Part shown: positions 1-64,000 of the stretch, piece after piece
How positions within the stretch are numbered: the stretch's first letter is position 1
Layout of the letters: every line of letters starts with the position of its first letter
Position numbers and translations under genes: made by a program
Assembly (NCBI GenBank): GCA_902522825.1
Contig: CABYXE010000004.1
Span: forward strand, 19,364 to 83,363
Length of the DNA stretch: 64,000 nt
DNA from: an uncultured SAR86 cluster bacterium
Lineage (GTDB): Bacteria > Pseudomonadota > Gammaproteobacteria > Magnimaribacterales > AG-339-G14
Direction: 5' to 3'
The notes under the pieces: generated by a model
Database searches by the model: none
The model's input: the letters and a program-made list of their open reading frames with translations, nothing else
What the model was told of the DNA's origin: nothing

Positions 1-513
1 ATCCGCTTTAAAAAATAATTTTCTAAGTATCTCGTTAACTTTTAAAGTCAAAATTTTCATTTCTTCCACATCTTTTTCTTCTCCCCATCCGAAAGAATAA
101 ATATGATATTCATTTATCATTGGATCACCGAGATCATCATCCTTATAAAAAAATTCAAAGGTAGGTGGTTCTATATCTATGCCTTCTTCCAAACCTAATC
201 TTTTACATATACTGCCAGCAGCAATATTTCTAACTACACATTCTATTGGCAACATATCTAACTTTTTTACTTCCGATTCATTATCAGAAACCTGATTAAT
301 AAAATGAGTTTTGACACCCTCAGATTCAAGATGCTCCATAATAAAAGCATTAAATCTATTATTAACAGTCCCTTTCCCAGCAAGCTGTTCAATTTTTTTC
401 CCATCAAAGGCAGAGGTATCATCACGGTATTCCATTATTAGTTTCGATGGATCCGAAGTGGCGTATAGAGACTTAGCTTTACCTGTAGTTAGAATTTCTT
501 TTTTTTCTAGCAT
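1..513 (-). CDS. purC: SAICAR synthase, C-terminal part cut by the window edge
   Basis: My reverse translation from ATG at 513-511 gives MLEKKEILTTGKAKSLYATSDPSKLIMEYRDDTSAFDGKKIEQLAGKGTVNNRFN...ECVVRNIAAGS, colinear with the PurC N-terminus. It is absent from the ORF track because it runs off the edge. purC-bamC-dapA order matches E. coli. Confidence 0.85.
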   Translation of the reverse strand, partial: MLEKKEILTTGKAKSLYATSDPSKLIMEYRDDTSAFDGKKIEQLAGKGTVNNRFNAFIMEHLESEGVKTHFINQVSDNESEVKKLDMLPIECVVRNIAAGSICKRLGLEEGIDIEPPTFEFFYKDDDLGDPMINEYHIYSFGWGEEKDVEEMKILTLKVNEILRKLFFKAD

Positions 514-514
514 T

Positions 515-1462
515 TTAAGATAGTACCTGATTTATTTGTGAAATAATCTCTTGAACAATTTCTTTATCTTCCTCGCCCAATAAGATAGAAATAATTGTCT
601 CATTTTGAGCTATCTTTTCAACAAAGATTTTTACTTCTTTAGTTTCCCCTCTTCCAAAAAAACCTTCATCAGATTTAATTTTCGTAATGAATACACCTTC
701 GTCTCTATCGAAGTCACTTACGTTAAATTCAGCTATCGAAAGAGTCCTTTGTAAAGCTGACCAAGCTCGAGGAAAATTTACCATCAATCTAATTTTTGAA
801 AATCCATCTTCATCGATAAATACCTCTGTTTTATCTACTGTATTTAAATTTAATGCGACTAAAGATGTTCCTGTTACAGAACCTAACTCACTAAGCCCAT
901 TTAAAATTTGAGTAGAAATAGTTTTTATATACTCATTGTCTACATTTTTGCTCCATCTATTTTCTTTAAAAACTTCATATGAAATAAAAATTTCGGTACT
1001 TTCTCTTTGAAGTCCACTCTCTATTTTGAAAACAAATCTATTTTTTGAGTTATTTCTTTCAATTTCATCAGTAAATATTTCTCCCGTTTTTGGATTTGCT
1101 TTAGAAATATTTAGCTCGCTTTTTTCATTTAAATATTCTTGAAGCATAGGCCACACTTTACTGGGTTCAAGGCTCAAATAAATCCACCTAATTTCTCCTA
1201 GTTTATGAAGTCTTAATTCGTTATTAGATTCTGATGAAAAAAATTGTTTTGGTAATGGAAGTTCATAAACTTTTTTGGGAATAGCTACGGAAGTATTTGG
1301 AATAGGATACATATCAATAGATTTAGATATATTTTGACCAAGGACTTCTTCAACATTTTCATTATCTTGAGCAGATAAATATTTATTCGACTTTTTATTT
1401 TCAGGATTAGAGGCGCATGATGTCAGAGCAATAACTAATGTTAGTAAAAATAGTTGTTTCAT
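515..1462 (-). CDS. bamC: outer-membrane lipoprotein, probable BamC (NlpB)
   Basis: Signal peptide with lipobox (LTSCAS). It sits between dapA and purC, as bamC does in E. coli. The sequence itself is weakly diagnostic. Confidence 0.6.
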   Translation of the reverse strand: MKQLFLLTLVIALTSCASNPENKKSNKYLSAQDNENVEEVLGQNISKSIDMYPIPNTSVAIPKKVYELPLPKQFFSSESNNELRLHKLGEIRWIYLSLEPSKVWPMLQEYLNEKSELNISKANPKTGEIFTDEIERNNSKNRFVFKIESGLQRESTEIFISYEVFKENRWSKNVDNEYIKTISTQILNGLSELGSVTGTSLVALNLNTVDKTEVFIDEDGFSKIRLMVNFPRAWSALQRTLSIAEFNVSDFDRDEGVFITKIKSDEGFFGRGETKEVKIFVEKIAQNETIISILLGEEDKEIVQEIISQINQVLS

Positions 1463-2358
1463 ATTAAATCTAATTTTTTTAGTTCGTTTTTTAAATCCTC
1501 TTGATATTTTGAATCTAAAACGGTAAGAGGTAATCTTATTCCTAATTTTATTATGCCCATTAAAAAAAGGGCATATTTTACGGGTATGGGATTTGATTCA
1601 ACGAAAAGAATTCTATTGAGTCCTTCAATTCTTTGATTAATTTTTTCTCCACCTTTACTTTCATCTTCTTGATTCATAGCTAGACTAGTCATTTCTGAAA
1701 TGAGGTTTGGGATAATATTTGACGATACTGAAATTGTTCCATGCCCTCCTCTTTTAAGAAATTGATATGAAGTAGCGTCGTCTCCAGAGTATAAGAAAAA
1801 ACTTTTTTCTAATATTTCTTTTTTGCATAGTTTTTTTATATCCTCTAAGTTATTCATTTCTCCTGTTGCGTCTTTAATACCTATTATGTTTTTATGAGAA
1901 GACAGTCTTGCAACTGTTTCAGCCTCAATAAAAGAAGCTGTTCGCGAAGGAACATTGTAAAGAATTTGTGGAAGATCGACTTCATCGGCAATTTTCGTAT
2001 GATGTTGAAATAAACCTTCTTGAGTAGGTTTATTGTAATAAGGCGATACTAAAAGAGCTGCATCGGCACCTGCATCCTTAGCAGATTTGGTAAGTTCCAA
2101 AGCTTCAATTGTTGAATTAGCTCCCGTTCCAGCAATTAAAGTTACTCTTCCCTTAATATATTTAACAAAATATTCTAAAAGACTAATATGCTCCTCGAAG
2201 TCAATGGTAGCCGACTCTCCAGTGGTACCGACTGCTACTATTGCGGAAATAGAGTTTTGTATTTGAAAATCTATCAGTTTATCTAAGGAATCATAATCAA
2301 TGGACCCATCTTCAAACATAGGTGTCGCAATTGCTGTCATAGCTCCTGAAATATTCAT
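1459..2358 (-). CDS. dapA: 4-hydroxy-tetrahydrodipicolinate synthase
   Basis: 299 aa with TPMFEDGSIDYDSL and VAVGTTGESATI motifs. Overlaps bamC by 4 nt. Confidence 0.95.
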   Translation of the reverse strand: MNISGAMTAIATPMFEDGSIDYDSLDKLIDFQIQNSISAIVAVGTTGESATIDFEEHISLLEYFVKYIKGRVTLIAGTGANSTIEALELTKSAKDAGADAALLVSPYYNKPTQEGLFQHHTKIADEVDLPQILYNVPSRTASFIEAETVARLSSHKNIIGIKDATGEMNNLEDIKKLCKKEILEKSFFLYSGDDATSYQFLKRGGHGTISVSSNIIPNLISEMTSLAMNQEDESKGGEKINQRIEGLNRILFVESNPIPVKYALFLMGIIKLGIRLPLTVLDSKYQEDLKNELKKLDLI

Positions 2359-2431
2359 TTAAATTTAAAGTTTAACTTTGTTACAAAATTTTATACTATT
2401 TGTATCTAAATAGTTAAAAAGGATTTACAAC

Positions 2432-2899
2432 ATGAGCGTTAAAATAAATACAAAAGTAAAAAAGTTTAAGGTTTCTGCAACAAGTGAATTAGAGATCAAT
2501 TCGGTAGATTTAATAGGTAAAAACGTCGTGCTATATTTTTATCCAAAAGATAATACCCCAGGTTGCACTCAGGAAGGAGAAGACTTTAGAGATCTTTATA
2601 AAGAATTTAAAAAGCTAAAAACTGAAATCTACGGAATTTCTAGAGATAGCTTAAAATCTCACGAAGGGTTTAAAACAAAATACAAATATCCCTTTGAATT
2701 GATTTCAGATCCAGATGAAAAGTTATGTAATTTGTTTGACGTTATTAAGGAAAAAAATATGTATGGAAAAAAGTACATGGGAATAGAAAGAAGTACTTTC
2801 CTTATTAATAAAGATGGCAAATTATCCGCGGAGTGGAGAAAAGTAAAAGTTAACGGTCATGCTATTGAAGTTTTAGAAGAAGTAAAAAAAATTAGCTAA
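2432..2899 (+). CDS. bcp: thiol peroxidase / peroxiredoxin Bcp
   Basis: 155 aa with the FYPKDNTPGCTQE active-site motif. Confidence 0.9.
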   Translation: MSVKINTKVKKFKVSATSELEINSVDLIGKNVVLYFYPKDNTPGCTQEGEDFRDLYKEFKKLKTEIYGISRDSLKSHEGFKTKYKYPFELISDPDEKLCNLFDVIKEKNMYGKKYMGIERSTFLINKDGKLSAEWRKVKVNGHAIEVLEEVKKIS

Positions 2900-3947
2900 C
2901 TAACTCTTTTTTAGGCCAAACTTTAAAGACAGCTCTTATCAATGTTGCTATAGGGACAGCAAGAAGTAGTCCCCAGAATCCCCAAATTCCACCGAAAACT
3001 AATATAGAAAGGATTATCAATACAGGATGCAGGTTAACTTCGTTCCCCATCAATAAAGGGAACAGAACGTTTCCGTCTAGAATTTGTATTAGAAAATACG
3101 TAATCAGAAAAATATAGAAAGAAGTATCTAAGCCCCATTGGAATAAACCTATAGCGACAACCGGAATTGTAACCAGAATTGCTCCAAAGAGTGGGATTAA
3201 AACTGACATACCCACCAAGATTCCTAAAATAATAGAGTAATTAACTCCAAGAATTAAGAACGCGATAGTTGTTATAGAACCAACGATTAGCATTTCTAAA
3301 GCCTTGCCTCTAACGTAACCAAATAATTGTGTGTTTAAGTCACTCCAAATTTGAGATAGCAAGCTTCTTTTATTAGGAAGAAAATAAGTAAAATAGCTAA
3401 GCATTTCACTCTTATCTTTAAGGAAGAAGAAAACTAAAATTGGGATTAGTATCAAAAACACCAAAGCATTCATTATTGCAGAGAACCCTGTATTAAGTTG
3501 AATTAAAACTTGTTCTGCAATAGAAGGAATAAAAGATGCTGAGCTTGCAAAGATCTCTTCAACTTGCTCAGTAGTAAAAAAATTTGGATATCTGAAAGCT
3601 AAATCATTTAATAAATTCTCTACAAAAGCAACAATTGCCGGGAGCTCATTAATTAAAGAAGCAATCTGACCAGTTACATAGGGCAAGCTTAATAAAATAA
3701 AGAAATAAAATATTAAAAAAATTGCAAAGGTAAAATAAAAAGATAATCTTTTAGAATAATCCTTTTGTTCAAAAAGGGTCATTACGCCATTTAATAAATA
3801 CGCAACCAAGATACTTACAAAAATAGGTGTAATTGTCGAGCCAACAAAATACAATAAGATAGAAGCAATAATTAATAAAAAAAGAGCAGCAAATTGCTCT
3901 TCTTCATAAAAATAATTTCTAAAAAAACCCTTTAAATAATCGTACAT
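2892..3947 (-). CDS. perM: AI-2E family (PerM/YhhT-like) membrane transporter
   Basis: 351 aa polytopic membrane protein, divergent from bepA as in E. coli (perM/yfgC). Confidence 0.7.
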   Translation of the reverse strand: MYDYLKGFFRNYFYEEEQFAALFLLIIASILLYFVGSTITPIFVSILVAYLLNGVMTLFEQKDYSKRLSFYFTFAIFLIFYFFILLSLPYVTGQIASLINELPAIVAFVENLLNDLAFRYPNFFTTEQVEEIFASSASFIPSIAEQVLIQLNTGFSAIMNALVFLILIPILVFFFLKDKSEMLSYFTYFLPNKRSLLSQIWSDLNTQLFGYVRGKALEMLIVGSITTIAFLILGVNYSIILGILVGMSVLIPLFGAILVTIPVVAIGLFQWGLDTSFYIFLITYFLIQILDGNVLFPLLMGNEVNLHPVLIILSILVFGGIWGFWGLLLAVPIATLIRAVFKVWPKKELVS

Positions 3948-3984
3948 AAGAGAACATTGTTTTCTATAATAAATATTATTCTAT

Positions 3985-5412
3985 ATGAAAAAATATTTAT
4001 TTTTAGTTTTATTATTTTTATTTGGAGCTTTAACTAACTCACAAAATAATGATTCTCTTCCCTCTTTAGGGGATGCTTCATCCGGCTCTATTTCTTTATC
4101 TGGAGAATATGATTTGGGTCGATTGTGGCTTTCTTTATTTAGGAGTTCAGCTAAAGAATATACTGATCCGATTACTAAATCTTATGTTAAAGATTTTATT
4201 TATAGAATTTCAGAAACGAGTGAAGTAAGAGATAGAAGATATGAGTTTATTATTTTAGATGATCCTTCTATAAATGCTTTTGCGGCTCCAGGAGGAATAA
4301 TTGGAATAAATACTGGAATGTTTTTAAAGACTCAAACCGAAGGACAATTTGCCTCCGTTATGTGTCATGAACTTGCTCACTTAAGCCAAAGGCATTATGC
4401 AAGATCTCAACAAAATTCTTCTCCGTTGACAAATGCACTAATTCTTCTTGGTAGTGTTGCAACTGCCGTTGTAACTGCAAATCCTCAGGCAATTCTAATT
4501 GCTCCAGCATTAATTCAGCAATTAGCGACAAACTACACTAGAGAAAATGAAAGAGAAGCAGACAGAATTGGCTTTAGAAACCTTGTAAATGCTGGTTTTG
4601 ATCCAAAATCACAATCGCAAATGTTTCAAATTCTTCAAAAAACGCAAGGAAACATAAATGAGGAATACTCCTATCTATTTACGCATCCGATTCCAAAAGA
4701 AAGAATTACTGACGCAAGAATAAGAGAAACTAAGACTGATGATCAAAGAATATATAGAAATTCTTTGGAGTTTTATTTGGTAAAAGCTAGAGTTGAAGTT
4801 TCAAATTCTAAAAATTTAAATTCTCTTAAAAGTTTTTTTCTTACTAATCTTAAAAATGAAAACAAAAATATATATTTATCCAAGAAGTATGGATTATCTT
4901 TAGTTTTAAAAGAACAAAAAAATTATCAAGAATCTTTTAAAATTGCTGAAGAGTTATTAAAAGAAAATCCTTCAAATTTAATATTTCAAACAAATATCAT
5001 AGAGATCCATTTAGCTGAAGGAAACTCACTTGAAGCGATTTCTCTCGGCGAAAAACTATTGGAAATACATTCAGATAATTTCTCAATATCTTATTTCTTA
5101 GCTAAGGCTTATGTATTAAATGGAAGTCCTGAAAAAGCAGAAGAAATTTTAATCAATTTATCTAAAGAAAATCCTAAGGACCCATCTGTTTGGTATGAAT
5201 TAGCAGAAGCTCAGGGTTTGGCCGGAAATATTATTGGGCTCCACAGATCTAGAGCTGAATATTTTATTCTTACCGGGAGATATGATTCAGCGATTTATCA
5301 ATTAAGAGAAGGCTTAAAATTGTCTAAAAACTTCTTTGAAGTAAGAGAAAGTATAATTAGTAAATTAGAACAGGTTTATAAAACCAAAAGATCTTTAAAA
5401 GATTTAACTTAA
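3985..5412 (+). CDS. bepA: periplasmic M48 metalloprotease with TPR domain (BepA/YfgC)
   Basis: Signal peptide, the zinc motif HELAHLSQRH, and a C-terminal TPR-like region. 475 aa. Confidence 0.85.
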   Translation: MKKYLFLVLLFLFGALTNSQNNDSLPSLGDASSGSISLSGEYDLGRLWLSLFRSSAKEYTDPITKSYVKDFIYRISETSEVRDRRYEFIILDDPSINAFAAPGGIIGINTGMFLKTQTEGQFASVMCHELAHLSQRHYARSQQNSSPLTNALILLGSVATAVVTANPQAILIAPALIQQLATNYTRENEREADRIGFRNLVNAGFDPKSQSQMFQILQKTQGNINEEYSYLFTHPIPKERITDARIRETKTDDQRIYRNSLEFYLVKARVEVSNSKNLNSLKSFFLTNLKNENKNIYLSKKYGLSLVLKEQKNYQESFKIAEELLKENPSNLIFQTNIIEIHLAEGNSLEAISLGEKLLEIHSDNFSISYFLAKAYVLNGSPEKAEEILINLSKENPKDPSVWYELAEAQGLAGNIIGLHRSRAEYFILTGRYDSAIYQLREGLKLSKNFFEVRESIISKLEQVYKTKRSLKDLT

Positions 5413-5415
5413 GTT

Positions 5416-5760
5416 TTATTTTGGTAAATTTAATTTATTATTTCCAGCAAGCAAATGTAAGTGAAGATGAAATACTGTCTGACCAGCTTTTTCACCATTA
5501 TTAATTATTACATTAAAGGCATCGTCTACGTCAAACTTCCTAGACATATTTCCTACTATTAACATTAAATGTCCTAAAATTTTTAGGTCTTCTTTACTCG
5601 CTTCGGAAAGTTTAGGAATTGGTTTTTTTGGAATTATAAGTAAGTGTAATGGAGCTTGAGGATTAATATCTTTAATTACAATACACAGTTCATCTTCAAA
5701 AATTATGTCAGAAGGTATTTCTTTTTCGATTATTTTTTGAAATATTGTTTTATTATCCAT
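5416..5760 (-). CDS. hinT: HIT-family nucleotide hydrolase (HinT-like)
   Basis: 114 aa with the histidine triad VFHLHLHLLAG. Confidence 0.85.
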   Translation of the reverse strand: MDNKTIFQKIIEKEIPSDIIFEDELCIVIKDINPQAPLHLLIIPKKPIPKLSEASKEDLKILGHLMLIVGNMSRKFDVDDAFNVIINNGEKAGQTVFHLHLHLLAGNNKLNLPK

Positions 5761-6121
5761 TATAAAAAATCTTAAAACCTAAATAGGTTGAAAACAAGCA
5801 TAGTATTAAGGTGAAAAGAATATAAATGGAAAAAGTAAGAAAGCTGTCACTTTGGTAAAAGATCAATGCCTCTTTTGTGAACGCAGAGAAAGTAGTAAAA
5901 GAACCTAAGAATCCTATAGCTAAAAAATTGTTCAAGAACAAAGAATTGCCCTCTTCCTGATTTGCTATAAAAAACCCTATTGCAAAACATCCTAATACAT
6001 TAACTAATATAGTTCCTAAAGGGATGCCAAAAAAAATGAATTGGGAAAAATAGCTAGAAAAATAAAATCTAAGGGATGCTCCTAATGCTCCTCCAAGTCC
6101 TATAAATAGATATATCATCAT
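5753..6121 (-). CDS. crcB: fluoride ion channel CrcB/FluC
   Basis: 122 aa, four TM segments. Motifs GGALGASLRF, GTILVNVLGC and GFLGSFTTFSAF. Confidence 0.9.
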   Translation of the reverse strand: MMIYLFIGLGGALGASLRFYFSSYFSQFIFFGIPLGTILVNVLGCFAIGFFIANQEEGNSLFLNNFLAIGFLGSFTTFSAFTKEALIFYQSDSFLTFSIYILFTLILCLFSTYLGFKIFYNG

Positions 6122-6125
6122 AAAT

Positions 6126-6201
6126 TGGTGGGTCGTATAGGATTCGAACCTATGACCAATTGATTAAAAGCCAACTGCTCTACCAACTGAGCTAACGACC
6201 C
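6126..6201 (-). tRNA. lysT: tRNA-Lys (anticodon UUU)
   Basis: The reverse complement GGGTCGTTAGCTCAGTTGGTAGAGCAGTTGGCTTTTAATCAATTGGTCATAGGTTCGAATCCTATACGACCCACCA folds as a cloverleaf with anticodon loop CUUUUAA and an encoded CCA. It is nearly identical to E. coli tRNA-Lys and lies downstream of cpoB as in E. coli. Confidence 0.97.
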
Positions 6202-6211
6202 GTTTAATATG

Positions 6212-6217
6212 ATTATA
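6212..6217 (-). promoter_or_regulatory. candidate -10 box (TATAAT) for tRNA-Lys
   Basis: The minus strand reads TATAAT 10 nt upstream of the mature tRNA 5' end. I found no convincing -35. Confidence 0.35.
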
Positions 6218-6222
6218 TCAAA

Positions 6223-6918
6223 TCAACTTTTTAATTTTAGTAATTCTTGTTCAGATAAAACTGAAGATCCTGAATTTGGGTAATTAAGGATTACTCGTTC
6301 GAAAAAAGCAATAGCCTCATCATTTTTTTCTAACTTTATAGAAATTAGTCCTAACTTATACAAAGCGGTTGAAACTCGTTCATGTTCAGGAAAATTATTA
6401 ATAAGTGAAAAATAGGTTTCGTAAGCATCTTCATTCATCTCTTGTAAGAAATATATTTCTCCTAACCAAAAATATGAATCAACTAGGTAAGCTCCGTTTG
6501 GATAAGACAATATTAAAAATCTTAAATTTTCGGCTGCTTCGGAGTATCTTGAGTTATCGATTAACTTTAAGGTATTTGACCATAAGGTAAATTCTTCCTC
6601 CTCTCCATCTTTCTCAATTAGCTCGGCTAGAGGATTTACAGTTTTTAACTCCTCATCAGGCACTTCTTCTTCGTTAGTTAGAAGAATGACAGCTTCAAGT
6701 TCATGAATTCTTTTATCTAAATCAACGTATCTTGCTTGGTTTGACTCATCTAACTTCTGAACTTCAAATGTGTTTGAATCTATTTGATTAGTTAGCCTTG
6801 CTAGCTCAATCTCTAGGTTTTCTATTTTTTCTAAAATTAAGTCCAGTGATTCATTATTAGTCTGACCTATCAAACTGAAAGAAATAAAAATTAAAGGAAA
6901 AAATATGATTCTTTTCAT
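6223..6918 (-). CDS. cpoB: cell division coordinator CpoB (YbgF), TPR protein
   Basis: Signal peptide, N-terminal coiled coil and C-terminal TPR repeats. It is the last gene of the tol-pal cluster. Confidence 0.85.
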   Translation of the reverse strand: MKRIIFFPLIFISFSLIGQTNNESLDLILEKIENLEIELARLTNQIDSNTFEVQKLDESNQARYVDLDKRIHELEAVILLTNEEEVPDEELKTVNPLAELIEKDGEEEEFTLWSNTLKLIDNSRYSEAAENLRFLILSYPNGAYLVDSYFWLGEIYFLQEMNEDAYETYFSLINNFPEHERVSTALYKLGLISIKLEKNDEAIAFFERVILNYPNSGSSVLSEQELLKLKS

Positions 6919-6922
6919 CTAA

Positions 6923-7390
6923 TTAAAATAATGATATTTCAACTCTTCTATTCTTTTTCCAAGCGCTTTCACTTGATTCAACATCTATAGGTTTTTCTTC
7001 TCCGTAAGAAATCACTTTAATTTTTGATGAAGAAATTCCTTTAATAATTAGGTAATTTTTTACTTCAATTGCTCTTTTTTCTCCTAAGGCCAAATTATAT
7101 TCTCTTGTTCCTCTTTCATCGCAGTGCCCCTCTAATCTAATAGCTTTAGCCTTTTTAGCAAATTCAATATACTTAGAAATAAGTTCTTTTGAATTTGGAC
7201 TCAATGAAGCCTTATCAAATTCAAAATAAATAAGATCATCTAGATCCATATCTAATTTTTTTGTAGAAATATATTGATCACTTTCTGCAGTGGCATAGCT
7301 TGATGATGATATCGAATCAGAAACTTGTGTCGCACAACCGATAATGAATGGAAATAAAATTAATAAAAAAATTTTTTTAAATGATCTCAT
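6923..7390 (-). CDS. pal: peptidoglycan-associated lipoprotein Pal
   Basis: Lipobox IIGCAT and an OmpA-like C-terminal domain (GHCDERGTREYNLALGEKRA). Confidence 0.95.
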   Translation of the reverse strand: MRSFKKIFLLILFPFIIGCATQVSDSISSSSYATAESDQYISTKKLDMDLDDLIYFEFDKASLSPNSKELISKYIEFAKKAKAIRLEGHCDERGTREYNLALGEKRAIEVKNYLIIKGISSSKIKVISYGEEKPIDVESSESAWKKNRRVEISLF

Positions 7391-7457
7391 CTGAAACTCC
7401 TTTGTTAGTAGATTATAAATTAATAAACTCTTATATTTTTGACAAAATTGTTACTTT

Positions 7458-8777
7458 TTAGTTCGTCAAAGGTGACCACGAGGGTTCTCTGACTGATCCA
7501 AATTTAACAGGAAGTCTGAATTTAGATTTACCATCTAAAGTTAAGCCTGCTAAATATCCTTGGGAATTATTTTTTGTAGCATAAATGATTATATTCCCGT
7601 TTGGTGAAATAGTCGGAGATTCATCTAAAGTAGTTTTAGATATAGTATTTATAAATCTCCCTCTTATATTCTTTATTCCGATATGAAATATTCCATTATT
7701 ACCATGAACTAAAACAATATCTTTCCCATTTGGAAAATAACTCGCTCTGGCATTGTAATCACCATCTAAAGTGATTCGTTTTATTCTATTTGAAGAAATG
7801 GTCAATTCATAAATTTGAGGAGAGCCAGATCTATTAGAAGTAAATAGGAGTTTTTTACTATTTGGCGACCATGCTGGTTCAGTATCAATTCCATAATGTG
7901 TGGTGTGTCTAGAAATTTTATTATTTTTAAGGTTATAAATATAAATATCAGGATTTCCTGACATAGACATGACAAATGCTAATTTTTTATTATCTGGAGA
8001 CCATACTGGAGCACTATTACTTAACCCCAATGTCTTTATTGACTCTCTATTGCCAGAAAATAAATCTTGCATATATATTTCAGGATATCCTTTCTCGAAG
8101 GAAACATAAGCTAATTTTTTTATGTCTGATGACCAAGATGGAGACATTAAAGGTGCAGTTGACTCAAATAAAACTTGTTCATTAGACCCATCTATATCTG
8201 ATACACAAATTTTATAAACTTCTTTATCAGGATTTAGAACGTAAGCTAACTTTGTATTAAAAATACCATCTAGACCAGTTATAGCTTTATAAGTTCTATT
8301 ACTAATTACTTTTGAAATTTGATCAAATTCATTGATATCTCCAGAAATATCTCCCTTTAAAATTAACTTTTTTAGAGGTACATTAAAAACAAAATATTCA
8401 ATGAAGATATTCGAGCCACTTATCTCTTTAAAACTTCCAACTACAGCATAGTCAACTTTTAAAATTTTCCAGTCTCTATAAAAAAAATTATCTTCAGAGC
8501 TTGGAAATGACAACATTTCATTTTTAGGCGTAGCTTTAAATTCACCAAACAAAGTTAAATTTTCTTCAATTAAATGTGACAAAGAAATCTTTATAGTTTT
8601 AGTGTTTTCGAAAGGAACTATAGCGATCTTTGGCAGATCTTTTGATCCTTGAGAAATTTCTATCTTAAGTTTTGCGTCAATTGATACTGATAAAAATATG
8701 AGACAAAAAAATAAAGTTTTCAAAATTTTAGTCCTTTGATTTAAAGACCAAATTAAACGATCTAAAATTTCTTTCAA
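7458..8777 (-). CDS. tolB: Tol-Pal system beta-propeller protein TolB
   Basis: Repeated PxWSPD(G/N)KKLAF propeller motifs. The true start may be TTG at 8723, which has AAGGA 9 nt upstream and lies 4 nt after the tolA stop; that would remove the apparent 50-nt overlap. Confidence 0.93.
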   Translation of the reverse strand: MKEILDRLIWSLNQRTKILKTLFFCLIFLSVSIDAKLKIEISQGSKDLPKIAIVPFENTKTIKISLSHLIEENLTLFGEFKATPKNEMLSFPSSEDNFFYRDWKILKVDYAVVGSFKEISGSNIFIEYFVFNVPLKKLILKGDISGDINEFDQISKVISNRTYKAITGLDGIFNTKLAYVLNPDKEVYKICVSDIDGSNEQVLFESTAPLMSPSWSSDIKKLAYVSFEKGYPEIYMQDLFSGNRESIKTLGLSNSAPVWSPDNKKLAFVMSMSGNPDIYIYNLKNNKISRHTTHYGIDTEPAWSPNSKKLLFTSNRSGSPQIYELTISSNRIKRITLDGDYNARASYFPNGKDIVLVHGNNGIFHIGIKNIRGRFINTISKTTLDESPTISPNGNIIIYATKNNSQGYLAGLTLDGKSKFRLPVKFGSVREPSWSPLTN

Positions 8778-9342
8778 AATAATTCCTGTCCATCCCGATT
8801 ACCTCAGTGATAAAGGAAATATTTGCTAATGCTCTAAATGCTGAATCATCAAATATTTTATTGCCACTTGAGGAAATCATTTCGTATTTTAATATCTCAC
8901 CAGAAGGCGCAAGATTTATTTGAATTTCAGTCTCAATATTTTGATTAATTAATGAAGGCTTTTTCCAAATGGAATTTATTCTTTTTTGAATCAAAAAAAT
9001 TCTTACTTGAACTTCTTTTTTTTCCTGAAAAAATTTAGTTTCTTCAATTTGTTTTTGTAAATTATCTAAAGAATTTAAATTTAGTTTATTATTATTTTGT
9101 TCTGAGATTTTTTTTATTTCTTTTTCTATTTCTATATTGTTATTTCTTCTTGTAGACAAAGAATCATTATTTCTTTTTGCCCTTTCATCTTTTATTGCTG
9201 GGAAAGAAATAAACTCAATTGGAATTATTTTTTCTCTATCAGATTGAGGTGTGAAAATTGAAAAATCTAAAGTCAGAATTGCTAATAGAAATAGATGGAA
9301 AAATATTGAATTAATAAAAGAAATTAAGTTATTTGTCATCAA
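8728..9342 (-). CDS. tolA: TolA, unusually short (204 aa)
   Basis: N-terminal TM, a short Lys/Glu/Asn-rich linker and a TolA/TonB-like C-terminal domain. It lies between tolR and tolB. Confidence 0.8.
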   Translation of the reverse strand: MMTNNLISFINSIFFHLFLLAILTLDFSIFTPQSDREKIIPIEFISFPAIKDERAKRNNDSLSTRRNNNIEIEKEIKKISEQNNNKLNLNSLDNLQKQIEETKFFQEKKEVQVRIFLIQKRINSIWKKPSLINQNIETEIQINLAPSGEILKYEMISSSGNKIFDDSAFRALANISFITEVIGMDRNYFERNFRSFNLVFKSKD

Positions 9343-9754
9343 TAGGTTCGGTAATGAAATTTATAGCATCTGGTTTTAAGTCTTGAAGCAAAGACATTAG
9401 TTTTGCTACTTCTCCAAACATTACATTTTTATCAGCCCTTATATAAATCTCTAATGAACTATTATTTTTGAGTATTTTTTGTATTTCTTGTTTTAGTTCG
9501 TTTATTAGAAAAGCTTTGCCTTTTAAGGAATCTAAATCTAAATAAAATTTTCCTTCTGCGTTTATTGAAATAGTAATATTTTCTAAATTTGCTTTATCAA
9601 TTGGTTGAGAATTTACTTCTGGAAGATTTATGTCTATACCTTGAATCATAAAGGGTGCGGTTACCATAAAGATGACTAGTAAGACCAACATCACATCAAC
9701 ATAAGGAATTACATTGATTTCAGTCAAGTATCTTCTTTTCTTAGGAACAAACAT
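9329..9754 (-). CDS. tolR: TolR (ExbD/TolR family)
   Basis: 141 aa with INVIPYVDVMLVLLVIFMVTAP. Confidence 0.93.
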   Translation of the reverse strand: MFVPKKRRYLTEINVIPYVDVMLVLLVIFMVTAPFMIQGIDINLPEVNSQPIDKANLENITISINAEGKFYLDLDSLKGKAFLINELKQEIQKILKNNSSLEIYIRADKNVMFGEVAKLMSLLQDLKPDAINFITEPIDDK

Positions 9755-9760
9755 GTTTTA

Positions 9761-10402
9761 TTAATCTTTTTTAGAAAGAATAATTAGAAACTCCTCACTA
9801 AAATTAAAATAACTTTTAAGTATTTTATTTATATTAGATACATTCCAGTTATAGGATATGAGAGCAGGTATTGCAGTAAATAAGCCTAAGGCTGTTGCGA
9901 CAAGAGCTTCAGAAATACCTGGAGCAACAACTGTAATAGACACTTGTGTTAACTGAGCTAGGCCCCCAAAAGCATTCATAATTCCCCATACAGTTCCAAA
10001 AAGACCTATAAAAGGACTTACTGAGGCTACCGTCGAGAGAAAAGAAAGTCTATTTTCTAAAACTTGCTCATGTCGTGAAATTGTTATTTCCATAACTTTT
10101 TTTGCATCACTTATAGATTTTGATTTATTAAACTCCTCAAAACCAACAAAAAAAATCTGTTCTAAACCAATCTTTTTTTGTTTTCTGGAAATTTCTTTAA
10201 ACACTAGATCGAGTTCTTTGTTTGACCAAAAATAATCTTCAAAATTAAACATGTCTCGTGTAGTTCTGCTCAAGGTTGTCCATCTTTCAAAAATAACCCA
10301 CCAAGAACTTATAGAAGCCGATAACAAAATTATCATCACCAACTGAACAACTAAGCTTGCTTGAAGAAATAAAGAAAAAATATCTAATTCAAAAGAATTC
10401 AA
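9761..10402 (-). CDS. tolQ: TolQ (MotA/ExbB/TolQ family)
   Basis: 213 aa, three TM segments, with the motif SPFIGLFGTVWGIMNAF. Confidence 0.95.
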   Translation of the reverse strand: MNSFELDIFSLFLQASLVVQLVMIILLSASISSWWVIFERWTTLSRTTRDMFNFEDYFWSNKELDLVFKEISRKQKKIGLEQIFFVGFEEFNKSKSISDAKKVMEITISRHEQVLENRLSFLSTVASVSPFIGLFGTVWGIMNAFGGLAQLTQVSITVVAPGISEALVATALGLFTAIPALISYNWNVSNINKILKSYFNFSEEFLIILSKKD

Positions 10403-10800
10403 TTCAGCTCCTTGACCATGTTAGTTTGAAGTTTTTCAGGAACTAGCATAGGTTTTTTTGATTCAATATTTATCGAACCACAAAATACCTGTGCTTCGCA
10501 AATTTTTTCTGAGTCAGAGTTGTAAATTGTTTGTAAAAAATTAAAGCTTACTTTTTTTACACCAACCAACTTAGTTTCTATTTTTATTAATTCATCAAGA
10601 CTTGCAGGCTTCTCATATTCCACTATCAATTTTCTAACAACAAAAATTATTCCTTTTTCCATTAATTCTTTTTGCTCATAACCTAGTGATCTTAAATACT
10701 CTGTACGAGCGCGCTCAAAAAATTTTAAGTAGTTTGCATAGTAGACAAAACCTTGAGCATCTGTATCTTCATAATAAACTCTATATTCTTCAAAATGCAT
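10399..10800 (-). CDS. ybgC: acyl-CoA thioesterase YbgC (4HBT family)
   Basis: RVYYEDTDAQGFVYYANYLKFFERAR. It is the first gene of the tol cluster. Confidence 0.92.
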   Translation of the reverse strand: MHFEEYRVYYEDTDAQGFVYYANYLKFFERARTEYLRSLGYEQKELMEKGIIFVVRKLIVEYEKPASLDELIKIETKLVGVKKVSFNFLQTIYNSDSEKICEAQVFCGSINIESKKPMLVPEKLQTNMVKELN

Positions 10801-10803
10801 GAA

Positions 10804-11214
10804 TTACTTTTGGTGTTTAGCTATATCTTCTGGATAAAGTATTTTCAGAATAAAAATAAAGTCTTTCCAAGCTAAATCGCAAGTGAGTTGATTATCTTTG
10901 GTTAAATTATCGTTAATAGTATGAAGTGGCACTCTTACTTTGATTGGTCTATTATTAAACTTATATATTAAAGCAGGAACCCCTTTATCTTTAGCAGAAT
11001 CTAAAACTTGAGACCACCATTTTTCTATTGGTTCATTACCTTGACCATAACGTTTGCATTCAAGATACCAATTTCCAAGTATTAAATCAGGTAAAAACTT
11101 TTCTCTTGTTTGTTCCAGGATTCTTTTAAGAGGAATAGTTAGATTTAATTCTTCGTTTAAAGAATTAGCAATTTCTCTTTCAAAAGCAGCTCCTTTATTT
11201 CTTGAGTTAGTCAT
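10804..11214 (-). CDS. small PD-(D/E)XK nuclease, Hjc-like putative Holliday-junction resolvase
   Basis: 136 aa. NKGAAFEREIANSL followed by PDLILGNWYLECKRY gives an E...D-x8-E-x-K arrangement. It occupies the ruvC position between yebC and ybgC. Confidence 0.5.
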   Translation of the reverse strand: MTNSRNKGAAFEREIANSLNEELNLTIPLKRILEQTREKFLPDLILGNWYLECKRYGQGNEPIEKWWSQVLDSAKDKGVPALIYKFNNRPIKVRVPLHTINDNLTKDNQLTCDLAWKDFIFILKILYPEDIAKHQK

Positions 11215-11218
11215 TTAT

Positions 11219-11947
11219 TTAAAGATTATCAATAAACTCTGCATTTGAATGAACATTTTGGACATCGTCAAGATCATCTAGATTTTCTAGTAACTTAATT
11301 ACTTTTTCAGATGTATCTTTATCCAGCTCAACATTAACTGATGCATTCATTACTAATTCGCTTTCTTCAATTTCTATAGTTTCAGAGTCCAATACTTCCT
11401 TAACTGCAGATAAATTTTCAACTTCCATATTGATCAAAGTTCTGCCATTTTCTAAAGATTCTAAGTCTTCTATCCCAGTAGATATTAATAGTTCTAGTAA
11501 CTTATCTTCGTCGGAATCTTTTGCAATAATTTGTCCAAATTTTTTAAATAAATACGATACCGATCCGTCCGTTCCAAGACTTCCTCCAGCTTTAGAAAAA
11601 GCATGTCTTACTTCAGCAACTGTTCTATTTCTATTATCTGTCATTGTCTCAACTAATATAGCAACTCCTCCTGGACCATAGCCTTCGTATAGCACTTCTT
11701 CTAAGTTTTCTGATTCTGTATCTCCCGCCCCTCTAGATACCGCTCTTTCTATAGTATCTTTAGGCATATTTGATCTAAATGCTCTGTCCAAAGCTAGTCT
11801 AAGTCTGGGATTATCTGCAGCATCTGAACCTCCTAGCCTAGCAGCCACAGTTATCTCTCTTATTAATTTAGAAAAGACTTTTTGTCTTTTTTCATCCTGT
11901 CTTCCCTTTTGATGCTTAATATTAGCCCACTTAGAATGTCCAGCCAT
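11219..11947 (-). CDS. yebC: YebC/PmpR family transcriptional regulator
   Basis: MAGHSKWANIKHQKGRQDEKR; 242 aa. Confidence 0.95.
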   Translation of the reverse strand: MAGHSKWANIKHQKGRQDEKRQKVFSKLIREITVAARLGGSDAADNPRLRLALDRAFRSNMPKDTIERAVSRGAGDTESENLEEVLYEGYGPGGVAILVETMTDNRNRTVAEVRHAFSKAGGSLGTDGSVSYLFKKFGQIIAKDSDEDKLLELLISTGIEDLESLENGRTLINMEVENLSAVKEVLDSETIEIEESELVMNASVNVELDKDTSEKVIKLLENLDDLDDVQNVHSNAEFIDNL

Positions 11948-11949
11948 AT

Positions 11950-13716
11950 TTAGTCCTTAGGTTTTAAAGTGCTTTTAATTGCTAATTCTTTAAGCTCATC
12001 ATCAGAAATATTACTTGGAGCGTCTGTCATAAGGCAATAAGCTGATTGCGTCTTGGGAAATGCAATTACATCTCTAATTGAGTTTTTGTTGCAAATCAAC
12101 ATGACTAATCTATCAAGACCAAATGCAATTCCTCCATGCGGTGGACATCCATAATCTAAGGCCTCTAGAAAAAAACCAAACTTTTCATCTGCTTCTTCTT
12201 TTGAAATTCCTAAAATAGATAAGACTTTTCTTTGCTCTTCAGAATTATGGATACGCATAGAACCACCACCTATTTCGTATCCATTTAATACAAGATCATA
12301 TGCGTCTGCTATTGCCATGGCTGGGTTTTTCTCAAGTGTTTCTAAATTACCAGAAGTTCTTGTAAAAGGATGATGACTTGGAGTTAACGATCCGTCTTCT
12401 GCTTCATCAAAAACAGGAAAGTCTTTAATCCAAAGAGGAGCCCATTTATCTTTATCAATCAGATGAAGGTCTTCTCCCAACTTTTCTCTTAGAGCTCCCA
12501 TAGACTCATTAACAATTTTTTTATGACCTGCACCAAAAAATACTGTATCACCGGCTGAGAAATTAAGTTTCTCAGAAAGACTAGCTATTTCTTTTTCCGA
12601 AAGAAATTTAAGAATTGGTGATTGCAAACCTTCTTTTAAATCATTTTCATCATTAACTTTTATATAAGCTAAACCTTTAGCACCATAATTTCCTACAAAT
12701 TTTGTGTAGTCATCGATCTGACTTCTAGATAAAGAATTAGAAATTTTCAATGCGACTAGACGTGATTTTCTATTTTTAGCAGGATCACTGAATACTTTAA
12801 ATTCAGATTCAGTAAATATATCTTTAACATCAATCAATTCAAGAGGGTTTCTTAGATCAGGCTTATCTGATCCAAATCTTTCTATAGACTCAGAATAAGA
12901 CATAACAGGGAAATCTTTTAAATCTATCTTCAATGCCTTTTTAAAAATCTCTTTAATTAAATTTTCTCCAAGGGTCATTACTTCTTCCGTTGAAGTGAAA
13001 GAAGATTCAATATCTACTTGCGTAAACTCTGGTTGTCTATCTTTTCTAGTATCTTCATCTCTAAAACATCTAACTATTTGAAAATATTTTCCGAATCCAC
13101 TAATCATTAGTAATTGCTTAAAAAGTTGTGGTGACTGGGGCAATGCATAAAAACTGCCTTGATTTACTCTACTTGGGATAACGAAATCTCTAGCGCCCTC
13201 TGGAGTTGCCTTAGTCATCATAGGCGTTTCTATATCTATAAAATCATTAGATATTAAAAACTGTCTTATTTCATTAGAGACTTTAGACCTAGTTTTTATA
13301 GTTTCCTGCATTTCTGATCTTCTAAGATCAAGATATCTATATTTAAGCCTAGTTTCTTCACCAACTTTTACATATTCATCTAACTGAAACGGCATGGGCT
13401 TACTTTTAGATAAAATAGATAGTTCAGATGAATTCAATTCAATTTCACCAGTTATCATCTTTTCATTCACCGTGCCCTTTGGTCTTTCCTTTACTTCACC
13501 GGAAACAGTTATTACAAATTCATTTCTTATAGACTCAGCTATTTCAAATATATCTTTATTTTGAGGCTCAACTACCACTTGAAGAATTTCATTTCCTTCT
13601 CTTAAGTCAATAAAAATTACACCTCCATGATCTCTAATATTCTCAACCCATCCAGAAACAGTGATTTTTTGTCCCAAACTGTCTTTATCCAAAGTTGGTA
13701 TTTTTATTAAAGTCAT
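11950..13716 (-). CDS. aspS: aspartate--tRNA ligase
   Basis: 588 aa, bacterial type, with class II motifs (FRDEDTRKDRQPEFTQVD; GGGSMRIH; GLDRLVM). Confidence 0.97.
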   Translation of the reverse strand: MTLIKIPTLDKDSLGQKITVSGWVENIRDHGGVIFIDLREGNEILQVVVEPQNKDIFEIAESIRNEFVITVSGEVKERPKGTVNEKMITGEIELNSSELSILSKSKPMPFQLDEYVKVGEETRLKYRYLDLRRSEMQETIKTRSKVSNEIRQFLISNDFIDIETPMMTKATPEGARDFVIPSRVNQGSFYALPQSPQLFKQLLMISGFGKYFQIVRCFRDEDTRKDRQPEFTQVDIESSFTSTEEVMTLGENLIKEIFKKALKIDLKDFPVMSYSESIERFGSDKPDLRNPLELIDVKDIFTESEFKVFSDPAKNRKSRLVALKISNSLSRSQIDDYTKFVGNYGAKGLAYIKVNDENDLKEGLQSPILKFLSEKEIASLSEKLNFSAGDTVFFGAGHKKIVNESMGALREKLGEDLHLIDKDKWAPLWIKDFPVFDEAEDGSLTPSHHPFTRTSGNLETLEKNPAMAIADAYDLVLNGYEIGGGSMRIHNSEEQRKVLSILGISKEEADEKFGFFLEALDYGCPPHGGIAFGLDRLVMLICNKNSIRDVIAFPKTQSAYCLMTDAPSNISDDELKELAIKSTLKPKD

Positions 13717-13982
13717 TTTTCTTTTTTGGCTATTTTCTTGGAAGTGTCGGTAGTTTTTTTATCTTTCTTATCTGATTGTACTAAATTTTTCTTACTACCT
13801 GTTTTAAAGTCTGTTTCATACCATCCTTTCCCGCCTAAACGAAAAGAAGGAGCTGAAATAACTTTCTTTGCAAATGCTTTTGGGGAGCAATCACACTTAA
13901 CTTTTTTTAATGATTCTGAAAGGCTAACAATCTTTTCAAAACGTTTTCCGCAACTATCACATTGAAATTCATATATTGGCAT
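13713..13982 (-). CDS. FmdB-family zinc-ribbon protein
   Basis: MPIYEFQCDSCGKRFE plus a second Cys pair and a Lys-rich tail. Overlaps aspS by 4 nt. Confidence 0.75.
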   Translation of the reverse strand: MPIYEFQCDSCGKRFEKIVSLSESLKKVKCDCSPKAFAKKVISAPSFRLGGKGWYETDFKTGSKKNLVQSDKKDKKTTDTSKKIAKKEK

Positions 13983-14047
13983 TTACTAACCTTTGTAAGT
14001 CAAAAAAAAGTATAATTTAATTTTTTAAATAGAAATTCCATTTTAAT

Positions 14048-15307
14048 ATGAAAGCTTCTTCATATCACTATAAAACCCTCAAAGATGCTCCAAGTGACAC
14101 TGAGTTGGTAAGTCATAAATTGATGATTAGAGCCGGAATGATCAAACCATTAGCATCTGGAATATATAGTTGGTTGCCACTTGGATTAAAAGTTTTAAAA
14201 AAAATTGAAAATATCATAAGAGAAAAAATGGACAAAGGTGGTTGTTTAGAGATTTATATGCCAATGGTACAGCCTAAAAGTTTATGGGACGAAACTGGAA
14301 GATCAGACGAATATGGGCCTGAGTTATTAGGCTTTAAAGATAGAGGAGATAGAGAATTTTATTTAGGTCCTACTCATGAAGAAGTTGTTACAGATTTAGC
14401 AAGAAAAGAAATTAATAGTCCAAAAGATCTTCCCCTTACTTTTTATCAAATACAAGCAAAATTTAGAGATGAAATAAGGCCGAGATTTGGAGTAATGAGA
14501 GCTAGAGAGTTTCTCATGAAGGATGGTTACTCTTTTGATTTGAGTGAAACCTCAATGAAACAAACTTATTCAAAAATTAAACAAATTTATATAGAAATAT
14601 TTAATAAATTGAAATTAGATTATCGAATTGTTAACGCTGACTCTGGTTCTATTGGAGGAAGTTCTTCAGAGGAATTTCATGTTTTGGCTGACTCAGGGGA
14701 AGACTTGTTAGCTTTTAGTGATGAAAGTGATTTTGCTTGTAATGTAGAACTTATTGAGGAGGATGACGTTAACAAAATTCCAGGGATGGATAGTCCAGAT
14801 GGAATGGGGAAACTAGATGTAAAAAAAGGTATTGAAGTTGGTCATATATTTCAATTGGGAAATAAATATAGCAAATCTATGGATCTTAAAGTTCAAGACA
14901 ATAATGAAATAAAATACTTGGAAATGGGATGTTATGGAATAGGTGTTTCAAGAATTATTGCCGCATCAATAGAGCAGAGTCATGATGAAAAGGGAATAAT
15001 TTTCAATGAAACGCTTTCGCCATTTAATTTAATCATTATATTAATTAATCAGAAAAATGATGAAAGTATTAATCTAAAAGCTAATTATTTCTACGAAAAA
15101 TTAAAAGATGCAGGTAATGATGTGCTATTGGACGATAGAGACTGTTCACCGGGTATTAAATTTTCTGACGCAGAATTAATTGGTATTCCTCACCAATTAA
15201 TAATAAGTAAGAAAACTATAGAGTCTGATAGTTATGAAGTTGTTACTAGGAAAGATCTATCTAAGAAAGAAATTACTGAAGAAGAATTATTCGCTCTCTT
15301 CAGTTAA
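14048..15307 (+). CDS. proS: proline--tRNA ligase, bacterial type lacking the INS editing domain
   Basis: Motif 2 is [25 protein letters not shown] and motif 3 is [13 protein letters not shown]. Only about 20 aa separate NVELIEEDD from [11 protein letters not shown]. 419 aa. Confidence 0.93.
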
Positions 15308-16378
15308 ATCTGTGTCAGGTAAATCTATTTCTTTTGGTGAATCTTTTTCTTTGATTGCAGCGTATATTCTACTTTCAATCTCTTGCATTATTTTTTGATT
15401 TTGCTTCAAAAACTCTCCTGCATTTGTCTTACCTTGTCCTATCTTTTCACCTTCATAAGAATACCAAGCGCCAGCTTTTTCAACTATCTTGTGTTCGGCT
15501 CCGATATCTAGTAACTCACCTGCTTTATTTATACCTTTACCGTATAAGATTTGAAATTCTGCCTGCCTGAATGGTGGAGCAACTTTATTTTTAACTACTT
15601 TTACTCTTGTTTCGTTACCTGAAACTTCATCGCCGTCTTTGACTGTTCCAATTCGTCTTATATCCAATCTTACTGAAGAATAAAACTTAAGAGCGTTACC
15701 GCCAGATGTTGTTTCTGGATTACCGAACATAACTCCTATTTTCATTCTTATCTGATTAATAAAAATTACAGTTGTATTAGATCTTTTTATGTTTCCTGTT
15801 ATTTTTCTTAGTGCTTGAGACATCAATCTAGCTTGCAGTCCAACATGATGATCTCCCATTTCACCTTCTATTTCAGCACGTGGAGTTAAAGCAGCTACTG
15901 AATCTATAACTAAAACGTCTACTCCTCCTGATTTAACCATAATATCCGCGACTTCAAGAGCTTGTTCTCCATTATCAGGTTGAGACAGCAAAAGATCATC
16001 AACTTTAACACCTAATTTTTCAGCATATATCGGATCTAAGGCATGTTCTGCATCAATAAAGGCAGCTGTTCCTCCTTGTTTTTGGCACTCAGCTATAACT
16101 TGCAAGGTTAAAGTAGTTTTTCCAGATGACTCGGGACCAAATATCTCTACTACTCTTCCTCTTGGCAATCCCATTACGCCAAGCGCCAAATCTAAACCTA
16201 GTGATCCTGTAGATATACTAGGAACATCTTCTACTTTCTTATCGCCCATCCTCATGATGGTTCCAGTGCCAAATTGACTTTCAATTTGGGTTATAGCAGA
16301 TGCTAAATTCTTATTCTTATCAGTTGATAAGTCCTCGTTTTTTGTATTTTTTGTGTTTTTTGTGTTTTTTATAGCCAT
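15287..16378 (-). CDS. recA: recombinase RecA
   Basis: Walker [11 protein letters not shown], plus [10 protein letters not shown] and [19 protein letters not shown]. 363 aa. Confidence 0.98.
16337..16369 (-). repeat. 9-bp tandem repeat (AAAAAYACA, about 3.6 copies) inside the recA 5' end
   Basis: The minus strand reads aaa aac aca aaa aac aca aaa aat aca aaa aac, encoding (KNT)3KN directly after MAI. Confidence 0.85.
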
Positions 16379-16387
16379 AATCTTAAT

Positions 16388-16407
16388 TACTGTATGTTTA
16401 TACAGTA
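16388..16407 (-). promoter_or_regulatory. LexA (SOS) box upstream of recA
   Basis: TACTGTATGTTTATACAGTA matches the gammaproteobacterial consensus TACTGTATATATATACAGTA at 18 of 20 positions. It lies 10 nt upstream of the recA ATG. Confidence 0.85.
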
Positions 16408-16423
16408 TTTAACAATATCTAAA

Positions 16424-16945
16424 TTAATTTTGCAATGTTTTTAAAAAATTATTTATTTCTGTAAATGCATAGATAACGCTTTGATTTCTTACGTCGTCTC
16501 TTTGTCCCTCAAAATGCATCGTTCTTGTAATAATTTTTTCTGAATTTCCTAAAGCAAAACAAACTGTCCCAACAGGTCTCTCTTTGGAGCCTCCTCCAGG
16601 ACCAGCTACTCCACTAATAGCTATTCCGTAATCTGCTCGGCCAAGCTGCATTGCTCCAATAGCCATTTCTCTAACAACTGACTCAGAAACAGCACCTTCT
16701 TTTAAAAGAGTTTCTTTGTTTACACCTAATATTTTAACTTTAGCGCTATTTGAATAAGTTATGAGACCTGTACCAAACCACCTTGAACTTCCAGGAACTC
16801 CGGTAATTTCTTTACCTAGCCAACCACCAGTACAGGATTCAGCTGTACTTATTGTTTGTTTTTTTTCGGACAAAAAATTCCCTAGATATTCCAATAAAGA
16901 ATATAAATCGGTCGTTGTTTCAGTCATATATAAATTATAATTCAT
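16424..16945 (-). CDS. pncC: CinA C-terminal domain protein / nicotinamide-nucleotide amidohydrolase PncC
   Basis: ESCTGGW and [10 protein letters not shown] motifs, upstream of recA. The start may be the second ATG at 16927. Confidence 0.85.
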
Positions 16946-16947
16946 TC

Positions 16948-17274
16948 ATGACCTATATTGTTGGCTCTGCTTGTATCAATTGTAAGCACACGGATTGCGT
17001 GGAAGTTTGTCCTGTGGATTGTTTTTACGAAGGAGAAAATACCCTAGTGATAGATCCTGAAGAGTGTATCGATTGTGGCTTGTGTGAACCGGAATGTCCT
17101 ATTAATGCTATTTATGCTGAAGACGAAGTGCCTGCCGATGAAATTGAATTCATTGAAATCAATGAAAAATATTCTAAAATTTGGCCCAACATTACAGAAG
17201 CGAAAGCACCTTTGCCTGATCATGAAAAGTGGAAGGATATGCCCAATAAAATAGATGCTTTAATTTTAGAATAA
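16948..17274 (+). CDS. fdxA: 7Fe ferredoxin (FdxA type)
   Basis: [31 protein letters not shown]...[17 protein letters not shown] trimmed the ORF-track N-terminal extension (16852) to the conserved MTY start. Confidence 0.9.
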
Positions 17275-17291
17275 TTAATTCAAGGAGAATT

Positions 17292-17723
17292 ATGGAAATT
17301 TCATTGGAATGGTTAAATCAGCATAAACCAGGCAATACGGCAAAGTTTTTTAACCTTCAATTTGTAGAAAAAGTTGATGACGCCTTTAAAATTAAAGTAA
17401 CTTTTCCAGCTGAATCCACAAATCCAATGAATATGGTGCAAGGTGGCATGATTGCCGCTGCAATGGATGATGCAACAGCCATGGTGGTCATTTCTGCATA
17501 CGAATTTGAAAAAGGTCCTCTTTCAACAGATCTTCATGTTTTATTTCATAGACCAGTTGCCGTTGGTGAGGCAATAATTGAAGTTAGACTTATTAAACTT
17601 GGCCAAAAACTTGCTACCGTTGAAGGCAAGCTATTCAATTCCGATAATAAATTAGCTGCAACTTTACTTCACACAATTCAACCATCTGATATGTCTGATG
17701 GAGAAAAACCAAAAATTGAATAA
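17292..17723 (+). CDS. PaaI-family hotdog-fold thioesterase
   Basis: 143 aa with NMVQGGMIAAAMDDATA. Confidence 0.7.
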   Translation: MEISLEWLNQHKPGNTAKFFNLQFVEKVDDAFKIKVTFPAESTNPMNMVQGGMIAAAMDDATAMVVISAYEFEKGPLSTDLHVLFHRPVAVGEAIIEVRLIKLGQKLATVEGKLFNSDNKLAATLLHTIQPSDMSDGEKPKIE

Positions 17724-17729
17724 TATGAT

Positions 17730-18422
17730 TTATTTCTCTTGTGTTTTTCCACTTAACATCGGAACGAACAAAACAGAATCAAGGATAGTTTCCTTGTAAT
17801 CATCTTTAGCTAATTTTTCTAAGAAAACTAAACTTTGTTTTTTTTGATCTCCACAGGGACAGATTAATTTACCACCAATATTTAATTGTGTTTTCAAAGT
17901 TAAAGGTATTTCTTGAATAGCAGCACTACAAATAATAGCGTCAAACTTTTTAGGAACAGGCCAACCTAAGGTACCATCTGACCATCTAATTAGAAAATTT
18001 TTTATTCCTGCATTTTTTAGATTTTCTTTGGCTCTTTCAGCTAATGGTTTAATTCTCTCTATCGAAAATACTTTTCGACAGAATCTTGAAATAATTGCTG
18101 CTTGATAGCCACATCCTGTTCCTATTTCTAAGACCGCTCCTAATGGTTTTTTTTCTAATACATTGCCTTTAATTAACACCTCTGTCATTTTTGCGACTAC
18201 ATAAGGTTGAGAAATCGTTTGTCTGTAACCTATAGGCAATGACATATCTTCATAAGCTCGACTAGAAAAAGCACCATCTACAAATAAATGTCTGGGTGTC
18301 TTAAGAATTGCTTCCAGGACTCTTACATCAGATATACCTTTAGTAGCTAATGTTTCTGCAAGAGCAGTTCTTGCTCGTTCAAAGGTATGCTCTGTTGTGT
18401 AATTAGTTTTAAAATTTTCCAA
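17730..18422 (-). CDS. pcm: protein-L-isoaspartate O-methyltransferase
   Basis: QTISQPYVVA and LEIGTGCGYQAA (SAM motif). Confidence 0.93.
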   Translation of the reverse strand: MENFKTNYTTEHTFERARTALAETLATKGISDVRVLEAILKTPRHLFVDGAFSSRAYEDMSLPIGYRQTISQPYVVAKMTEVLIKGNVLEKKPLGAVLEIGTGCGYQAAIISRFCRKVFSIERIKPLAERAKENLKNAGIKNFLIRWSDGTLGWPVPKKFDAIICSAAIQEIPLTLKTQLNIGGKLICPCGDQKKQSLVFLEKLAKDDYKETILDSVLFVPMLSGKTQEK

Positions 18423-19089
18423 GCCAAGTATCCACAGCCTTTAAATTTACCTTATCAAAAGTTGAAATCTTTATTGGTGAAATTGTAATATTTCCAGATT
18501 CTAAAGAACTGACATCATCTTCTATTTCATCATCACTTGAAGCTTCTTCATCAACAAAAGTCTTAGTAACTTTCATTTTTGGTTGTTTAAATAAATTATG
18601 ATCTGGAACATTCACATTTAAAATAGATTTTTCAGATAAATTTAAATCGGTAATATTTTCTAAAATATTATTTACTACTTTTGAAGCAAACGAATAATCT
18701 GATATTTCAAAAGAAGAAACTGAAATTGCAATCGATGGATATTTTAAATCTCGGCCTTGAATCGCTGCTCCTACGGTACCGGAGTAAAGCATTAAGTGTC
18801 CTATATTTGGACCTGGATTTATTCCAGACACAACTAAATCAGGGACGAAAGGGCAAAATTCTTCCAAGGCAAGGCGTACACAATCCACTGGAGTACCATC
18901 AATTTTGTAAACATTTTCTTTTATTTTTTGTTCAGTAATAGGCGTTAAGAAAGTCAAAGCGCTGCTAAAACCGCTTCTGTTAGTATCAGGAGCCATCATA
19001 AAAACTTCATGATGTTTAGATAATTCCTCAAACAAAGAATTAATTCCTGGATGATCGTAACCATCATCATTGGTTAATAAAATCTTCAT
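18409..19089 (-). CDS. surE: 5'/3'-nucleotidase SurE
   Basis: MKILLTNDDGYDHPGI and SGINPGPN. Confidence 0.93.
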   Translation of the reverse strand: MKILLTNDDGYDHPGINSLFEELSKHHEVFMMAPDTNRSGFSSALTFLTPITEQKIKENVYKIDGTPVDCVRLALEEFCPFVPDLVVSGINPGPNIGHLMLYSGTVGAAIQGRDLKYPSIAISVSSFEISDYSFASKVVNNILENITDLNLSEKSILNVNVPDHNLFKQPKMKVTKTFVDEEASSDDEIEDDVSSLESGNITISPIKISTFDKVNLKAVDTWLGKF

Positions 19090-19571
19090 TTGGTCTTTTC
19101 TAGTAAGACACTAGCGTATGCTGAAATGCCTTCATTTCTTCCTTCGGGACCCATTCCGTCAGTTGTTGTGGCTTTGCAAGAAACTTTATCGGGATCAATA
19201 TCAATTACCTCAGCCAATTTTAATTCCATTTTATTTTTGTAAGGTTCTAACCTAGGAACGTTTCCAACAAATGTAGAATCAATATTGATGACCTTCATAT
19301 TTAATTCAGCAAGTTTATTCATAATATTTTTCAGAATAACGAGACTAGAAAGATTTTTTGTTGAATTGTCGTCAGGAACAAAAGATCCCAAATCTCCTAG
19401 GTGTGCTGCACCTAACAAAGCATCACAGATTGCATGCGTTACGACATCTCCATCGGAATGAGCAATGATTTTATAATTACAAGAAATTTTTATTCCGCCA
19501 AGAGTCATTGCATCTCCGTTTTCAATTTGGTGGGAGTCAAATCCTATACCAATTCTTAGATTATTAATCAC
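19086..19571 (-). CDS. ispF: 2-C-methyl-D-erythritol 2,4-cyclodiphosphate synthase
   Basis: RIGIGFDSH and HSDGDVVTHAICDALLGA. Confidence 0.95.
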   Translation of the reverse strand: MINNLRIGIGFDSHQIENGDAMTLGGIKISCNYKIIAHSDGDVVTHAICDALLGAAHLGDLGSFVPDDNSTKNLSSLVILKNIMNKLAELNMKVINIDSTFVGNVPRLEPYKNKMELKLAEVIDIDPDKVSCKATTTDGMGPEGRNEGISAYASVLLEKTK

Positions 19572-20281
19572 AGACGGCCCGTAGACTTTAAAAATAACTC
19601 CGCCAATGCAATATCTTCTTTTTTGGTTACTTTTAAATTCATGCGACTTGAGTTTATGGGTTTAATCGAGCTCTTATAAAAACTGTAAACAGCGCTTACT
19701 TCATCGGAAAAGGTTTTTTCATTATTTATCGCTTCGCCCAAAGCCTTGAAAACATCTTCTAGGATAAATACTTGTGGGGTAGCAGAAAGCCAGATTTTAT
19801 TGCGATCTAAAATTTTTGATATTTTCTCTTTGCTACTTTGATTTACGCTTTCATTTGGTTGATAAGCTAGGAAAGCTCCCTGTCCGTCTTCTTTAATTTC
19901 TTCATCTGCATATGCCATTAAAGTCTTTAAATCTTCATTTTGCAGACATGGTCTTGCAGCATCGTGAATTGCAACTAGAGAAGATTTATCTTCTTGATCA
20001 ATTAGAAGTTCTAATCCAGCCAAAACAGAATTCATTCTAGTTGAACCACCAGAACAAGAAATTATTTTTTCATGTTTGGAGATATTCAAAGACGGCCAAA
20101 GGTCTTCTTCTTCATTTGTTACAACGCATATTTTTTTGCAACTCTCATCTTTAATAAATGGATCAATAGCATGTTCTAAAATAGTTTTTTCCCCTATTTT
20201 TAAAAATTGTTTTGCAGTCCCTAATTGAGTTCTTGCGCCTACTCCGGCTGCTGGTATTAATGCCAAATAATCATCAATCAT
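19568..20281 (-). CDS. ispD: 2-C-methyl-D-erythritol 4-phosphate cytidylyltransferase
   Basis: IPAAGVGARTQ...KQFL and VAIHDAARP. Confidence 0.93.
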   Translation of the reverse strand: MIDDYLALIPAAGVGARTQLGTAKQFLKIGEKTILEHAIDPFIKDESCKKICVVTNEEEDLWPSLNISKHEKIISCSGGSTRMNSVLAGLELLIDQEDKSSLVAIHDAARPCLQNEDLKTLMAYADEEIKEDGQGAFLAYQPNESVNQSSKEKISKILDRNKIWLSATPQVFILEDVFKALGEAINNEKTFSDEVSAVYSFYKSSIKPINSSRMNLKVTKKEDIALAELFLKSTGRL

Positions 20282-20573
20282 TTTCTATTTCTATTATTAT
20301 TTCTCCATCTTTGATCAGGCCTAGCTCCTGTCTAGCATACCCTTCCAAAGCGTCTTCATCATGTGTAAGACTATCTAATTCATTTTCCAAGCTTATATTT
20401 CTTTCAATTTGTTTAGTATTTTCATAAAAAGTAGCTTCTTTTTTAGATTCTAATTTTTTGATTTCATTAAAACTATATATTCCAAAAAAGACCTCATAAA
20501 TATAATAGATAAAGGTCATTATTAGTAGAATAATTATTCCAAAAGAAAAATTTCTAAATAAGTTTCGAATCAT
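20274..20573 (-). CDS. ftsB: cell division protein FtsB
   Basis: 99 aa with a TM, a coiled coil and ARQELGLIKDGE. It lies between eno and ispD as in other gammaproteobacteria. Confidence 0.85.
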   Translation of the reverse strand: MIRNLFRNFSFGIIILLIMTFIYYIYEVFFGIYSFNEIKKLESKKEATFYENTKQIERNISLENELDSLTHDEDALEGYARQELGLIKDGEIIIEIEND

Positions 20574-21856
20574 TGTTCTAATTCACTTCTGCCTAAAAAT
20601 TCTAGGTTTTCCCATGCATCTATCATCAAAAGCCTGTTGTACTTAGAAGTTCTATCTGATCTTGAAGGAGCACCTGTTTTAATTTGTCCAGCTCCAGAAC
20701 CAACAGCTAAGTCAGCGATAAAACTATCCTCAGTCTCTCCTGATCTATGCGATATAACGGTTGTATAATTATTTTCTTTAGCTAACTTAATCGTTTCTAT
20801 AGTTTCAGTAAGTGTTCCAATTTGATTTATTTTTATTAAAATTGAATTTGCAACATTTTCCTGAATTCCTCTTTGAAAAATATCCTTATTAGTTACAAAC
20901 AGATCATCTCCTACCAACTGAGTTTGTTTGCCCATTTTATTTGTTAAATCTGCCCATCCTTGCCAATCATTTTCATCTAACCCATCTTCGATTGAGGTTA
21001 TCGGATAGGATGATTTAAGAGATATAAGGTATTGAATTAGTTCCTTATTAGACATTTTATTATTATCAGAAAAAATATAATTGCCATCTTTAAAGATTTC
21101 AGTTGAAGCACAATCTAAAGCAAATGTTACTTCTTTATCAACCTTGTATCCTGAACTGGATATAGCTTCTGAAATAAGACTTAAAGCTTCTTCCGATGAG
21201 TTTATTTCTGGAGCAAAACCGCCTTCATCACCGACAGCTGTCGAAAATCCTTTTTTATTTAAAGTATTCTTTAAAGAATTAAAAACTTCAACTCCGCAGG
21301 TCAGTCCTTCTTTAAAAGATGAAAATCCAACTGGTTGAACCATAAACTCTTGGAAATCCAATCCATTATTGGCATGTGCACCTCCGTTTAAAATATTCAT
21401 CATCGGTAGAGGCATTTTCATCTGAATATTTAAATTAAAGAAATTTTTAAAAAGTGAATTAATATACAAATATAGTTTCTTATTCTCAGCTGAGGCAGCC
21501 GCTTTGCAGACTGCTAAAGACAAAGCTAATGTAACATTTGCACCAAACTTAGCTTTATTTTGTGTGGCATCAAGTTCAATAATTTTTCGGTCAATAGACA
21601 ATTGATCTCTAACATCCATACCAAGAAATTGAGGAAATAAATTTTTATCTGCTTCGTCTATAACTCCCTTAACTCCTTTACCATTAAAACTTTTACCTCC
21701 ATCTCTTTTTTCGACAGCCTCTTTTGACCCAGTAGATGCTCCTGAAGGAACAAAGCCAAACTCTTCAATTTCATTATCTAACTGAACTCTAGCAGCTATC
21801 GTTGGCGTGCCTCTGGAATCTAAAATTTCATAGGCATCAATTTTTTTTATTTTCAT
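20570..21856 (-). CDS. eno: enolase
   Basis: EILDSRGTPT, IKINQIGTLTET and SHRSGETED. Confidence 0.98.
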   Translation of the reverse strand: MKIKKIDAYEILDSRGTPTIAARVQLDNEIEEFGFVPSGASTGSKEAVEKRDGGKSFNGKGVKGVIDEADKNLFPQFLGMDVRDQLSIDRKIIELDATQNKAKFGANVTLALSLAVCKAAASAENKKLYLYINSLFKNFFNLNIQMKMPLPMMNILNGGAHANNGLDFQEFMVQPVGFSSFKEGLTCGVEVFNSLKNTLNKKGFSTAVGDEGGFAPEINSSEEALSLISEAISSSGYKVDKEVTFALDCASTEIFKDGNYIFSDNNKMSNKELIQYLISLKSSYPITSIEDGLDENDWQGWADLTNKMGKQTQLVGDDLFVTNKDIFQRGIQENVANSILIKINQIGTLTETIETIKLAKENNYTTVISHRSGETEDSFIADLAVGSGAGQIKTGAPSRSDRTSKYNRLLMIDAWENLEFLGRSELEQ

Positions 21857-21860
21857 TTTT

Positions 21861-22679
21861 TCAAAAGCTTTTTATTAAATTATCCACTGCTGAGACTTTA
21901 TTTAAAAAGTTTTCAAACTCATCTAATCTAGTCGCTGATGGACCATCGCACAAAGCTTTATCTGGATCTGGATGAACTTCAATAAAAATTCCTGCTAAAC
22001 CAATTGCGACGCCTGACAGAGCTAAGTCAAGAGCTTGTTTGCTTCTTCCGCCTGCTGAATTTCCTTGCGCACCAGGTAATTGCAGAGAATGAGTAACGTC
22101 AAAAATAATTGGATTGTTAAGCTCTTTCATTTTTGACATCCCCAACATGTCTACCACTAAATTGTTGTATCCAAATGAAGATCCCCTTTCACAGATCATA
22201 ATTTTTTCATTGCCAAAGTTTTTACATTTTAAAATTATATTCTCAATTTGTTCTGGGGACAGAAACTGACCTTTCTTTATATTAAGAGGTCTATTTGTTT
22301 CACACGCTGCTTTAATTAAATCTGTTTGTCTGCACAAGAAAGCTGGTATTTGAATTACATCAACAACCTCAGCAACCTCTTCAACTTGATTAATTTCGTG
22401 TATATCGGTGATTAAGTTGAAACCTTCAGATTTTAAATTTCTTAAAATTTCTAATCCTTTTTTTATTCCCGGTCCTCGATAAGATTCGACTGAGGATCTA
22501 TTAGCTTTATCAAAAGAAGCTTTAAAAATTAGGGGGTTTCCTGATTTGATTGTGGTGTCTTTTAAAGTATTTGCTACTTTGAAAGCTTGTTCTTCTGTTT
22601 CCAATACATTTAAACCTGCAATTACGACAAGAGCAGAAGAGTTTGAAACTTCAAAATTTGATAACTCGATTTTATTCAT
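21861..22679 (-). CDS. kdsA: 3-deoxy-8-phosphooctulonate synthase
   Basis: FKASFDKANRSS, QIPAFLCRQTDL and DVTHSLQLPG. I moved the start to MNKIELS; the track's 35-aa extension would overlap pyrG. Confidence 0.93.
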   Translation of the reverse strand: MNKIELSNFEVSNSSALVVIAGLNVLETEEQAFKVANTLKDTTIKSGNPLIFKASFDKANRSSVESYRGPGIKKGLEILRNLKSEGFNLITDIHEINQVEEVAEVVDVIQIPAFLCRQTDLIKAACETNRPLNIKKGQFLSPEQIENIILKCKNFGNEKIMICERGSSFGYNNLVVDMLGMSKMKELNNPIIFDVTHSLQLPGAQGNSAGGRSKQALDLALSGVAIGLAGIFIEVHPDPDKALCDGPSATRLDEFENFLNKVSAVDNLIKSF

Positions 22680-22689
22680 AATTTTAATT

Positions 22690-24315
<1,626 letters not shown>

Positions 24316-24367
24316 TTATCAAGATGGAAGATCATCTTAACAAGAAGATAGCGAAGCTACAACGAGT

Positions 24368-25456
24368 TTAAGCTGTTTCTGAAAAATCTAATGGTTGTTC
24401 TAAAGAAACCCAATCTATATCGCCATCTGTTGGCCAATTTTCGTACTCTAAAACGCCTAATTCATCATAAAGTGGTCTGACATTTTCGGTTAACAGCCCT
24501 ATCCTTGAAAGATTTGGCACAACTCTTGTGAATAAAAGATGTTGAAAGTTGTTAGCAACATCTGCTTTTTGTGCAAAAGCTTGTGCTTCATCTTTATCCC
24601 AACCAAAATTTTCATAAACATCGGCTGACATAAGTCTACCTCTCATTACAAGGCAAGCCTCGTAAGCAAATTGAGCTCTTTCTTCTAGCTCTTCTTGAGA
24701 TAGAGTCTTTAAAAACTCTTCAAGATAATTAACACCAAAAGTCACGTGTCTTGCTTCGTCTCTAATTATTAAATAAAGCATATCTTTAAAAACAGGATCA
24801 TTAGTTCCTTGTCTTGCTACATTGAAGGCGGCTAATGCGAGTCCTTCAATAATTATTTGCATGCCAATAAATTTTAAGTCCCATCTTGGGTCTGTAAGGA
24901 TTTTATCTAAAAGAGATTTTAAGCCGTTACCAATTGGATACATCATTCTTTGTCTAGTTTGAATGTATTTGTTAAACGCCTCTACGTGTCTTGCTTCATC
25001 AAAAGTCTGAGAAGCTGCATACAACTTTGCATTAAAAGTAGGTGCACAGGAAACTAATTGAGAAGCAACTAGTAAGGCTCCTTGTTCTCCATGGAGGAAC
25101 TGACTTAAAGACCATGAACCTCTATGCTGTAAAAATCTGAATTTATCTTCATTAGAAAGATCTTGATATGGCTTGTATTCATCCCAAAATATAGGTGGAG
25201 GAGTCTCTCCTCTGTCTGGCATGGGTTGTGACCAATCCACATCAGTTGCAGCATTCCAGTTTAGCTCTTTACCTAATTCGTAAAGTCTCTTGATGCGATT
25301 ATCTTGAATGGTGTAATCCCAGTTATATGCTCCTGTAAGAGGAGTTTGAAAGATCTCAGCAACGTCTTCAACTTGTTCTTCAGAAAGACCTAATTCGTTT
25401 TCAACCGGAAATTCTCTAATATTTCTCGGTGTTTCTTTTACTTTTTTTATTTTCAT
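24368..25456 (-). CDS. ferritin-like diiron-carboxylate protein (AurF/R2-like oxygenase family), function unknown
   Basis: 362 aa with two copies of E-x29-D-E-A-R-H: HGEQGA...FDEARHVE and IIEGLA...IRDEARHVT. Confidence 0.6.
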   Translation of the reverse strand: MKIKKVKETPRNIREFPVENELGLSEEQVEDVAEIFQTPLTGAYNWDYTIQDNRIKRLYELGKELNWNAATDVDWSQPMPDRGETPPPIFWDEYKPYQDLSNEDKFRFLQHRGSWSLSQFLHGEQGALLVASQLVSCAPTFNAKLYAASQTFDEARHVEAFNKYIQTRQRMMYPIGNGLKSLLDKILTDPRWDLKFIGMQIIIEGLALAAFNVARQGTNDPVFKDMLYLIIRDEARHVTFGVNYLEEFLKTLSQEELEERAQFAYEACLVMRGRLMSADVYENFGWDKDEAQAFAQKADVANNFQHLLFTRVVPNLSRIGLLTENVRPLYDELGVLEYENWPTDGDIDWVSLEQPLDFSETA

Positions 25457-25508
25457 TTATAAATTTTATCTTTAACACTCAAATAAATATATAAATTTAT
25501 TTATTTTT

Positions 25509-26594
25509 TTATAAATATATTCGTTTTACCCTCGAAGACAGCGACGTCAATATCGTATAAGGGATATTTTTAGTTATTTTTGCAACTTTTTCTACTGGGA
25601 GATCTTTACCCCACAAAATAATTTCAGATTCATAGCTGATATCTTTTAAATTTGTAATGTCGACAGCAGTCAAATCCATTGATACTTTTCCAATAACATT
25701 GACTTTTTTGCCATCAATTAAAACATACCCTTTATTTTCTGTTGTTACTGGATATCCATCCGCATAGCCCACTGGCAAAATTCCAATTTTTGAATCTTTT
25801 TTTGCTTTCCATTTTCCATCGTAACCAACTTTGTCTCCTTTATTAACATCTTTGATTGAGATTAATTTAGTTTTAAAAGTTATAACATTTTCTAATCCTA
25901 TTTTTTTACCAATGTCTTTTTGATCAACCCCGTAAAGAGAAATACCTGGCCTTACAATATCTTTATGCGAGCTTTTATAATTTAACAGCCCCCCCGAATT
26001 GCATAAACTTGAAAAAAAATTTTCTCCGTATTTTTTTAATTTTTTTTCAATGCGGTTAAATTTATCTATTTGTTTTTTTGAATTGGTTTTAGAAGACATA
26101 GATCCAGCAGCAGAAGAAAAATGACTCATCAGAACAATTTTTTTTGTTTTTGTTTGAAACATTTTAAAAATATCTAAAACTTCTTCTTCTTTAAAACCTA
26201 ACCTATTCATTCCTGTATCTAATTTAATCCAAACTTTTATTTCTTTAGGAAAAGTTTTTATTTTTTTTACAAAATTTATTTGTCTTTCTGAATGAATAAC
26301 TAAATCGATTTTATTTTTAAGTAGTAAATTAAATTCTTTCTGATCGTATGGTCCTTCCAAGCAAAGAATATTTTTTTTTGAAATTTTTCTCACTTCTAAG
26401 GCCTCTTCTGAAGTCGCTACAGAAAAACCATCAATAAGACTTTCTATTTCTTTCACAACAGGTTTAAAACCTAATCCATAAGCATTAGCCTTCACAACCG
26501 GATAAAAAAGGGAATCCTTAGACAAGGATTTTAGTTTTTTAAGATTTCTCTTTATTGCCGAAAGATTTATTTCTGCAACTGTTGGCCTAGTCAA
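25509..26594 (-). CDS. alr: alanine racemase
   Basis: The PLP-lysine motif PVVKANAYGLG. Adjacent to dnaB as in E. coli. Confidence 0.9.
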   Translation of the reverse strand: MTRPTVAEINLSAIKRNLKKLKSLSKDSLFYPVVKANAYGLGFKPVVKEIESLIDGFSVATSEEALEVRKISKKNILCLEGPYDQKEFNLLLKNKIDLVIHSERQINFVKKIKTFPKEIKVWIKLDTGMNRLGFKEEEVLDIFKMFQTKTKKIVLMSHFSSAAGSMSSKTNSKKQIDKFNRIEKKLKKYGENFFSSLCNSGGLLNYKSSHKDIVRPGISLYGVDQKDIGKKIGLENVITFKTKLISIKDVNKGDKVGYDGKWKAKKDSKIGILPVGYADGYPVTTENKGYVLIDGKKVNVIGKVSMDLTAVDITNLKDISYESEIILWGKDLPVEKVAKITKNIPYTILTSLSSRVKRIYL

Positions 26595-26596
26595 AG

Positions 26597-27976
26597 TTAT
26601 TCGTCCCAGTCGTCGTCAGGTCTGGTTAAAGCCGGATCATCGAGAGCTAAGTCTTCAAATTTTGCACATCTAGCAGAAAAATGCAGCTTTCTCTTTCCTG
26701 TTTCGCCATTTCTATGTTTTGCCACTATTATTTCGGCAAGACCTGCTGTTTCGGGTGTTTTATCATAGACTTCCGGTCTAAAAGGAAAAAGAATAAGGTC
26801 TGCGTCTTGTTCTAAGGCTCCTGAATCTCTCAAGTCTGCCATTACCGGTCTTTTAGTTGTCCTAGACTCTGATGCTCTATTTAATTGAGAAAGAGCTACA
26901 ACAGGTACATCTATTTCTTTTGCAATAGCTTTCACTGAACGAGATATATCTCCCATTTCTGTTACTCTATTATCATTTCCTGTATCAGAGCTCATAAGCT
27001 GAAGATAATCTATTGCAATTAAAGCAAGATCTGGGTGTTCTCTTTTAAGTCTTCTGGATCTAGATAAAATTTCTGAGGGGGTCAGACCGGAAGTATCATC
27101 TACAAATAATCTACTTTTATGCAAAATTGATGCAGCTTCCTCGATTTTTCTATGATCCTCTTCAGTAAGGTCTTTAACTTGTTGTAATTTTTTTAAATCT
27201 ACCTTAGAAATGATTGAAAGAAGTCGATACATAATAGATCGGTTAGACATTTCCATGCTAAAAAATAATACTGGCAATCCATTTTGAATAAAATTCGCTG
27301 CCATACTTAGAGCAAAAGCTGTTTTTCCCATACTTGGCCTTCCAGCCACTAAAATTAAATCCCCTTCTTGAAGTCCCAAAGTAATATTATCTAAGTCTCT
27401 AAATCCAGTACTAAAACCAACCAAGGGGGAGTCAGATTTTGATGTTTTTTCCATATTATCCCAAACTGGCTGAATTAAATCTGACGCCATTTTTGGTCCG
27501 TGTTTTCTATCTAAAGAATCTCTTAACTTGACTAATTTATTTTCAGCAGAACTAAAAGCTGTTTCACTTTCAAGAGAATCAGTTTCACTTGCTAATTTAC
27601 TTATGTCAGAAGCAGTAGAAATTAACTTTCTTAAACTAGAAGTTTGTTTAATTATTTCAGCGTAATTTGAAAAGTTTGCTACACCAGGAGTTTCGACTGC
27701 TAATTTTTTTATGTATTCTTTTTCATCAAATCCTCTAACTGAAGATACTTCAGGGTCTGATGTTAAGGATTCAACTAAGGTAACTGTATCTAGTTGAATT
27801 CCAAGGTCGTGTAATTTCTTTATAGCTTTAAATATTAACCTGTGTTCAGTTAATGCAAAGTCTTCTTCTTCTATTATAACTGCTACTGAATCCCATAATT
27901 CCGGATCTAGAAGGACCCCTCCTAAAACTGCTTTTTCAGCTTCAATAGACGTAGGTTGTTCAAATTCGTTTCTCAT
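26597..27976 (-). CDS. dnaB: replicative DNA helicase DnaB
   Basis: AEKAVLGGVLLDP, Walker A GRPSMGKTAF, and IDYLQLM. Confidence 0.98.
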   Translation of the reverse strand: MRNEFEQPTSIEAEKAVLGGVLLDPELWDSVAVIIEEEDFALTEHRLIFKAIKKLHDLGIQLDTVTLVESLTSDPEVSSVRGFDEKEYIKKLAVETPGVANFSNYAEIIKQTSSLRKLISTASDISKLASETDSLESETAFSSAENKLVKLRDSLDRKHGPKMASDLIQPVWDNMEKTSKSDSPLVGFSTGFRDLDNITLGLQEGDLILVAGRPSMGKTAFALSMAANFIQNGLPVLFFSMEMSNRSIMYRLLSIISKVDLKKLQQVKDLTEEDHRKIEEAASILHKSRLFVDDTSGLTPSEILSRSRRLKREHPDLALIAIDYLQLMSSDTGNDNRVTEMGDISRSVKAIAKEIDVPVVALSQLNRASESRTTKRPVMADLRDSGALEQDADLILFPFRPEVYDKTPETAGLAEIIVAKHRNGETGKRKLHFSARCAKFEDLALDDPALTRPDDDWDE

Positions 27977-28031
27977 AAGACAGCAAAGTATTCTCCCATT
28001 AGAAAGAATTTAAAACAATTAAGATTTTGAA

Positions 28032-28478
28032 TTATTCTGCTTTAATGGAAAGATTAATTGAAGCTATAACTTCTGGGTGAAGTTCGATATCTATGGAGGA
28101 TTCACCGATTTCTTTTATTGCTCCCTCTGGCAATCTAATAGATTGTCTTTCTACTTCAAAATCATTAGCCTCTAATCCATCAGAGATTTCTTTTGTGCCA
28201 ACTGAGCCATACATAACACCTTCTTCTGAAACTGCTACTTTAACTTCGAGATTAAAGTCGTTTAATTTTTCTAGAAGTTCATTAGCTTGAGCAATTTTAA
28301 GTTTCTCTGCTTCTAATAGTTTTGTTTTTTCAGCTTCATAAACTTTTAAATTCTCATCATTAGCAGGAATAGCCTTCCCTTTTGGAAGTAAAAAATTTCT
28401 TCCATAACCAGAATTTACGTCCACTAGATCTCCCGGTGAACCAAGTCCTGTAACGGTTTCTTTAAGAATAATTTTCAT
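28032..28478 (-). CDS. rplI: 50S ribosomal protein L9
   Basis: MKIILKETVTGLGSPGDLVDVNSGYGRNFLLPKGKA. Confidence 0.97.
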   Translation of the reverse strand: MKIILKETVTGLGSPGDLVDVNSGYGRNFLLPKGKAIPANDENLKVYEAEKTKLLEAEKLKIAQANELLEKLNDFNLEVKVAVSEEGVMYGSVGTKEISDGLEANDFEVERQSIRLPEGAIKEIGESSIDIELHPEVIASINLSIKAE

Positions 28479-28481
28479 AAT

Positions 28482-28751
28482 TTAGTTATGACTATCTGTA
28501 TATGGAAGTAAGGCTAAAAGTCTAGCTCTTTTTATGGCAGTTGTTAGTTGTCTTTGATATTTAGCACTAGTTCCTGTCATTCTAGCAGGAGAAATTTTAC
28601 CTGATTCATTAATAAATTTAGAAAGAAGATCAACGTCTTTATAATCGATTTCTTCTACATTAGCCGCAGTAAACTGACAGACTCTTTTTTTATTAAGAAG
28701 ATTGTCTGAATTTTGTTTTCTTGATTTTCTCTTATCAAACTTTCTTTTCAT
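28482..28751 (-). CDS. rpsR: 30S ribosomal protein S18
   Basis: [19 protein letters not shown] and [18 protein letters not shown]. Confidence 0.97.
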
Positions 28752-29219
28752 CTATTTATCCTCTGTCGAGTCATTGCTCTCATTTTGCTTTTGTTCTTGT
28801 GAATCATCACTTGCTTTGTTTTCTTCTTTTGTTTCTGCTTTAACTTCGGCTTCTTTCTTAACAGATTCTAATGTGGTTTCTTGAGAGCTACTGCTCTGAT
28901 CTTTTGTTTGAGTCATTAATGCTGAAGTTTCAGACTCAGCTTTTCTCTTTTTTACAATAGATGAGCGAAGGATGCTTTCATTGAATTTAAAAAGATTTTC
29001 TATTTCTTTAAGGTTTTCGGGCTGGCACTCAAAATTTAACAAAAAGTAATGTCCTTTTGAACAATCATCTATCTGATAGGATAAATCTCTTAACCCAATA
29101 TCTTCGGATCTGTGCAAAACTCCACTAATAGAACTTATTTGTTCTTTGCATTTATCAAAGAGTTTAGACTCTTTCGCCTGCTGTGGATTGACTATATATA
29201 TTAGCTCGTAATGATTCAT
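28752..29219 (-). CDS. rpsF: 30S ribosomal protein S6 with a long acidic/Ser-rich C-terminal tail
   Basis: MNHYELIYIVNP and the S6 core to about residue 95, then a tail of about 55 aa rich in E, S, K and D. It abuts rpsR, with no priB between them. Confidence 0.93.
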   Translation of the reverse strand: MNHYELIYIVNPQQAKESKLFDKCKEQISSISGVLHRSEDIGLRDLSYQIDDCSKGHYFLLNFECQPENLKEIENLFKFNESILRSSIVKKRKAESETSALMTQTKDQSSSSQETTLESVKKEAEVKAETKEENKASDDSQEQKQNESNDSTEDK

Positions 29220-29301
29220 ATTTATTCCTTTTGGTTAATGCCTCTATGTTCAATACAGTAGAAACAAGGAAACGTTGCGAAGTGTATTTTATAAGTATTA
29301 C

Positions 29302-30213
29302 TTAAGCAATAGCTATTTTTATAATCCTTTCTAAAATTGAAATAAAAGACTCATCATCTAATATTGCTGACTTTGGCACTAAGCTTTTTTCAGTCATTCC
29401 TGGAACAGTATTAACTTCCAGGAAATAAAATTTATTTCCATCATCTATTAAATCTACCCTGCCCCAGCCTGAACATCCAATTGCTTCAAAACATTTGGAT
29501 GCTTCCTTTTTTAAAAAAGCCTTCCTCTTAGCACTTAAATCAGCTTTTTTATAAACAGTGTCTTCTTTATTGTATTTAGCATTAAAGTCATAGTAATCGG
29601 CATTAGGGATTATTTCTAAAGGGTTGTAAGCATGATTTCCTATAATTGAAACTGTTAGCTCTTTGCCCTCAACATAAGATTCAATTAATATCTCACTATC
29701 AAATTTTCTTGCTTTTTTTATTGCCTTGTTTAAGTTGCCTTCATTATTTTCAATTATAGAAATACCATAACTTGAACCTTCACTTGCTGGCTTAACAACT
29801 ACTTTATTAGATAAATTTAAAATGTCTTCAAAATTATTATGATTCCACTCTATAAATTGAGGTGAGCATATATTTAATCTTTGCCATATTTTTTTAGTAG
29901 TAATTTTGTTCATTCCTAATTTAGAGGAAATAGCATCGCTGCCAGTATATGGAACGTTTATTTGATCTAAAAAATTTTGTAGATACCCATCTTCACCGCC
30001 TCTTCCATGAACTAAAATAAATGCTAAATCTATGTCTTTAAAAGTCTTTTCTTTGGTGGCCATCTCTTTGGAAACTAAATCTATAAGTTTTGGCTTGAAA
30101 CCATTTTCTAACAAACAATTAAATACAGCTCTTCCACTTTTTACGGAAATATCTCTTTCTGCAGACCATCCTCCAAATATGATTCCTATTTTTAGGGCTT
30201 TAAGATCTTTCAT
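29302..30213 (-). CDS. ddl: D-alanine--D-alanine ligase
   Basis: ATP-grasp fold with FILVHGRGGEDG, EGSSYGI and FLEVNTVPGMT. Confidence 0.95.
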   Translation of the reverse strand: MKDLKALKIGIIFGGWSAERDISVKSGRAVFNCLLENGFKPKLIDLVSKEMATKEKTFKDIDLAFILVHGRGGEDGYLQNFLDQINVPYTGSDAISSKLGMNKITTKKIWQRLNICSPQFIEWNHNNFEDILNLSNKVVVKPASEGSSYGISIIENNEGNLNKAIKKARKFDSEILIESYVEGKELTVSIIGNHAYNPLEIIPNADYYDFNAKYNKEDTVYKKADLSAKRKAFLKKEASKCFEAIGCSGWGRVDLIDDGNKFYFLEVNTVPGMTEKSLVPKSAILDDESFISILERIIKIAIA

Positions 30214-31583
30214 TGATACTGAGATATTAGTTTTGCAAGAGCAGAAGTATTTCCAGCTCCTTGCGTTAGGATTAAAGAATGATCTGAAACTAGATCTTTA
30301 AGCTTTAAAAGCGCATCTTCTACTCCATCTGCTTTAATAATATTATTTTTTGTATTTGCAGCTTTTAATAAATCATCACTTTCAAAACCTTTGATAATTT
30401 TTTCACTTGCCGGATATACATCTAATAAAATTAGATCATCAATTTCAGATAAAATTTCAACAAAATCGTTAAATAAAGCCTTAGTCCTAGAGTATCTATG
30501 AGGCTGGAAAATAACAATTTTTTTGTTATGTTTCCAAACTGTATCAATTGTTTCCAAGGTGACTTTAATTTCTTTAGGATGATGCCCGTAGTCATCAACC
30601 AAAGTTATGCCCTTATTAAAAATATTATTTGAAATTACCTCAAAACGTCGTTCAACTATCTTACAAGTCAACAAAGCTTCTGAAATATGTTTAATATTTA
30701 AACCTTCTTCAATGCTCATAATTATTGAGGCAACAACATTTAGAACATTATGTTCGCCATGCAAAGGTACAGAAAATTTAAAGCAAGAATTATCTAAATT
30801 ATTTTTTAAATTAAATTCACACCCATCAACTGATTGAGTGAGGCCTGTAATCTGGAAATCGTTTGAATTTTTAAAACCATAAGTTATAAAATTTCTTGGA
30901 ACTTCTCTTATTAGTTGTTCAAGTGCTTTCTCGTCACCGCAACAAACTATTTTTCCTTGAAATGGAATATTCAATGCAAATTTTTTAAATGCGTTTTTTA
31001 ATTTTTCATAGTCTCCTTGATAAGTTTCTAAATGATCATTATCAATGCTCGTAATGATTAAGTTACTCGGCTTCAACAAAAGAAAAGAGCCATCGCTTTC
31101 ATCGGCTTCAGCTAAAATATGAGGCCCTTGACCAAGCGAAGCATTTGATTCAAAAGATTTTATTTTTCCTCCAATAATATAAGTAGGATCTAAATTACAT
31201 TTTGTGAAAATATGGGCAATAATACACGTCGTTGTAGTTTTTCCATGACTACCTGCTATTGCAATGCTTTTCTTCATAGTCATTAAGTTAGCTAACATTT
31301 CTGCTCTTTTAATAACGGGTATGCCCGTTTTCTTTCCATAGATAATTTCTGGGTTATCTTCAGCTATAGCAGAAGAGTAGACGATGAGATCTATTTTTTT
31401 TAGATTTTTAGAATCATGGTTTTGAAATATATCTATGCCTAAATTTTGTAATCTTGAAGTTATTTCAGATGGACTATTATCAGATCCTGAAACTTTATAT
31501 CCAGAATTTAAAAGGATTTCTGCTATTCCGCTCATGCCAGCGCCACCAATTCCGATTAAATGAATATTTTTTATCTTATCCAC
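30210..31583 (-). CDS. murC: UDP-N-acetylmuramate--L-alanine ligase
   Basis: IHLIGIGGAGMSGIAE and GSHGKTTTT. Confidence 0.96.
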   Translation of the reverse strand: MDKIKNIHLIGIGGAGMSGIAEILLNSGYKVSGSDNSPSEITSRLQNLGIDIFQNHDSKNLKKIDLIVYSSAIAEDNPEIIYGKKTGIPVIKRAEMLANLMTMKKSIAIAGSHGKTTTTCIIAHIFTKCNLDPTYIIGGKIKSFESNASLGQGPHILAEADESDGSFLLLKPSNLIITSIDNDHLETYQGDYEKLKNAFKKFALNIPFQGKIVCCGDEKALEQLIREVPRNFITYGFKNSNDFQITGLTQSVDGCEFNLKNNLDNSCFKFSVPLHGEHNVLNVVASIIMSIEEGLNIKHISEALLTCKIVERRFEVISNNIFNKGITLVDDYGHHPKEIKVTLETIDTVWKHNKKIVIFQPHRYSRTKALFNDFVEILSEIDDLILLDVYPASEKIIKGFESDDLLKAANTKNNIIKADGVEDALLKLKDLVSDHSLILTQGAGNTSALAKLISQYQ

Positions 31584-32695
31584 TAAGTCCTCTTTATTTC
31601 TTCATAAATAATTTTTTCTGGATGCTTTAAAGATGATCTGTAAGAGTTTTCTTTCATTAGCTCTAATTTTGTTACTTCTGTTTTCTTGATATTTTCTAAA
31701 ACTAAAATTAGATCCTCTTCTAAATTTTTTGTTTCCTCAACTAAAAATCCCGCGTTAACATCTTTCAAACTCTTTGCATTAAAAAACTGATGATTATCTA
31801 CGGCCCAAGGCAAAGGAATAAATATTCCTAATGAACCAGAACAAGCAATCTCAGAAACAGTTAAGGCTCCAGATCTACAAATTATAATATCTGCCCATCC
31901 GTAATATTCATGAATATTTTCTAAATATTCAATTATTTCTACTCTATTTTTTTGGATTAAATTTTCTTTATATATAGTCTGAGTTTCTTCAAAATTCCCT
32001 CTTCCACATTGATGTTTAATCCATAGATTTTCAATTTTAGATAAAGCTTTTGGCATTGCAGAATTCAAACTTCTTGAGCCTTGACTGCCACCTAAAACAA
32101 GAACTTTAAAAAAATTATCCTTTAAAAAATTTTTTTTACTATCTTCATAAAGATTATAAATATTTAAGTTTAATGGGTTACCAGAAAGAATTATTTTATC
32201 TTCCTCGTTCGATATTTTATTAAAATATTTTTGTGTTTGTTTGAATCCACAAAAAACCTTTTTTACTTTTTTAGTACTCACTAAAAGCCTAGAAACTGAG
32301 CCAGGAATAGTATTCTGCTCTTGCAGATAAACCGGGCCTTTAAAGTAAAAAAAAGCTGCCAACGAAACATACCCTCCAAAAGCTAGCAAAGGAATTTCAT
32401 TTTTAACAAAAATTTTGAATGGCCAGATTTTTATTAAGAAATAGATCCCTGTCAAAAAGAAAGCTATCAATGCTTTAAATTTTGAGAGAAATGATTTTCC
32501 TCTAAACCCTGATAAAGGAATTTTTATAAACTTTATTTTAAGATTTTCAGCAATTTTTTTTTCTGGTCCTCTTGAAGTACCTATCCATATAACCTCAACA
32601 CCCTCAGAAAGGAATTTTTCTGCCATAACTTTTGCAGGATATACATGGCCTCCTGTACCTCCAGATAAAATATAAATCTTTTTTATTTCAGACAT
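31583..32695 (-). CDS. murG: undecaprenyldiphospho-muramoylpentapeptide beta-N-acetylglucosaminyltransferase
   Basis: SGGTGGHVYPA and SRSGALTVSE-like (CRSGALTVSE). Confidence 0.95.
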   Translation of the reverse strand: MSEIKKIYILSGGTGGHVYPAKVMAEKFLSEGVEVIWIGTSRGPEKKIAENLKIKFIKIPLSGFRGKSFLSKFKALIAFFLTGIYFLIKIWPFKIFVKNEIPLLAFGGYVSLAAFFYFKGPVYLQEQNTIPGSVSRLLVSTKKVKKVFCGFKQTQKYFNKISNEEDKIILSGNPLNLNIYNLYEDSKKNFLKDNFFKVLVLGGSQGSRSLNSAMPKALSKIENLWIKHQCGRGNFEETQTIYKENLIQKNRVEIIEYLENIHEYYGWADIIICRSGALTVSEIACSGSLGIFIPLPWAVDNHQFFNAKSLKDVNAGFLVEETKNLEEDLILVLENIKKTEVTKLELMKENSYRSSLKHPEKIIYEEIKRT

Positions 32696-33875
32696 TTAAA
32701 ATTTTATTTTTAATTATAGAAGATTCTGAAATTTCAAAATTTATTCTTAGTACCAAAGCAATTAGTGCAAACATTAGTAAAAGATTGGTTCCACCATAAC
32801 TTATAAAAGGGAGCGTGATCCCTTTAGTAGGAAGCATCCCGCTAGATACACCTATATTAATAAATACATGTAAAGCAATACAAATACCTGCTCCATAGGC
32901 AATATAGGAACTTAAATAATATTGTGCATGTCTGGCTAATCTTCCTATATAAAAACATTTAAAGATCAAGAAAGAAAAGACAAACACTAGGAAAATACAG
33001 AAAAGCAAACCCAATTCTTCGGCAATTATTGCAAAAATAAAATCAGTTTGAGCATCAGGAAGATAATGAAGTTTTTGAAGACTCTCTCCTAAGCCAACCC
33101 CAAACCAGTCTCCTCTTCCAAAAGCAATCAAGGAATGAGAAAGTTGCCACCCTTCTTCTTGATAAGTTTCCCAAGGATTCATAAAACTTAAAATTCTTTT
33201 CATTCTCCAGGGGACAGTTAAGATCATTAGAACAAAAACAGATATTCCTAAAGAAAAAATAACTAATAAATGTTTTATTGGGGCTCCTGCAATAAACATG
33301 ATGCTTAGAGCAACAATAAAAATTACTGCGGAAGAACCTAAATCTGGTTCAAATAAAACTAGGGCTATTGCCATCACAACTACTAGAATTGGCTTCCAGA
33401 ATCCTTGCCATTTTTCTTTAAATTCTTCTAGTCTTCTAGAACAATATGAGGAAATGTAAATTATTAAAGCAAATTTCATTATTTCCGAGGGTTGTAAGGA
33501 AAAACCAAAAATTCTTATCCATCTATTTGCTCCATTTACTTCTTGCCCTATGAATGGAGCATAAACTAAGAAAAGCAAAACAAAAGCTAGTAATAATATT
33601 TGAATGTCTATCTTTGACCAAAAATTTACTGGAAACCTAAAAATAAGCAAAAAAACAATTAAAGCGATAACTATTTTACTTAGATGAGAGATAGTCATAG
33701 AAAAACTTCCATCTGTTAATGGCAGAGAAACAGAAGAAACCATAACAAGGCCGAATAGAGATAAAAAGAAGACCGAAAAAATTATACCCCAATCAAAATC
33801 CTTAAAGTTGTAGTCTCTGTATAACTCTCCAAAAATTATTCTTTGCCAAAGAGATTGTCTATTACTTTTATTCAT
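32688..33875 (-). CDS. ftsW: peptidoglycan glycosyltransferase FtsW (SEDS family)
   Basis: Polytopic membrane protein with QPSE(I/F)MK and THTDFIFA-like (AQTDFIFAIIAEELG). I set the start at MNKSN, an ATGAATAA overlap with the murD stop. Confidence 0.92.
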   Translation of the reverse strand: MNKSNRQSLWQRIIFGELYRDYNFKDFDWGIIFSVFFLSLFGLVMVSSVSLPLTDGSFSMTISHLSKIVIALIVFLLIFRFPVNFWSKIDIQILLLAFVLLFLVYAPFIGQEVNGANRWIRIFGFSLQPSEIMKFALIIYISSYCSRRLEEFKEKWQGFWKPILVVVMAIALVLFEPDLGSSAVIFIVALSIMFIAGAPIKHLLVIFSLGISVFVLMILTVPWRMKRILSFMNPWETYQEEGWQLSHSLIAFGRGDWFGVGLGESLQKLHYLPDAQTDFIFAIIAEELGLLFCIFLVFVFSFLIFKCFYIGRLARHAQYYLSSYIAYGAGICIALHVFINIGVSSGMLPTKGITLPFISYGGTNLLLMFALIALVLRINFEISESSIIKNKILNV

Positions 33876-35064
33876 TAAGAACCATTTTTTTAAAAGTATC
33901 TCCTCTTTCATGATAACTAGAAAAAGCATCTAGGCTTGAACAAGCCGGCGATAAAAGAATTACCTGATCAACAAGGGCAACTCGTTCAGCAATTTTTAAA
34001 GCTTCCTTTAAATCTTTAGCTTCGTATAATTTTTCTTTATGAACATTACTTTTAATCAAGTCTCTATCCTCGCCATATACGATTATATTTTTACAATTCT
34101 CAGATAGAAAATTTGAAAATTTATTAAAATCTACTCCTTTCCCTCTTCCTCCGCATAAGATATTAACTTCTCCAAATTTTTTTGCACTTTCTACAGCTTC
34201 TTTGGCTGCGCCAATATTTGTTGCTTTAGAGTCGTTTATATATGTCCTTCCTTTTTTATCTTGATGAAAAATTTCAAATCTATGATCTAGTTTTAAATAA
34301 TTTCCCAAAAAATTTTCTAAATTAATATTTAAATTAAGAGAAGTTAAAATGGCATCAACAGCATTTAAATTTTGCTCTTCTATTCCCAAGTTTTTAGAAC
34401 TAAAGAAAATATCTGCATTAAAAATGTCATTTTTATTGATTTCATTTCCAATTTTAATTTTTGCTTTTGTAAAAATTGAATTTTTAGTTTTAAGATAGTT
34501 TTTAAAAGATTTATGGTAATCCAAATGATCTTCAGTAATATTCAAAATTGCTGCAATGTCACATTTAAGATTATTGCTTATTTCTAAGTGAAAACTTGAT
34601 ACCTCTATTAAAGAAAAACTTAAGCTTTCTTCAATATAATCCAAAACTGGTAAGCCAATATTTCCAATTGCCTTCGCTTTAAAGCCGTTTTTATTTAAAA
34701 TTTGTTCCAGCATTGAACAGACAGAAGACTTACCATTTGTTCCAGTAATTAATATTTTTTTTGAATTGTGTTCTCTGGTAAAGATTTCTATATCCGTCTC
34801 CAGAGGAATGCTTTTTTTTATAATTTCTTTATAAATTGGATGATTTATATCGAATCCTGGAGAACATATAACTCTTGAGTAATCTTTTAAATCGATATCT
34901 TTATAGGTTTTTAATTTTTTTAAAAATTCCTTATTTCTTATAAATTCAGCTGGTAAGTTTTCTTTATCTCTAGAATCAAAAAAATTAAATTTTGATTTAT
35001 TTTTTAAAAATCTTCCGACTGATTGTCCGGTTATACCTGTCCCTAGAATCAAAACAGAATCCAT
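33868..35064 (-). CDS. murD: UDP-N-acetylmuramoylalanine--D-glutamate ligase
   Basis: ILGTGITGQS and ITGTNGKSS. 398 aa. Confidence 0.93.
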   Translation of the reverse strand: MDSVLILGTGITGQSVGRFLKNKSKFNFFDSRDKENLPAEFIRNKEFLKKLKTYKDIDLKDYSRVICSPGFDINHPIYKEIIKKSIPLETDIEIFTREHNSKKILITGTNGKSSVCSMLEQILNKNGFKAKAIGNIGLPVLDYIEESLSFSLIEVSSFHLEISNNLKCDIAAILNITEDHLDYHKSFKNYLKTKNSIFTKAKIKIGNEINKNDIFNADIFFSSKNLGIEEQNLNAVDAILTSLNLNINLENFLGNYLKLDHRFEIFHQDKKGRTYINDSKATNIGAAKEAVESAKKFGEVNILCGGRGKGVDFNKFSNFLSENCKNIIVYGEDRDLIKSNVHKEKLYEAKDLKEALKIAERVALVDQVILLSPACSSLDAFSSYHERGDTFKKMVLNE

Positions 35065-35081
35065 CTAAAACACCATTTAAT

Positions 35082-36164
35082 CTATCTTAACCTAAAAGTT
35101 GCTAGTGCAAATAAAACAAGTATCAAGGTAATAATCCAAAATCTAACTATAATTTTTGGTTCTGCCCATCCTGATAACTCAAAGTGATGGTGGATAGGAG
35201 ACATTTTAAAAACTCTCTTGCCTCTTGTTTTAAATGAGATGACTTGAATAATTACCGACAGAGTTTCCATGACAAATACCCCGCCCATAATAGCTAGAAT
35301 GACTTCTTGTCTAACCATTACAGCAATCGTTCCTATGGCTGCTCCTAAAGATAAAGAACCTACATCTCCCATAAAAATTTGTGCTGGATAGGTGTTAAAC
35401 CATAAGAATCCTATTCCTGCACCAATAAGTGCGCCACATACAATTAAAATTTCTCCAGAATTAGGAAGATAGGGAATATTCAAGTAATCAGAAAGAATTA
35501 CATTACCTGACATGTATGCAACTATTCCTAATCCACCAGCAACCATTACGGAGGGCATTATCGCTAGGCCATCTAATCCATCTGTAAGATTTACAGCGTT
35601 ACTGGTTCCTACTATTACGAACAGTGAAAGAAATATAAACCATATACCAAGCGGAAGAGAAAACTCTTTAAAGAAAGGAAGTATCAAACTTGTTTCTTGA
35701 ATAGTCTCGGCAGAAAAATACAAAATTAAAACTGCAATTAGAGCAAAAGAAAATTGCCAAAAAAGTTTACTTTTTCCAGATAGTCCGTCGCTATTCTGAT
35801 TCTTCAATTTTAGATAATCATCTAAAAACCCAATGGCTCCAAAGGACGAAATTACAAATAATAAAATCCAGAGAAATTTGCTTTGCAAATCCCCCCAGCA
35901 CAAACAAGAAAATAAAATTGCTCCTAATATTAAAATACCCCCCATAGTAGGTGTTCCGCCTTTGTCTAAATGGGATTCCGGTCCAACCGACCTTATTACT
36001 TGACCGTAATTTTGTTTTTTTAAATAATTTATTATTGGATTACCAAAAAAAAGACAGAAAACTAAAGCTGTTAACGTAGAAAGTATTGCTCTAAAAGTTA
36101 AGTAATTAAATACTCTAAAAGGACCATAACTTTCAGCTAAATAATCTAATAAAGGCAAAAACAT
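35082..36164 (-). CDS. mraY: phospho-N-acetylmuramoyl-pentapeptide transferase
   Basis: [22 protein letters not shown] and SPIHHHFE. Confidence 0.98.
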
Positions 36165-36166
36165 TT

Positions 36167-37420
36167 TTATAAAAATAGTTTAACTATATCGTCCATTTTA
36201 ACTGATCTAGAGGCTTTAAAGAGAATAACCGACTCTTCATTAAGGTAAATTTCTAAATTTTTGAAAATAGCTTTTGGGTTAATAATTTTTAAATTCTTAG
36301 CGTTAATTTTTGAATCTAAATTTATGGCTAACACTAGATCAAATAAATTCAATGCTTCTTTAATAATCTCATCTTGAAGAATTAGTGAATTCTCTCCTAA
36401 TTCATTCATTTTTCCCATAACGCAAATTTTATTCTTGCAAGATATTGATTCGATTTTTTTAAAAGCAGCTTTAAATGACTCTGGATTTGCATTGTAAGTA
36501 TCGTCGACTATATTTACTTTGTTTTTTCCGATCAATAATTCTTGCCTTCCCGGAACTACTGCTTTAATTTCAAGATCACTAATATTTTTTTCTGATAAAA
36601 AAAATTTTTTGTTTATTTCTTCCGGCAAGCAAGAAATTACAGCTTCTGCCATTTCAAGGTTTTGATCAAAACTAGAGCTATCTTTAGGACGTAAAAATAT
36701 TTTTTTTCTTTTTTTTATTTTTTCCTTTGCTTTTACTAAATGATCTTCTTTAGCTCTTATTAAACAGGTTCCACTTGAAGAAACGTAACTAAAAAGATCT
36801 GTTTTTTCCTCCAAAACTCCATTTATATTTTTTAATCCTTCTAAATGAGAACTGCCTATATTAGTGATGACGCCAATATTTGGTTTTAAAAATGATGCTA
36901 GTTCTTTAATCTCCCCTATTGCATTGGTTCCTATCTCAAAAATAGCTAATTTATGACTATTATCTAATCTGAGGAGAGATAAATATAAGCCTAATCTATT
37001 ATTCCAATTTCCAGGAGATTTAAAAACCTCGTCTTTATTTTCAAATAACTCTCTGGTTAATTGATAAAGGATTTCTTTCGTGGATGTTTTTCCATTACTT
37101 CCTGTTATGGAAATTATTATTTTTTTAAAATTTGATCTTTGAAAATTAGCCAATTTTTCTAAAAACAAAAAACAATTATCAGTTTTGATATGAGTTGTAC
37201 TTGGAATAGTTTTTTCAGTAATTATGCAACTTGCTCCCTTTTCTAAAGCCTCATCAATAAAATCGTGTCCATCATAATTTGGACCGCTCAAGGCTAAAAA
37301 AATATCTCCTTTTGATATAGACCTCGTGTCAATTGAAACTTTTTTAAAAAAAGCATCTTTTCCAACTAAATTGCAATTACCTATTTTTGAGACATTACTT
37401 AGCTTGTGATCTATTAACAA
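36167..37420 (-). CDS. murF: UDP-N-acetylmuramoyl-tripeptide--D-alanyl-D-alanine ligase
   Basis: [12 protein letters not shown] and DDTYNANP. 417 aa. Confidence 0.93.
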
Positions 37421-38839
37421 TTAAATAAAACTCCTAACTATTTCATAGTCATTGCTCTCAATAGTTTTGTTTTTTATTTCTTGGTTTGATTCATGTCCTT
37501 TTCCAGCAAGCAATAACACAGATCCCTCCTTATCTCTAGATAATATTTTTAGACCAAACTTAATAGCTTTTGTTCGATCATTAATGATTTCAACTTTTTT
37601 TTGATCCTTTATTCCTTCTAGAATGTCTTTAATAATTACTTTTGGATTTTCAAATCTTGGATTATCATTTGTTAAAATTATTTTATCTGCAAAAGAATCA
37701 GCAATAGCTCCCATTAAAGATCTCTTTCCTTGATCTCTGCCCCCTCCACATCCAAAAAGACATATTAGACTTCCATGATATTTCTTCTTTAAAGACTTCA
37801 GAATATTTTCTAAAGCTTCAGGTGTATGGGCATAATCTATATAAAGATATTTATTAGAATCAATATTTATCTTTTGAAATCTACCTGGCAAATCATAAAT
37901 TTTTTTTAGATTTAATTTATTTAAATTAGGTTTTTTTGATGAGAGACAAAAAAGACCTAAAGCAGCTGCAATATTAACCATTGTGTGATCAGCAAAAATT
38001 CTATCTGGAAGATTTACATGGCCCCAAGGTGTTTTAATGAAAAACTTACCTTTGTTTTTTTCGATACAAATATCAGATTTTTTATTTTTTCTGGAGACCG
38101 AAACGAAATCATGACTATTTGAAAAAATCTTTTTTCCAACTTTGGAATCAATATTTATTACCGCTCCTTTGAATTTATTATTCAAAAAAAAGGATTCCTT
38201 TACTTTTGCATATTTGTTAATTGAGGAATGGTAATCTAAATGATCTCTTGAAAAACTAGTAAAACAGCCATAATCAAAATCTATTCCTGCAATTCTTTCT
38301 TGATCAATCCCGTGAGAAGAAACTTCAAATATTGCAGCTTTTTTTTTCTCAAGAAGAAAATTACTTAGAATTTTATTTAGAGTAAAAACATCTGGAGTAG
38401 TAAGCTTTGAATTATAAATACCAGATTCTTTTAATTTAATACTCGAAATCAGACCGATATCTTTTTTGATCTGACTAAAAAGCTGAAATAAATAATAAGA
38501 AACTGAGGATTTTCCATTTGTTCCCGTTAAGCCAAAAACTTCAATTTTTTTTGAAGGATTTTCAAAAAATCTATTACTTAAAAATCCTAGCTTTTCCTTG
38601 AGGTCGCTTACATAGATTATTTTTTTTTCTATGTTTTCAATAGACTTGTTATTAGTCAGGATGCAATTTGCTCCTTTTTTTAAAGCCTCTTGATTGTATT
38701 TTTTTTGTTGATCGCTATCATTTGCTAAAGAGATATATAAGTCTCCTTTTTTTATTTCTTGAGAATCTAGAGAAATAGAACTAATTGTAAAATCATTAAT
38801 TTTTCCTGAATATTCAGGTAACAAATCATGCAAACTCAT
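37421..38839 (-). CDS. murE: UDP-N-acetylmuramoyl-L-alanyl-D-glutamate--2,6-diaminopimelate ligase
   Basis: GLTGTNGKSS, DYAHTPEALE and GCGGGRDQGKR. Confidence 0.93.
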   Translation of the reverse strand: MSLHDLLPEYSGKINDFTISSISLDSQEIKKGDLYISLANDSDQQKKYNQEALKKGANCILTNNKSIENIEKKIIYVSDLKEKLGFLSNRFFENPSKKIEVFGLTGTNGKSSVSYYLFQLFSQIKKDIGLISSIKLKESGIYNSKLTTPDVFTLNKILSNFLLEKKKAAIFEVSSHGIDQERIAGIDFDYGCFTSFSRDHLDYHSSINKYAKVKESFFLNNKFKGAVINIDSKVGKKIFSNSHDFVSVSRKNKKSDICIEKNKGKFFIKTPWGHVNLPDRIFADHTMVNIAAALGLFCLSSKKPNLNKLNLKKIYDLPGRFQKINIDSNKYLYIDYAHTPEALENILKSLKKKYHGSLICLFGCGGGRDQGKRSLMGAIADSFADKIILTNDNPRFENPKVIIKDILEGIKDQKKVEIINDRTKAIKFGLKILSRDKEGSVLLLAGKGHESNQEIKNKTIESNDYEIVRSFI

Positions 38840-40467
38840 TAAAGTGTATTTTTAATACTTTTTATTATTTTAGAAAAAACAGGAGCAGCAACTTGGCCTC
38901 CACCCTCCCCATTTTCTTTAGAGTCTCTGACTAAAATACCCAAAACATAATTTTTATTTTCTAACTCAGCCATTCCAATAAAACTCGCATTAAATGATTT
39001 TTCAGTATACCCCTGATTAGTTAATCTTTTAGTAGTCCCAGTTTTACCAGTAATTTTAATATTTTTAACTAAAGCTTTTTTTCCAGTTCCATTATTGACT
39101 GCTTCAAAGAGCATTTTATTAATTTCTTGAGCTATTTCAGATGAAATTACTTTGTTTTCAAATCCATTGTAAGAATCAGAAATCAAGTTTAAACCTTCGA
39201 ACTGTCCATCTGAAAACAGAGCTGTGTAAGCTCCCACTAACTGAATCAATGTAACTTGAAGACCGTAGCCATAACAGAGGCTTACTTTTTCTCTTTCAGA
39301 TAAGTTAGCGCTGGATGGTAAATAACCCTCTCTATTTGAAATAAATATTTCATTTATATACTGTCCAAAACCCCATTGATAAAAATTTTTAATAATTTTT
39401 TCTGAATTTGATTTATCGCATAGTTTGACCATTGCTACATTGCTAGATTTAGATATAACTTCAGATAAATTAAGGGTTCCATAATCTTTAAAATCGCTAG
39501 TCATGAAGCCTTCATATTCTATAAATCCAGGAGAAGTCTTAATCTTTTCGTCTTTATTGATTATCTTATTTTTAAGTAAACCTGCTAAAGCAAGTGGTTT
39601 TACAGTTGACCCTGGTTCAAATAAATCTGTAGCAGATCTATTTGATAATAAAGAAGGATTCATTCCTCTCCTGTCATTTGGATTAAAGCTTGGATAATTA
39701 GCCATAGCCAGAATATCTTTAGAGTTCAAATCAACTAAAATTGCAGATGCTGATGAAGCTTGATAGTAATTAAATGCTTTTTTTAATTCTTGATAAACTA
39801 AATATTGAAGTTTTGCATCTAAAGTAGTTCTTACATCTTGCCCATGATCTGGAGGAATTATATTTGTTTCAATAATTTCTCCTTTGTTAGTTCTGACGTA
39901 TTTTTTTGAGCCGTCCTTTCCAGAAAGTTTTTTATTTACAGACAGCTCAATACCCTCTTGTCCGCTATTATTAAAATTTGTTAGTCCTATAACTTGTGAA
40001 AGAATTTCTCCTTCTGGATAACTTCTTTTATATTTCGAAATACTTCTCAATCCAGGTATTTTTTTGATTTTCAACTTATTTAGTTCATCCTGAGATGCAT
40101 TATGATCCAATACGATATATTTTCTTTTCTTGTTAGATAGTTTGTTTTTAAGGTTTTGTGAATTTATATCTAAGATTTTAGATATGGATAAAATGTGAGA
40201 AGGATCAAAAGAAAAATTATTTATTTGAATTCCTATTTCGTAAGCTGGTATATCTTCGGCAAGGATTTGTAAATTTCGATCAAGTATTTTTCCTCGCCTG
40301 GACAGAAGCTTTAAAGTCCTTTCTGAGCTAGCTTTAGATTTATCTAATGCAATATCGAAGTCGTTCTTTTGTAGAAAATAAAACCTGATAGGTAACGAAA
40401 TTAACAAGCAAAATATAAAGAACCAAACTATTAATTCTCTATATTTGCTTGTTAGTTCAAAATTCAA
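38839..40467 (-). CDS. ftsI: peptidoglycan D,D-transpeptidase FtsI (PBP3, class B PBP)
   Basis: N-terminal TM, then PGSTVKP (SxxK), SSN (SxN) and KTGTT (KTG). Confidence 0.92.
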   Translation of the reverse strand: MNFELTSKYRELIVWFFIFCLLISLPIRFYFLQKNDFDIALDKSKASSERTLKLLSRRGKILDRNLQILAEDIPAYEIGIQINNFSFDPSHILSISKILDINSQNLKNKLSNKKRKYIVLDHNASQDELNKLKIKKIPGLRSISKYKRSYPEGEILSQVIGLTNFNNSGQEGIELSVNKKLSGKDGSKKYVRTNKGEIIETNIIPPDHGQDVRTTLDAKLQYLVYQELKKAFNYYQASSASAILVDLNSKDILAMANYPSFNPNDRRGMNPSLLSNRSATDLFEPGSTVKPLALAGLLKNKIINKDEKIKTSPGFIEYEGFMTSDFKDYGTLNLSEVISKSSNVAMVKLCDKSNSEKIIKNFYQWGFGQYINEIFISNREGYLPSSANLSEREKVSLCYGYGLQVTLIQLVGAYTALFSDGQFEGLNLISDSYNGFENKVISSEIAQEINKMLFEAVNNGTGKKALVKNIKITGKTGTTKRLTNQGYTEKSFNASFIGMAELENKNYVLGILVRDSKENGEGGGQVAAPVFSKIIKSIKNTL

Positions 40468-40468
40468 A

Positions 40469-41593
40469 CTAATCTATTTGACGTTTTACAAAGGATGGAA
40501 CATCTAAATAATCTAAAGATGCTTCTCTTTCTATGTCTTGCAAGTCATTGATGGGCTTGACTGTATTAATAGATGGAACCGATGAAGAATTTTTATTCCC
40601 CATTGTATCTATTCCAAAATTTGATTTCTTTTTTCCACTGCCAAGGCCGGTTGCAACAATAGTAACTTTAAGATCTCCTGGCTCCATAGAATTATCTATA
40701 GCTACACCATGAATGATCATGGCATCATCGGCGGCAAATTGATCAATTTGTTCTAAGACCTTTTCAATCTCTCCAATGCTTACTTTTTCACCTCCTGTGA
40801 TGTTCACAAGAACTCCTCTGGCATTTTCAAGGTTAATATCCTCAAGTAATGGACTTCCCACCGCAGCAGAAGCAGCTTCTAAAGCCCTACTCGGACCCGA
40901 AGCGATGCCTGTCCCCATCATTGCAGTTCCTTGTTCCGACATTACAGTTTTCACATCCTGAAAATCTACATTTACAGTCCCTACTTTTGTGATGATATCG
41001 GAAATTCCTCTTACTGCTCCCAAAAGAACATCATTTCCGTGAGCAAAAGCTTCTGTGAAATCACACTCTCCACCAAAAACTTCGGAAAGTTTTTGATTTG
41101 GAATAGTTATTAAAGAATCAACTTCTGATCTTAAAGCCTCAATTCCTTTTTCAGCGATAACATCTTTTCTTTCTAGTCTTAAAGGTTTTGTAACAACTGC
41201 AACAGTTAGAGCTCCTATAGATTTAGCAACTTGTGCAACTATTGGAGATGCTCCTGTACCAGTTCCTTTTCCCATTCCTGCTGCTATAAAGACCATATCT
41301 GATCCTTCTAAAAGAGTTTCAAGTCTTTCGTAATCATCCAAAGCTGTTTCTCTTCCAACTTCTGGTTTAGCTCCAGCTCCTTGTCCGCTATTAGTGAGTT
41401 CGCCCAACATATGCCTCACATCAGCTTGACTTTTTTCTAGTGCTTGGCTGTCGGTATTGATTGCTATGGTTTCAACACCATCTAATCCACCGTTCACCAT
41501 ATGATCGATGGCGTTACCGCCACAACCGCCTACTCCAACTACTCTAATTAGAGCTCCTGGTTCCCCAGTTTTTTCGATTACTTTCCAGTTCAT
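40469..41593 (-). CDS. ftsZ: cell division GTPase FtsZ
   Basis: VVGVGGCGGNAIDHM, GMGKGTGTGASP and the C-terminal peptide DYLDVPSFVKRQ. Confidence 0.98.
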   Translation of the reverse strand: MNWKVIEKTGEPGALIRVVGVGGCGGNAIDHMVNGGLDGVETIAINTDSQALEKSQADVRHMLGELTNSGQGAGAKPEVGRETALDDYERLETLLEGSDMVFIAAGMGKGTGTGASPIVAQVAKSIGALTVAVVTKPLRLERKDVIAEKGIEALRSEVDSLITIPNQKLSEVFGGECDFTEAFAHGNDVLLGAVRGISDIITKVGTVNVDFQDVKTVMSEQGTAMMGTGIASGPSRALEAASAAVGSPLLEDINLENARGVLVNITGGEKVSIGEIEKVLEQIDQFAADDAMIIHGVAIDNSMEPGDLKVTIVATGLGSGKKKSNFGIDTMGNKNSSSVPSINTVKPINDLQDIEREASLDYLDVPSFVKRQID

Positions 41594-41611
41594 AGCTACC
41601 TCCTATAAAAT

Positions 41612-42841
41612 TTAAAAGTTGTTTTGAATCCATTTAAAAGCTTGATTAACAAAACCTTTGTTTCTAGTGAATGCAAAATCAAGATAATCTTCTTCCGTTT
41701 CTTTTTGTCCATATAAAACCAATCCCACTGATGTTGAGTAAACCGGATTTTTTAAAATATCTGTGAGACCTACCAATCCACTTGGCTGCCCTACTCTGAC
41801 TGGGATTTGGAAAATTTCTTCACCCAATTGTGAAATTCCTTCAATTTTTGAAGCACCTCCGGTTAGAACGAATCCGGCAGGTAATGCTTGGGAGAAATCA
41901 CTTATAGCAAGTCTTTGTTTTATAAGATTAAAAATCTCTGCATATCGTTGCTCAATAACATCTGATAAGGCTTGTCTTGAGAAAACTTTATCTGATCTTC
42001 CATTTATCGATGGGGAAGAAATTTGCTCTCCTTCTCTAGTTAAAGCGCTGAAGGCGCAGCCATACTTTTTCTTCAATTCTTCAGCTTGATTAGTTGGAGT
42101 TTGAATTGCTCTAGCAATATCATTCGTAACATGATCACCTCCGACAGGGATATTTACTGTATGACTTATTGATCCATTCATAAATATTGCAACATCGGAA
42201 GTACCTCCACCTAAATCAATCAAACAGACTCCTAGTTTTTTTTCGTCTTCAGTCAATACAGAATAGCTTGATGCAAGTTGCTCTAAAATATAATTTTCAA
42301 CAGAAATGCCACATGCCTTCATACAAGAATCAATATTTTCCGCTGCATTTTTACTACAAGTAACAAGGTGAACTTTTGCTTCCAACCTCACTCCTGCCAT
42401 TCCCAAAGGCTCTTTAATTCCACTTTGTTGATCTATTAAAAAATCTCTTGGTAAGATGTGAAGCATTTTATGACCTTCTGAAATGCTTTGAGCTCCTGCT
42501 GAGTTTATAACCTTATCCACATCGCTTGCCTTTACCTTTCTGTCTCTAATTTGGACGGCTCCTTCTGAGTTAAGCCCGCAAGAACTCCCTCCTGAAATTC
42601 CTACATAAGCTTTATTTACGGCTACTCCTGACATCATTTCTGCTCTGTCAGTAGCTTCTCTTATTGCATTTACCGTTGATTCAATATCTACTACTACTCC
42701 ATCTCTTAATCCTCTGGAAGGATGAGAACCAAGACCTATAACGTTAATTCCGTCTGGTGATGATTCTGCAATTAAACAAACTACCTTTGATGTACCTATA
42801 TCAATTCCAACTTTTATATTTTGATAATTATTAGCAGCCAT
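41612..42841 (-). CDS. ftsA: cell division protein FtsA
   Basis: Actin-fold motifs GIDIGTSKV, IDLGGGTSD and LTGGAS. Confidence 0.97.
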   Translation of the reverse strand: MAANNYQNIKVGIDIGTSKVVCLIAESSPDGINVIGLGSHPSRGLRDGVVVDIESTVNAIREATDRAEMMSGVAVNKAYVGISGGSSCGLNSEGAVQIRDRKVKASDVDKVINSAGAQSISEGHKMLHILPRDFLIDQQSGIKEPLGMAGVRLEAKVHLVTCSKNAAENIDSCMKACGISVENYILEQLASSYSVLTEDEKKLGVCLIDLGGGTSDVAIFMNGSISHTVNIPVGGDHVTNDIARAIQTPTNQAEELKKKYGCAFSALTREGEQISSPSINGRSDKVFSRQALSDVIEQRYAEIFNLIKQRLAISDFSQALPAGFVLTGGASKIEGISQLGEEIFQIPVRVGQPSGLVGLTDILKNPVYSTSVGLVLYGQKETEEDYLDFAFTRNKGFVNQAFKWIQNNF

Positions 42842-43314
42842 TAGAAATACTTAATTGCGATCTTAGTTTTATATCTAAGATCTATTGATTCAAAGTTTTT
42901 GATTAATTTTTGTGATTCATTAGAAACCAGAAATAAATTTAACCTCAAAAGCTGCTCTTCAAGCTTATGTTGCTGAAATTTAATTTCTTGACCTTCTTCG
43001 AGTAAGGCTTTTATATTTCCTGATCTGCTTATAGAAAGAGATTTAATTTCTAAGTCATGTGGAATAAATTTTTTCTGAATTTTATAAAAACCATCAATCA
43101 TAATAAATTTTTGATCTTCGGCTCCAAATAAACCTACTAACCCAAGTTTATCCAACGCTCCTTTATTAAAAATTTCTCCTGTCTGAGAAAGATAAAAATC
43201 TTTATTCCAAATAAAATGAAAATTTTCTAATTTATTTTCATTCGTTTTAGAAAAGGCAGACAAATTTGTTGCTACTAGTAAAAATAATGTAGTAATTTTA
43301 ATTTTCATTTTCAA
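42841..43314 (-). CDS. ftsQ: truncated FtsQ-like protein (TM plus beta domain, POTRA largely missing)
   Basis: 157 aa, N-terminal TM. The C-terminal part is colinear with the E. coli FtsQ beta domain and ends in IDLRYKTKIAIKY (compare VDLRYDSGAAVGW). It lies directly upstream of ftsA. Confidence 0.65.
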   Translation of the reverse strand: MKMKIKITTLFLLVATNLSAFSKTNENKLENFHFIWNKDFYLSQTGEIFNKGALDKLGLVGLFGAEDQKFIMIDGFYKIQKKFIPHDLEIKSLSISRSGNIKALLEEGQEIKFQQHKLEEQLLRLNLFLVSNESQKLIKNFESIDLRYKTKIAIKYF

Positions 43315-43588
43315 CTCTTAGCTTCAAGATTTTTGTTTCGTTTGGTTTGATCATTGCTAAATTAATTTGTGATTTTTTATTAGCTTCTATAAAAGATTTT
43401 TTATATAAAAGTTTATTGTTCAGCTCTATAAATCTAGACTCAAGAAGAAGTTCTCTTGATTTTTCAAAATCTAAATTTGAATTCAGTATCCTCAACTCAT
43501 GCACGTTGTTTATTTTTAAAATAGATAAAAGTGAAACACTTATACTTAAAAAAAATATAAGCAGATATTTATTCACAAGCTTATCCAT
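43298..43588 (-). CDS. ftsL: cell division protein FtsL
   Basis: Small bitopic protein (TM plus coiled coil) directly after rsmH. I set the start at MDKLVNKY, an ATGGATAA overlap with the rsmH stop; the track start at 43633 is less likely. Confidence 0.65.
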   Translation of the reverse strand: MDKLVNKYLLIFFLSISVSLLSILKINNVHELRILNSNLDFEKSRELLLESRFIELNNKLLYKKSFIEANKKSQINLAMIKPNETKILKLRVENEN

Positions 43589-44459
43589 TAAGTTTTTCTC
43601 CAACACGTAAAATTGCGCTTCGGGATCTTGCATTAATAATAATTTCCTCTTGAGAAGGTTTTATTATTTTGCCGATAATTTTTAAAGAATTTTCAATTTC
43701 TTTATTTTCAATTTTTCCTTTCAGGAAGTTTTTGACAATCCTGTCTTCCATAGAATGGAAGGATATGACTACAAGCCTTCCTTTGTCCTGAAGTAAATCA
43801 ATAGATGCTATTAACGCTTTCTTAATTTCTTCTAATTCGTTATTAATAAAAATTCTAATTGCTCTAAAAATATTTGTTGCTGGATGTTTTTTTGAATTTG
43901 CATATTTTTTGCCAGCAAAAGCTATGGCTGCAAGTTCTTCCGTGGATTCAATTAACTTGTTTTTTCTTCTCTCCACTAACCTTTTTGCAAACAATCTAGA
44001 TTTTCTCTCTTCTCCTAAATAATAAAAAATATCTGCTATTTCTTGTTCTTTTGCCTTATTTATCCAATCTAAAGCTGAGATTTTATTTGTTTGATCCATT
44101 CTCATATCCAGTTTTCCATTTCTTTGAAAGCTAAAACCTCTTGAGGCATCATCTAGTTGTAAAGAAGAAACTCCTAAATCAAAAAAAATTCCATCAAATT
44201 TTTTATTTAAAAATAGTTCGCCAATTTTAGAGAATTTAGAGTATTGAAATTTAAATCTTGGATCTTGAATTTTATTAGCGTACTTAAGGACAGCTTGATC
44301 CTGATCTATTGCACTTAAACTTCCTCTAGAATCTAATCTTTTGAGAATCTCTTTTGAATGTCCGCCTAAGCCAAAGGTGCAATCTAGATAAGCCCCAGAT
44401 TTATTAAGCATGAGAGAATCAAGGCTTTCATTAATCATTACAGGAGCATGAGAAAACAT
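43581..44459 (-). CDS. rsmH: 16S rRNA (cytosine1402-N4)-methyltransferase
   Basis: HAPVMINE, DCTFGLGGHS, DLGVSS and SFHSMEDR. Confidence 0.96.
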   Translation of the reverse strand: MFSHAPVMINESLDSLMLNKSGAYLDCTFGLGGHSKEILKRLDSRGSLSAIDQDQAVLKYANKIQDPRFKFQYSKFSKIGELFLNKKFDGIFFDLGVSSLQLDDASRGFSFQRNGKLDMRMDQTNKISALDWINKAKEQEIADIFYYLGEERKSRLFAKRLVERRKNKLIESTEELAAIAFAGKKYANSKKHPATNIFRAIRIFINNELEEIKKALIASIDLLQDKGRLVVISFHSMEDRIVKNFLKGKIENKEIENSLKIIGKIIKPSQEEIIINARSRSAILRVGEKLNG

Positions 44460-44935
44460 TAGAAAGGTATCCTCCTGACTTCTTCAGGTAACTCAATATC
44501 TATTCTTTCGCCTTTTATTTCTTTACCTGATTCTTTTATTTTCCAATTTTTTTCACTCCAGAGTTCAAATTTTTGTCCCATACCTATTAAGACTACCTTT
44601 TGCTTTTCTTTTAATTGAGCATATTCTCTTAGAGGCTGTGGAAACAAAATATTCATTCTTTCCGAAATCTCAAAATCTATTTGATGAGCATTTCCTAAAA
44701 AATTCCATTGCAAAGCTCTTAATTTAGGATTTAATCCTGACAAATTTTCAAAAGAATTTGAAATTTCTCTCCAAAGATTTCCAGGATATATCAATAGAGA
44801 TGGGTATTGAGGATCTTTAGTAATAATTAGGGAACCAGCGGCTAACTCTTTGAGTTGCTCTTTATATTTTGCAGGCATTGCTATTCTCCCCTTATTATCT
44901 AAGACGAGGCTGCTTAAGCCATATATTCCAGCCAT
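44459..44935 (-). CDS. mraZ: transcriptional regulator MraZ
   Basis: LDNKGRIAMPAKY plus a second SpoVT/AbrB-like half. It is the first gene of the dcw cluster. Confidence 0.93.
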   Translation of the reverse strand: MAGIYGLSSLVLDNKGRIAMPAKYKEQLKELAAGSLIITKDPQYPSLLIYPGNLWREISNSFENLSGLNPKLRALQWNFLGNAHQIDFEISERMNILFPQPLREYAQLKEKQKVVLIGMGQKFELWSEKNWKIKESGKEIKGERIDIELPEEVRRIPF

Positions 44936-44950
44936 ATTTTAGTCCCTTTT

Positions 44951-44990
44951 GTCACACTTCTTACTATTTTTACACACTTTTACACACTTT
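44951..44990 (-). promoter_or_regulatory. putative MraZ operator: three AAGTGTG direct repeats in 10-bp phase
   Basis: The minus strand reads AAAGTGTGTAAAAGTGTGTAAAAATAGTAAGAAGTGTGACAAAA. GTGTG cores are at 44987-44983, 44977-44973 and 44957-44953, spaced 10 and 20 bp apart, 18-55 nt upstream of the mraZ ATG. Confidence 0.6.
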
Positions 44991-45023
44991 AGAAGCTTAA
45001 AGAGCTAAATTTTAGGTTTTTTT

Positions 45024-45360
45024 GGAGAGCTGATCCATAAGCCGGGTTCTGTTTTAAGTAATCATTCATCTTGAGTTTACGTCACCGCAAACCTCTAGCA
45101 ACTTACCCAGATTCAATGCGGATCACATTAAAGAATCTCTATTTAGTCTTGCTCCAGACGGGGTTTACCTTGCAATATTTGTCTCCAAATATACGGTGAG
45201 CTCTTACCTCACCTTTTCACCCTTACCCAAAAATTGGGCGGTATACTTTCTGCTGCACTTGCCGTAACAGTTTTCACTGCTCCCAGGCGTTACCTGGCGT
45301 CTTATCCTAAGGAGCCCGGACTTTCCTCTGATTAAAAACCAGCGATTACTCGATCAGCTC
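45024..45360 (-). ncRNA. rnpB: RNase P RNA, bacterial type A
   Basis: The reverse complement contains GAGGAAAGTCCGGGCTCC, GCCAGGTAACGCCTGGG, GGTAAGGGTGAAAAGGTG and ACAGAACCCGGCTTAT, and the 5' end (GAGCTGATC) pairs with the 3' end (GATCAGCTC). About 337 nt. Confidence 0.95.
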
Positions 45361-45366
45361 GAAGAA

Positions 45367-45395
45367 ATTATATTATTTTTTTATATGTGTGTCGT
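45367..45395 (-). promoter_or_regulatory. putative sigma-70 promoter of rnpB, embedded in the rsmI 3' end
   Basis: The minus strand reads ACGACA, a 17-nt spacer, then TATAAT, which ends 6 nt before the predicted RNA 5' end (45360). The -10 box immediately abuts the rsmI stop codon (45373-45375). Confidence 0.55.
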
Positions 45396-46182
45396 ATATT
45401 TCTTTAGAAGTCTTCTTTGAAATTTTTGCAAGAATCTTAGAGATTCTTTTTAAAGGCAGATGTTCTTTCAATTCTTTCATTAGAATTTCTTCTTCAAAAT
45501 CGTTTATCGAAGACTTATCTTTTGTGCCCTCAATCAAGAATACTAATTCTCCTTTTTCTAGGTTTTTATCATTGTGGATTAGACCTAAAATATTCTCCGT
45601 TGTCCCGGTATAAAAATTTTGATGTATTTTAGAAATTTCTTTTGCGATAGAGACCCTTCTTTCTCTTCCAAAGATTTTTAAAGAGCTTTCAACAAGTTTT
45701 TTTATTCTTCTAGGAGACTCAAATAAAATTAGTGTTTTCTCTTCGTAAAGGTATTTTTTCAAAAAATTCTCTAATTCATTTTTTTTTCTTGGTGGGAATC
45801 CTTCAAAAATAAATTTATCAGTTTTTAATCCAGATCCTATTAATGCTGAAATAACTGAACTCGGGCCTGGAATGGGATTAACTAAAATATCCTTTTCTTT
45901 GGCCTTTTGTACAATTTCAAATCCAGGATCTGAGATTAGTGGGGTTCCTGCATCAGAAATTAAAGCTATCGACTTGCCGGATTCAAGGTAAGAAATATAT
46001 TTGTCTATCTTTTTTACGTTAGTAAATTCATGGAGAGAACTAAATTTAGTTTTGATATTAAACTCTTTTAGCAAAATAAGAGATTTTCTTGTATCTTCGC
46101 AAAGTATCAAATCTACCTGATTTAAAATATCTAAAGATCGAAATGATAAATCTCTTAAATTACCAATTGGTGTTGCAACCAA
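45373..46182 (-). CDS. rsmI: 16S rRNA (cytidine1402-2'-O)-methyltransferase
   Basis: LYLVATPIGNLRDLSFRS and CEDTR. The start codon is uncertain; the track uses TTG at 46182. Confidence 0.9.
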   Translation of the reverse strand: MVATPIGNLRDLSFRSLDILNQVDLILCEDTRKSLILLKEFNIKTKFSSLHEFTNVKKIDKYISYLESGKSIALISDAGTPLISDPGFEIVQKAKEKDILVNPIPGPSSVISALIGSGLKTDKFIFEGFPPRKKNELENFLKKYLYEEKTLILFESPRRIKKLVESSLKIFGRERRVSIAKEISKIHQNFYTGTTENILGLIHNDKNLEKGELVFLIEGTKDKSSINDFEEEILMKELKEHLPLKRISKILAKISKKTSKEIYDTHIKK

Positions 46183-46200
46183 ATATAATGTTCCTGAGAT

Positions 46201-47355
46201 ATGAATAGTACAACTCCAAAAAAAATATTATCTTTGTCGATAATTTTATTAATCCTATCTTGCTGCGCTTCAACTAGCAATCCAAGAATTTCTTCTTTTT
46301 ATCAAGATAATAACCCCAATGATGTAAGTAAAAAATTATTGCGAAATATATCTTCAGCATCTCAGAATAAGGATTTTCAGTTATTTTTTTTTGGCGAAGA
46401 ATCTATTAAAACAAAAAAGTTTCTAGAAGGTGCCCGGACATCATTTTTTTTTCAAAAATCTTTGAATAGAAATAAAAAAGAAATTTCTTTCAAAGATATA
46501 AATAATTCAAATTTATGCGAGGAAATAAGGACTTCATCTTCTTTTAAGATTATTGTATTTTCAAAAGTTCCAGATAATTTTTTAGCCAACTGCCTTGATA
46601 ATTTTAATTCAGACATATTATTAGTTTATTTAGGTAAGGAGAAAAATACCTTTAATAATAAATTTGTTACTTTGCAAAATCAAAACTACTTTGATGATTT
46701 ATTATCAGAAAAGATTTTTGATAAAGAAAATTTCATATTTTTATCCAAAGATATTGATGAAATAGAAAAACTTTCAAATACTCTTAAAAGCAATGAAATA
46801 TCCTTTCAAAATAGTGAGTTTTTGTTAATCGATGAATCAAATAATTTTGAAAACGAAATCGCGGAAGCTTTTGATTTAAACAACAGCAAAAATAGAAAAG
46901 AAGATCTTGAAAGAGTTATAAATAAAGATCTTAAGTTTGTTTCTCGATCTAGAATAGATATTTCAAAGGTAATTGTGAGTTCTAGCTCTGATATTGCCAA
47001 TAGATTAATTCCGGCTTTCAAATATAATCTTCTCTTCGACTTAGAGATTTACAATCTTCCAAATCATTATGATGTTTGGAAAAAAACTTCCTCACCTGTC
47101 GATTTAGAAGGAACATTTGGCTTAGAGCATCCTGTTTTACTTAATCGAATTAACCTTGGAACCAAAGATTTTTATTCTTACTCGCCTGAATCAAAAATTA
47201 ATTATTCTTTGGGTTTTGATCTTATAAATTTTTTAAATTACGGAAATGGCTATTTTGGACTATTAGGTGAATATAACTTTGTAAATAATGAAATAGAAAT
47301 AAGCCCGATCAATGTTTCGTTTCAAAAGAGTAATTTTATACAAAGCTTAAATTAA
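46201..47355 (+). CDS. lpoA: lipoprotein, probable reduced LpoA (PBP1a activator)
   Basis: Lipobox ILSCC. It is divergent from rsmI, as lpoA/yraM is in E. coli. At 384 aa it is shorter than the roughly 680 aa I recall for E. coli LpoA. The sequence is low-complexity and the call rests mainly on synteny. Confidence 0.45.
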   Translation: MNSTTPKKILSLSIILLILSCCASTSNPRISSFYQDNNPNDVSKKLLRNISSASQNKDFQLFFFGEESIKTKKFLEGARTSFFFQKSLNRNKKEISFKDINNSNLCEEIRTSSSFKIIVFSKVPDNFLANCLDNFNSDILLVYLGKEKNTFNNKFVTLQNQNYFDDLLSEKIFDKENFIFLSKDIDEIEKLSNTLKSNEISFQNSEFLLIDESNNFENEIAEAFDLNNSKNRKEDLERVINKDLKFVSRSRIDISKVIVSSSSDIANRLIPAFKYNLLFDLEIYNLPNHYDVWKKTSSPVDLEGTFGLEHPVLLNRINLGTKDFYSYSPESKINYSLGFDLINFLNYGNGYFGLLGEYNFVNNEIEISPINVSFQKSNFIQSLN

Positions 47356-47982
47356 GAGTTCTTTTTCAGACTCAGAAATGCTTTCAGAAAAACTTTTATA
47401 ATCTCTCATTCGTTCAATGTATTCATTTAATGCTTTTGCCGAATTAGAAGAAGGAATTTTAATTCCAAAATAAGGCAGCCTAAAAAGTATTGGCATAATA
47501 ACCGTATCTAGAACGGTTAAATCATCGCTTCTAAAAAAATTCTGATTATTAAATAGACCAAGAGAATTAGCTAAATTTTTCTCAATAATTTTTTTACTTT
47601 TATTTTTTTCGTTTTTGGTTGTCGCTAAATCTTCAATAATGTCCATGGGTTCGCACCAATCAGATTCGAACCTATGAAGAATGAGTCTGGTTTGAGCTCT
47701 AGCTACTGGATAAACAGGTAGCAATGGGGGATGAGGAAATCTTTCGTCTAAATATTCAACAATCAAGCCAGAATGGTAAAGAGATAACTCTCTATCTATA
47801 AGTAAAGGTAAATTACCTGACGGATTTACCTCTAAGATTTCGGATGGAATACTATCTGGATCTAAGCTTTCAAAATCACAAGCTATTCCTTTTTCTGAAA
47901 GGACCATTCTAATTTTTTGACTCCTGTGGCCCATCTCATTTTGAAATAACACCATCGAAGAACGATTATTGAGTAGACTCAT
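47347..47982 (-). CDS. sspA: stringent starvation protein A (GST-like)
   Basis: 211 aa GST fold, downstream of petABC and rpsI as in Pseudomonas-type order. Confidence 0.88.
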   Translation of the reverse strand: MSLLNNRSSMVLFQNEMGHRSQKIRMVLSEKGIACDFESLDPDSIPSEILEVNPSGNLPLLIDRELSLYHSGLIVEYLDERFPHPPLLPVYPVARAQTRLILHRFESDWCEPMDIIEDLATTKNEKNKSKKIIEKNLANSLGLFNNQNFFRSDDLTVLDTVIMPILFRLPYFGIKIPSSNSAKALNEYIERMRDYKSFSESISESEKELLI

Positions 47983-48642
47983 TTATTTAAGCTCTTTTTT
48001 GAATTCTCTGTAAGTTAAGTAAGCGAATGAAGTGAATAATAACAGAAATAATAGAACATAAACTCCAATTCTTTTTCTAGTGTTCGCTGAAGGATCGGCT
48101 ACATAGACCAAGAAATTAGTAAGATCATAAATTACTTTGTCAAACTCTGCTGCAGATAGGTTAATTTGCATGTCTTCTAGAACGTTCGGCATAGAAACAT
48201 TTTGATAGACTTTGTTATTAACTCCATATGGTCTGGAATCGTCAGGATAATATGTTCTGAGGTAAGTATAAATCCATTCCGGTTTTCTAATTCTGGCCTC
48301 TAGAGTCAAATCTGGGGGTTTTGCGCCAATCCACTCTACAGCATCTTTTTCGTTTAAACTTATTTTCATTAATTCACCAGGTTTTGAACCATCAAAGATT
48401 AAGTTTTCCTGATAAATTTCTATTGGGATTTTTAGATCCTTAGCAACTCTGTTGTATCTTGAATATTTTAAAGAATGGCAACCATAACAATTATTCATAT
48501 AAGTGGTGAGGCCAGATTGTAAAGAAGCAAGATCCGATGTGTTAGCGGAAAATTTATCGCACTCTATTGAACCACAACTTAAACCTCCCCCGGCACCGAA
48601 GGAAAAACTAGAAAACAAAAGAACTATGAAAAAAAACTTCAT
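47983..48642 (-). CDS. petC: cytochrome c1 of the bc1 complex
   Basis: Signal peptide, the heme motif CYGCHS and a C-terminal TM anchor. Confidence 0.9.
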   Translation of the reverse strand: MKFFFIVLLFSSFSFGAGGGLSCGSIECDKFSANTSDLASLQSGLTTYMNNCYGCHSLKYSRYNRVAKDLKIPIEIYQENLIFDGSKPGELMKISLNEKDAVEWIGAKPPDLTLEARIRKPEWIYTYLRTYYPDDSRPYGVNNKVYQNVSMPNVLEDMQINLSAAEFDKVIYDLTNFLVYVADPSANTRKRIGVYVLLFLLLFTSFAYLTYREFKKELK

Positions 48643-48644
48643 TT

Positions 48645-49901
48645 TTAATGCTCAGGAGCTCTCTCCGGAACAGGTTTGCATTTTTCAATTCTTGTATAAA
48701 TCGGCATTAAAAGAAAATAAGAAAAATAAACTACAGTAAATACTTTAGCTAAGAGGTTTTTTAGATCTGAAGGTGGAACTGCACCTAAATAGCCTAAAAC
48801 AAAAAAGCTAATAACAAATCCAGCAAGGAAAGACTTACTCAAAACACCTTTGTATCTTATAGATTTAACTGGGCTTCTATCTAACCACGGCAAAGCAGCA
48901 AATATTGCTATGCCTGCAGCCATCGTCACAAAACCCAGAAACTTAGCTGTTAAACCGAATAAAGAAAAATCAACTGCCCTTAACATTGCATAGAATGGAG
49001 TGAAGTACCACGACGGAACTATATGGGCAGGAGTGGAAAGTGGATTAGCTGGCTCAAAGTTAACGTACTCTAAAACGTACCCTCCTCCTTCAGGAAAAAA
49101 GAATACAACACTACAGAAAATAATTAAAAATACTCCTAGAGCATAAATGTCATGCGTAATATCGTAAGGATAAAAAGGTTTAGAATCTAATGGAACGCCA
49201 TCTTTATCAACATGTTTTTTAATATCAATTCCATCTGGATTGTTAGATCCAATTTCATGTAGAGCCAAGATATGAAAGAAGACAACTGCAATGATCATAA
49301 TGGGCAATAAAACTACGTGAAAAGCAAATAATCTTGAAAGAGTAATTCCTGAAATCAAATAATCACCTCTAATCCAAGTTGCCAAGTCTTCGCCTATTAC
49401 AGGGATTGAGCCTAATAGAGAAATGATTACCTGGGCAGCCCAGAAAGACATCTGTCCCCAAGGAAGAACGTAGCCAGTAAAACCTTCTGCGCAAAGAAGG
49501 ACATATGTAAGCCATCCTCCAACCCATATTAATTCTCTGGGCTTTCGGTAAGAGCCATACATCATGCCTCTAAACATGTGAAGATAAATAAGTGCAAAAA
49601 AAGCAGATGCGCCGGCAGCATGCATATATCTCAATAGCCAGCCGTATTCGACATCTCGCATAATATATTCAACTGAAGAAAATGCTTCTTCAGCAGTATT
49701 CGTGTAGTTCATCATTAGCCACAAGCCAGTTAAGATCTGCATTGCTAAAACAACGATCATTAAAAACCCAAACAAATACCAAAAGTTTAGATTTGTAGGA
49801 GCAGGATACTTAGAAAGATGTCTTTCTAATAAATCTGTTATTGGAAACCTGGTATCAAACCAGTTAGCAATTCCACCAGGGTTTTTTTCATTCGCAGCCA
49901 T
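48645..49901 (-). CDS. petB: cytochrome b of the bc1 complex
   Basis: 418 aa with [12 protein letters not shown] and PEWYF-like ([15 protein letters not shown]). Confidence 0.97.
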
Positions 49902-50497
49902 TAAGATACTCCATCTGAACCAATTACAAGAATATTGTCTTTAGAAAAATAATGAGGAGGCACTTCCATATTTGTTGGAGCAGGAACTCCTGCGTACACT
50001 CTTCCAAGAAGATCAAATTTAGACCCGTGACAAGGACAGAAAAAGCCTCCTTGCCAATCTGGATCAAAATCTGTTGAACCAGGCTCGGGGTAATATTTTG
50101 GAGAACAACCTAGATGAGAACAAACTCCTGTTATAACAGCAATTCCCTCTTTTCTAGATCTAAACTCATTTTTTGCATATTCTGGTTGAAATGGAGTTTC
50201 CAATGATGGATCAGCTAACTTGGCATCCACTTGACTGAGTAACTTTATAGAATCATCGGAAATTTTAACCACAAATACCGGTTTACCCCTCCATTCAACA
50301 ATCATCATTTCGCCAGTATTTATTGTAGATATATCAACTTGAACTGGTGCGCCAGCAGCTTCAGCTCTAGCGCTGGGCTTGAAAGCACTTAAAAAAGGAA
50401 CTGCTACAAAAGCTGTACCGATTAAACCTAAAAAACTCGTTGCATATGATAAGAATTTTCTTCTTCCGGGGTTTGGCGGAGAGGATGGTTGGACCAT
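49901..50497 (-). CDS. petA: ubiquinol-cytochrome c reductase Rieske iron-sulfur subunit
   Basis: Tat-like N-terminus RRKFL and the Rieske motifs CSHLGC and CPCHGS. Confidence 0.96.
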
Positions 50498-50501
50498 AAA
50501 A

Positions 50502-50894
50502 TTATCTTTTACTAAATTGCTTTGATTTCCTTGCTTTAACTAGACCAATTTTCTTTCTCTCAGACTTTCTAGAATCTCTAGTTAAATAACCAGCGGATTT
50601 TAATGAAGGTCTGTTTTCAGGATCATGTTTCTCTAAAGCTCTGGCAATTCCATGCCTTATTGCTCCAGCTTGACCAAATGAGCCTCCACCAGAGACTTTT
50701 ATATTTAAATCAAAATTTTCTAACATATCTAATAAAATCAAGGGTTGTTTTACTAGAATCTTAGCAACTTCTCTTCCAAAGTATTCTTCTAAAGGTAGAT
50801 CATTTACTAATATGTTGCCCTTTCCTTTAGATAGATAGACTCTAGCTGTAGAGGTTTTTCTTCTTCCTGTTGCGTAAGTTGTATTATTTTCCAT
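50502..50894 (-). CDS. rpsI: 30S ribosomal protein S9
   Basis: [21 protein letters not shown]...[19 protein letters not shown] prefer the ATG at 50894 (130 aa) to the track's TTG at 50906. Confidence 0.96.
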
Positions 50895-50895
50895 T

Positions 50896-51324
50896 TTAGA
50901 GCTCAATTTTAATTGGATTTTGGCCTACATGAGGATGATTTTCTCCTTCGTATACCTTAAGTTTTGAAATCATAGTTTTAGAAAGTTTATTTTTTGGTAG
51001 CATCCCCTGTACAGCTTTAAAGATTATTTCTTCAGGTTTTTTTTCTATCATATCTAGAAATGTTGTTGATTTTAATCCGCCTGGATAACCAGTATGTCTA
51101 TAATAGTTTTTTTGAGTATCTTTGTTGCCTGTGATTTTTATTTTTTCCGCATTTATGATTACTACGTAGTCCCCTAAATCACTGTTGGGAGTATATTGAG
51201 CTTTATCTTTACCCATCAAGATAAAAGCAACTTTAGTACTAAGCCTTCCTAAAGTCTTATCACTTGCATCAAGCAAGAGCCATTTTTTTTCTAAATCAGT
51301 ATTTTTATAACTTTTTGTTTTCAT
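50896..51324 (-). CDS. rplM: 50S ribosomal protein L13
   Basis: [18 protein letters not shown] and [12 protein letters not shown]. Confidence 0.97.
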
Positions 51325-51388
51325 AACTATTAATTAAACTACGAAGGGCGTGAATATTAACTCAGAGAGATTATAATTTCCATCAGAT

Positions 51389-52138
51389 ATGAATAAAAAT
51401 TATATTAGAAACCTAGCTTTATGGCTATTTTTAGGAATTTTTTCGGGAATTTTGTTTTTGAACTTAAATCAAAGCGATGATTTACCTCAAGTATTAGAAA
51501 ATACTTCTCCTTCTGTGGTAAATATTTGGAGTTTAAAAAAATGGAAAGCTTGGCAGGAGAGATCAAACTTATTAGGCATTAAAAGATATAGACAAGTTAT
51601 CAAAACAGGATTTGTTCCAAATGGATCAGGAGTGATTGTTTCAAAAGAAGGAAACATAATCACTAGTTTTCATGTCGTGGATGAATCCTTTAAAAATAAT
51701 CAGAAGTTAATTGTCGAATTTAATGACGGCTCTACAGAGGAAGCTTTAATTATTGGATTTGATTTGGATGCAGATGTAGCTGTTATTAAATCTCTTGGGA
51801 AAAAAATTTACTCTCCAATGCAAGTTAGAAAAAACTTAGAAGAATTAAAAGTAGGTGAGACAGTTGTTGCTATTGGAAATCCTCAAGGTTTAGGGCAGTC
51901 ATTTAGTATTGGTATTGTAAGTGCCATAAATAGGCAATTCAAAAATAAAAACGGATCTTTTATTCAAACTGATGCTTCTATTAATCCAGGAAATTCTGGA
52001 GGAGCACTTGTTGATTCTAAAGGAAAACTAATTGGAATTACTAATTTTATTGAAAGCACTTCAGGGGGCAGTCAAGGGCTAAACTTTGCTATACCGGTTG
52101 ATGTTGTTATGGAAAGCTATAAGACTATTATCAATTAG
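51389..52138 (+). CDS. membrane-anchored trypsin-like serine protease, DegS-like but without a PDZ domain
   Basis: N-terminal TM, catalytic H (TSFHVV), D (DADVAVIK) and S (GNSGGALVD). The protein ends right after the protease domain at 249 aa. Confidence 0.8.
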   Translation: MNKNYIRNLALWLFLGIFSGILFLNLNQSDDLPQVLENTSPSVVNIWSLKKWKAWQERSNLLGIKRYRQVIKTGFVPNGSGVIVSKEGNIITSFHVVDESFKNNQKLIVEFNDGSTEEALIIGFDLDADVAVIKSLGKKIYSPMQVRKNLEELKVGETVVAIGNPQGLGQSFSIGIVSAINRQFKNKNGSFIQTDASINPGNSGGALVDSKGKLIGITNFIESTSGGSQGLNFAIPVDVVMESYKTIIN

Positions 52139-53450
52139 TTTCTATATTTTTTTTTCTTAATTTCAAAGCTTCTGAATGGGCAAAAAGTCCTTCCAATTCT
52201 GCAATCTCAATTGAGTTTTTGATAACTTTTTGCAACTCTTTAGAATCGTGATTTTCAGATAAGATAGAATATGAAGAAGTAATAAGAAAATCATTTAAAC
52301 TAACTTGCGAGCTAAATCTACTAGCTCCATTAGTTGGAATGACATGACTAGGTCCAGCACAATAATCACCGAACACAGCGCTATTAGATGCTCCGATAAA
52401 AATTGCACCGGCAGAAAAATTCTCTTTTATAATGTTATCTAAATTTTCAATAGAAATTTGTAAATGCTCTGGATGAACAAGATTACATATTTTTTCAGCA
52501 TCACTTAAGTTATTTACTTCGACTAAAAAAGAAAAATCCTTTAAAGATTTTTTTGCTATTTCAGATCTAGACAATTTATTTAATTGATCTATCAGAGCTT
52601 CATTTACATTTTCTTTTATGCCTTCACCAATTAAAATCAAAAAACATGAAGAGTCTGTGCCATGCTCTGCTTGAGCCAAAAGATCGGCAGCTATAAATTC
52701 AGGATTTGCTGAACTATCCGCAATTATCATTACTTCAGACGGACCCGTTAAAGAGTCAATACCGACAATTCCATATAACTGACGTTTTGCTTCTGCGACA
52801 TATTTGTTTCCCGGTCCAAAAATTTTATCGACCTTTTTTACTGAATTTGTTCCAAAAGCCATTGCCGCAATAGAGTGAGCTCCTCCAATGCTTATAGCTT
52901 CCTTGACTTCGCCTATGTGGCAAGAAGCCAGCATTAAATTTGTTACCTCTTTATTAGATGGAGGAAAAGATACAAGAATTTCTTCAACTCCTGCCAAGTT
53001 TGCTAATACGGATGTCATTAACACAGAAGATGGATAAGTAGCTGTGCCGCCTGGAGCATAAAGACCTACTCTCTTGATTGGTCTAACTACCTGGCCGTAT
53101 TCATTAAAAGCAGAATCTTTGTCTTTCCAATTACGGATTAATCTCTTTGAGTGAAATTTAACTATCCTTTCTTTTAAATACTCTAGGTTTTCGATAATGT
53201 TTTTATCTAATTTATCATAAGAATTTTTAAAATCTTTTTTCTTGAATTTAAAACTTTTAGGAGAAGAAAAGACAACATCATCAAATTTTTTTGAAAAGGA
53301 AATCAATGCATTATCTTGAGATAATTTTACTTCATTTAAAATATCGGTGACTTGTTTTTTAAATTCATCTGATAGTTTTAAGGAATCTGAAGATTCGTAA
53401 TTATTTATAAAATCATCAAATTCAAGCTCTTTCATAAGACCCTTTTTCAT
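52131..53450 (-). CDS. hisD: histidinol dehydrogenase
   Basis: GLYAPGGTATYPSSVLM, AQAEHG and PTNGASRFSS. Confidence 0.95.
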   Translation of the reverse strand: MKKGLMKELEFDDFINNYESSDSLKLSDEFKKQVTDILNEVKLSQDNALISFSKKFDDVVFSSPKSFKFKKKDFKNSYDKLDKNIIENLEYLKERIVKFHSKRLIRNWKDKDSAFNEYGQVVRPIKRVGLYAPGGTATYPSSVLMTSVLANLAGVEEILVSFPPSNKEVTNLMLASCHIGEVKEAISIGGAHSIAAMAFGTNSVKKVDKIFGPGNKYVAEAKRQLYGIVGIDSLTGPSEVMIIADSSANPEFIAADLLAQAEHGTDSSCFLILIGEGIKENVNEALIDQLNKLSRSEIAKKSLKDFSFLVEVNNLSDAEKICNLVHPEHLQISIENLDNIIKENFSAGAIFIGASNSAVFGDYCAGPSHVIPTNGASRFSSQVSLNDFLITSSYSILSENHDSKELQKVIKNSIEIAELEGLFAHSEALKLRKKNIETN

Positions 53451-54055
53451 ACTTCTTTTTTAAGTTTGTTTACGAAGTCTTTTATAAATTTATTATTTAA
53501 TTTAAAAGAAGATTTATTAACTATTAATCTAGAACTTATATCTGAAATTAAATCAAGTTCCTTCAAACCATTTTCTTCTAAGGTTTTGCCTGTTTGAACA
53601 AGATCAACTATGCAATCAGAAAGACCTAAAATAGGAGCAATTTCAATGGCTCCCTTCAAAATAACAACATCTATATCCTTTGAAAGTTTAGAAAAATATT
53701 TCTTTGCAAAGGTCGGATATTTAGTAGCTACTTTTATTTTTTTATTCTGCGGCAATGCATTTTTAAGAGAAGCTAGAGACAATCTGCAAATACCTATATT
53801 CAGATCTAAAACTTCATAATAATTATTCTCTAAATCTGTCTCAAAAAGAATATCCTTCCCAACAATTCCAACATCTGCAACGCCATAATTAACAAACTTA
53901 GGAATATCCCATGTCCTTAAAATAGCTATTTTTATATTCTCATTAGAAGTTTCAATAATTAATTTTCTTGAGTTTTCATCAAATTCAATTCCAATTTTAT
54001 AAAATAAATCTTTTATTTCTGGAAGTAATCTTCCTTTTGGTAAAGCTATCAACAT
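53447..54055 (-). CDS. hisG: ATP phosphoribosyltransferase, short form (HisZ-dependent type)
   Basis: MLIALPKGRL and DLVQTGKTLEENGL. At 202 aa it lacks the C-terminal regulatory domain. Confidence 0.93.
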   Translation of the reverse strand: MLIALPKGRLLPEIKDLFYKIGIEFDENSRKLIIETSNENIKIAILRTWDIPKFVNYGVADVGIVGKDILFETDLENNYYEVLDLNIGICRLSLASLKNALPQNKKIKVATKYPTFAKKYFSKLSKDIDVVILKGAIEIAPILGLSDCIVDLVQTGKTLEENGLKELDLISDISSRLIVNKSSFKLNNKFIKDFVNKLKKEV

Positions 54056-54057
54056 AT

Positions 54058-55320
54058 TTATTCCGAGATTCTATCTATTTTTGCTCCAAGAAGTTTCAAC
54101 TTTTCTTCAATTCTCTCGTATCCCCTATCAATATGATAAATTCTATCAACTTTAGTAATACCATTGGCAACTAAACCTGCTAAAACTAGACTTGCTGACG
54201 CTCTTAGATCTGTTGCCATTACCGGTGCAGAAGTCAACCCTTCTTGATTTCCATCTATGAAAGCTGTATTGCCTTTTAATTCAATTTTTCCTCCCATCCT
54301 AATTAATTCCTGAACATGCATAAATCTGTTTTCAAATACATTTTCTATGACTTCAGATTTTCCTTCTGCAATAGAATTCATGGCAATAAATTGAGCCTGC
54401 ATGTCGGTGGGAAAAAAAGGATAAGGGGCTGTCGAAATGTTAACTGCTTTGGGAGGATTGTTCATTTTTAATCTTATTGAGTTTTCCTCTTTAGATATTT
54501 TGGCCCCAGTAAGTTCTAATTTATTAAGTACTTTATCAAGCGTATTTGGGTTTACAGCTTTTACTGTAATTTCTCCTCCTGTCATAACGGCAGCTGTCAA
54601 ATAAGTAGCTATTTCGATTCTGTCTGGCATAACAGAAAAATTAGTTGGTCTAAGTTCGTCAACACCATCAATAATTAATTGATCTGTTTCTTCTCCACTA
54701 ATTTTTGCTCCCATTTTTTTTAAACACTTAATTAAATCAGTAACTTCTGGTTCTTTTGCGGCATTAGTAATTTTAGTTTGGCCCTTCGCTAATGAAGCAG
54801 CCATGATTGCATTTTCCGTACCTGTTACCGTTACTTGAGAAAATTCTATATTGGCTCCTACAAGTCCACCTGTTGCTTTAGCTTTTATGTAACCATTGCT
54901 TGTGTCTATATCTGCCCCTAATTTTCTCATGCAGTCTAAGTGAAGATTAACTGGTCTGCTTCCTATTGCGCATCCTCCCGGCAGAGCAACTTCAGCTTCA
55001 TGAAATCTTGCTAAAAGAGGACCTAGAACTAAGATTGAAGCTCTCATAGTTTTTACTAATTCATATCTTGCTTTGAGGTTATTTATCATAGAGGTATCAA
55101 CTTCTATATCCATATTTTCATTGAAGGTCATAAAAGCGCCCATAGAGCTCAAGATTTCAAGCATCGTAGTTATATCGTTAAGATGGGGGATGTTACTAAG
55201 GGTTAATTTTTCTTTGAGAAGAATTGAACTTGCTAAAATAGGTAAAGCAGAATTTTTGGCTCCTGACGCTTTTACTGAGCCATTAAGTTCAAATCCACCT
55301 TCTATGAGCAATTTGTCCAT
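54058..55320 (-). CDS. murA: UDP-N-acetylglucosamine 1-carboxyvinyltransferase
   Basis: [28 protein letters not shown] and [16 protein letters not shown]. Confidence 0.98.
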
Positions 55321-55328
55321 TTTGGCTC

Positions 55329-55922
55329 TTAACTATCTAATTCCCAATTTTGAATAGCTAAGTCAAAATTATTATCTGAATCTAACAGAAGTTTATTAAA
55401 CTGTTTTCTAAAAATTCCAATTAAATCAATTCCATCCAAAATTATTCCTATAACTTTCCATCTAGTGTTTATTTTCTTCATCTTATAAATTAGGTCAAAA
55501 TCTGATTCAGAGACATTTACTTTCATTTTGACAATTGCTAAATCTAAACGTTCATTGGGGTGAACATGGGAAACAATAATGATATTAGTTTCATCGATTT
55601 CGCTTAAAGCCGTAGAGTAAGTATCAAAAAGAGTATTTTTAAATTTTAAATCAAAGTCTTTTCTTTGCTTTTTAGATGCAATTTTGTAGTTTTTTTTACC
55701 CAAAACTCTCTTAGATATTTCTTGAGAAATTATTAAATCTTTTAAATTTTTTTCCAGGCCAAGTAGAAATCTATTCCTGTCATTTTTAAGAATTTCTTCT
55801 GAAGAATTAATGTAATTAAAAACTTTGTTGTGTTGTTCTTTCACGTACTTTTCAACTTCATCGCCAGTGAAGGAATAGGCAGAAAAGATAAATAAAGTGA
55901 AAAATATTAATAGTTTTCGCAT
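55329..55922 (-). CDS. mlaC: MlaC (Ttg2D) family periplasmic phospholipid-binding protein
   Basis: Signal peptide. Colinear with MlaC, including [22 protein letters not shown] (compare [22 protein letters not shown]). Confidence 0.75.
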
Positions 55923-55975
55923 AGAATTAGTTACGTAATATTAAAAGTCTACTATAAAAGCTAGAATTATCTGTT

Positions 55976-56953
55976 ATGAATAAAAAAAGTCCTAATTTTT
56001 TTAGTTCAGCTAAAAAAACATTTTCCAAAGAGATCGATTCTTTGTCCCGTATTCCTAAACAAATTAATAAAAATAAATTCAATGAAATATGCAAGGTGAT
56101 TTTAAATTGTAAGGGTAATACTGTGCTAATGGGTATTGGAAAATCTGGAAACATTGCCGCAAAAATCTCTTCTACATTGTCAAGTACTGGAACTTCATCA
56201 TTCTATTTAAATGCCGCAGAAGCAAGTCATGGTGATCTAGGCAGTCTCAAGAAAAATGATATCTTAGTAATCTTGTCTTTTTCTGGCGAAACTGAAGAAA
56301 TTATCAAAATTTTTTCAGCATGCAAATCAAAGGTAAACAAAATAATCTCATTAACTGGCTCAAAAGACTCTACTCTAGCCAAAGAATCTCATTTTAGTTT
56401 AAATATTGATATTTCTGAAGAAGCCTGCCCCTTAAATCTAGCGCCAACAACAAGTTCTTCAGCCATGTTGATTTTGGGTGATGCTATTGCAATAAGTATT
56501 CTTGAAGCCAGAGATTTTTCTCCCGAGGATTTTGCAAAAAATCATCCAGGTGGAAAATTAGGCAAAAGCTTTCTTAAGGTTAAAGATCTTATGATTTCAG
56601 GGCCTCGCCTGCCCATTATTTCTGAATCTACTGATTTAAGAGACGCTATTTATGAAATATCTCACAAAGGGTTAGGTTTAACTTTAATAAAAAATAATAA
56701 AAACAAAATAATTGGTGTCTTCACTGATGGAGATCTGAGAAGATTTCTAAGCAAAAAAGTAAATATTGAAACTATCAAAATTAAGTCCTTGATGACCAAA
56801 AGCTTTAAGTCGATAAATCAAAATTTTCAAATAAAAAATGCTATTGACCAAATGAATAAAAATAAAATTTATTCTCTAGTTGTTAAAAATGAAAAAAATC
56901 AGGTTGTTGGACTTTTAAGAATGCATGACATTTTAGAAGCAAAAATCATTTAA
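55976..56953 (+). CDS. kdsD: arabinose-5-phosphate isomerase (SIS plus CBS pair)
   Basis: GIGKSGNIAAKISSTLSSTGT and NHPGGKLG, with C-terminal tandem CBS domains. Confidence 0.93.
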   Translation: MNKKSPNFFSSAKKTFSKEIDSLSRIPKQINKNKFNEICKVILNCKGNTVLMGIGKSGNIAAKISSTLSSTGTSSFYLNAAEASHGDLGSLKKNDILVILSFSGETEEIIKIFSACKSKVNKIISLTGSKDSTLAKESHFSLNIDISEEACPLNLAPTTSSSAMLILGDAIAISILEARDFSPEDFAKNHPGGKLGKSFLKVKDLMISGPRLPIISESTDLRDAIYEISHKGLGLTLIKNNKNKIIGVFTDGDLRRFLSKKVNIETIKIKSLMTKSFKSINQNFQIKNAIDQMNKNKIYSLVVKNEKNQVVGLLRMHDILEAKII

Positions 56954-57516
56954 TGTTCAAGCAAGCCTCCATCTATACTATTTTGTTATTGGCATTAATT
57001 TCTTTGGCTTTTTTTCTCAGTACTTATTACCTAAACTCAAAGTCAGACCAAGTAAAAGAACAAAACTTAAATATTTTTCAAGCAAAAGATATTAGCCTTA
57101 AATTAAATTTTTTTAGTTCAGATTTTGATATAACTCTTAAAAGTAGAATGATAAACGGACTGACAGACTCGAAAATATTAGATATTTTTAATCCAACAAT
57201 TTACTTAAAAAACTCATCATTAGAAGTAGAAATCATCTCAGAGAGTTCAAAGCTAAATTATGGTACTGAAGAACTGCTGATACCTAATAAAATGAGTTTT
57301 AAAGGGAAATATCTTGGCAAACCTTTTAGAGGTGAAGCAGATCAAATGAAATTTAATTTTTTGGATAATAGAGTTTTTTTTAATAAAGATTTAGTAATTA
57401 TATTTGACGAAAAAGAATATAAGGGCAGAAATATTGAAATAGATACACAACTCCAGTCTATTATTGATAGTGATAAAATAACTATTAATGCAGTCAATGA
57501 TTTTAAAAGCAGATAA
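56953..57516 (+). CDS. lptC: LPS export system protein LptC
   Basis: 187 aa with an N-terminal TM anchor, located between kdsD and lptB. The sequence is weakly diagnostic. Confidence 0.65.
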   Translation: MFKQASIYTILLLALISLAFFLSTYYLNSKSDQVKEQNLNIFQAKDISLKLNFFSSDFDITLKSRMINGLTDSKILDIFNPTIYLKNSSLEVEIISESSKLNYGTEELLIPNKMSFKGKYLGKPFRGEADQMKFNFLDNRVFFNKDLVIIFDEKEYKGRNIEIDTQLQSIIDSDKITINAVNDFKSR

Positions 57517-58204
57517 AATATCTAAAAATTATGGAAAAAAAAGTATTTTGCATGATATTGATGCAGATATTAACGTAAATGAAATTAGTGGGTTACTAGG
57601 TCCAAATGGAGCAGGAAAGACAACTTTATTCTATATTTTAGCAGGGCTCTTGCAGCCATCTGAAGGAGAAATAATTTTTGATAAAAGTATCATTACAAGG
57701 AAAACAATAAGTGAAAGAGCTAATTTAGGAATAGTTTATCTACCTCAAGAACCATCTATCTTTAGAAATTTAAGTGTTTTAGAAAATATTAAATCCGCTT
57801 TTGAAATTCAAAAAATAAATAAAGTTGATATCGATTTAAAAACAGAAGAAATCTTAAATGATTTTGATATCGAATCTATAGCTATGCAAAAAGGAAATCA
57901 ATTATCTGGTGGTCAGAGGCGAAGGGTTGAAATAGCGAGATCAATTTCTTTAAATCCTAAATTTGTAATGTTGGATGAACCTTTTGCTGGCATTGATCCA
58001 ATTGCAATACATGAGATAAAAGAATTGATAAAAAAATTATCAGATAAGGGTCTTGGAATATTAATAAGTGATCATAACGTAAAAGCTACAATGGATATTT
58101 GCAATGAAATTTTTATTATTAATGAAGGATGTATTATCTCAAAAGGGACTCCTGAAGAAGTTTCCAAAAATAAAATTGTTAAAAAAACCTATTTAGGCGA
58201 ATAA
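57488..58204 (+). CDS. lptB: LPS export ABC transporter ATPase LptB
   Basis: Walker A GPNGAGKTT, signature LSGGQRRR and Walker B VMLDEP. An alternative start lies at 57497. Confidence 0.95.
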   Translation: MQSMILKADKISKNYGKKSILHDIDADINVNEISGLLGPNGAGKTTLFYILAGLLQPSEGEIIFDKSIITRKTISERANLGIVYLPQEPSIFRNLSVLENIKSAFEIQKINKVDIDLKTEEILNDFDIESIAMQKGNQLSGGQRRRVEIARSISLNPKFVMLDEPFAGIDPIAIHEIKELIKKLSDKGLGILISDHNVKATMDICNEIFIINEGCIISKGTPEEVSKNKIVKKTYLGE

Positions 58205-58209
58205 ATTTT

Positions 58210-58437
58210 ATGAAAAAAAAGTCACTTTTAATTAATCAGTTAAAACTTAAAAGGAGTTTAAGAACAGAGATTTATGAATTTTTAAAGAAAGAAATCGAAA
58301 CTGAAAATGAAAATAAGAAATCTGACGAAGAATTATCAGATTTATTTAATACAAAATTTGATTCAAAGATCTCAAGAAAGACTATTGCTAAATATAGACA
58401 AGAATTGGGTATTCCTTCCTCCATTAAAAGAAAATGA
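58210..58437 (+). CDS. 75-aa ORF equal to the C-terminal RpoN-box fragment of sigma-54 (relic or mini-protein)
   Basis: LKKEIETEN...SDEELSDLF...ISRKTIAKYRQELGIPSSIKRK is colinear with the sigma-54 C-terminus ([21 protein letters not shown]). It sits in the rpoN position after lptB. Confidence 0.6.
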   Translation: MKKKSLLINQLKLKRSLRTEIYEFLKKEIETENENKKSDEELSDLFNTKFDSKISRKTIAKYRQELGIPSSIKRK

Positions 58438-59771
58438 ATAATGCTTCTTCTTTAAACATAGGTTTCATACAAGAAGAGCTACTAAAAGGAGAGTTTAAAA
58501 ATTTAAAAAAAATGTTCAATGGGATTCCTCCATATGACATTGCGATTTTGTTGGAATCTAGTTCTCCAAATAATAGAGCAATAATCTGGCAATTAATTGA
58601 TGAGGCCATAGAAGGAGAAATTTTAAGCAATCTTTCTGAAGAAGTAAGAGAAATGATCCTAACTTTTATGGATCCATCTGAAGTAGCAAACGTCATTAAA
58701 AATCTTCAACCAGATCAAATTGCAGATATTCTGCAGGATCTACCTGAAACAGTAATAGCTGAAGTTTTAGATGCAATGACAGATCAGAATAGACAGCTTG
58801 TAAAAAAAGTTCTTGTCTACCCCGAAAATACTGCAGGCGGATTAATGAATACTGATCTTATTTTAGTAAGACCAAACCACACACTAGAAGTAGTTTTAAA
58901 ATATTTGAGACTTAAAAAAGCCTTACCAAATTCTACTGATAATCTTTTTGTAGTAAGCAAAACAAATAAGTTTAGAGGCGTTCTTCCTATCTCTAAAATT
59001 TTAACAAGTTCTCCTAGTACATTAGTAAAAGATTTAATGCAAGACGAAATGGATTCAATAAATGTTGATACGGATTCTTTAGAGGTTATAAGAGTTTTTG
59101 AAAAGAATGACTTAATCTCAGCTCCTGTAACAGATAATGAAAATAATTTGATTGGAAGAATTACCTTTGATGATGTAATAGATGAAATTAAATCAGAAGC
59201 TGATGAATCGCTGAGGCAAATATCGGGAATTGATAGCGATACTTTTGAAAAAACTAGTACAGCAATAAAGAAAAGAGGATTTTGGCTTGGAACAAATCTT
59301 ATTACTGCTTTAATTGCAGCTTCTGTAATAAACATCTTTAAAGAAACATTAGAAGAAGTAATATTTTTAGCCGTTTTGATGCCGATTATTGCGAGTATGG
59401 GCGGAGTTGCTGCTACTCAGACACTTACAATAACTGTTAGAGGATTAGCATTGGGCCAAATTGTGAAAGCTAATTATAAATATATTTTCAATAGAGAGTT
59501 AATTGTAGGTATTACAAATGGTTTCCTTTGGGCAATTGTTTTGAGTTTAATTGCATGCTTATGGTTTCAAGACTGGACGCTTATATGGGTAATAAGTTTA
59601 TCAATGATTATAAATTTACTTGCAGGTATTCTATCAGGAATGGGTATCCCTATTCTTCTGAGGAGCCTTAAAATGGATCCAGCAGTTGCAGGAAGCGTTA
59701 TCGTAACTACGGTGACAGACGTTGTAGGGTTCTTTTCCTTTTTAGGATTTGCCTCTTATTTTTATTCCTAA
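58434..59771 (+). CDS. mgtE: magnesium transporter MgtE
   Basis: N-domain, CBS pair and a C-terminal TM domain with PIIASMGGVAATQT and GSVIVTTVTDVVGF. Confidence 0.95.
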   Translation: MNNASSLNIGFIQEELLKGEFKNLKKMFNGIPPYDIAILLESSSPNNRAIIWQLIDEAIEGEILSNLSEEVREMILTFMDPSEVANVIKNLQPDQIADILQDLPETVIAEVLDAMTDQNRQLVKKVLVYPENTAGGLMNTDLILVRPNHTLEVVLKYLRLKKALPNSTDNLFVVSKTNKFRGVLPISKILTSSPSTLVKDLMQDEMDSINVDTDSLEVIRVFEKNDLISAPVTDNENNLIGRITFDDVIDEIKSEADESLRQISGIDSDTFEKTSTAIKKRGFWLGTNLITALIAASVINIFKETLEEVIFLAVLMPIIASMGGVAATQTLTITVRGLALGQIVKANYKYIFNRELIVGITNGFLWAIVLSLIACLWFQDWTLIWVISLSMIINLLAGILSGMGIPILLRSLKMDPAVAGSVIVTTVTDVVGFFSFLGFASYFYS

Positions 59772-60274
59772 TTAGATTGAATAAATTTAATTCTTAATTG
59801 ACGCAAAATTCCAAATATAATTGGCCAAATTAATGCAGATATTAATGTCAAAGAGATTAATTCAATGACAATGCTTTCTTTGAATTCACCAAGGAAAGAT
59901 ATTAAAAAAATTTGATAAATTAAAACTACAATAGCAACAAATAATGATTGTTGTATGGTGTACAAAGCCCTTAGTCTATGGAAATATCTTTGTGTTAAAT
60001 AAGAAATAAATAAAAAAAGTAGCACATGAGAACCAAGTAATACTTCTTGATTAATATCTAAACTAAAACCAAATATCATCGCCCATATTAATCCTATATT
60101 TTTAGGAAGAGCCATATTCCAATATATTAAAACCATTAAAGTTAAAGGAAGATAAACCGACAAATCGAACATATTAGATAAAAATATTTCTAAAAGAAAA
60201 GAAAAAAATATTGTAATTCCTATAAAAAAATAAACAGAAATAAAATTATTTTTTTTATCTAGGTATTCTGTCAT
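59768..60274 (-). CDS. mreD: rod shape-determining protein MreD
   Basis: 168 aa polytopic membrane protein directly after mreC. Confidence 0.8.
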   Translation of the reverse strand: MTEYLDKKNNFISVYFFIGITIFFSFLLEIFLSNMFDLSVYLPLTLMVLIYWNMALPKNIGLIWAMIFGFSLDINQEVLLGSHVLLFLFISYLTQRYFHRLRALYTIQQSLFVAIVVLIYQIFLISFLGEFKESIVIELISLTLISALIWPIIFGILRQLRIKFIQSN

Positions 60275-61119
60275 GGCAACACAAGAAGAATTTTTGTTCC
60301 TGAATCAAAATTTATTAAAGATTTAACTTCGACTTTAAGTGAAGATTCATCTTCTAAGTTAGAAATATTTATAACATTTCCTATTAAAAAACCTTTGGGG
60401 TATTTGCCTCCTAAACCAGAAGTAAAAATTTTATCATTTAAGGTAACGTTTGAATTATTTTTAAAGTTTTTAATTAAAAGCGTGTTTCTCTCTCCGGTGC
60501 CTTCTAGAATAATATTTTGATTAGTTCTTTGAATTAGACCTGGAATATTAACTTTTTTTTCATAAATTGGAATAATGTCAACATATCCCGGAAATATTTT
60601 ATCAACCAATCCTACTAACCCATTCATACTTATAGCAACCATCTTTTCTGATATTTCATTAGCATTTGTTTCTATGCTGATTGATTCTTTTGGAAAAGAA
60701 GATATGTTAGTAATTTCTCCTACCACTGATTTAGAAATTTTTGGCTTCTTTGTGTAATTCATCAATAAAAGCAATTCTTCATTTTCTTTTGCAAGCTGCT
60801 CCAACTTCAATAATTCAAAATTTAATAATTCAATCTCTTCATTTTTCTTATCAAGATCATTTAAAAGCTTATATTGAGAAGTAAAGAAAAGGCTTATTTC
60901 TCTAGAAAATTGAGAAGAAGATTGAGATAGGTTTTTTAAAGGAGAAAAGGTTTCTAGAAATATAAATTTAATCTCTTTTCCAAGACTAAAATTAAAATCA
61001 AGAGTGAGAATGATTATGGTCGCAAATACTGAGGGTAAAAGTTTTGAGGCCCTCATAGAGCCTGTTGTAAAAATTGCGTTACTGGCTATTGAGGTTTGTT
61101 TGTGTTCTTTTTGGAACAT
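60271..61119 (-). CDS. mreC: rod shape-determining protein MreC
   Basis: N-terminal TM, coiled coil and a beta-barrel domain with TSGLGGKYPKGFLIG. Confidence 0.88.
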   Translation of the reverse strand: MFQKEHKQTSIASNAIFTTGSMRASKLLPSVFATIIILTLDFNFSLGKEIKFIFLETFSPLKNLSQSSSQFSREISLFFTSQYKLLNDLDKKNEEIELLNFELLKLEQLAKENEELLLLMNYTKKPKISKSVVGEITNISSFPKESISIETNANEISEKMVAISMNGLVGLVDKIFPGYVDIIPIYEKKVNIPGLIQRTNQNIILEGTGERNTLLIKNFKNNSNVTLNDKIFTSGLGGKYPKGFLIGNVINISNLEDESSLKVEVKSLINFDSGTKILLVLP

Positions 61120-61126
61120 ATTAAAT

Positions 61127-62173
61127 TTATTCCGTAGATAGAAGATCTACGTCATATTTATCTAATATATCAAGAGCTATTCCTCCACCTTTAGCTACAC
61201 AAGTTAAGGGGTCTTCAGCTACATATACAGGAATTCCTGTTTGGTCGGAAATCATTGCATCTAAATCTCTTAATAATGCACCGCCGCCAGTAAGGACAAT
61301 ACCTCTCTCTGAAATATCTGCACTTAATTCAGGAGGAGATTGCTCCAAAGCATTTCTTATAGATTGCAAAATAGCGGATAGAGGTCCAGAAATTGCCTCG
61401 TACACTTCCTTGCTATTTAAGTTGAGAGTGTTTGGAACACCTTCGGCTAAATTTCTTCCCCTAACTTCTAGGTTTAACTCTTCACTATCAGAAGATGCAC
61501 AACCTATTTTTTCTTTAATTCTTTCAGCTGTTGATTCGCCAATTAGTACTCCGTATTTTCTTCTCAAATAAGAAACAATTGATTCATTAAATCTATCTCC
61601 TCCAGTTTTTAAAGAACTTGAAAAAACAACTCCATTTAAAGCTAGGATAGCAATTTCAGTTGTCCCTCCCCCAATATCTACCACCATTGATCCCGATGCG
61701 TCTTCTACAGGTAGCCCAGCTCCGATTGCTGCAGCCATTGGTTCTTCAATTAGTCTTACTTCTCTTGCCCCTGCCTGCAAAGCTGATTCTCTTATTGCTC
61801 TCCTTTCTACTTGAGTTGATTGACAAGGCACACAAATAAGAATTCTTGGACTCGGTTTAAAAAAATTTTCGCCATGGACCAATTGAATAAAATGCTGCAA
61901 CATTTTCTCAGTAACCTGAAAATCAGCAATGACGCCATCTTTTAATGGCCTAATTGCTTCGATATTTCCAGGAACTCTCCCAAGCATTCTCTTGGCTTCA
62001 GAGCCTACTGCAACAACAGTTCTATGCCCATCTGCTTTTTTAATGGCAACCACTGAGGGCTCATCTAAAACTATTCCTTTGTCTTTAACAAAAACTAAAG
62101 TATTTGCTGTTCCCAAATCTATTGAAAGATCAGTAGAATAGAAGCCTTTTAAATATTTAAAAATTGATGCCAT
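61127..62173 (-). CDS. mreB: rod shape-determining actin homologue MreB
   Basis: [24 protein letters not shown] and LTGGGALL. Confidence 0.98.
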
Positions 62174-62212
62174 TAAAAAATTATTTTATCCACCAGAAAG
62201 TTATTGATCAAT

Positions 62213-62221
62213 TGCTATAAT
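62213..62221 (+). promoter_or_regulatory. candidate extended -10 promoter element (TGcTATAAT) for gatCAB
   Basis: The plus strand reads TGCTATAAT 20 nt upstream of the gatC ATG. There is no good -35. Confidence 0.3.
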
Positions 62222-62240
62222 AACCTTTTTATCAGTACAA

Positions 62241-62528
62241 ATGAAAATTTCCGAAGAAGTTCTAAATAACATTTCATCTTTATCAAAAATTAAAATTGAT
62301 GAAGATATCAAACCTAAACTCATAGAAGATTTAGAATCTATTTTATTAATGGTCGAAAAAATGAATAAAATTGATACTTCAAAAATAGAACCAATGAGCC
62401 ATCCCCTAGATGAAGCTAATAATCTAAGAGAAGATATAGCGATGCACGAAATTAAAAGAGATAATTATCAAAAATCTGCTCCTCAAACAGAAGATGGATT
62501 TTATTTAACTCCCAAAGTAATTGAATGA
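62241..62528 (+). CDS. gatC: Asp/Glu-tRNA amidotransferase subunit C
   Basis: 95 aa, first gene of gatCAB. Confidence 0.9.
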   Translation: MKISEEVLNNISSLSKIKIDEDIKPKLIEDLESILLMVEKMNKIDTSKIEPMSHPLDEANNLREDIAMHEIKRDNYQKSAPQTEDGFYLTPKVIE

Positions 62529-62529
62529 G

Positions 62530-63969
62530 ATGAAAGATTTAACTAACTTGAGCCTTTTAGAACAAATTGATGGATTGAATTCAAAAGAATTCTCTTCTGT
62601 TGAAATAACTTCTTCATATATAGAAAAAATTGAAGAACAAAATAAAATTTTAAATTGTTTTATATCGTTGAATGAAAATGCTTTAGAAGAGGCTAAAAAA
62701 TCTGATTCAAAAATAGCTAAAAATAAAGCTAACACTATGGAAGGAATTCCCATCGCACATAAAGATATCTTTTGTATTAAAGATCAAAAAACCACCTGTG
62801 GGTCAAAAATGCTAGAGAATTTTATTTCTCCATACTCATCTACCGTTTATGAAAAATTATTTAATTCGGGCACTGTTAACTTAGGTAAAACAAATATGGA
62901 TGAATTTGCAATGGGATCTTCGAATGAAACAAGTTTTTATGGAAATGTCCTTAACCCGATTGATCATGAAAGAGTCCCAGGTGGCTCCTCAGGTGGATCT
63001 GCAGCTGCGGTTGCTGCTCGCTTATGCTCATTTGCAACTGGAACTGATACGGGAGGATCTATAAGACAGCCAGCTGCTTTTTGCGGAATAACTGGGATAA
63101 AACCTACCTATGGAAGAGTTTCTAGATGGGGAATGATTGCTTTCGCTTCCAGTTTAGATCAAGGGGGAATTTTTGCTAATAGTGCTTTAGACGCTGCAAT
63201 AGCATTAGAAAACATTTCCGGATTTGATAAAAAAGATTCAACTTCATTGAATAAAAAAGTCCCTTCTTTTTTTAACGAAGCTTCGTCAACTAATAAAGAT
63301 CACATAGTAGGTATTCCACGAAGTATTATTGAAAATATTAAAGATAGCGAGGTAAAAAATAATTTTTATGATTCAGTAGAAATTTTAGAAAAATCTGGAA
63401 TAAAAACCAAGGAAATTGATCTTAAAAATATTGAATTTTCTCTACCAGTTTACTATGTAATAGCTCCCGCTGAGTGCTCTGCAAACTTGTCAAGATATGA
63501 TGGCGTAAGGTTTGGTCACAGGTGTGAAAACCCTAAAAATTTAGAAGACTTATATGCACGTTCAAGAGCTGAAGGATTTGGAGAGGAAGTTAAAAAGAGA
63601 ATATTAATTGGAACTTATTGCCTTTCTGCTGGTTACTACGATGCTTATTATATTAAAGCTCAAAAAGTAAGAAATCTAATAAAAGAAAGTTTTGTAAATG
63701 CTTTCAAGGAAGTTTCTTCTGTCATGATGCCAACAACTGCAAATGTATCTTTCAAACAAAATTCTATTCAAGATCCAGTAGAAATGTACGAGCAAGATAT
63801 CTATACAATCCCAGCAAATCTTGCGGGTCTTCCCGCAATATCTATCCCCTCTGGAAAAATTAATAATCTACCTCTTGGAATTCAATTTATTGGTAATTAT
63901 TTAAATGAAGGAAATATATTGAATTTATCTAATCTTTTTCAACAAAATACTAATTTTCATAATGAATAA
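62530..63969 (+). CDS. gatA: Asp/Glu-tRNA amidotransferase subunit A
   Basis: Amidase signature GGSSGGSAAAVAA...GTDTGGSIRQPAAFCG. I prefer the ATG at 62530 to the track's TTG at 62521. Confidence 0.96.
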   Translation: MKDLTNLSLLEQIDGLNSKEFSSVEITSSYIEKIEEQNKILNCFISLNENALEEAKKSDSKIAKNKANTMEGIPIAHKDIFCIKDQKTTCGSKMLENFISPYSSTVYEKLFNSGTVNLGKTNMDEFAMGSSNETSFYGNVLNPIDHERVPGGSSGGSAAAVAARLCSFATGTDTGGSIRQPAAFCGITGIKPTYGRVSRWGMIAFASSLDQGGIFANSALDAAIALENISGFDKKDSTSLNKKVPSFFNEASSTNKDHIVGIPRSIIENIKDSEVKNNFYDSVEILEKSGIKTKEIDLKNIEFSLPVYYVIAPAECSANLSRYDGVRFGHRCENPKNLEDLYARSRAEGFGEEVKKRILIGTYCLSAGYYDAYYIKAQKVRNLIKESFVNAFKEVSSVMMPTTANVSFKQNSIQDPVEMYEQDIYTIPANLAGLPAISIPSGKINNLPLGIQFIGNYLNEGNILNLSNLFQQNTNFHNE

Positions 63970-64000
63970 AGAATGGGAATCAGTTATCGGTTTAGAAGTC
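63962..64000 (+). CDS. gatB: Asp/Glu-tRNA amidotransferase subunit B, N-terminal 13 codons only (window edge)
   Basis: ATGAATAA overlap with the gatA stop. It translates as MNKEWESVIGLEV, the conserved GatB N-terminus. Confidence 0.8.
   Translation, partial: MNKEWESVIGLEV

What the first reader, a model, noticed from the sequence alone, without database searches (positions are those of the whole stretch)
10804..11214. Hjc-like PD-(D/E)XK nuclease in the slot where ruvC-ruvA-ruvB is expected
The order aspS-yebC-X-ybgC-tolQRAB-pal-cpoB mirrors the aspS-yebC-ruvC-ruvA-ruvB-ybgC-tolQ order of Pseudomonas-type gammaproteobacteria. Here X is one 136-aa ORF, and ruvA and ruvB are absent from the locus. 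X shows no RuvC-like features. It has NKGAAFEREIANSL (E12/E14), then PD43LILGNWYLE52CK54, an E...D-x8-E-x-K nuclease core. That core and the N-terminal KG-x-x-x-ER-x-I motif are typical of archaeal Hjc and phage-type junction resolvases. Gaps of 3-4 nt on both sides imply co-transcription with yebC and the tol operon. This suggests non-orthologous displacement of the RuvABC resolvasome by a minimal resolvase in a streamlined genome.
Basis: partly seen in the sequence, partly recalled or inferred. Interest (0 to 1): 0.65.

Follow-up and report, generated by a model that had tools for sequence, protein, structure and literature searches.

The report
Phage-derived Hjc-like resolvase replacing RuvABC in SAR86
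In the abundant marine bacterium SAR86, the three-gene machine that normally untangles recombining chromosomes (RuvABC) is missing, and exactly where it should sit there is one small, strongly conserved nuclease of phage origin that resembles the archaeal junction-cutting enzyme Hjc.

Summary
Window 10804-11214 (-) encodes a 136-aa protein, X, 4 nt after yebC and 3 nt before ybgC-tolQRAB-pal-cpoB. The window is SAR86 (about 31% GC).

X belongs to Pfam PF24608 (PDDEXK_15) and PHROG 244, which is annotated as a junction resolvase. Its family profile matches archaeal Hjc (hhalign 96.4%, E 1e-9). Seven residues the literature calls essential in P. furiosus Hjc have conserved counterparts: E12, R13, R31, D43, E52, K54 and K85. 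A confident AF2 model (pLDDT 90) has Hje/Hjc resolvases as its 19 best PDB matches.

X lies in the same slot in 80 of 80 SAR86 species and in a deeper relative. It evolves more slowly than aspS (dN/dS about 0.06). Its cellular clade is monophyletic, and the family members examined beyond it are phage genes in YqaJ/Sak/ERF recombination modules.

Published marker tables show RuvA, RuvB and RuvC absent from the closed SAR86 genome HIMB1674 and from nearly all the environmental genomes visible in the stored table.

Junction cleavage itself is untested. E14 is not conserved across the family.

The parts
10804..11214 (-). ORF X: 136-aa PD-(D/E)XK nuclease of family PDDEXK_15 (PF24608), Hjc-like fold; proposed cellular Holliday junction resolvase
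11053..11181 (-). Catalytic core of X, running from the E12 codon (11179-11181) through R31 and PD43 (11086-11088) to E52-C-K54 (11053-11061). These align with Pfu Hjc E9, R25, D33, E46 and K48.
   Evidence: sequence; conservation; alignments
10804..10893 (-). C-terminal ~30 residues of X (about 108-136: a strand plus two helices). Strongly conserved within SAR86 (T111, D113, L114, W116, F119, L126, Y127, D130, I131) but not across the phage family. A lineage-specific module of unknown role, perhaps dimerisation or partner binding.
   Evidence: the Pfam match ends at residue 107
11219..11947 (-). yebC (TACO1/YebC family), immediately upstream of X with a 4-nt gap; the usual upstream neighbour of ruvC in bacteria
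11950..13716 (-). aspS (aspartyl-tRNA synthetase), upstream of yebC
10399..10800 (-). ybgC (4HBT acyl-CoA thioesterase), first gene of the tol-pal cluster, 3 nt downstream of X
6223..10402 (-). tolQ (9761-10402), tolR (9329-9754), tolA (8728-9342), tolB (7458-8777), pal (6923-7390), cpoB/ybgF (6223-6918)
15287..16378 (-). recA, 4 kb upstream on the same strand; the recombinase that makes the junctions X would have to resolve (context only)

Best explanation
X is a domesticated phage PD-(D/E)XK nuclease of the PDDEXK_15 family, a distant homologue of archaeal Hjc/Hje. I propose that it serves as the cellular Holliday junction resolvase of SAR86 and replaced the ruvC-ruvA-ruvB operon in situ between yebC and ybgC-tol.

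Proposed mechanism (inferred): a homodimer binds four-way junctions made by RecA. It uses the E12/D43/E52/K54 metal-ion site, with R13, R31 and K85 contacting DNA, to make paired nicks that give ligatable duplexes. It would act without RuvAB, as stand-alone phage and archaeal resolvases do, relying on spontaneous branch migration or on another helicase such as RecG.

Shown here: family membership, homology and fold similarity to Hjc, conservation of the catalytic residues, fixed position, strong purifying selection, and phage provenance of the wider family. Taken from the literature: absence of RuvABC from SAR86. Inferred: dimerisation, junction specificity, in vivo role and co-transcription.
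For: Family: PF24608 at 42.9 bits against a cut-off of 27; PHROG 244, 'RusA-like Holliday junction resolvase', 6e-14; JGI names several orthologues 'Holliday junction resolvase'.

Homology to Hjc: hhalign of A2 against A4 gives 96.4% probability, E 1.1e-9, 96 columns. Six of the top nine matches of an HMM search against PDB sequences are Hjc.

Fold: AF2 model with pLDDT 90.3 and pTM 0.86. Foldseek PDB ranks 1-19 are all Hje/Hjc (E 4e-4 to 6e-2, TM 0.45-0.60), followed by RecU. Named BFVD matches include phage and archaeal-virus 'Holliday junction resolvase' entries.

Residues: E12 96%, D43 100%, E52 97%, K54 99%, R13 82%, R31 97%, and K85 as K or R in 97% of 110 diverse representatives. They align with Pfu Hjc E9, D33, E46, K48, R10, R25 and K81, the residues mutagenesis found essential (review PMC10956419).

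Slot: yebC-X adjacent in 80 of 80 SAR86 species loci, with ybgC-tol following wherever the contig reaches it; also in the closed HIMB1674 genome and in a deeper lineage at 53% identity. YebC, YbgC, TolQ, TolR and TolB are the top STRING partners of RuvABC (PMC3403352). In P. aeruginosa PA0964 is yebC and PA0965-0967 are ruvC, ruvA and ruvB.

Loss of RuvABC: Table S1 of PMC11582366; no Ruv homologue in the window or in 1.4 Mb of SAR86 loci.

Selection: median identity 66.7%, above aspS (63.8), yebC (62.6) and proS (59.9). dN/dS is 0.058 at dS 0.71, equal to aspS. GC3 matches the neighbours.

Phage role: in six phage or prophage contexts homologues sit beside YqaJ exonuclease, Sak/ERF annealing proteins and replicative helicases. 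No RusA, RuvC or other known resolvase family appears in the precomputed Pfam hits for those flanks.

Precedents: M. thermautotrophicum Hjc rescues E. coli ruvC mutants; prophage RusA with RecG suppresses ruv mutants; the phage Tth15-6 Hjc-type enzyme cleaves junctions in vitro (PMC8805305).
Against: I found no biochemically tested member of PDDEXK_15; two literature searches found nothing.

X does not hit Pfam Hjc, RecU or VRR_NUC directly. Structural similarity to Hjc is moderate (TM about 0.5, rmsd 4-6 A). X has a long 23-43 loop and a lineage-specific C-terminus.

Dimerisation was not modelled. The PD-(D/E)XK fold also serves restriction, repair and RNA-processing enzymes.

Absence of RuvABC rests on a published marker table for SAR86 in general, not on the genome of this window. 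It is unknown whether SAR86 has RecG, RusA or another resolvase. YqgF/RuvX (PF03652) is present.

The link between yebC and ruvC is positional only.
Confidence: 0.72

Rival explanations
1. X is a structure-specific nuclease for other branched or damaged DNA (stalled or reversed forks, flaps, D-loops, phage-style debranching), not a dedicated Holliday junction resolvase. On this view SAR86 deals with junctions some other way, for example by dissolution or by avoiding them.
For: According to the abstract of PMC3864405 (listed), viral resolvases are typically more promiscuous on branched DNA than bacterial ones. X derives from a phage family. RuvAB, RadA and Rep are all missing in SAR86, so recombination pathways are broadly remodelled.
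Against: The best structural and profile relatives are exclusively junction resolvases. All seven residues essential in Hjc are conserved. recA, recO and recR are retained, so junctions should form and need resolving.
Confidence: 0.15
2. X compensates for the loss of MutS/MutL as a non-canonical mismatch or lesion endonuclease, analogous to the PD-(D/E)XK enzyme NucS/EndoMS.
For: MutS and MutL markers are absent from SAR86. X is a PD-(D/E)XK nuclease.
Against: No Pfam hit to NucS or any mismatch-repair family. No NucS structure appears among the top 50 Foldseek PDB matches. X is a single 136-aa domain. Phage relatives sit in recombination modules, not repair modules.
Confidence: 0.04
3. X is a selfish or defensive phage leftover (restriction-like nuclease, toxin or anti-phage effector) that merely landed beside yebC.
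For: The wider family is phage-borne, and the PD-(D/E)XK fold is common in restriction and defence systems.
Against: No PADLOC match. No partner methylase, antitoxin or other phage gene at the locus. The position is fixed in 80 of 80 species and in a deeper lineage. X is more conserved than aspS, with dN/dS 0.06 and host-like GC3. The cellular clade is monophyletic, which indicates vertical descent.
Confidence: 0.04

Closest known systems
Archaeal Holliday junction resolvases Hjc/Hje (Pfam PF01870, COG1591; PDB 1GEF, 1HH1, 1OB8, 2WCW)
   Same: Same PD-(D/E)XK core and a similar size (about 125-140 aa). The N-terminal K-G-x-x-x-E-R motif is shared. The E...D...ExK site has near-identical spacing: Pfu Hjc E9/D33/E46/K48 against X E12/D43/E52/K54. 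The basic residues R10, R25 and K81 correspond to R13, R31 and K85. Profile-profile homology is 96.4%, and Hjc/Hje are the best structural matches.
   Different: X gives no direct hit to the Hjc Pfam model, and TM is only about 0.5. It has a longer loop between helix 1 and the catalytic strand, with its own conserved R31/L33/Q35. It also has a conserved WW-x-Q in helix 2 and a lineage-specific C-terminal strand plus two helices. It is bacterial and phage-borne rather than archaeal. No archaeal-type PCNA-binding (PIP) motif was looked for, and a bacterium has no PCNA.
Hjc_15-6 of Thermus phage Tth15-6 (PDB 7BGS/7BNX; PMC8805305)
   Same: A bacteriophage-encoded archaeal-type PD-(D/E)XK resolvase with an E-xD-ExK motif (E10/D40/E53/K55). 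Junction cleavage has been shown in vitro, which demonstrates that this fold is used as a resolvase by bacterial viruses.
   Different: Hjc_15-6 matches Pfam Hjc and COG1591 directly, while X is in the separate family PF24608. Hjc_15-6 is a phage gene, not a fixed chromosomal gene. It was not among the top 50 Foldseek matches of X.
RecU of Firmicutes and Mollicutes (PF03838)
   Same: The established case of a PD-(D/E)XK resolvase non-orthologously replacing RuvC in bacteria (PMC3403352). It is the next structural neighbour after Hjc (E 0.15-0.3).
   Different: RecU lineages keep RuvAB, and recU is not located at the ruv locus. SAR86 lost ruvA, ruvB and ruvC together, and X sits exactly in their place. 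There is no significant sequence match between X and RecU.
RusA of defective prophage DLP12 (E. coli)
   Same: A small stand-alone resolvase of phage origin that can substitute for the whole RuvABC system in a gammaproteobacterium when RecG is present. PHROG 244 carries the functional label 'RusA-like'.
   Different: RusA has an unrelated fold and a different catalytic site (D70/D72/K76/D91). In E. coli it is a cryptic suppressor, not the fixed housekeeping resolvase.

Membership tests
Pfam PF24608 PDDEXK_15 (phage putative PDDEXK endonuclease) | Score above the Pfam gathering threshold | tested here: met
   42.9 bits against a cut-off of 27, E 6e-11, residues 3-107. All homologues returned carry PF24608.
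Pfam PF24608 PDDEXK_15 (phage putative PDDEXK endonuclease) | Conserved E...(P)D...ExK nuclease motif | tested here: met
   E12 96%, D43 100%, E52 97%, K54 99% in 110 representatives at 50% clustering.
Archaeal Hjc (PF01870 / COG1591) | Direct match to the family HMM | tested here: not met
   PF01870 is not listed even at E <= 10. The family profile against Hjc PDB sequences gives only E 0.13-0.9.
Archaeal Hjc (PF01870 / COG1591) | Homology detectable by profile-profile comparison | tested here: met
   hhalign: 96.4% probability, E 1.1e-9, 96 aligned columns.
Archaeal Hjc (PF01870 / COG1591) | Hjc fold | tested here: met
   Foldseek PDB ranks 1-19 are all Hje/Hjc, probability 0.84-1.00, TM 0.45-0.60, from a model with pLDDT 90.
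Archaeal Hjc (PF01870 / COG1591) | Residues essential in Pfu Hjc: E9, R10, R25, D33, E46, K48, K81 | tested here: met
   They align with E12, R13, R31, D43, E52, K54 and K85, each 82-100% conserved or conservatively substituted. The residue list comes from PMC10956419.
Archaeal Hjc (PF01870 / COG1591) | Homodimer with two active sites | not testable with these tools
   Only monomer prediction is available. The X helix at 64-74 aligns with the Hjc helix that carries F68 and F72; that these two residues mediate dimerisation is my recollection, not something checked here.
Archaeal Hjc (PF01870 / COG1591) | Mg2+-dependent symmetric cleavage of four-way junctions | not testable with these tools
   Needs biochemistry.
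RuvC (PF02075) | RNase H-like fold and a match to the RuvC model | tested here: not met
   No Pfam hit. E. coli RuvC tblastn does not hit X. The fold is PD-(D/E)XK.
RusA (PF05866) | Match to the RusA model or fold | tested here: not met
   No Pfam hit and no RusA structure among the Foldseek matches. The PHROG label 'RusA-like' is functional only.
RecU (PF03838) | Match to the RecU model or fold | tested here: not met
   No Pfam hit. Foldseek against 1ZP7 and 1RZN gives E 0.15-0.34, TM 0.34-0.40.
RuvABC resolvasome locus (yebC-ruvC-ruvA-ruvB-ybgC-tol) | ruvC, ruvA and ruvB present between yebC and ybgC | tested here: not met
   A single ORF with 3-4 nt gaps. No Ruv homologue in the window or in 80 SAR86 loci. 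Markers absent from the closed genome.
Known anti-phage defence systems (PADLOC) | Match to any defence protein model | tested here: not met
   0 families at E <= 1.

The most novel reading that the evidence does not exclude
An entire order of free-living, globally abundant marine Gammaproteobacteria (SAR86/Magnimaribacterales) has discarded the near-universal RuvABC resolvasome, along with RadA, MutS/MutL and Rep. It resolves recombination intermediates with a single domesticated phage nuclease of archaeal Hjc type, inserted precisely where ruvCAB used to be. This would be a one-gene cellular resolvase system working without RuvAB in a bacterium. It would also be the first functional assignment for the PDDEXK_15 family.
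Probability: 0.6. Interest if true: 0.72.

Novelty: new variant of a known kind. Interest (0 to 1): 0.66.

Why it matters
RuvAB is present in more than 98% of sequenced bacteria, and the exceptions are mostly parasites with condensed genomes (PMC3403352). SAR86 is a free-living lineage and one of the most abundant in the surface ocean. Its lack of RuvABC has so far appeared only as missing CheckM markers in a supplementary table (PMC11582366), and I found no proposed replacement.

Identifying X as the probable replacement does several things:
- It explains how RecA-dependent recombination can be completed in these cells.
- It gives a clean example of in-situ non-orthologous displacement of a three-gene operon by one phage gene during genome streamlining.
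- It assigns a testable function to an uncharacterised Pfam and PHROG family that is widespread in marine temperate phages.
- It offers a minimal bacterial resolvase for biochemical study and as a tool.
- It bears on genome-completeness estimates for SAR86 and on how recombination shapes SAR86 population structure.

Tried and rejected
- A weak E. coli RuvC tblastn hit in the window (52668-53123, E 7e-4) suggested a hidden RuvC. It lies inside histidinol dehydrogenase (PF00815, 1.6e-131) and was rejected as chance.
- A direct phmmer search of X against PDB sequences found nothing. A family profile and a structure were needed.
- NCBIfam gave only a meaningless sub-threshold YpfM hit.
- PADLOC found nothing, so the defence reading was set aside.
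- Literature searches for SAR86 with ruvC, SAR86 with Holliday junction, and PF24608 or PDDEXK_15 found nothing. One search failed on a term that was too short.
- The SAR86 paper's supplements have no KO-level data, so recG and rusA status could not be obtained.
- The prophage-remnant reading was rejected on conservation, synteny and composition.
- A homodimer model was not attempted because the predictor accepts only single native sequences.

Full report
**1. Observation**

The quoted motifs are in the sequence.

Pfam identifies the neighbours as follows:
- aspS (11950-13716)
- yebC (11219-11947)
- X
- a 4HBT thioesterase, ybgC (10399-10800)
- tolQ, tolR, tolA, tolB
- an OmpA-family pal
- a TPR protein, cpoB

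The intergenic gaps are 4 nt and 3 nt. A simple scan finds no terminator-like site between aspS and tolA; the only one, at 7964-7945, is inside tolB. That fits one transcription unit but does not prove it.

The window is about 31% GC with tightly packed genes. tblastn with E. coli RuvA, RuvB and RuvC finds no homologue in the 64 kb. The only marginal hit falls inside histidinol dehydrogenase.

**2. Organism and distribution**

X has hundreds of close homologues in marine metagenomes. A scan of one genome per GTDB species returned 80 loci at 61-92% identity, nearly all titled SAR86. They include the complete chromosome of the first isolate, HIMB1674 (CP151794.1, L039).

In all 80 loci X directly follows yebC, and ybgC-tolQR(A)B-pal-cpoB follows wherever the contig extends that far. 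recA, proS, a zinc-ribbon gene and aspS lie upstream. HIMB1674 was checked explicitly; there the X stop overlaps the ybgC start (TAATG).

A more distant cellular lineage has the identical arrangement. It belongs to the cluster of P0126/P0315, is 53% identical to X, is named 'MAG: putative PDDEXK endonuclease [Gammaproteobacteria bacterium]', and occurs on contigs up to 1.13 Mb at 34.5% GC.

In a neighbour-joining tree the SAR86 sequences form a single clade with this lineage as nearest outgroup. The simplest reading is one ancient insertion followed by vertical descent.

**3. Selection**

- Across the 80 species X keeps a median 66.7% identity to the window protein. That is higher than AspS (63.8), YebC (62.6), ProS (59.9), YbgC (54.9) or any Tol-Pal protein. 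Only RecA (81.6) is higher.
- Against the closest species, where dS is 0.71 and not saturated, dN/dS is 0.058, the same as aspS.
- GC (0.299) and GC3 (0.168) match the neighbouring genes.

X is therefore an old, fully ameliorated gene under strong constraint, not a decaying prophage fragment.

**4. What the protein is**

Profile libraries:
- Pfam places X in PF24608 PDDEXK_15, 'phage putative PDDEXK endonuclease' (42.9 bits, cut-off 27).
- PHROGs places it in phrog_244, annotated 'RusA-like Holliday junction resolvase' (6e-14).
- It does not hit the Pfam models for Hjc, RecU, VRR_NUC, RusA or RuvC, and it hits nothing in PADLOC.

Family size and conserved residues:
- An exhaustive profile search of 1.84 billion representatives found only 482 clusters at E <= 1e-3, so the family is small.
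- In 110 full-length diverse representatives the conserved residues are E12 (96%), D43 (100%), E52 (97%) and K54 (99%). Also conserved are R5, K7, G8, R13, R31, Q35, W66, W67, Q69, P80 and a basic residue at position 85.
- E14 is only 47% conserved.

Relationship to Hjc:
- A family profile searched against PDB sequences ranks archaeal Hjc proteins in six of the top nine places, with the catalytic residues aligned, but at non-significant E-values of 0.13-0.9.
- A profile-profile comparison with an alignment of genuine Hjc proteins (PF01870) is significant: 96.4% probability, E 1.1e-9, 96 columns.
- The pairings are E12-E9, R13-R10, R31-R25, D43-D33, E52-E46, K54-K48 and K85-K81.
- These seven Pfu Hjc residues are the ones a 2024 review reports as essential by mutagenesis (PMC10956419).

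**5. Structure**

AlphaFold2 on a 50-sequence alignment gives a confident model (mean pLDDT 90.3, pTM 0.86). Its topology is helix, two strands, helix, strands, as expected for a PD-(D/E)XK core, followed by a C-terminal strand and two helices.

Foldseek against the PDB returns only archaeal junction resolvases in ranks 1-19:
- S. solfataricus Hje (1OB8, 1OB9; E 4e-4, 23% identity)
- A. fulgidus Hjc
- P. furiosus Hjc
- S. tokodaii ST1444
- S. solfataricus Hjc

RecU follows at E of about 0.2, and restriction enzymes come after that at non-significant scores. TM-scores are 0.45-0.60, so X is a divergent relative, not a close copy.

Against viral models, the best matches (TM about 0.8) are unnamed phage proteins. 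Named matches include 'Holliday junction resolvase' of Lactobacillus phage 3-521, Halogranum virus HGTV-1 and SIRV1, a T5-type 'D14 protein', and a RecU-like protein.

**6. Provenance**

Apart from the sister Gammaproteobacteria MAG lineage described in section 2, every homologue outside SAR86 whose context I examined is viral.
- tblastn finds 33-43% identical genes in Roseobacter, Vibrio, Pseudomonas and Salmonella phages, annotated 'putative PDDEXK endonuclease' or 'putative resolvase'.
- One cluster is named 'resolvase [uncultured Mediterranean phage uvMED]'.
- In six metagenomic contexts the gene sits in temperate-phage early regions. Its neighbours are YqaJ exonuclease, Sak or ERF annealing proteins, DnaB-like or primase-helicase genes, integrase and terminase.
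- That is the position where lambdoid phages carry RusA or Rap (my knowledge).
- No RusA, RuvC or other known resolvase family appears in the precomputed Pfam hits within +/-10 kb in those six contexts.

**7. Is RuvABC really gone?**

I could not scan a whole SAR86 genome, so this rests on a published table. Ramfelt et al. [quoted passage not shown] They add that 27 of the 28 are systematically absent from 732 environmental SAR86 genomes.

Their Table S1 marks the following as absent from HIMB1674, and they are essentially all zero in the 47 environmental-genome columns visible in the stored, truncated table:
- RuvA_N (PF01330), RuvA_C (PF07499), RuvB_C (PF05491) and RuvC (PF02075)
- RadA, MutS, MutL, Rep and YbaB

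RecO, RecR and YqgF (PF03652) are present. The paper does not mention X or any resolvase.

For comparison, Zhang et al. 2012 found RuvA and RuvB missing from fewer than 2% of sequenced bacteria, mostly parasites with condensed genomes. They list YebC, YbgC, TolB, TolQ and TolR as the top genomic-context partners of RuvABC (PMC3403352). In P. aeruginosa PA0964 is yebC and PA0965-0967 are ruvC, ruvA and ruvB. That the tol genes follow from PA0968 onward is my own knowledge of the PAO1 annotation.

**8. Interpretation**

The evidence fits one explanation best. An ancestor of SAR86 acquired a phage PDDEXK_15 nuclease at the ruv locus and lost ruvC, ruvA and ruvB. X has since been kept as a core gene, most plausibly as the cell's junction-resolving enzyme acting after RecA/RecOR.

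Three precedents make this workable:
- An archaeal Hjc restores repair to E. coli ruvC mutants.
- Prophage RusA suppresses ruv mutants provided RecG is present.
- A Thermus phage Hjc-type enzyme cleaves junctions in vitro.

The following remain inferred: dimerisation, junction specificity, cleavage symmetry, the branch-migration partner, and co-transcription with yebC and tol.

The SAR86-specific conserved C-terminal ~30 residues lie beyond the Pfam match and are not conserved in phage relatives. Their role is unexplained; they may be a host-specific interaction or dimerisation element.

**9. Rivals**

- A broader branched-DNA nuclease role is the main alternative (about 0.15).
- A NucS-like mismatch endonuclease role, suggested by the loss of MutSL, has no structural or contextual support.
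- Defence or selfish-element readings are contradicted by fixed synteny, vertical descent, high conservation, the absence of partner genes, and no PADLOC hit.

**10. Novelty and score**

The protein belongs to an existing but uncharacterised Pfam family, and some pipelines already label orthologues 'Holliday junction resolvase'. Replacement of RuvC by a PD-(D/E)XK enzyme is known from RecU.

What is new:
- the whole ruvCAB operon is lost in a free-living, very abundant order;
- the replacement is in situ, by a single phage-derived Hjc-type gene;
- the published, unexplained RuvABC absence can now be linked to this gene.

I rate it a new variant of a known kind, interest 0.66. Confidence that X is an Hjc-like PD-(D/E)XK nuclease is about 0.95. 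Confidence that it is the functional replacement for RuvABC is about 0.7.

Noticed in passing
L078 (PAWD01000035.1, 1-11850): A contig titled 'MAG: Thaumarchaeota archaeon isolate SAT137' carries the complete SAR86-type recA-proS-aspS-yebC-X-ybgC-tolQRAB-pal-cpoB block at 36% GC. It is almost certainly a SAR86 contig mis-binned into an archaeal MAG.
   Followed up: partly
Literature: Table S1 of PMC11582366: Besides RuvABC, the closed SAR86 genome lacks the markers for RadA, MutS (domains I and II), MutL, Rep helicase and YbaB/EbfC. This is a broad erosion of recombination and repair functions in a free-living lineage. YqgF/RuvX, RecO and RecR are retained.
   Followed up: partly
L082 9307-9738, L094 8999-9430, L088 4932-5399: In several phage contigs PDDEXK_15 co-occurs with a second uncharacterised nuclease family, PDDEXK_14 (PF24579). 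In L082, L094 and L095 there is also a RecA-dependent nuclease domain (PF16786). These may form a recurrent phage recombination-nuclease set.
   Followed up: no
window 10804-10893 (X residues about 108-136): The C-terminal ~30 residues of X are near-invariant within SAR86 (T111, D113, L114, W116, F119, L126, Y127, D130, I131) but lie outside the Pfam match and are not conserved in phage homologues. This looks like a host-specific addition of unknown role.
   Followed up: partly
window 15287-15307: recA (minus strand) and proS (plus strand) converge, and their 3' ends overlap by 21 nt. A CinA/PncC-domain gene (16424-16945) lies directly upstream of recA, and no recX-like ORF follows recA. This shows how tightly the genome is packed.
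   Followed up: no
L091-L093 (deeper SAR86-related lineage): This lineage has a thiolase gene inserted between recA and proS. In L091 aspS is called as two ORFs (7497-8384 and 8338-9258), but it is intact in L092 and L093. That is probably a frameshift error in a long-read assembly rather than a pseudogene.
   Followed up: no
window 8728-8777 and 16852-16945: The mechanically called TTG starts of tolB (7458-8777) and of the ferredoxin ORF (16852-17274) overlap the upstream or opposite genes by 50 and 94 nt. The true starts are probably further downstream.
   Followed up: no
window 45022-45361 (-) and 6129-6201 (-): Bacterial RNase P RNA class A (306 bits) and one tRNA directly downstream of cpoB. 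These are the only Rfam matches at gathering score in the window.
   Followed up: no
window 13713-13982 (-): A small zinc-ribbon protein (PF09723, 89 aa) whose stop overlaps the aspS start by 4 nt. It is conserved upstream of aspS in most of the SAR86 loci (in all 72 whose contig extends upstream of aspS).
   Followed up: no

Follow-up and report, generated by a model that had tools for sequence, protein, structure and literature searches.

The dcw cluster of SAR86 (Magnimaribacterales) carries ftsQ-ftsA-ftsZ between ftsL and ftsI. This order was found in all sampled SAR86 lineages, down to 53% FtsZ identity, and the ftsL-ftsQAZ-ftsI order constitutes a synapomorphy of the SAR86 clade. The simplest account is one intragenomic relocation in the SAR86 ancestor with vertical inheritance since. 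A single ancestral relocation of ftsQAZ, taken together with one MraZ-regulated operon and with protein ratios set at translation, is the reading that we consider fairly probable. The order of dcw genes is among the most conserved in bacteria; it has been argued to matter for the assembly of the division machinery, and it has also been used as a phylogenetic character (PMC8871954). Neither the order nor an FtsQ without a POTRA domain has been described for SAR86 in the literature searched; the large dcw survey of Megrian et al. (2022) could mention them.

The stretch of DNA that was analysed (the window, 64 kb) comes from a SAR86 gammaproteobacterium. Its FtsZ, FtsA, and MraY are 86-87% identical to those of the SAR86 single-cell genome AH-779-I09, and its GC content (0.317) falls inside the published SAR86 range of 31-40% (PMC11582366). 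SAR86 genomes measure 1.05-1.66 Mbp, and the cultured isolate is a small coccobacillus, not a classical rod (PMC11582366); mreBCD are encoded within the window. Gene identities were assigned with NCBIfam and Pfam profiles. Relatives were picked in tiers of FtsZ and Ddl similarity across the sampled SAR86 lineages (the order has four families). The rearranged loci included three from single-cell genomes (L007, L008, and L009, with FtsZ 86, 63, and 62% identical to that of the window) and further ones from metagenomes (L087, L088, L089, L090, and L091-L093, with 73, 60, 53, 53, and 75%). Gammaproteobacteria with the canonical order (L010-L023 and L059) served as outgroups.

Gene order and junctions in the window

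The canonical proteobacterial dcw cluster, of the E. coli or Pseudomonas type, reads mraZ-rsmH-ftsL-ftsI-murE-murF-mraY-murD-ftsW-murG-murC-ddlB-ftsQ-ftsA-ftsZ-lpxC. In the window ftsQ-ftsA-ftsZ do not lie distal to ddl. On the minus strand, which carries every feature given below, rsmI and the RNase P RNA are followed by mraZ-rsmH-ftsL-ftsQ-ftsA-ftsZ-ftsI-murE-murF-mraY-murD-ftsW-murG-murC-ddl and then by rpsF-rpsR-rplI-dnaB; the profile searches thus bore out an earlier note on this DNA, which had placed ftsQ-ftsA-ftsZ between ftsL and ftsI. The cluster consists of 15 co-oriented genes (44935-29302, about 15.6 kb) and begins with mraZ-rsmH. No intergenic gap exceeds 18 nt, and nine neighbouring pairs overlap. 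As in the canonical cluster, the same 15 genes are tightly packed on one strand with a putative MraZ operator upstream, and the order inside the ftsI-to-ddl block and inside the ftsQ-ftsA-ftsZ block is unchanged. Unlike in the canonical cluster, ftsQAZ sit between ftsL and ftsI, ddl adjoins rpsF, FtsQ has no POTRA domain, and ftsZ is no longer followed by lpxC, which is absent from the window.

The mraZ gene (44459-44935) matched TIGR00242 (E=6.5e-26) at 91 bits, under the cut-off of 98.35 bits, and Pfam MraZ was matched on identical contigs. It is followed by rsmH (mraW; 43581-44459; TIGR00006, E=1.6e-92), an ftsL-like gene (43298-43588), a short ftsQ (42841-43308), ftsA (41612-42841; TIGR01174, E=6.3e-136), and ftsZ (40469-41593; TIGR00065, E=4.3e-107). 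The class B PBP gene ftsI (38839-40467) was recognized by NCBIfam FtsI/PBP2 models and by Pfam PBP_dimer and Transpeptidase. NCBIfam equivalogs identified murE (38839-37421), murF (37420-36167), mraY (36164-35082), murD (35064-33868), ftsW (33911 or 33929 to 32688), murG (32695-31583), and murC (31583-30210), and the genes from murE to murC (30210-38839) keep their canonical internal order. The last gene of the cluster is ddl (29302-30213; NF002378, E=1.8e-91). The RNase P RNA gene rnpB (45022-45361; full-length match to Rfam RF00010, 306 bits, E=2.5e-99) sits between rsmI and mraZ and forms the upstream boundary of the cluster.

Two of the spacings reported in the earlier note were read identically here: a single base separates the ftsZ stop codon (TAG, 40471-40469) from the TTG start of ftsI at 40467, and 82 nt lie between ddl and rpsF (start at 29219). 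The 17-nt overlap that it gave for ftsL and ftsQ holds from the ftsQ TTG at 43314 only; gene callers working on related contigs chose the in-frame ATG at 43308, which gives a product of 155 aa and an overlap of 11 nt. For ftsL, the longest reading frame opens at 43633, within rsmH; a more likely start is the in-frame ATG at 43588 (ATGGATAA), which overlaps with the stop codon of rsmH. The stop-N-TTG junction between ftsZ and ftsI is kept in the window and in L007, L008, L087, and L088, and the ftsI TTG start has no Shine-Dalgarno site. Between ftsZ and ftsI, deep SAR86 lineages have gaps of 45 and 12 nt, and most other lineages a gap of 1 nt. At the distal end, the region 28032-29301, which comprises the ddl-rpsF junction and rpsF-rpsR-rplI with dnaB next, replaces ftsQAZ-lpxC.

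Probable origin of the order in the SAR86 ancestor

At least 20 metagenome contigs, assembled independently of one another, encode an FtsZ identical to that of the window. Six of them, from different samples and assemblers, were examined, and each has the same ftsQ-A-Z-ftsI order. A chimeric contig wrongly joining two parts of the cluster is therefore excluded, and nothing was found in its favour: the same junctions are seen on these contigs and in three SAR86 single-cell genomes, and they recur in divergent lineages with DNA differences throughout. The earlier suggestion of an evolved arrangement rather than an assembly join is thus well founded. Its proposed check, the gene order in relatives, gave the rearranged order across the sampled SAR86 and the canonical order in outgroups; since the order is the same throughout the sampled SAR86, this contig is no lone exception.

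All inspected outgroup gammaproteobacteria (L010-L023 and L059) have ddl-ftsQ-ftsA-ftsZ, and the rearranged loci are monophyletic with a bootstrap of 100/100. Trees of FtsA+FtsZ and of MraY+MurD+FtsW+MurG+MurC give the same placement of SAR86, with monophyly at 100/100 in each. Since the moved and the stationary blocks share one placement, ftsQAZ moved within the genome of the SAR86 ancestor and were not acquired from a foreign source. Upstream, the synteny rplM-rpsI-petABC-sspA-lpoA-rsmI-mraZ is preserved, which means that the distal block alone moved; with rnpB behind rsmI, this neighbourhood is Pseudomonas-like. The SAR86-wide order, the canonical outgroups, and the single history of both blocks together make one ancestral relocation the simplest account.

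Insertion of a foreign ftsQAZ cassette after ftsL, with subsequent loss of the native distal copy, would account in a single step for the absence of ftsQAZ behind ddl, and GC is slightly raised over ftsA and ftsZ (0.36 vs about 0.30). We nevertheless consider such an acquisition very improbable, given that FtsA+FtsZ and the stationary Mur/MraY/FtsW block have the same position and the same sister groups. The closest FtsZ outside SAR86 belongs to ordinary gammaproteobacteria (45-50% identity), and higher GC is expected in the most conserved genes. A second, canonical ftsQAZ set elsewhere in the genome is likewise very improbable. Only 64 kb of the genome are visible and some bacteria do have FtsZ paralogues; however, rpsF directly follows ddl in all lineages, leaving the canonical site empty, and the FtsZ search returned a single identity-graded SAR86 series with no second family. 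Duplicates are also unlikely at a genome size of 1.05-1.66 Mbp (PMC11582366).

Three further contigs, L094 and L095 among them, share the ddl-rpsF junction; it is kept down to 43% Ddl identity and is as old as the ftsQAZ relocation. When the ORFs of four outgroup loci were used as queries, neither lpxC nor other canonical downstream neighbours were found in the window. Because ddl is followed by rpsF and not by lpxC, a swap of adjacent blocks alone is insufficient and must have been joined by one or more other rearrangements. With the relocation or after it, ddl would have lost its contact with ftsQ, and ftsZ its contact with lpxC.

The relocation of ftsQAZ provides a simple marker of the rare-genomic-change type for Magnimaribacterales. 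As a stable permutation across a very abundant ocean order, it also amounts to a natural experiment: the ftsI-to-ddl and ftsQAZ blocks can swap, each staying intact. Dispersed dcw clusters are known from Cyanobacteria (PMC8871954), and Mycoplasma has a four-gene operon, mraZ-mraW-ftsA-ftsZ (PMC12957436). As in the latter, ftsA and ftsZ of SAR86 lie close behind mraZ-rsmH and so near the MraZ-controlled promoter. Unlike these reduced or dispersed clusters, SAR86 keeps all mur genes, ftsI, and ftsW downstream; its cluster is permuted, not reduced.

Expression of the relocated genes

In E. coli, the promoters ftsQ2p and ftsQ1p are located in ddlB, ftsAp in ftsQ, and the ftsZ promoters in ftsA. 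The cell requires far more FtsZ than FtsI or FtsQ. The same requirement for an excess of FtsZ applies to SAR86, which, unlike E. coli, has no ddlB context upstream of ftsQ where such promoters sit. Nearness to Pmra combined with translational tuning would stand in for the ddlB promoters of E. coli. It is reasonable to infer, as the earlier note did, that the move would alter relative dosage and the internal ftsQAZ promoters.

Three AAGTGTG boxes (44983-44989, 44973-44979, and 44953-44959) are phased at 10 bp, 18-54 nt ahead of the ATG of mraZ, and account for three of the five matches to this motif in the window. Equivalent GTG(T/G) repeats precede mraZ in all SAR86 loci, with four in-phase boxes in L088. 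In the published MraZ operator consensus, spacers of 6 nt separate GTG(G/T) boxes (PMC12957436); the boxes upstream of mraZ match it and are annotated as a putative operator (44953-44989). The Shine-Dalgarno sequence of ftsZ, AGGAGGT (41598-41604, within the 18-nt ftsA-ftsZ spacer), is the strongest in the cluster, and GGAGG or GGAG is kept before ftsZ in all eight SAR86 loci.

Co-transcription of the dcw cluster is plausible from its tight spacing. Based on the conserved GTGT boxes, the absence of any gap above 18 nt, and the nine overlaps, we propose that the 15.6-kb cluster may form one transcription unit, read from an MraZ-regulated promoter just downstream of rnpB. Relocation would have brought FtsZ and FtsA, the most abundantly needed products, near this promoter, and a streamlined genome could then have dropped internal ftsQAZ promoters of the E. 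coli type. Protein ratios would be tuned at translation, with the best ribosome-binding site on ftsZ, and the low-copy ftsI product is probably made by inefficient termination-reinitiation at the TTG 1 nt past the ftsZ stop. The junctions may have been tightened after the relocation. Any adaptive benefit of the relocation is speculative.

The rearrangement may instead have been neutral. The block would then have carried its own internal promoters (in ftsQ and ftsA) and left expression ratios essentially unchanged, ftsI and the mur genes would be fed from a promoter in ftsZ, and drift would have fixed the order while the ancestral population was small. It is established for E. coli that promoters lie inside ftsQ and ftsA, and these would travel along with the block; the strong ftsZ Shine-Dalgarno sequence also shows that position is not all that sets expression. 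A sigma-70-like site with 9 of 12 matches in ftsA (41711-41684) fits this explanation, but across SAR86 lineages its conservation does not go beyond coding constraints, and it was dropped as a candidate promoter after an eight-lineage alignment. The order has persisted, with its very tight junctions, across divergence to 53% FtsZ identity, and the conserved stop-N-TTG suggests that ftsZ and ftsI are functionally coupled. We therefore regard neutrality as unlikely. A sigma-70 scan of 28000-46500 in this AT-rich DNA gave 56 sites vs 77.6 in shuffled sequence, and with fewer sites than the shuffles it decides neither way on internal promoters. No terminator-like site was found at any junction in a scan of the same region.

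The SAR86 order offers a test of whether operon position sets FtsZ dosage. Studies have used ftsZ transcripts to index growth across taxa, SAR86 among them (PMC13349992). Such an index assumes comparable regulation, and a different operon position could bias the comparison.

Probable reduction of FtsQ

Members of the FtsQ/DivIB family have a transmembrane helix, a POTRA domain, and a beta domain. The short FtsQ of the window (155 aa) keeps an N-terminal hydrophobic membrane segment and, like the family, the C-terminal beta domain (FtsQ_DivIB_C, PF03799, 38.7 bits vs a cut-off of 21); unlike the family, it has neither a cytoplasmic tail nor a POTRA domain. No match to POTRA (PF08478) was obtained for FtsQ of the window, L007, L008, and L009 even at E<=1. 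The domain is retained in L089 and L090, which are deep SAR86 lineages, FtsQ of the outgroups L010-L016 has both PF03799 and PF08478, and one SAR86 sublineage, that of L087 and L091, has no ftsQ in the dcw cluster. FtsQ may thus have been progressively reduced within SAR86. An AlphaFold2 model of the short FtsQ, built from a 20-sequence alignment, was too poor for a fold search (mean pLDDT 56.5, pTM 0.48).

The ftsL-like product (96 aa) combines a hydrophobic helix at its N-terminus with a coiled-coil-like region. It scored 19.2-20.3 bits against Pfam FtsL (PF04999), below the cut-off of 22.9; the ORFs that occupy this position in L089 (23.0 bits) and L090 pass this cut-off. Position and topology, together with the sub-threshold match, fit an identification as FtsL.

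A broader reading, which we hold only tentatively and consider doubtful as a whole, is that SAR86 has reorganized the regulation of cell division to suit a minimal genome. Placing ftsQAZ at the MraZ promoter would have replaced the internal promoters; a large FtsZ:FtsI ratio would be obtained from one mRNA through the strong ftsZ Shine-Dalgarno sequence and inefficient reinitiation at the conserved stop-N-TTG; and FtsQLB would have been dismantled stepwise, from a full FtsQ to one without POTRA, and then to no FtsQ with a C-terminally truncated FtsL. If true, no smaller divisome would be known from any free-living gammaproteobacterium that has a normal cell wall. The loss of POTRA and the absence of ftsQ in one lineage bear on the minimal FtsQLB module; both partners of FtsQ, FtsL and FtsB, are encoded.

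[quoted passage not shown]

Family scans assigned every ORF of the minus-strand region 44935-29302. The order is mraZ, rsmH, an FtsL-like small gene, a short ftsQ, ftsA, ftsZ, ftsI, murE, murF, mraY, murD, ftsW, murG, murC, and ddl, which confirms the placement of ftsQ-ftsA-ftsZ between ftsL and ftsI proposed in the earlier note. In content, orientation, and operator this is a dcw cluster, but it departs from the canonical gene order. Two junctions were as previously described: a single base between the ftsZ stop and the TTG start of ftsI (40467), and an 82-nt spacer between ddl and rpsF. The 17-nt overlap claimed for ftsL and ftsQ holds with a TTG start; with the likelier ATG at 43308 it shrinks to 11 nt. 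TTG starts were also assigned to murF and rsmI, and a GTG start to murC. Upstream of mraZ are the RNase P RNA, rsmI, sspA, and, on the opposite strand, an LpoA-like gene. Downstream of ddl lie rpsF, rpsR, rplI, dnaB, alr, a gene for an AurF/R2-like oxidase, pyrG, kdsA, eno, and an ftsB-like gene. In place of lpxC, rpsF comes after ddl, and a search of the window found no lpxC; more than a simple swap of adjacent blocks is therefore required.

In an FtsZ scan with one genome per species, the closest relatives were three SAR86 single-cell genomes (86, 63, and 62% identity), followed by gammaproteobacteria at no more than 50%. When window proteins were placed on their loci, the order rsmI, mraZ, rsmH, (ftsL, ftsQ), ftsA, ftsZ, ftsI, murE, on to murC was observed in all three. 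The outgroups inspected have the canonical order murC, (ddl), ftsQ, ftsA, ftsZ; these were Oceanospirillum, Cellvibrio, Idiomarina, Aeromonas, Ignatzschineria, an Azotimanducaceae genome, a psyllid symbiont, and a MAG labelled Burkholderiales. FtsZ homologs were also picked by identity tier and their contigs inspected. The rearranged order was present at 73-75% (L087, L091-L093), 60% (L088), and 53% FtsZ identity (the deep lineages L089 and L090), and the ddl-rpsF-rpsR-rplI-dnaB junction at 79, 46, and 43% Ddl identity. GC content was 0.32-0.36 across all rearranged and ddl-rpsF loci compared, inside the SAR86 range of 31-40% (PMC11582366). Upstream, the deep loci retain rplM-rpsI-petABC-sspA-lpoA-rsmI-mraZ, as in the Pseudomonas layout; only the distal block has therefore moved.

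Misassembly and acquisition of a foreign block were weighed as alternative explanations. At least 20 metagenome contigs carry a gene for the identical FtsZ, and the six examined, from varied samples and assemblers, all have ftsQ-ftsA-ftsZ-ftsI. This disposes of misassembly and, together with the SAR86 relatives, supports the earlier reading of an evolved arrangement. In a neighbor-joining tree of FtsA, FtsZ, and MraY from 77 loci, all rearranged loci form one clade (bootstrap 100/100 on a 30-taxon subset). Separate trees for the moved block (FtsA and FtsZ) and the stationary block (MraY, MurD, FtsW, MurG, and MurC) agree on placement and sister groups, with monophyly at 100/100 in each; the comparison gave no sign of foreign origin of the moved block. 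The permutation is a real, ancient, vertically inherited variant of the known dcw cluster. Surveys have emphasized the stability of dcw order (PMC8871954). Our literature search found no paper linking SAR86 to dcw order or division genes, though the largest survey may mention it in passing; fts genes do not come up in the paper on the SAR86 isolate (PMC11582366).

Reduction of FtsQ

An additional lead is the reduction of FtsQ. The window ftsQ (42841-43308, minus strand) encodes 155 aa with a hydrophobic N-terminus and FtsQ_DivIB_C; a domain search found no POTRA domain. Outgroup FtsQ proteins are 232-350 aa long and carry both domains, whereas the SAR86 short form (155-183 aa) lacks POTRA and the cytoplasmic tail. 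Lengths of 155-158 aa were found in the window, L007 (the closest single-cell genome; 8283-8759), and L088, with 166 aa in L008 (8252-8752) and 183 aa in L009 (8200-8751), the other two single-cell genomes; in L009 the last POTRA strand is vestigial. The deep lineages L089 (8068-8739) and L090 (8075-8758) are rearranged and still have POTRA (223-227 aa), so the rearrangement is older than the loss of this domain. Marine metagenomes abound in the 155-aa form, which at least one NCBI record labels "hypothetical protein." The structure model of the short FtsQ was too poor for use.

In a single SAR86 sublineage, whose FtsZ is 73-75% identical to that of the window, ftsQ is missing between ftsL and ftsA on three independent contigs (L087, L091, and L093). 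Their FtsL (L087 2131-2340; L091 732-940; L093 392-613) is truncated to 68-73 aa, without the ~26 C-terminal residues bearing a conserved L-x-M-x-x-P motif. This joint loss argues for true loss of ftsQ in the lineage over its relocation. In the window, a 99-aa FtsB-like ORF (20274-20573, minus strand) directly follows eno in the order pyrG-kdsA-eno-ftsB-ispD-like, and the FtsQ partner is thus kept despite the truncation.

Predicted regulation of the cluster

The largest gap in the cluster is 18 nt and nine overlaps occur; terminators, or intergenic promoters of the classical kind, would have little space. Three AAGTGTG boxes in 10-bp phase (44953-44989, minus strand), 18-54 nt upstream of mraZ, match the MraZ box consensus and are conserved in all SAR86 loci compared. 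L088 has four in-phase boxes; the site between the second and third, degenerate in the window, is intact there. It is plausible from these sequence features that the cluster is a single MraZ-controlled operon, in which ftsQAZ would now be promoter-proximal. The promoter scan was uninformative in the AT-rich DNA of the cluster, and a promoter-like site in ftsA was rejected as an internal promoter as it is not conserved.

The ftsZ Shine-Dalgarno sequence (AGGAGGT) is the strongest of the cluster and is conserved in all lineages compared; ftsI has none. The stop-N-TTG junction (40465-40471, minus strand) is conserved in five lineages (window, L007, L008, L087, and L088), whereas the ftsZ-ftsI gap is 12 and 45 nt in the deep lineages. 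This suggests termination-reinitiation coupling between ftsZ and ftsI that evolved after the move. Through such translation signals, one message could yield much FtsZ and little FtsI.

Neighboring genes and other observations

The genes of the cluster have evolved at very different rates: between the window and L007, FtsZ, FtsA, and MraY are 86-87% identical, Ddl (29302-30213, minus strand) 58%, MurD 54%, and FtsQ 44%. The RNase P RNA (45022-45361, minus strand), which separates rsmI from mraZ, shares the strand of the dcw cluster and lies just 86 nt upstream of mraZ and ~3.4 kb from ftsZ, a proximity that bears on studies normalizing ftsZ transcripts to RNase P (PMC13349992). A complete mreB-mreC-mreD operon (59768-62173, minus strand) indicates that the elongation machinery is retained in a bacterium with a cultured relative reported to be a small coccobacillus (genomes, 1.05-1.66 Mbp; PMC11582366). 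A 362-aa ORF (24368-25456, minus strand) with a weak match to R2-like ligand-binding oxidases is inserted between alr and pyrG in the otherwise conserved dnaB-alr-pyrG stretch; it is absent there in L094, a deep-lineage contig, and its counterpart on another contig compared for the ddl-rpsF junction (L095) carries Pfam AurF.

What the first reader, a model, noticed from the sequence alone, without database searches (positions are those of the whole stretch)
58210..58437. Intact 75-aa RpoN-box relic occupying the rpoN locus
In gammaproteobacteria, lptB is followed by rpoN (about 480 aa) and then hpf-ptsN-rapZ-npr. Here a single 75-aa ORF starts 6 nt after the lptB stop, and none of those genes is present. 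Its last ~55 residues are colinear with the extreme C-terminus of sigma-54. The window reads LKKEIETENENKKSDEELSDLFNTKFDSKISRKTIAKYRQELGIPSSIKRK. E. coli RpoN, recalled from memory, reads [51 protein letters not shown]. The activator-interacting, core-binding and HTH regions are all missing. Even so, the reading frame is intact and overlaps the mgtE start by ATGA, which suggests retained translation. It is either a frozen deletion scar documenting loss of sigma-54, or a free-standing RpoN-box DNA-binding mini-protein. I do not know of a described example of the latter.
Basis: partly seen in the sequence, partly recalled or inferred. Interest (0 to 1): 0.65.

Follow-up and report, generated by a model that had tools for sequence, protein, structure and literature searches.

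The report
Stand-alone sigma-54 RpoN-domain gene in SAR86
In the abundant marine SAR86 bacteria, only the last 75 codons of the sigma-54 gene remain after lptB, and this small DNA-binding domain has been kept as an independent gene under purifying selection, so it is a working protein of unknown target and not a dead remnant.

Summary
ORF 58210-58437 (+) encodes 75 aa. It lies 5 nt after lptB and overlaps mgtE by ATGA. It matches only the last third of Pfam Sigma54_DBD (positions 102-159 of 160, E 5.9e-12). Its best solved relative is the 63-residue Aquifex RpoN domain, which was solved bound to -24 promoter DNA (2O8K).

It is not a scar. The lptB-mini-mgtE arrangement is identical in every SAR86 (Magnimaribacterales) locus I fetched, including two clusters only 40-60% identical. 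All 12 complete copies found by a DNA-level scan are intact. Nine independent close pairs give dN/dS 0.10 (Fisher p 1e-32), similar to lptB. The RpoN-box helix SRKTIAKYR keeps its amino acids while its codons vary. An Arg-to-Lys change in the box is present in 54 of 54 mini-proteins but in only 1 of 182 full-length sigma-54s.

My best reading is a free-standing, basic RpoN-domain DNA-binding protein. It has no RNA-polymerase-binding or activator-binding parts, and it is translationally coupled inside a kdsD-lptC-lptB-mini-mgtE operon.

Three things are not shown: DNA binding, the target, and genome-wide absence of full-length rpoN and its activators. I found no publication describing it. Public records call it "hypothetical protein" or "sigma-54 factor".

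The parts
58210..58437 (+). Mini-rpoN gene: 75 aa, pI 9.8, a stand-alone RpoN domain of sigma-54
   Evidence: ORF. Pfam Sigma54_DBD positions 102-159 of 160, E 5.9e-12. TIGR02395 positions 378-434 of 434. PDB 2O8K/2AHQ E 5.5e-8 alone and 1.3e-9 with the family profile. dN/dS 0.10, p 1e-32. pI.
58216..58248 (+). Predicted N-terminal helix (residues 3-13). It is part of a basic segment (residues 1-19, net charge +7) and may derive from the LKxFF segment of sigma-54
   Evidence: AF2 secondary structure. Charge. HMMER alignment of profile positions 4-75 to sigma-54 residues 327-399. dN/dS for residues 1-17 is 0.125.
58258..58359 (+). Helices 1 and 2 of the three-helix RpoN bundle (residues 17-31 and 39-50). 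Includes invariant E32, D39 and L42, which align to K. pneumoniae sigma-54 residues whose mutation abolishes activity
   Evidence: Mutant table in PMC2715252, rows AC431/432, 439/440 and 441/442. I made the residue mapping by hand from the alignment.
58372..58398 (+). RpoN box / recognition helix codons S55-R63 (SRKTIAKYR, against canonical ARRTVAKYR)
   Evidence: Regex hit. Across 19 distinct sequences the amino acids are invariant (only A60 changes, to S) while 2-3 synonymous codons are used per site. RK replaces RR in 54 of 54 minis and in 1 of 182 full-length sigma-54s.
58434..58437 (+). ATGA overlap: the mgtE start codon overlaps the mini-gene stop codon (translational coupling)
   Evidence: The same AAATGA junction occurs in all 12 complete metagenome loci and in loci L081-L110.
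58195..58200 (+). Shine-Dalgarno-like AGGCGA (AGGTGA in most relatives) inside the last lptB codons, 9 nt before the mini ATG
   Evidence: Read directly from the sequence and from the upstream 30 nt of relatives. Its function is inferred.
57488..58204 (+). lptB, the upstream gene of the operon
   Evidence: TIGR04406, E 9.4e-89, above its cut-off.
58434..59771 (+). mgtE, the downstream, translationally coupled gene
   Evidence: TIGR00400, E 6.4e-83. Pfam MgtE_N, CBS and MgtE.
55976..57516 (+). kdsD (55976-56953) and a 187-aa LptC-like gene (56953-57516), the first genes of the presumed operon
   Evidence: Pfam SIS+CBS, and a weak LptD_N/LptA hit at E 0.052. No above-chance promoter or terminator lies between kdsD and mgtE.

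Best explanation
**What it is.** The ORF is a functional gene descended from the 3' end of rpoN. An ancestor of the SAR86 lineages sampled here deleted the activator-interacting, core-binding and HTH regions of sigma-54, and also the downstream hpf-ptsN-rapZ-npr genes. The last ~75 codons survived as an independent cistron.

**The product.** The product is the three-helix RpoN domain, preceded by a short basic helix. In sigma-54 this domain inserts the RpoN-box helix into the major groove of the -24 promoter element. It touches neither RNA polymerase core nor the rest of sigma.

**How it most likely works.** Because it lacks every polymerase-binding and activator-binding part, it cannot be a sigma factor. 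The most likely action is as a small stand-alone DNA-binding protein, either a site-specific occluder/repressor or an architectural factor. Its recognition helix carries a lineage-fixed Arg-to-Lys change, so its specificity may have shifted from TGGCAC.

**Expression.** It is expressed from the kdsD-lptC-lptB-mini-mgtE operon. It is translationally coupled to lptB upstream (5-nt gap or overlapping start) and to mgtE downstream (ATGA).

**Shown:** origin, domain identity, intactness, synteny and purifying selection at the amino-acid level.

**Inferred:** DNA binding, regulatory role, target, and loss of full-length sigma-54.
For: **Domain identity.**
- Pfam, NCBIfam and PDB matches are restricted to the RpoN domain.
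- The AF2 model (pLDDT 76) has helices at 17-31, 39-50 and 56-66. Its nine best Foldseek hits are all sigma-54 chains (probability 0.84-0.99, rmsd 1.6-3.0 A over 54-61 columns).
- The isolated Aquifex RpoN domain (63 and 76 aa constructs) was solved alone and on -24 DNA (PDB 2AHQ, 2O8K).
- A review states that the domain contacts neither other parts of sigma-54 nor core, and is a somewhat independent recognition module (PMC5095919).

**Selection.**
- Nine independent close pairs give pS 0.210, pN 0.025, dN/dS 0.10, Fisher p 1e-32. Residues 18-75 give 0.086 and residues 1-17 give 0.125.
- Deep pairs give 0.05-0.16, against 0.07-0.15 for lptB.
- Diversity by codon position is 0.214 / 0.120 / 0.397.

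**Intactness and synteny.**
- 12 of 12 complete copies found by DNA pattern plus tblastn are intact.
- 53 homologues of 64-81 aa were found.
- There are three clusters at 50% identity, all sitting between lptB and mgtE.
- The mini-protein diverges more slowly than LptC and faster than LptB.

**Functional residues.** Invariant residues of the family align to K. pneumoniae sigma-54 pairs whose Ala/Cys replacement gives 0-8% activity: 431/432, 439/440, 455/456, 457/458, 461/462, 467/468 and 473/474.
Against: - No DNA target was found. TGGCAC occurs 9 times against 7.9 expected, all inside ORFs. The full -24/-12 consensus with up to 2 mismatches occurs 23 times against 17.4 +/- 4.3.
- The conserved intergenic regions of the locus show no GG element.
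- The window holds only about 3 kb of non-coding DNA, so this search has little power.
- A monomeric 60-residue HTH usually binds weakly and with low specificity.
- Canonical features are altered: PLSD becomes K-SD, the second box Arg becomes Lys, and there is a 1-residue insertion before the recognition helix.
- There is no expression or proteomic evidence.
- Part of the selective value of an open frame here could be delivering ribosomes to mgtE.
Confidence: 0.6

Rival explanations
1. Pure deletion scar or pseudogene. The frame is open only by chance or because the deletion is recent, and the peptide has no function.
For: It sits exactly where rpoN should be and lacks about 85% of the gene. 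Comparable rpoN relics exist in Neisseria and are not detectably expressed (PMC6755734).
Against: dN/dS is 0.10 with p 1e-32. Variation is dominated by the third codon position. All 12 DNA-level copies are intact. The ORF is retained in three clusters whose LptB is only 64-69% identical, within genomes of about 95% coding density.
Confidence: 0.03
2. Translational-coupling spacer. The ORF is kept because ribosomes finishing it re-initiate at the overlapping mgtE start. Being translated matters; the peptide does not.
For: The ATGA overlap with mgtE is universal. No strong Shine-Dalgarno sequence precedes mgtE. The starts abut or overlap lptB, and some relatives use TTG or GTG starts. No internal promoter or terminator rises above chance.
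Against: A spacer would need only an open frame, so dN/dS would be near 1. Observed dN/dS is 0.10, and the strongest constraint falls on the RpoN-box helix and the bundle core. Length is fixed at 74-78 codons over deep divergence. Coupling may well be an additional benefit.
Confidence: 0.1
3. Repurposed protein-binding or RNA-binding module. The three-helix bundle survives but now binds a protein partner (for example MgtE, LptB or RNA polymerase) or RNA, not duplex DNA.
For: It is invariably linked to and coupled with lptB and mgtE. The recognition helix carries a fixed R-to-K change and the H2-H3 turn has an insertion. No DNA motif was found.
Against: The residues most conserved are those used for DNA recognition in sigma-54. 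The protein is strongly basic at both ends, +7 and +7. The synteny is explained simply by in-situ deletion.
Confidence: 0.15
4. Split sigma-54. The N-terminal parts (RI, CBD, HTH) are encoded elsewhere in SAR86 genomes, and the mini-protein supplies -24 recognition in trans. A variant: it competes with a full-length sigma-54 for -24 elements.
For: I could not scan whole SAR86 genomes, so a second rpoN-like gene is not excluded. In closed complexes the C-terminal tail of the RpoN domain touches the CBD (PMC5505868).
Against: rpoN normally follows lptB in Proteobacteria, and that slot is occupied here (established synteny). The window has no GAFTGA activator, no second RpoN box and no sigma-54 promoter excess. 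An exhaustive profile search returned no SAR86-like full-length protein above the generic sigma-54 background. From my own knowledge, the related order Francisellales has only sigma-70 and sigma-32; the phylogenetic placement is from PMC11582366.
Confidence: 0.05

Closest known systems
RpoN domain of sigma-54: Aquifex aeolicus residues ~323-398 (PDB 2AHQ, 2O8K, 2O9L) and E. coli residues ~410-477
   Same: Same fold and motif: a three-helix bundle whose third helix is the RpoN box. The length is the same as the 63-76 aa laboratory constructs that fold and bind -24 DNA on their own. The E. coli/K. pneumoniae C-terminal domain solved alone (2MT3) aligns at E 1.1e-4. Other support.
   Different: In nature that domain is the C-terminus of a 400-500 aa sigma factor. 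Here it is a separate gene. The SAR86 form has RK in place of RR in the box, S in place of A at box position 1, a 1-residue insertion before the recognition helix, loss of the P-L of the PLSD motif, and a basic N-terminal helix.
Neisseria rpoN-like sequence (RLS) and atypical meningococcal sigma-N alleles
   Same: These are remnants of rpoN left at the rpoN locus in a lineage that no longer uses sigma-54 and has no GAFTGA activators (PMC6755734).
   Different: The Neisseria relics keep the N-terminal and core-binding parts. They have lost the HTH, and some have also lost the RpoN box. They range from 120 to 289 aa with frameshifts and truncations among isolates, and no protein was detected. 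The SAR86 gene keeps only the RpoN domain, is uniform in length, and is under purifying selection.
Tandem RpoN-domain repeat proteins found here (P0058/P0365, P0066, P0366, P0064)
   Same: They use the RpoN domain outside a sigma factor. P0058 repeats share the longer H2-H3 turn with the SAR86 mini-protein and score higher against its profile (E 1.4e-18) than any full-length sigma-54 does (E >= 8.6e-9).
   Different: They have 2-9 repeats in 303-603 aa proteins with signal-like N-termini and hypervariable box residues. The family is rare (3 hits; P0064 came). They sit in defence-island-like contexts. They are not orthologues of the SAR86 gene.

Membership tests
Sigma-54 (RpoN) sigma factor | N-terminal activator-interacting region I (Pfam PF00309) | tested here: not met
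   No hit at E <= 1. The protein is only 75 aa.
Sigma-54 (RpoN) sigma factor | Core RNA-polymerase-binding domain (Pfam PF04963) | tested here: not met
   No hit. The TIGR02395 match covers only positions 378-434 of 434 and scores 47 bits against a cut-off of 277.
Sigma-54 (RpoN) sigma factor | ELH-HTH that reads the -12 element (first ~100 positions of PF04552) | tested here: not met
   The match starts at profile position 102 of 160.
Sigma-54 (RpoN) sigma factor | RpoN box ARRTVAKYR at the C-terminus | tested here: met
   SRKTIAKYR at residues 55-63. The second Arg is replaced by Lys in all family members.
RpoN domain (C-terminal sub-domain of Sigma54_DBD) as a fold | Three-helix bundle with the box as the third, recognition helix | tested here: met
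   AF2 helices at 17-31, 39-50 and 56-66, pLDDT 76. The top nine Foldseek PDB hits are sigma-54 chains with rmsd 1.6-3.0 A, although Foldseek E-values are weak (0.2-1.1) for so small a domain.
RpoN domain (C-terminal sub-domain of Sigma54_DBD) as a fold | Sequence-specific binding to the GG of a -24 element | not testable with these tools
   Only indirect evidence: box residues are conserved. No enrichment of TGGCAC or the -24/-12 consensus in the window.
Non-functional gene relic (pseudogene) | Relaxed constraint (dN/dS near 1) and sporadic frameshifts or truncations among relatives | tested here: not met
   dN/dS 0.10, p 1e-32. 12 of 12 DNA-level copies are intact. Length is 74-78 aa in nearly all cluster members.

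The most novel reading that the evidence does not exclude
A sigma factor has been reduced to its promoter-recognition module and exapted as an autonomous DNA-binding regulator. The mini-protein binds a -24-like (GG-containing) or newly evolved site without RNA polymerase. On this reading it would be one of the few transcription regulators in SAR86 (how few SAR86 has was not examined here), and it would be conserved across the SAR86 lineages sampled. Together with the tandem RpoN-domain proteins, this would establish the RpoN domain as a stand-alone DNA-binding fold family outside sigma-54.
Probability: 0.4. Interest if true: 0.75.

Novelty: new variant of a known kind. Interest (0 to 1): 0.62.

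Why it matters
**Evolution of sigma-54.** Sigma-54 is a textbook single-architecture protein, and its RpoN domain has been studied in isolation only as a laboratory construct. Here nature has made the same construct and kept it under selection across divergent lineages of SAR86. That order makes up about 2-6% of the surface-ocean community (PMC11582366). This is a clean case of domain-level survival after the loss of a whole regulatory system. It shows that genome streamlining can recycle a piece of a lost sigma factor.

**A testable prediction.** The work predicts a small DNA-binding protein whose target can be found by DAP-seq or SELEX. Whether the gene is present in the cultured isolate HIMB1674 was not checked here and should be.

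**Annotation.** Public records call it either "RNA polymerase sigma-54 factor" or "hypothetical protein". The first label would make SAR86 wrongly appear sigma-54-positive in surveys that key on PF04552.

Tried and rejected
1. **Genome-contig scan with LptB as an unbiased anchor.** I therefore could not survey GTDB SAR86 species or outgroups for the state of the locus.
2. **Homologue search with a mixed alignment A2.** The profile absorbed the HTH columns from three longer sequences, so the top 120 hits were Campylobacterota sigma-54s. This did show that P0063 and P0077, the best full-length hits, are Campylobacterota-type and not SAR86 ancestors.
3. **P0065 (148 aa, HTH plus RpoN box) as a possible intermediate relic.** It lies on an 822-bp, 26% GC contig with upstream stops in all frames and no lptB or mgtE. 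Its origin cannot be interpreted, so I dropped it.
4. **Other 65-90 aa hits in the exhaustive search.** Most start inside the LKYFF motif, carry the adaptor artefact MCIRDR, or share a domain but have unrelated N-termini. I judged them gene-call fragments, not independent mini-proteins.
5. **Sigma-54 promoter, TGGCAC and intergenic motif searches.** No signal, and the power is low.
6. **RNA-element explanation.** No Rfam hit at E <= 1, and the folding z-score is +0.97.
7. **Literature searches.** These covered SAR86 with sigma-54, rpoN or sigma factors, stand-alone RpoN domains, and PF04552. Nothing describes this gene. Table S1 of the SAR86 isolate paper lists RpoD and RpoH as present but has no sigma-54 marker in the stored part.

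Full report
**1. The observation**

- The window is AT-rich (about 31% GC) and about 95% coding.
- ORF 58210-58437 (+) encodes MKKKSLLINQLKLKRSLRTEIYEFLKKEIETENENKKSDEELSDLFNTKFDSKISRKTIAKYRQELGIPSSIKRK.
- lptB (TIGR04406, E 9.4e-89) ends at 58204. mgtE (TIGR00400, E 6.4e-83) starts at 58434 and overlaps the ORF's stop as ATGA.
- Pfam Sigma54_DBD matches residues 18-75 to profile positions 102-159 of 160 (E 5.9e-12, 46 bits, cut-off 22.8). TIGR02395 matches positions 378-434 of 434.
- No activator-interacting or core-binding domain is detected, and the HTH part of the DBD profile is not matched.

**2. Which part of sigma-54 survives**

- The best solved relatives are the isolated Aquifex aeolicus RpoN domain constructs: 2O8K/2O9L (63 aa, on -24 DNA) and 2AHQ (76 aa). 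E is 5.5e-8 with the single sequence and 1.3e-9 with the family profile. Full-length sigma-54 chains follow.
- An AlphaFold2 model (pLDDT 76) has helices at residues 3-13, 17-31, 39-50 and 56-66.
- Its nine best Foldseek PDB hits are all sigma-54 chains (probability 0.84-0.99, rmsd 1.6-3.0 A, 36-41% identity). E-values are weak for such a small domain.
- HMMER aligned positions 4-75 of the family profile to residues 327-399 of a 400-aa sigma-54, beginning at LKSFF. So the whole ORF is probably colinear with the last ~73 residues of sigma-54.
- The truncation therefore falls at a structural domain boundary.
- The literature describes the RpoN domain as a three-helix bundle that contacts neither core nor other parts of sigma-54 in the holoenzyme and is a "somewhat independent promoter recognition module" (PMC5095919). 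In closed complexes its extreme C-terminal tail touches the CBD (PMC5505868).

**3. Whether it is a gene or a scar**

*Distribution*
- A word-indexed search found 53 homologues, all 64-81 aa and 67-96% identical, from SAR86.
- An exhaustive HMMER search of 1.84 billion representatives found three clusters at 50% identity: P0019, P0057 and P0067. Everything else was full-length sigma-54 or evident fragments.
- The two divergent clusters are populous. One has 8 members and the other 48, almost all 76 aa. They occur on up to 99 contigs, including contigs of 0.83 and 1.29 Mb.

*Synteny*
- Every locus fetched has the same order...hisG-murA-mlaC | kdsD-lptC-lptB-mini-mgtE | mreDCB | gatCAB... This includes the divergent clusters.
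- At the deepest comparisons the mini-protein is 40-60% identical. LptB is 64-69%, MgtE 61-77% and LptC 29-41%.

*Intactness*
- A DNA-level scan that is independent of gene calling returned 14 loci.
- The 12 complete ones all carry an intact 75-codon frame ending in AAATGA. The other two are cut by contig ends.

*Selection*
- Deep pairs have saturated dS and dN/dS of 0.05-0.16, like lptB at 0.07-0.15.
- Nine independent close pairs sum to 79.5 synonymous differences over 378 sites and 40.5 non-synonymous differences over 1626 sites. That gives dN/dS 0.10, Fisher p 1e-32.
- Residues 18-75 give 0.086 and residues 1-17 give 0.125.
- Diversity by codon position is 0.214 / 0.120 / 0.397.
- Codons S55-R63 keep their amino acids (only A60 changes, to S) while using 2-3 synonymous codons each.

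*RNA alternative*
- There is no Rfam match and no excess RNA structure in the ORF.

The scar reading is rejected.

**4. Derived features**

- All 54 mini-proteins in hand have R-K at box positions 2-3. Of the full-length sigma-54s in the same sample, 177 of 182 have R-R and one has R-K. The sample is biased towards Campylobacterota.
- The family also has a 1-residue insertion in the turn before the recognition helix, and has lost one residue of the KPLSD motif.
- The protein is basic (pI 9.8). Net charge is +7 for residues 1-19, -6 for residues 20-52 and +7 for residues 53-75.
- Invariant family residues align to K. pneumoniae sigma-54 pairs whose replacement abolishes or nearly abolishes activity. 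The alignment is and I did the numbering by hand. The pairs are 431/432, 439/440, 455/456, 457/458, 461/462, 467/468 and 473/474 (PMC2715252).

**5. Mechanism**

*Shown*
- The product is an RpoN domain and nothing else.
- It is under amino-acid-level selection that is strongest on the recognition helix.
- It is embedded in an operon with tight junctions: a 5-nt gap or overlapping ATG/TTG/GTG start at lptB, and ATGA at mgtE. No internal promoter or terminator rises above chance.

*Inferred*
- It binds duplex DNA through the box helix without RNA polymerase, acting as an occluder/repressor or an architectural protein.
- The R-to-K change may have shifted its specificity.
- The open frame probably also serves to couple mgtE translation.

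*Not shown*
- No target is known.
- TGGCAC occurs 9 times against 7.9 expected, all inside ORFs. The -24/-12 consensus occurs 23 times against 17.4 +/- 4.3 with none closer than two mismatches.
- The conserved intergenic regions of the locus carry sigma-70-like elements only.
- With about 3 kb of intergenic DNA in the window, this is a weak test.

**6. Loss of sigma-54**

- The window contains no second RpoN box and no GAFTGA activator.
- Pfam annotation of 30 further ORFs found only housekeeping genes.
- hpf-ptsN-rapZ-npr are missing from the locus in every relative.
- SAR86 (Magnimaribacterales) is placed as a deep gammaproteobacterial order sharing ancestry with Francisellales (PMC11582366). 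From my own knowledge, Francisellales has only sigma-70 and sigma-32.
- RpoD and RpoH are listed as present in SAR86 marker tables.
- Genome-wide absence of full-length rpoN remains an inference.

**7. Comparison with what is known**

- The gene is not a sigma-54. Three of four defining features fail.
- It is a member of the RpoN-domain fold.
- The closest natural precedent for an rpoN relic is the Neisseria RLS. That relic keeps the opposite end of the protein, varies by frameshift and truncation, and gives no detectable protein (PMC6755734; PMC12316311).
- I found no paper describing a conserved stand-alone RpoN-domain gene, in SAR86 or elsewhere.
- Databases label it "hypothetical protein" or "RNA polymerase sigma-54 factor".

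**8. Verdict**

This is a real, conserved, selected gene: a stand-alone RpoN domain. I class it as a new variant of a known kind. Interest is moderately high for two reasons. It is unexpected for sigma-54 biology, and it occurs in one of the ocean's most abundant bacterial orders. The score is limited by the absence of any functional or target evidence.

Noticed in passing
Proteins P0058/P0365 (L112 2531-3934), P0066 (L111 8001-9812), P0366, P0064: A rare family of proteins built from 2-9 tandem RpoN domains with signal-like or lipoprotein-like N-termini. Scaffold residues are conserved between repeats. The positions equivalent to the RpoN-box A-R-R-T-x-A-K are hypervariable (STYAVRK, SNERVRQ, SEATFYK, and so on). 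P0066 lies 2.6 kb upstream of ZorA-like, OmpA, EH_Signature and SNF2-HNH genes (Zorya-like). P0365 lies next to a MotA_ExbB gene and near a DNA methyltransferase.
   Followed up: partly
window 55976-58204: The LPS-export operon is reduced to kdsD, a 187-aa LptC-like gene and lptB. No kdsC or separate lptA lies between them. The 187-aa product has an N-terminal membrane helix and only a weak LptD_N/LptA Pfam hit (E 0.052). It is the fastest-evolving gene of the locus, at 29-41% identity in the deepest comparisons.
   Followed up: partly
L094 (822-bp contig, 26% GC): P0065 (148 aa) is the HTH plus RpoN-box half of a sigma-54. Its frame continues upstream and then meets stops in all frames. It may be a decaying rpoN in an unidentified, very AT-rich organism, or an assembly artefact.
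   Followed up: partly
Protein P0179 (502 aa): This is the only full-length sigma-54 in the sample that carries Arg-Lys in the RpoN box (SRKTIGNYR), the substitution that is otherwise diagnostic of the SAR86 mini-proteins. Its organism is unknown.
   Followed up: no
L081, L082, L109 (long-read 'pilon' and JGI contigs): Several housekeeping genes appear split in these assemblies: hisD in L081; mreB, gatA and an AMP-binding gene in L082; murA and mlaC in L109. These are probably indel errors in long-read assemblies and not real pseudogenes. The mini-gene is intact in all three.
   Followed up: no
window 45022-45361 (-) and 6129-6201 (-): RNase P RNA class A (306 bits) and one tRNA are the only Rfam gathering-level hits in the window.
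   Followed up: no
window 46201-47355 (+): A 384-aa ORF has no Pfam family at E <= 1e-6. An AurF-like di-iron oxygenase homologue lies at 24368-25456.
   Followed up: no
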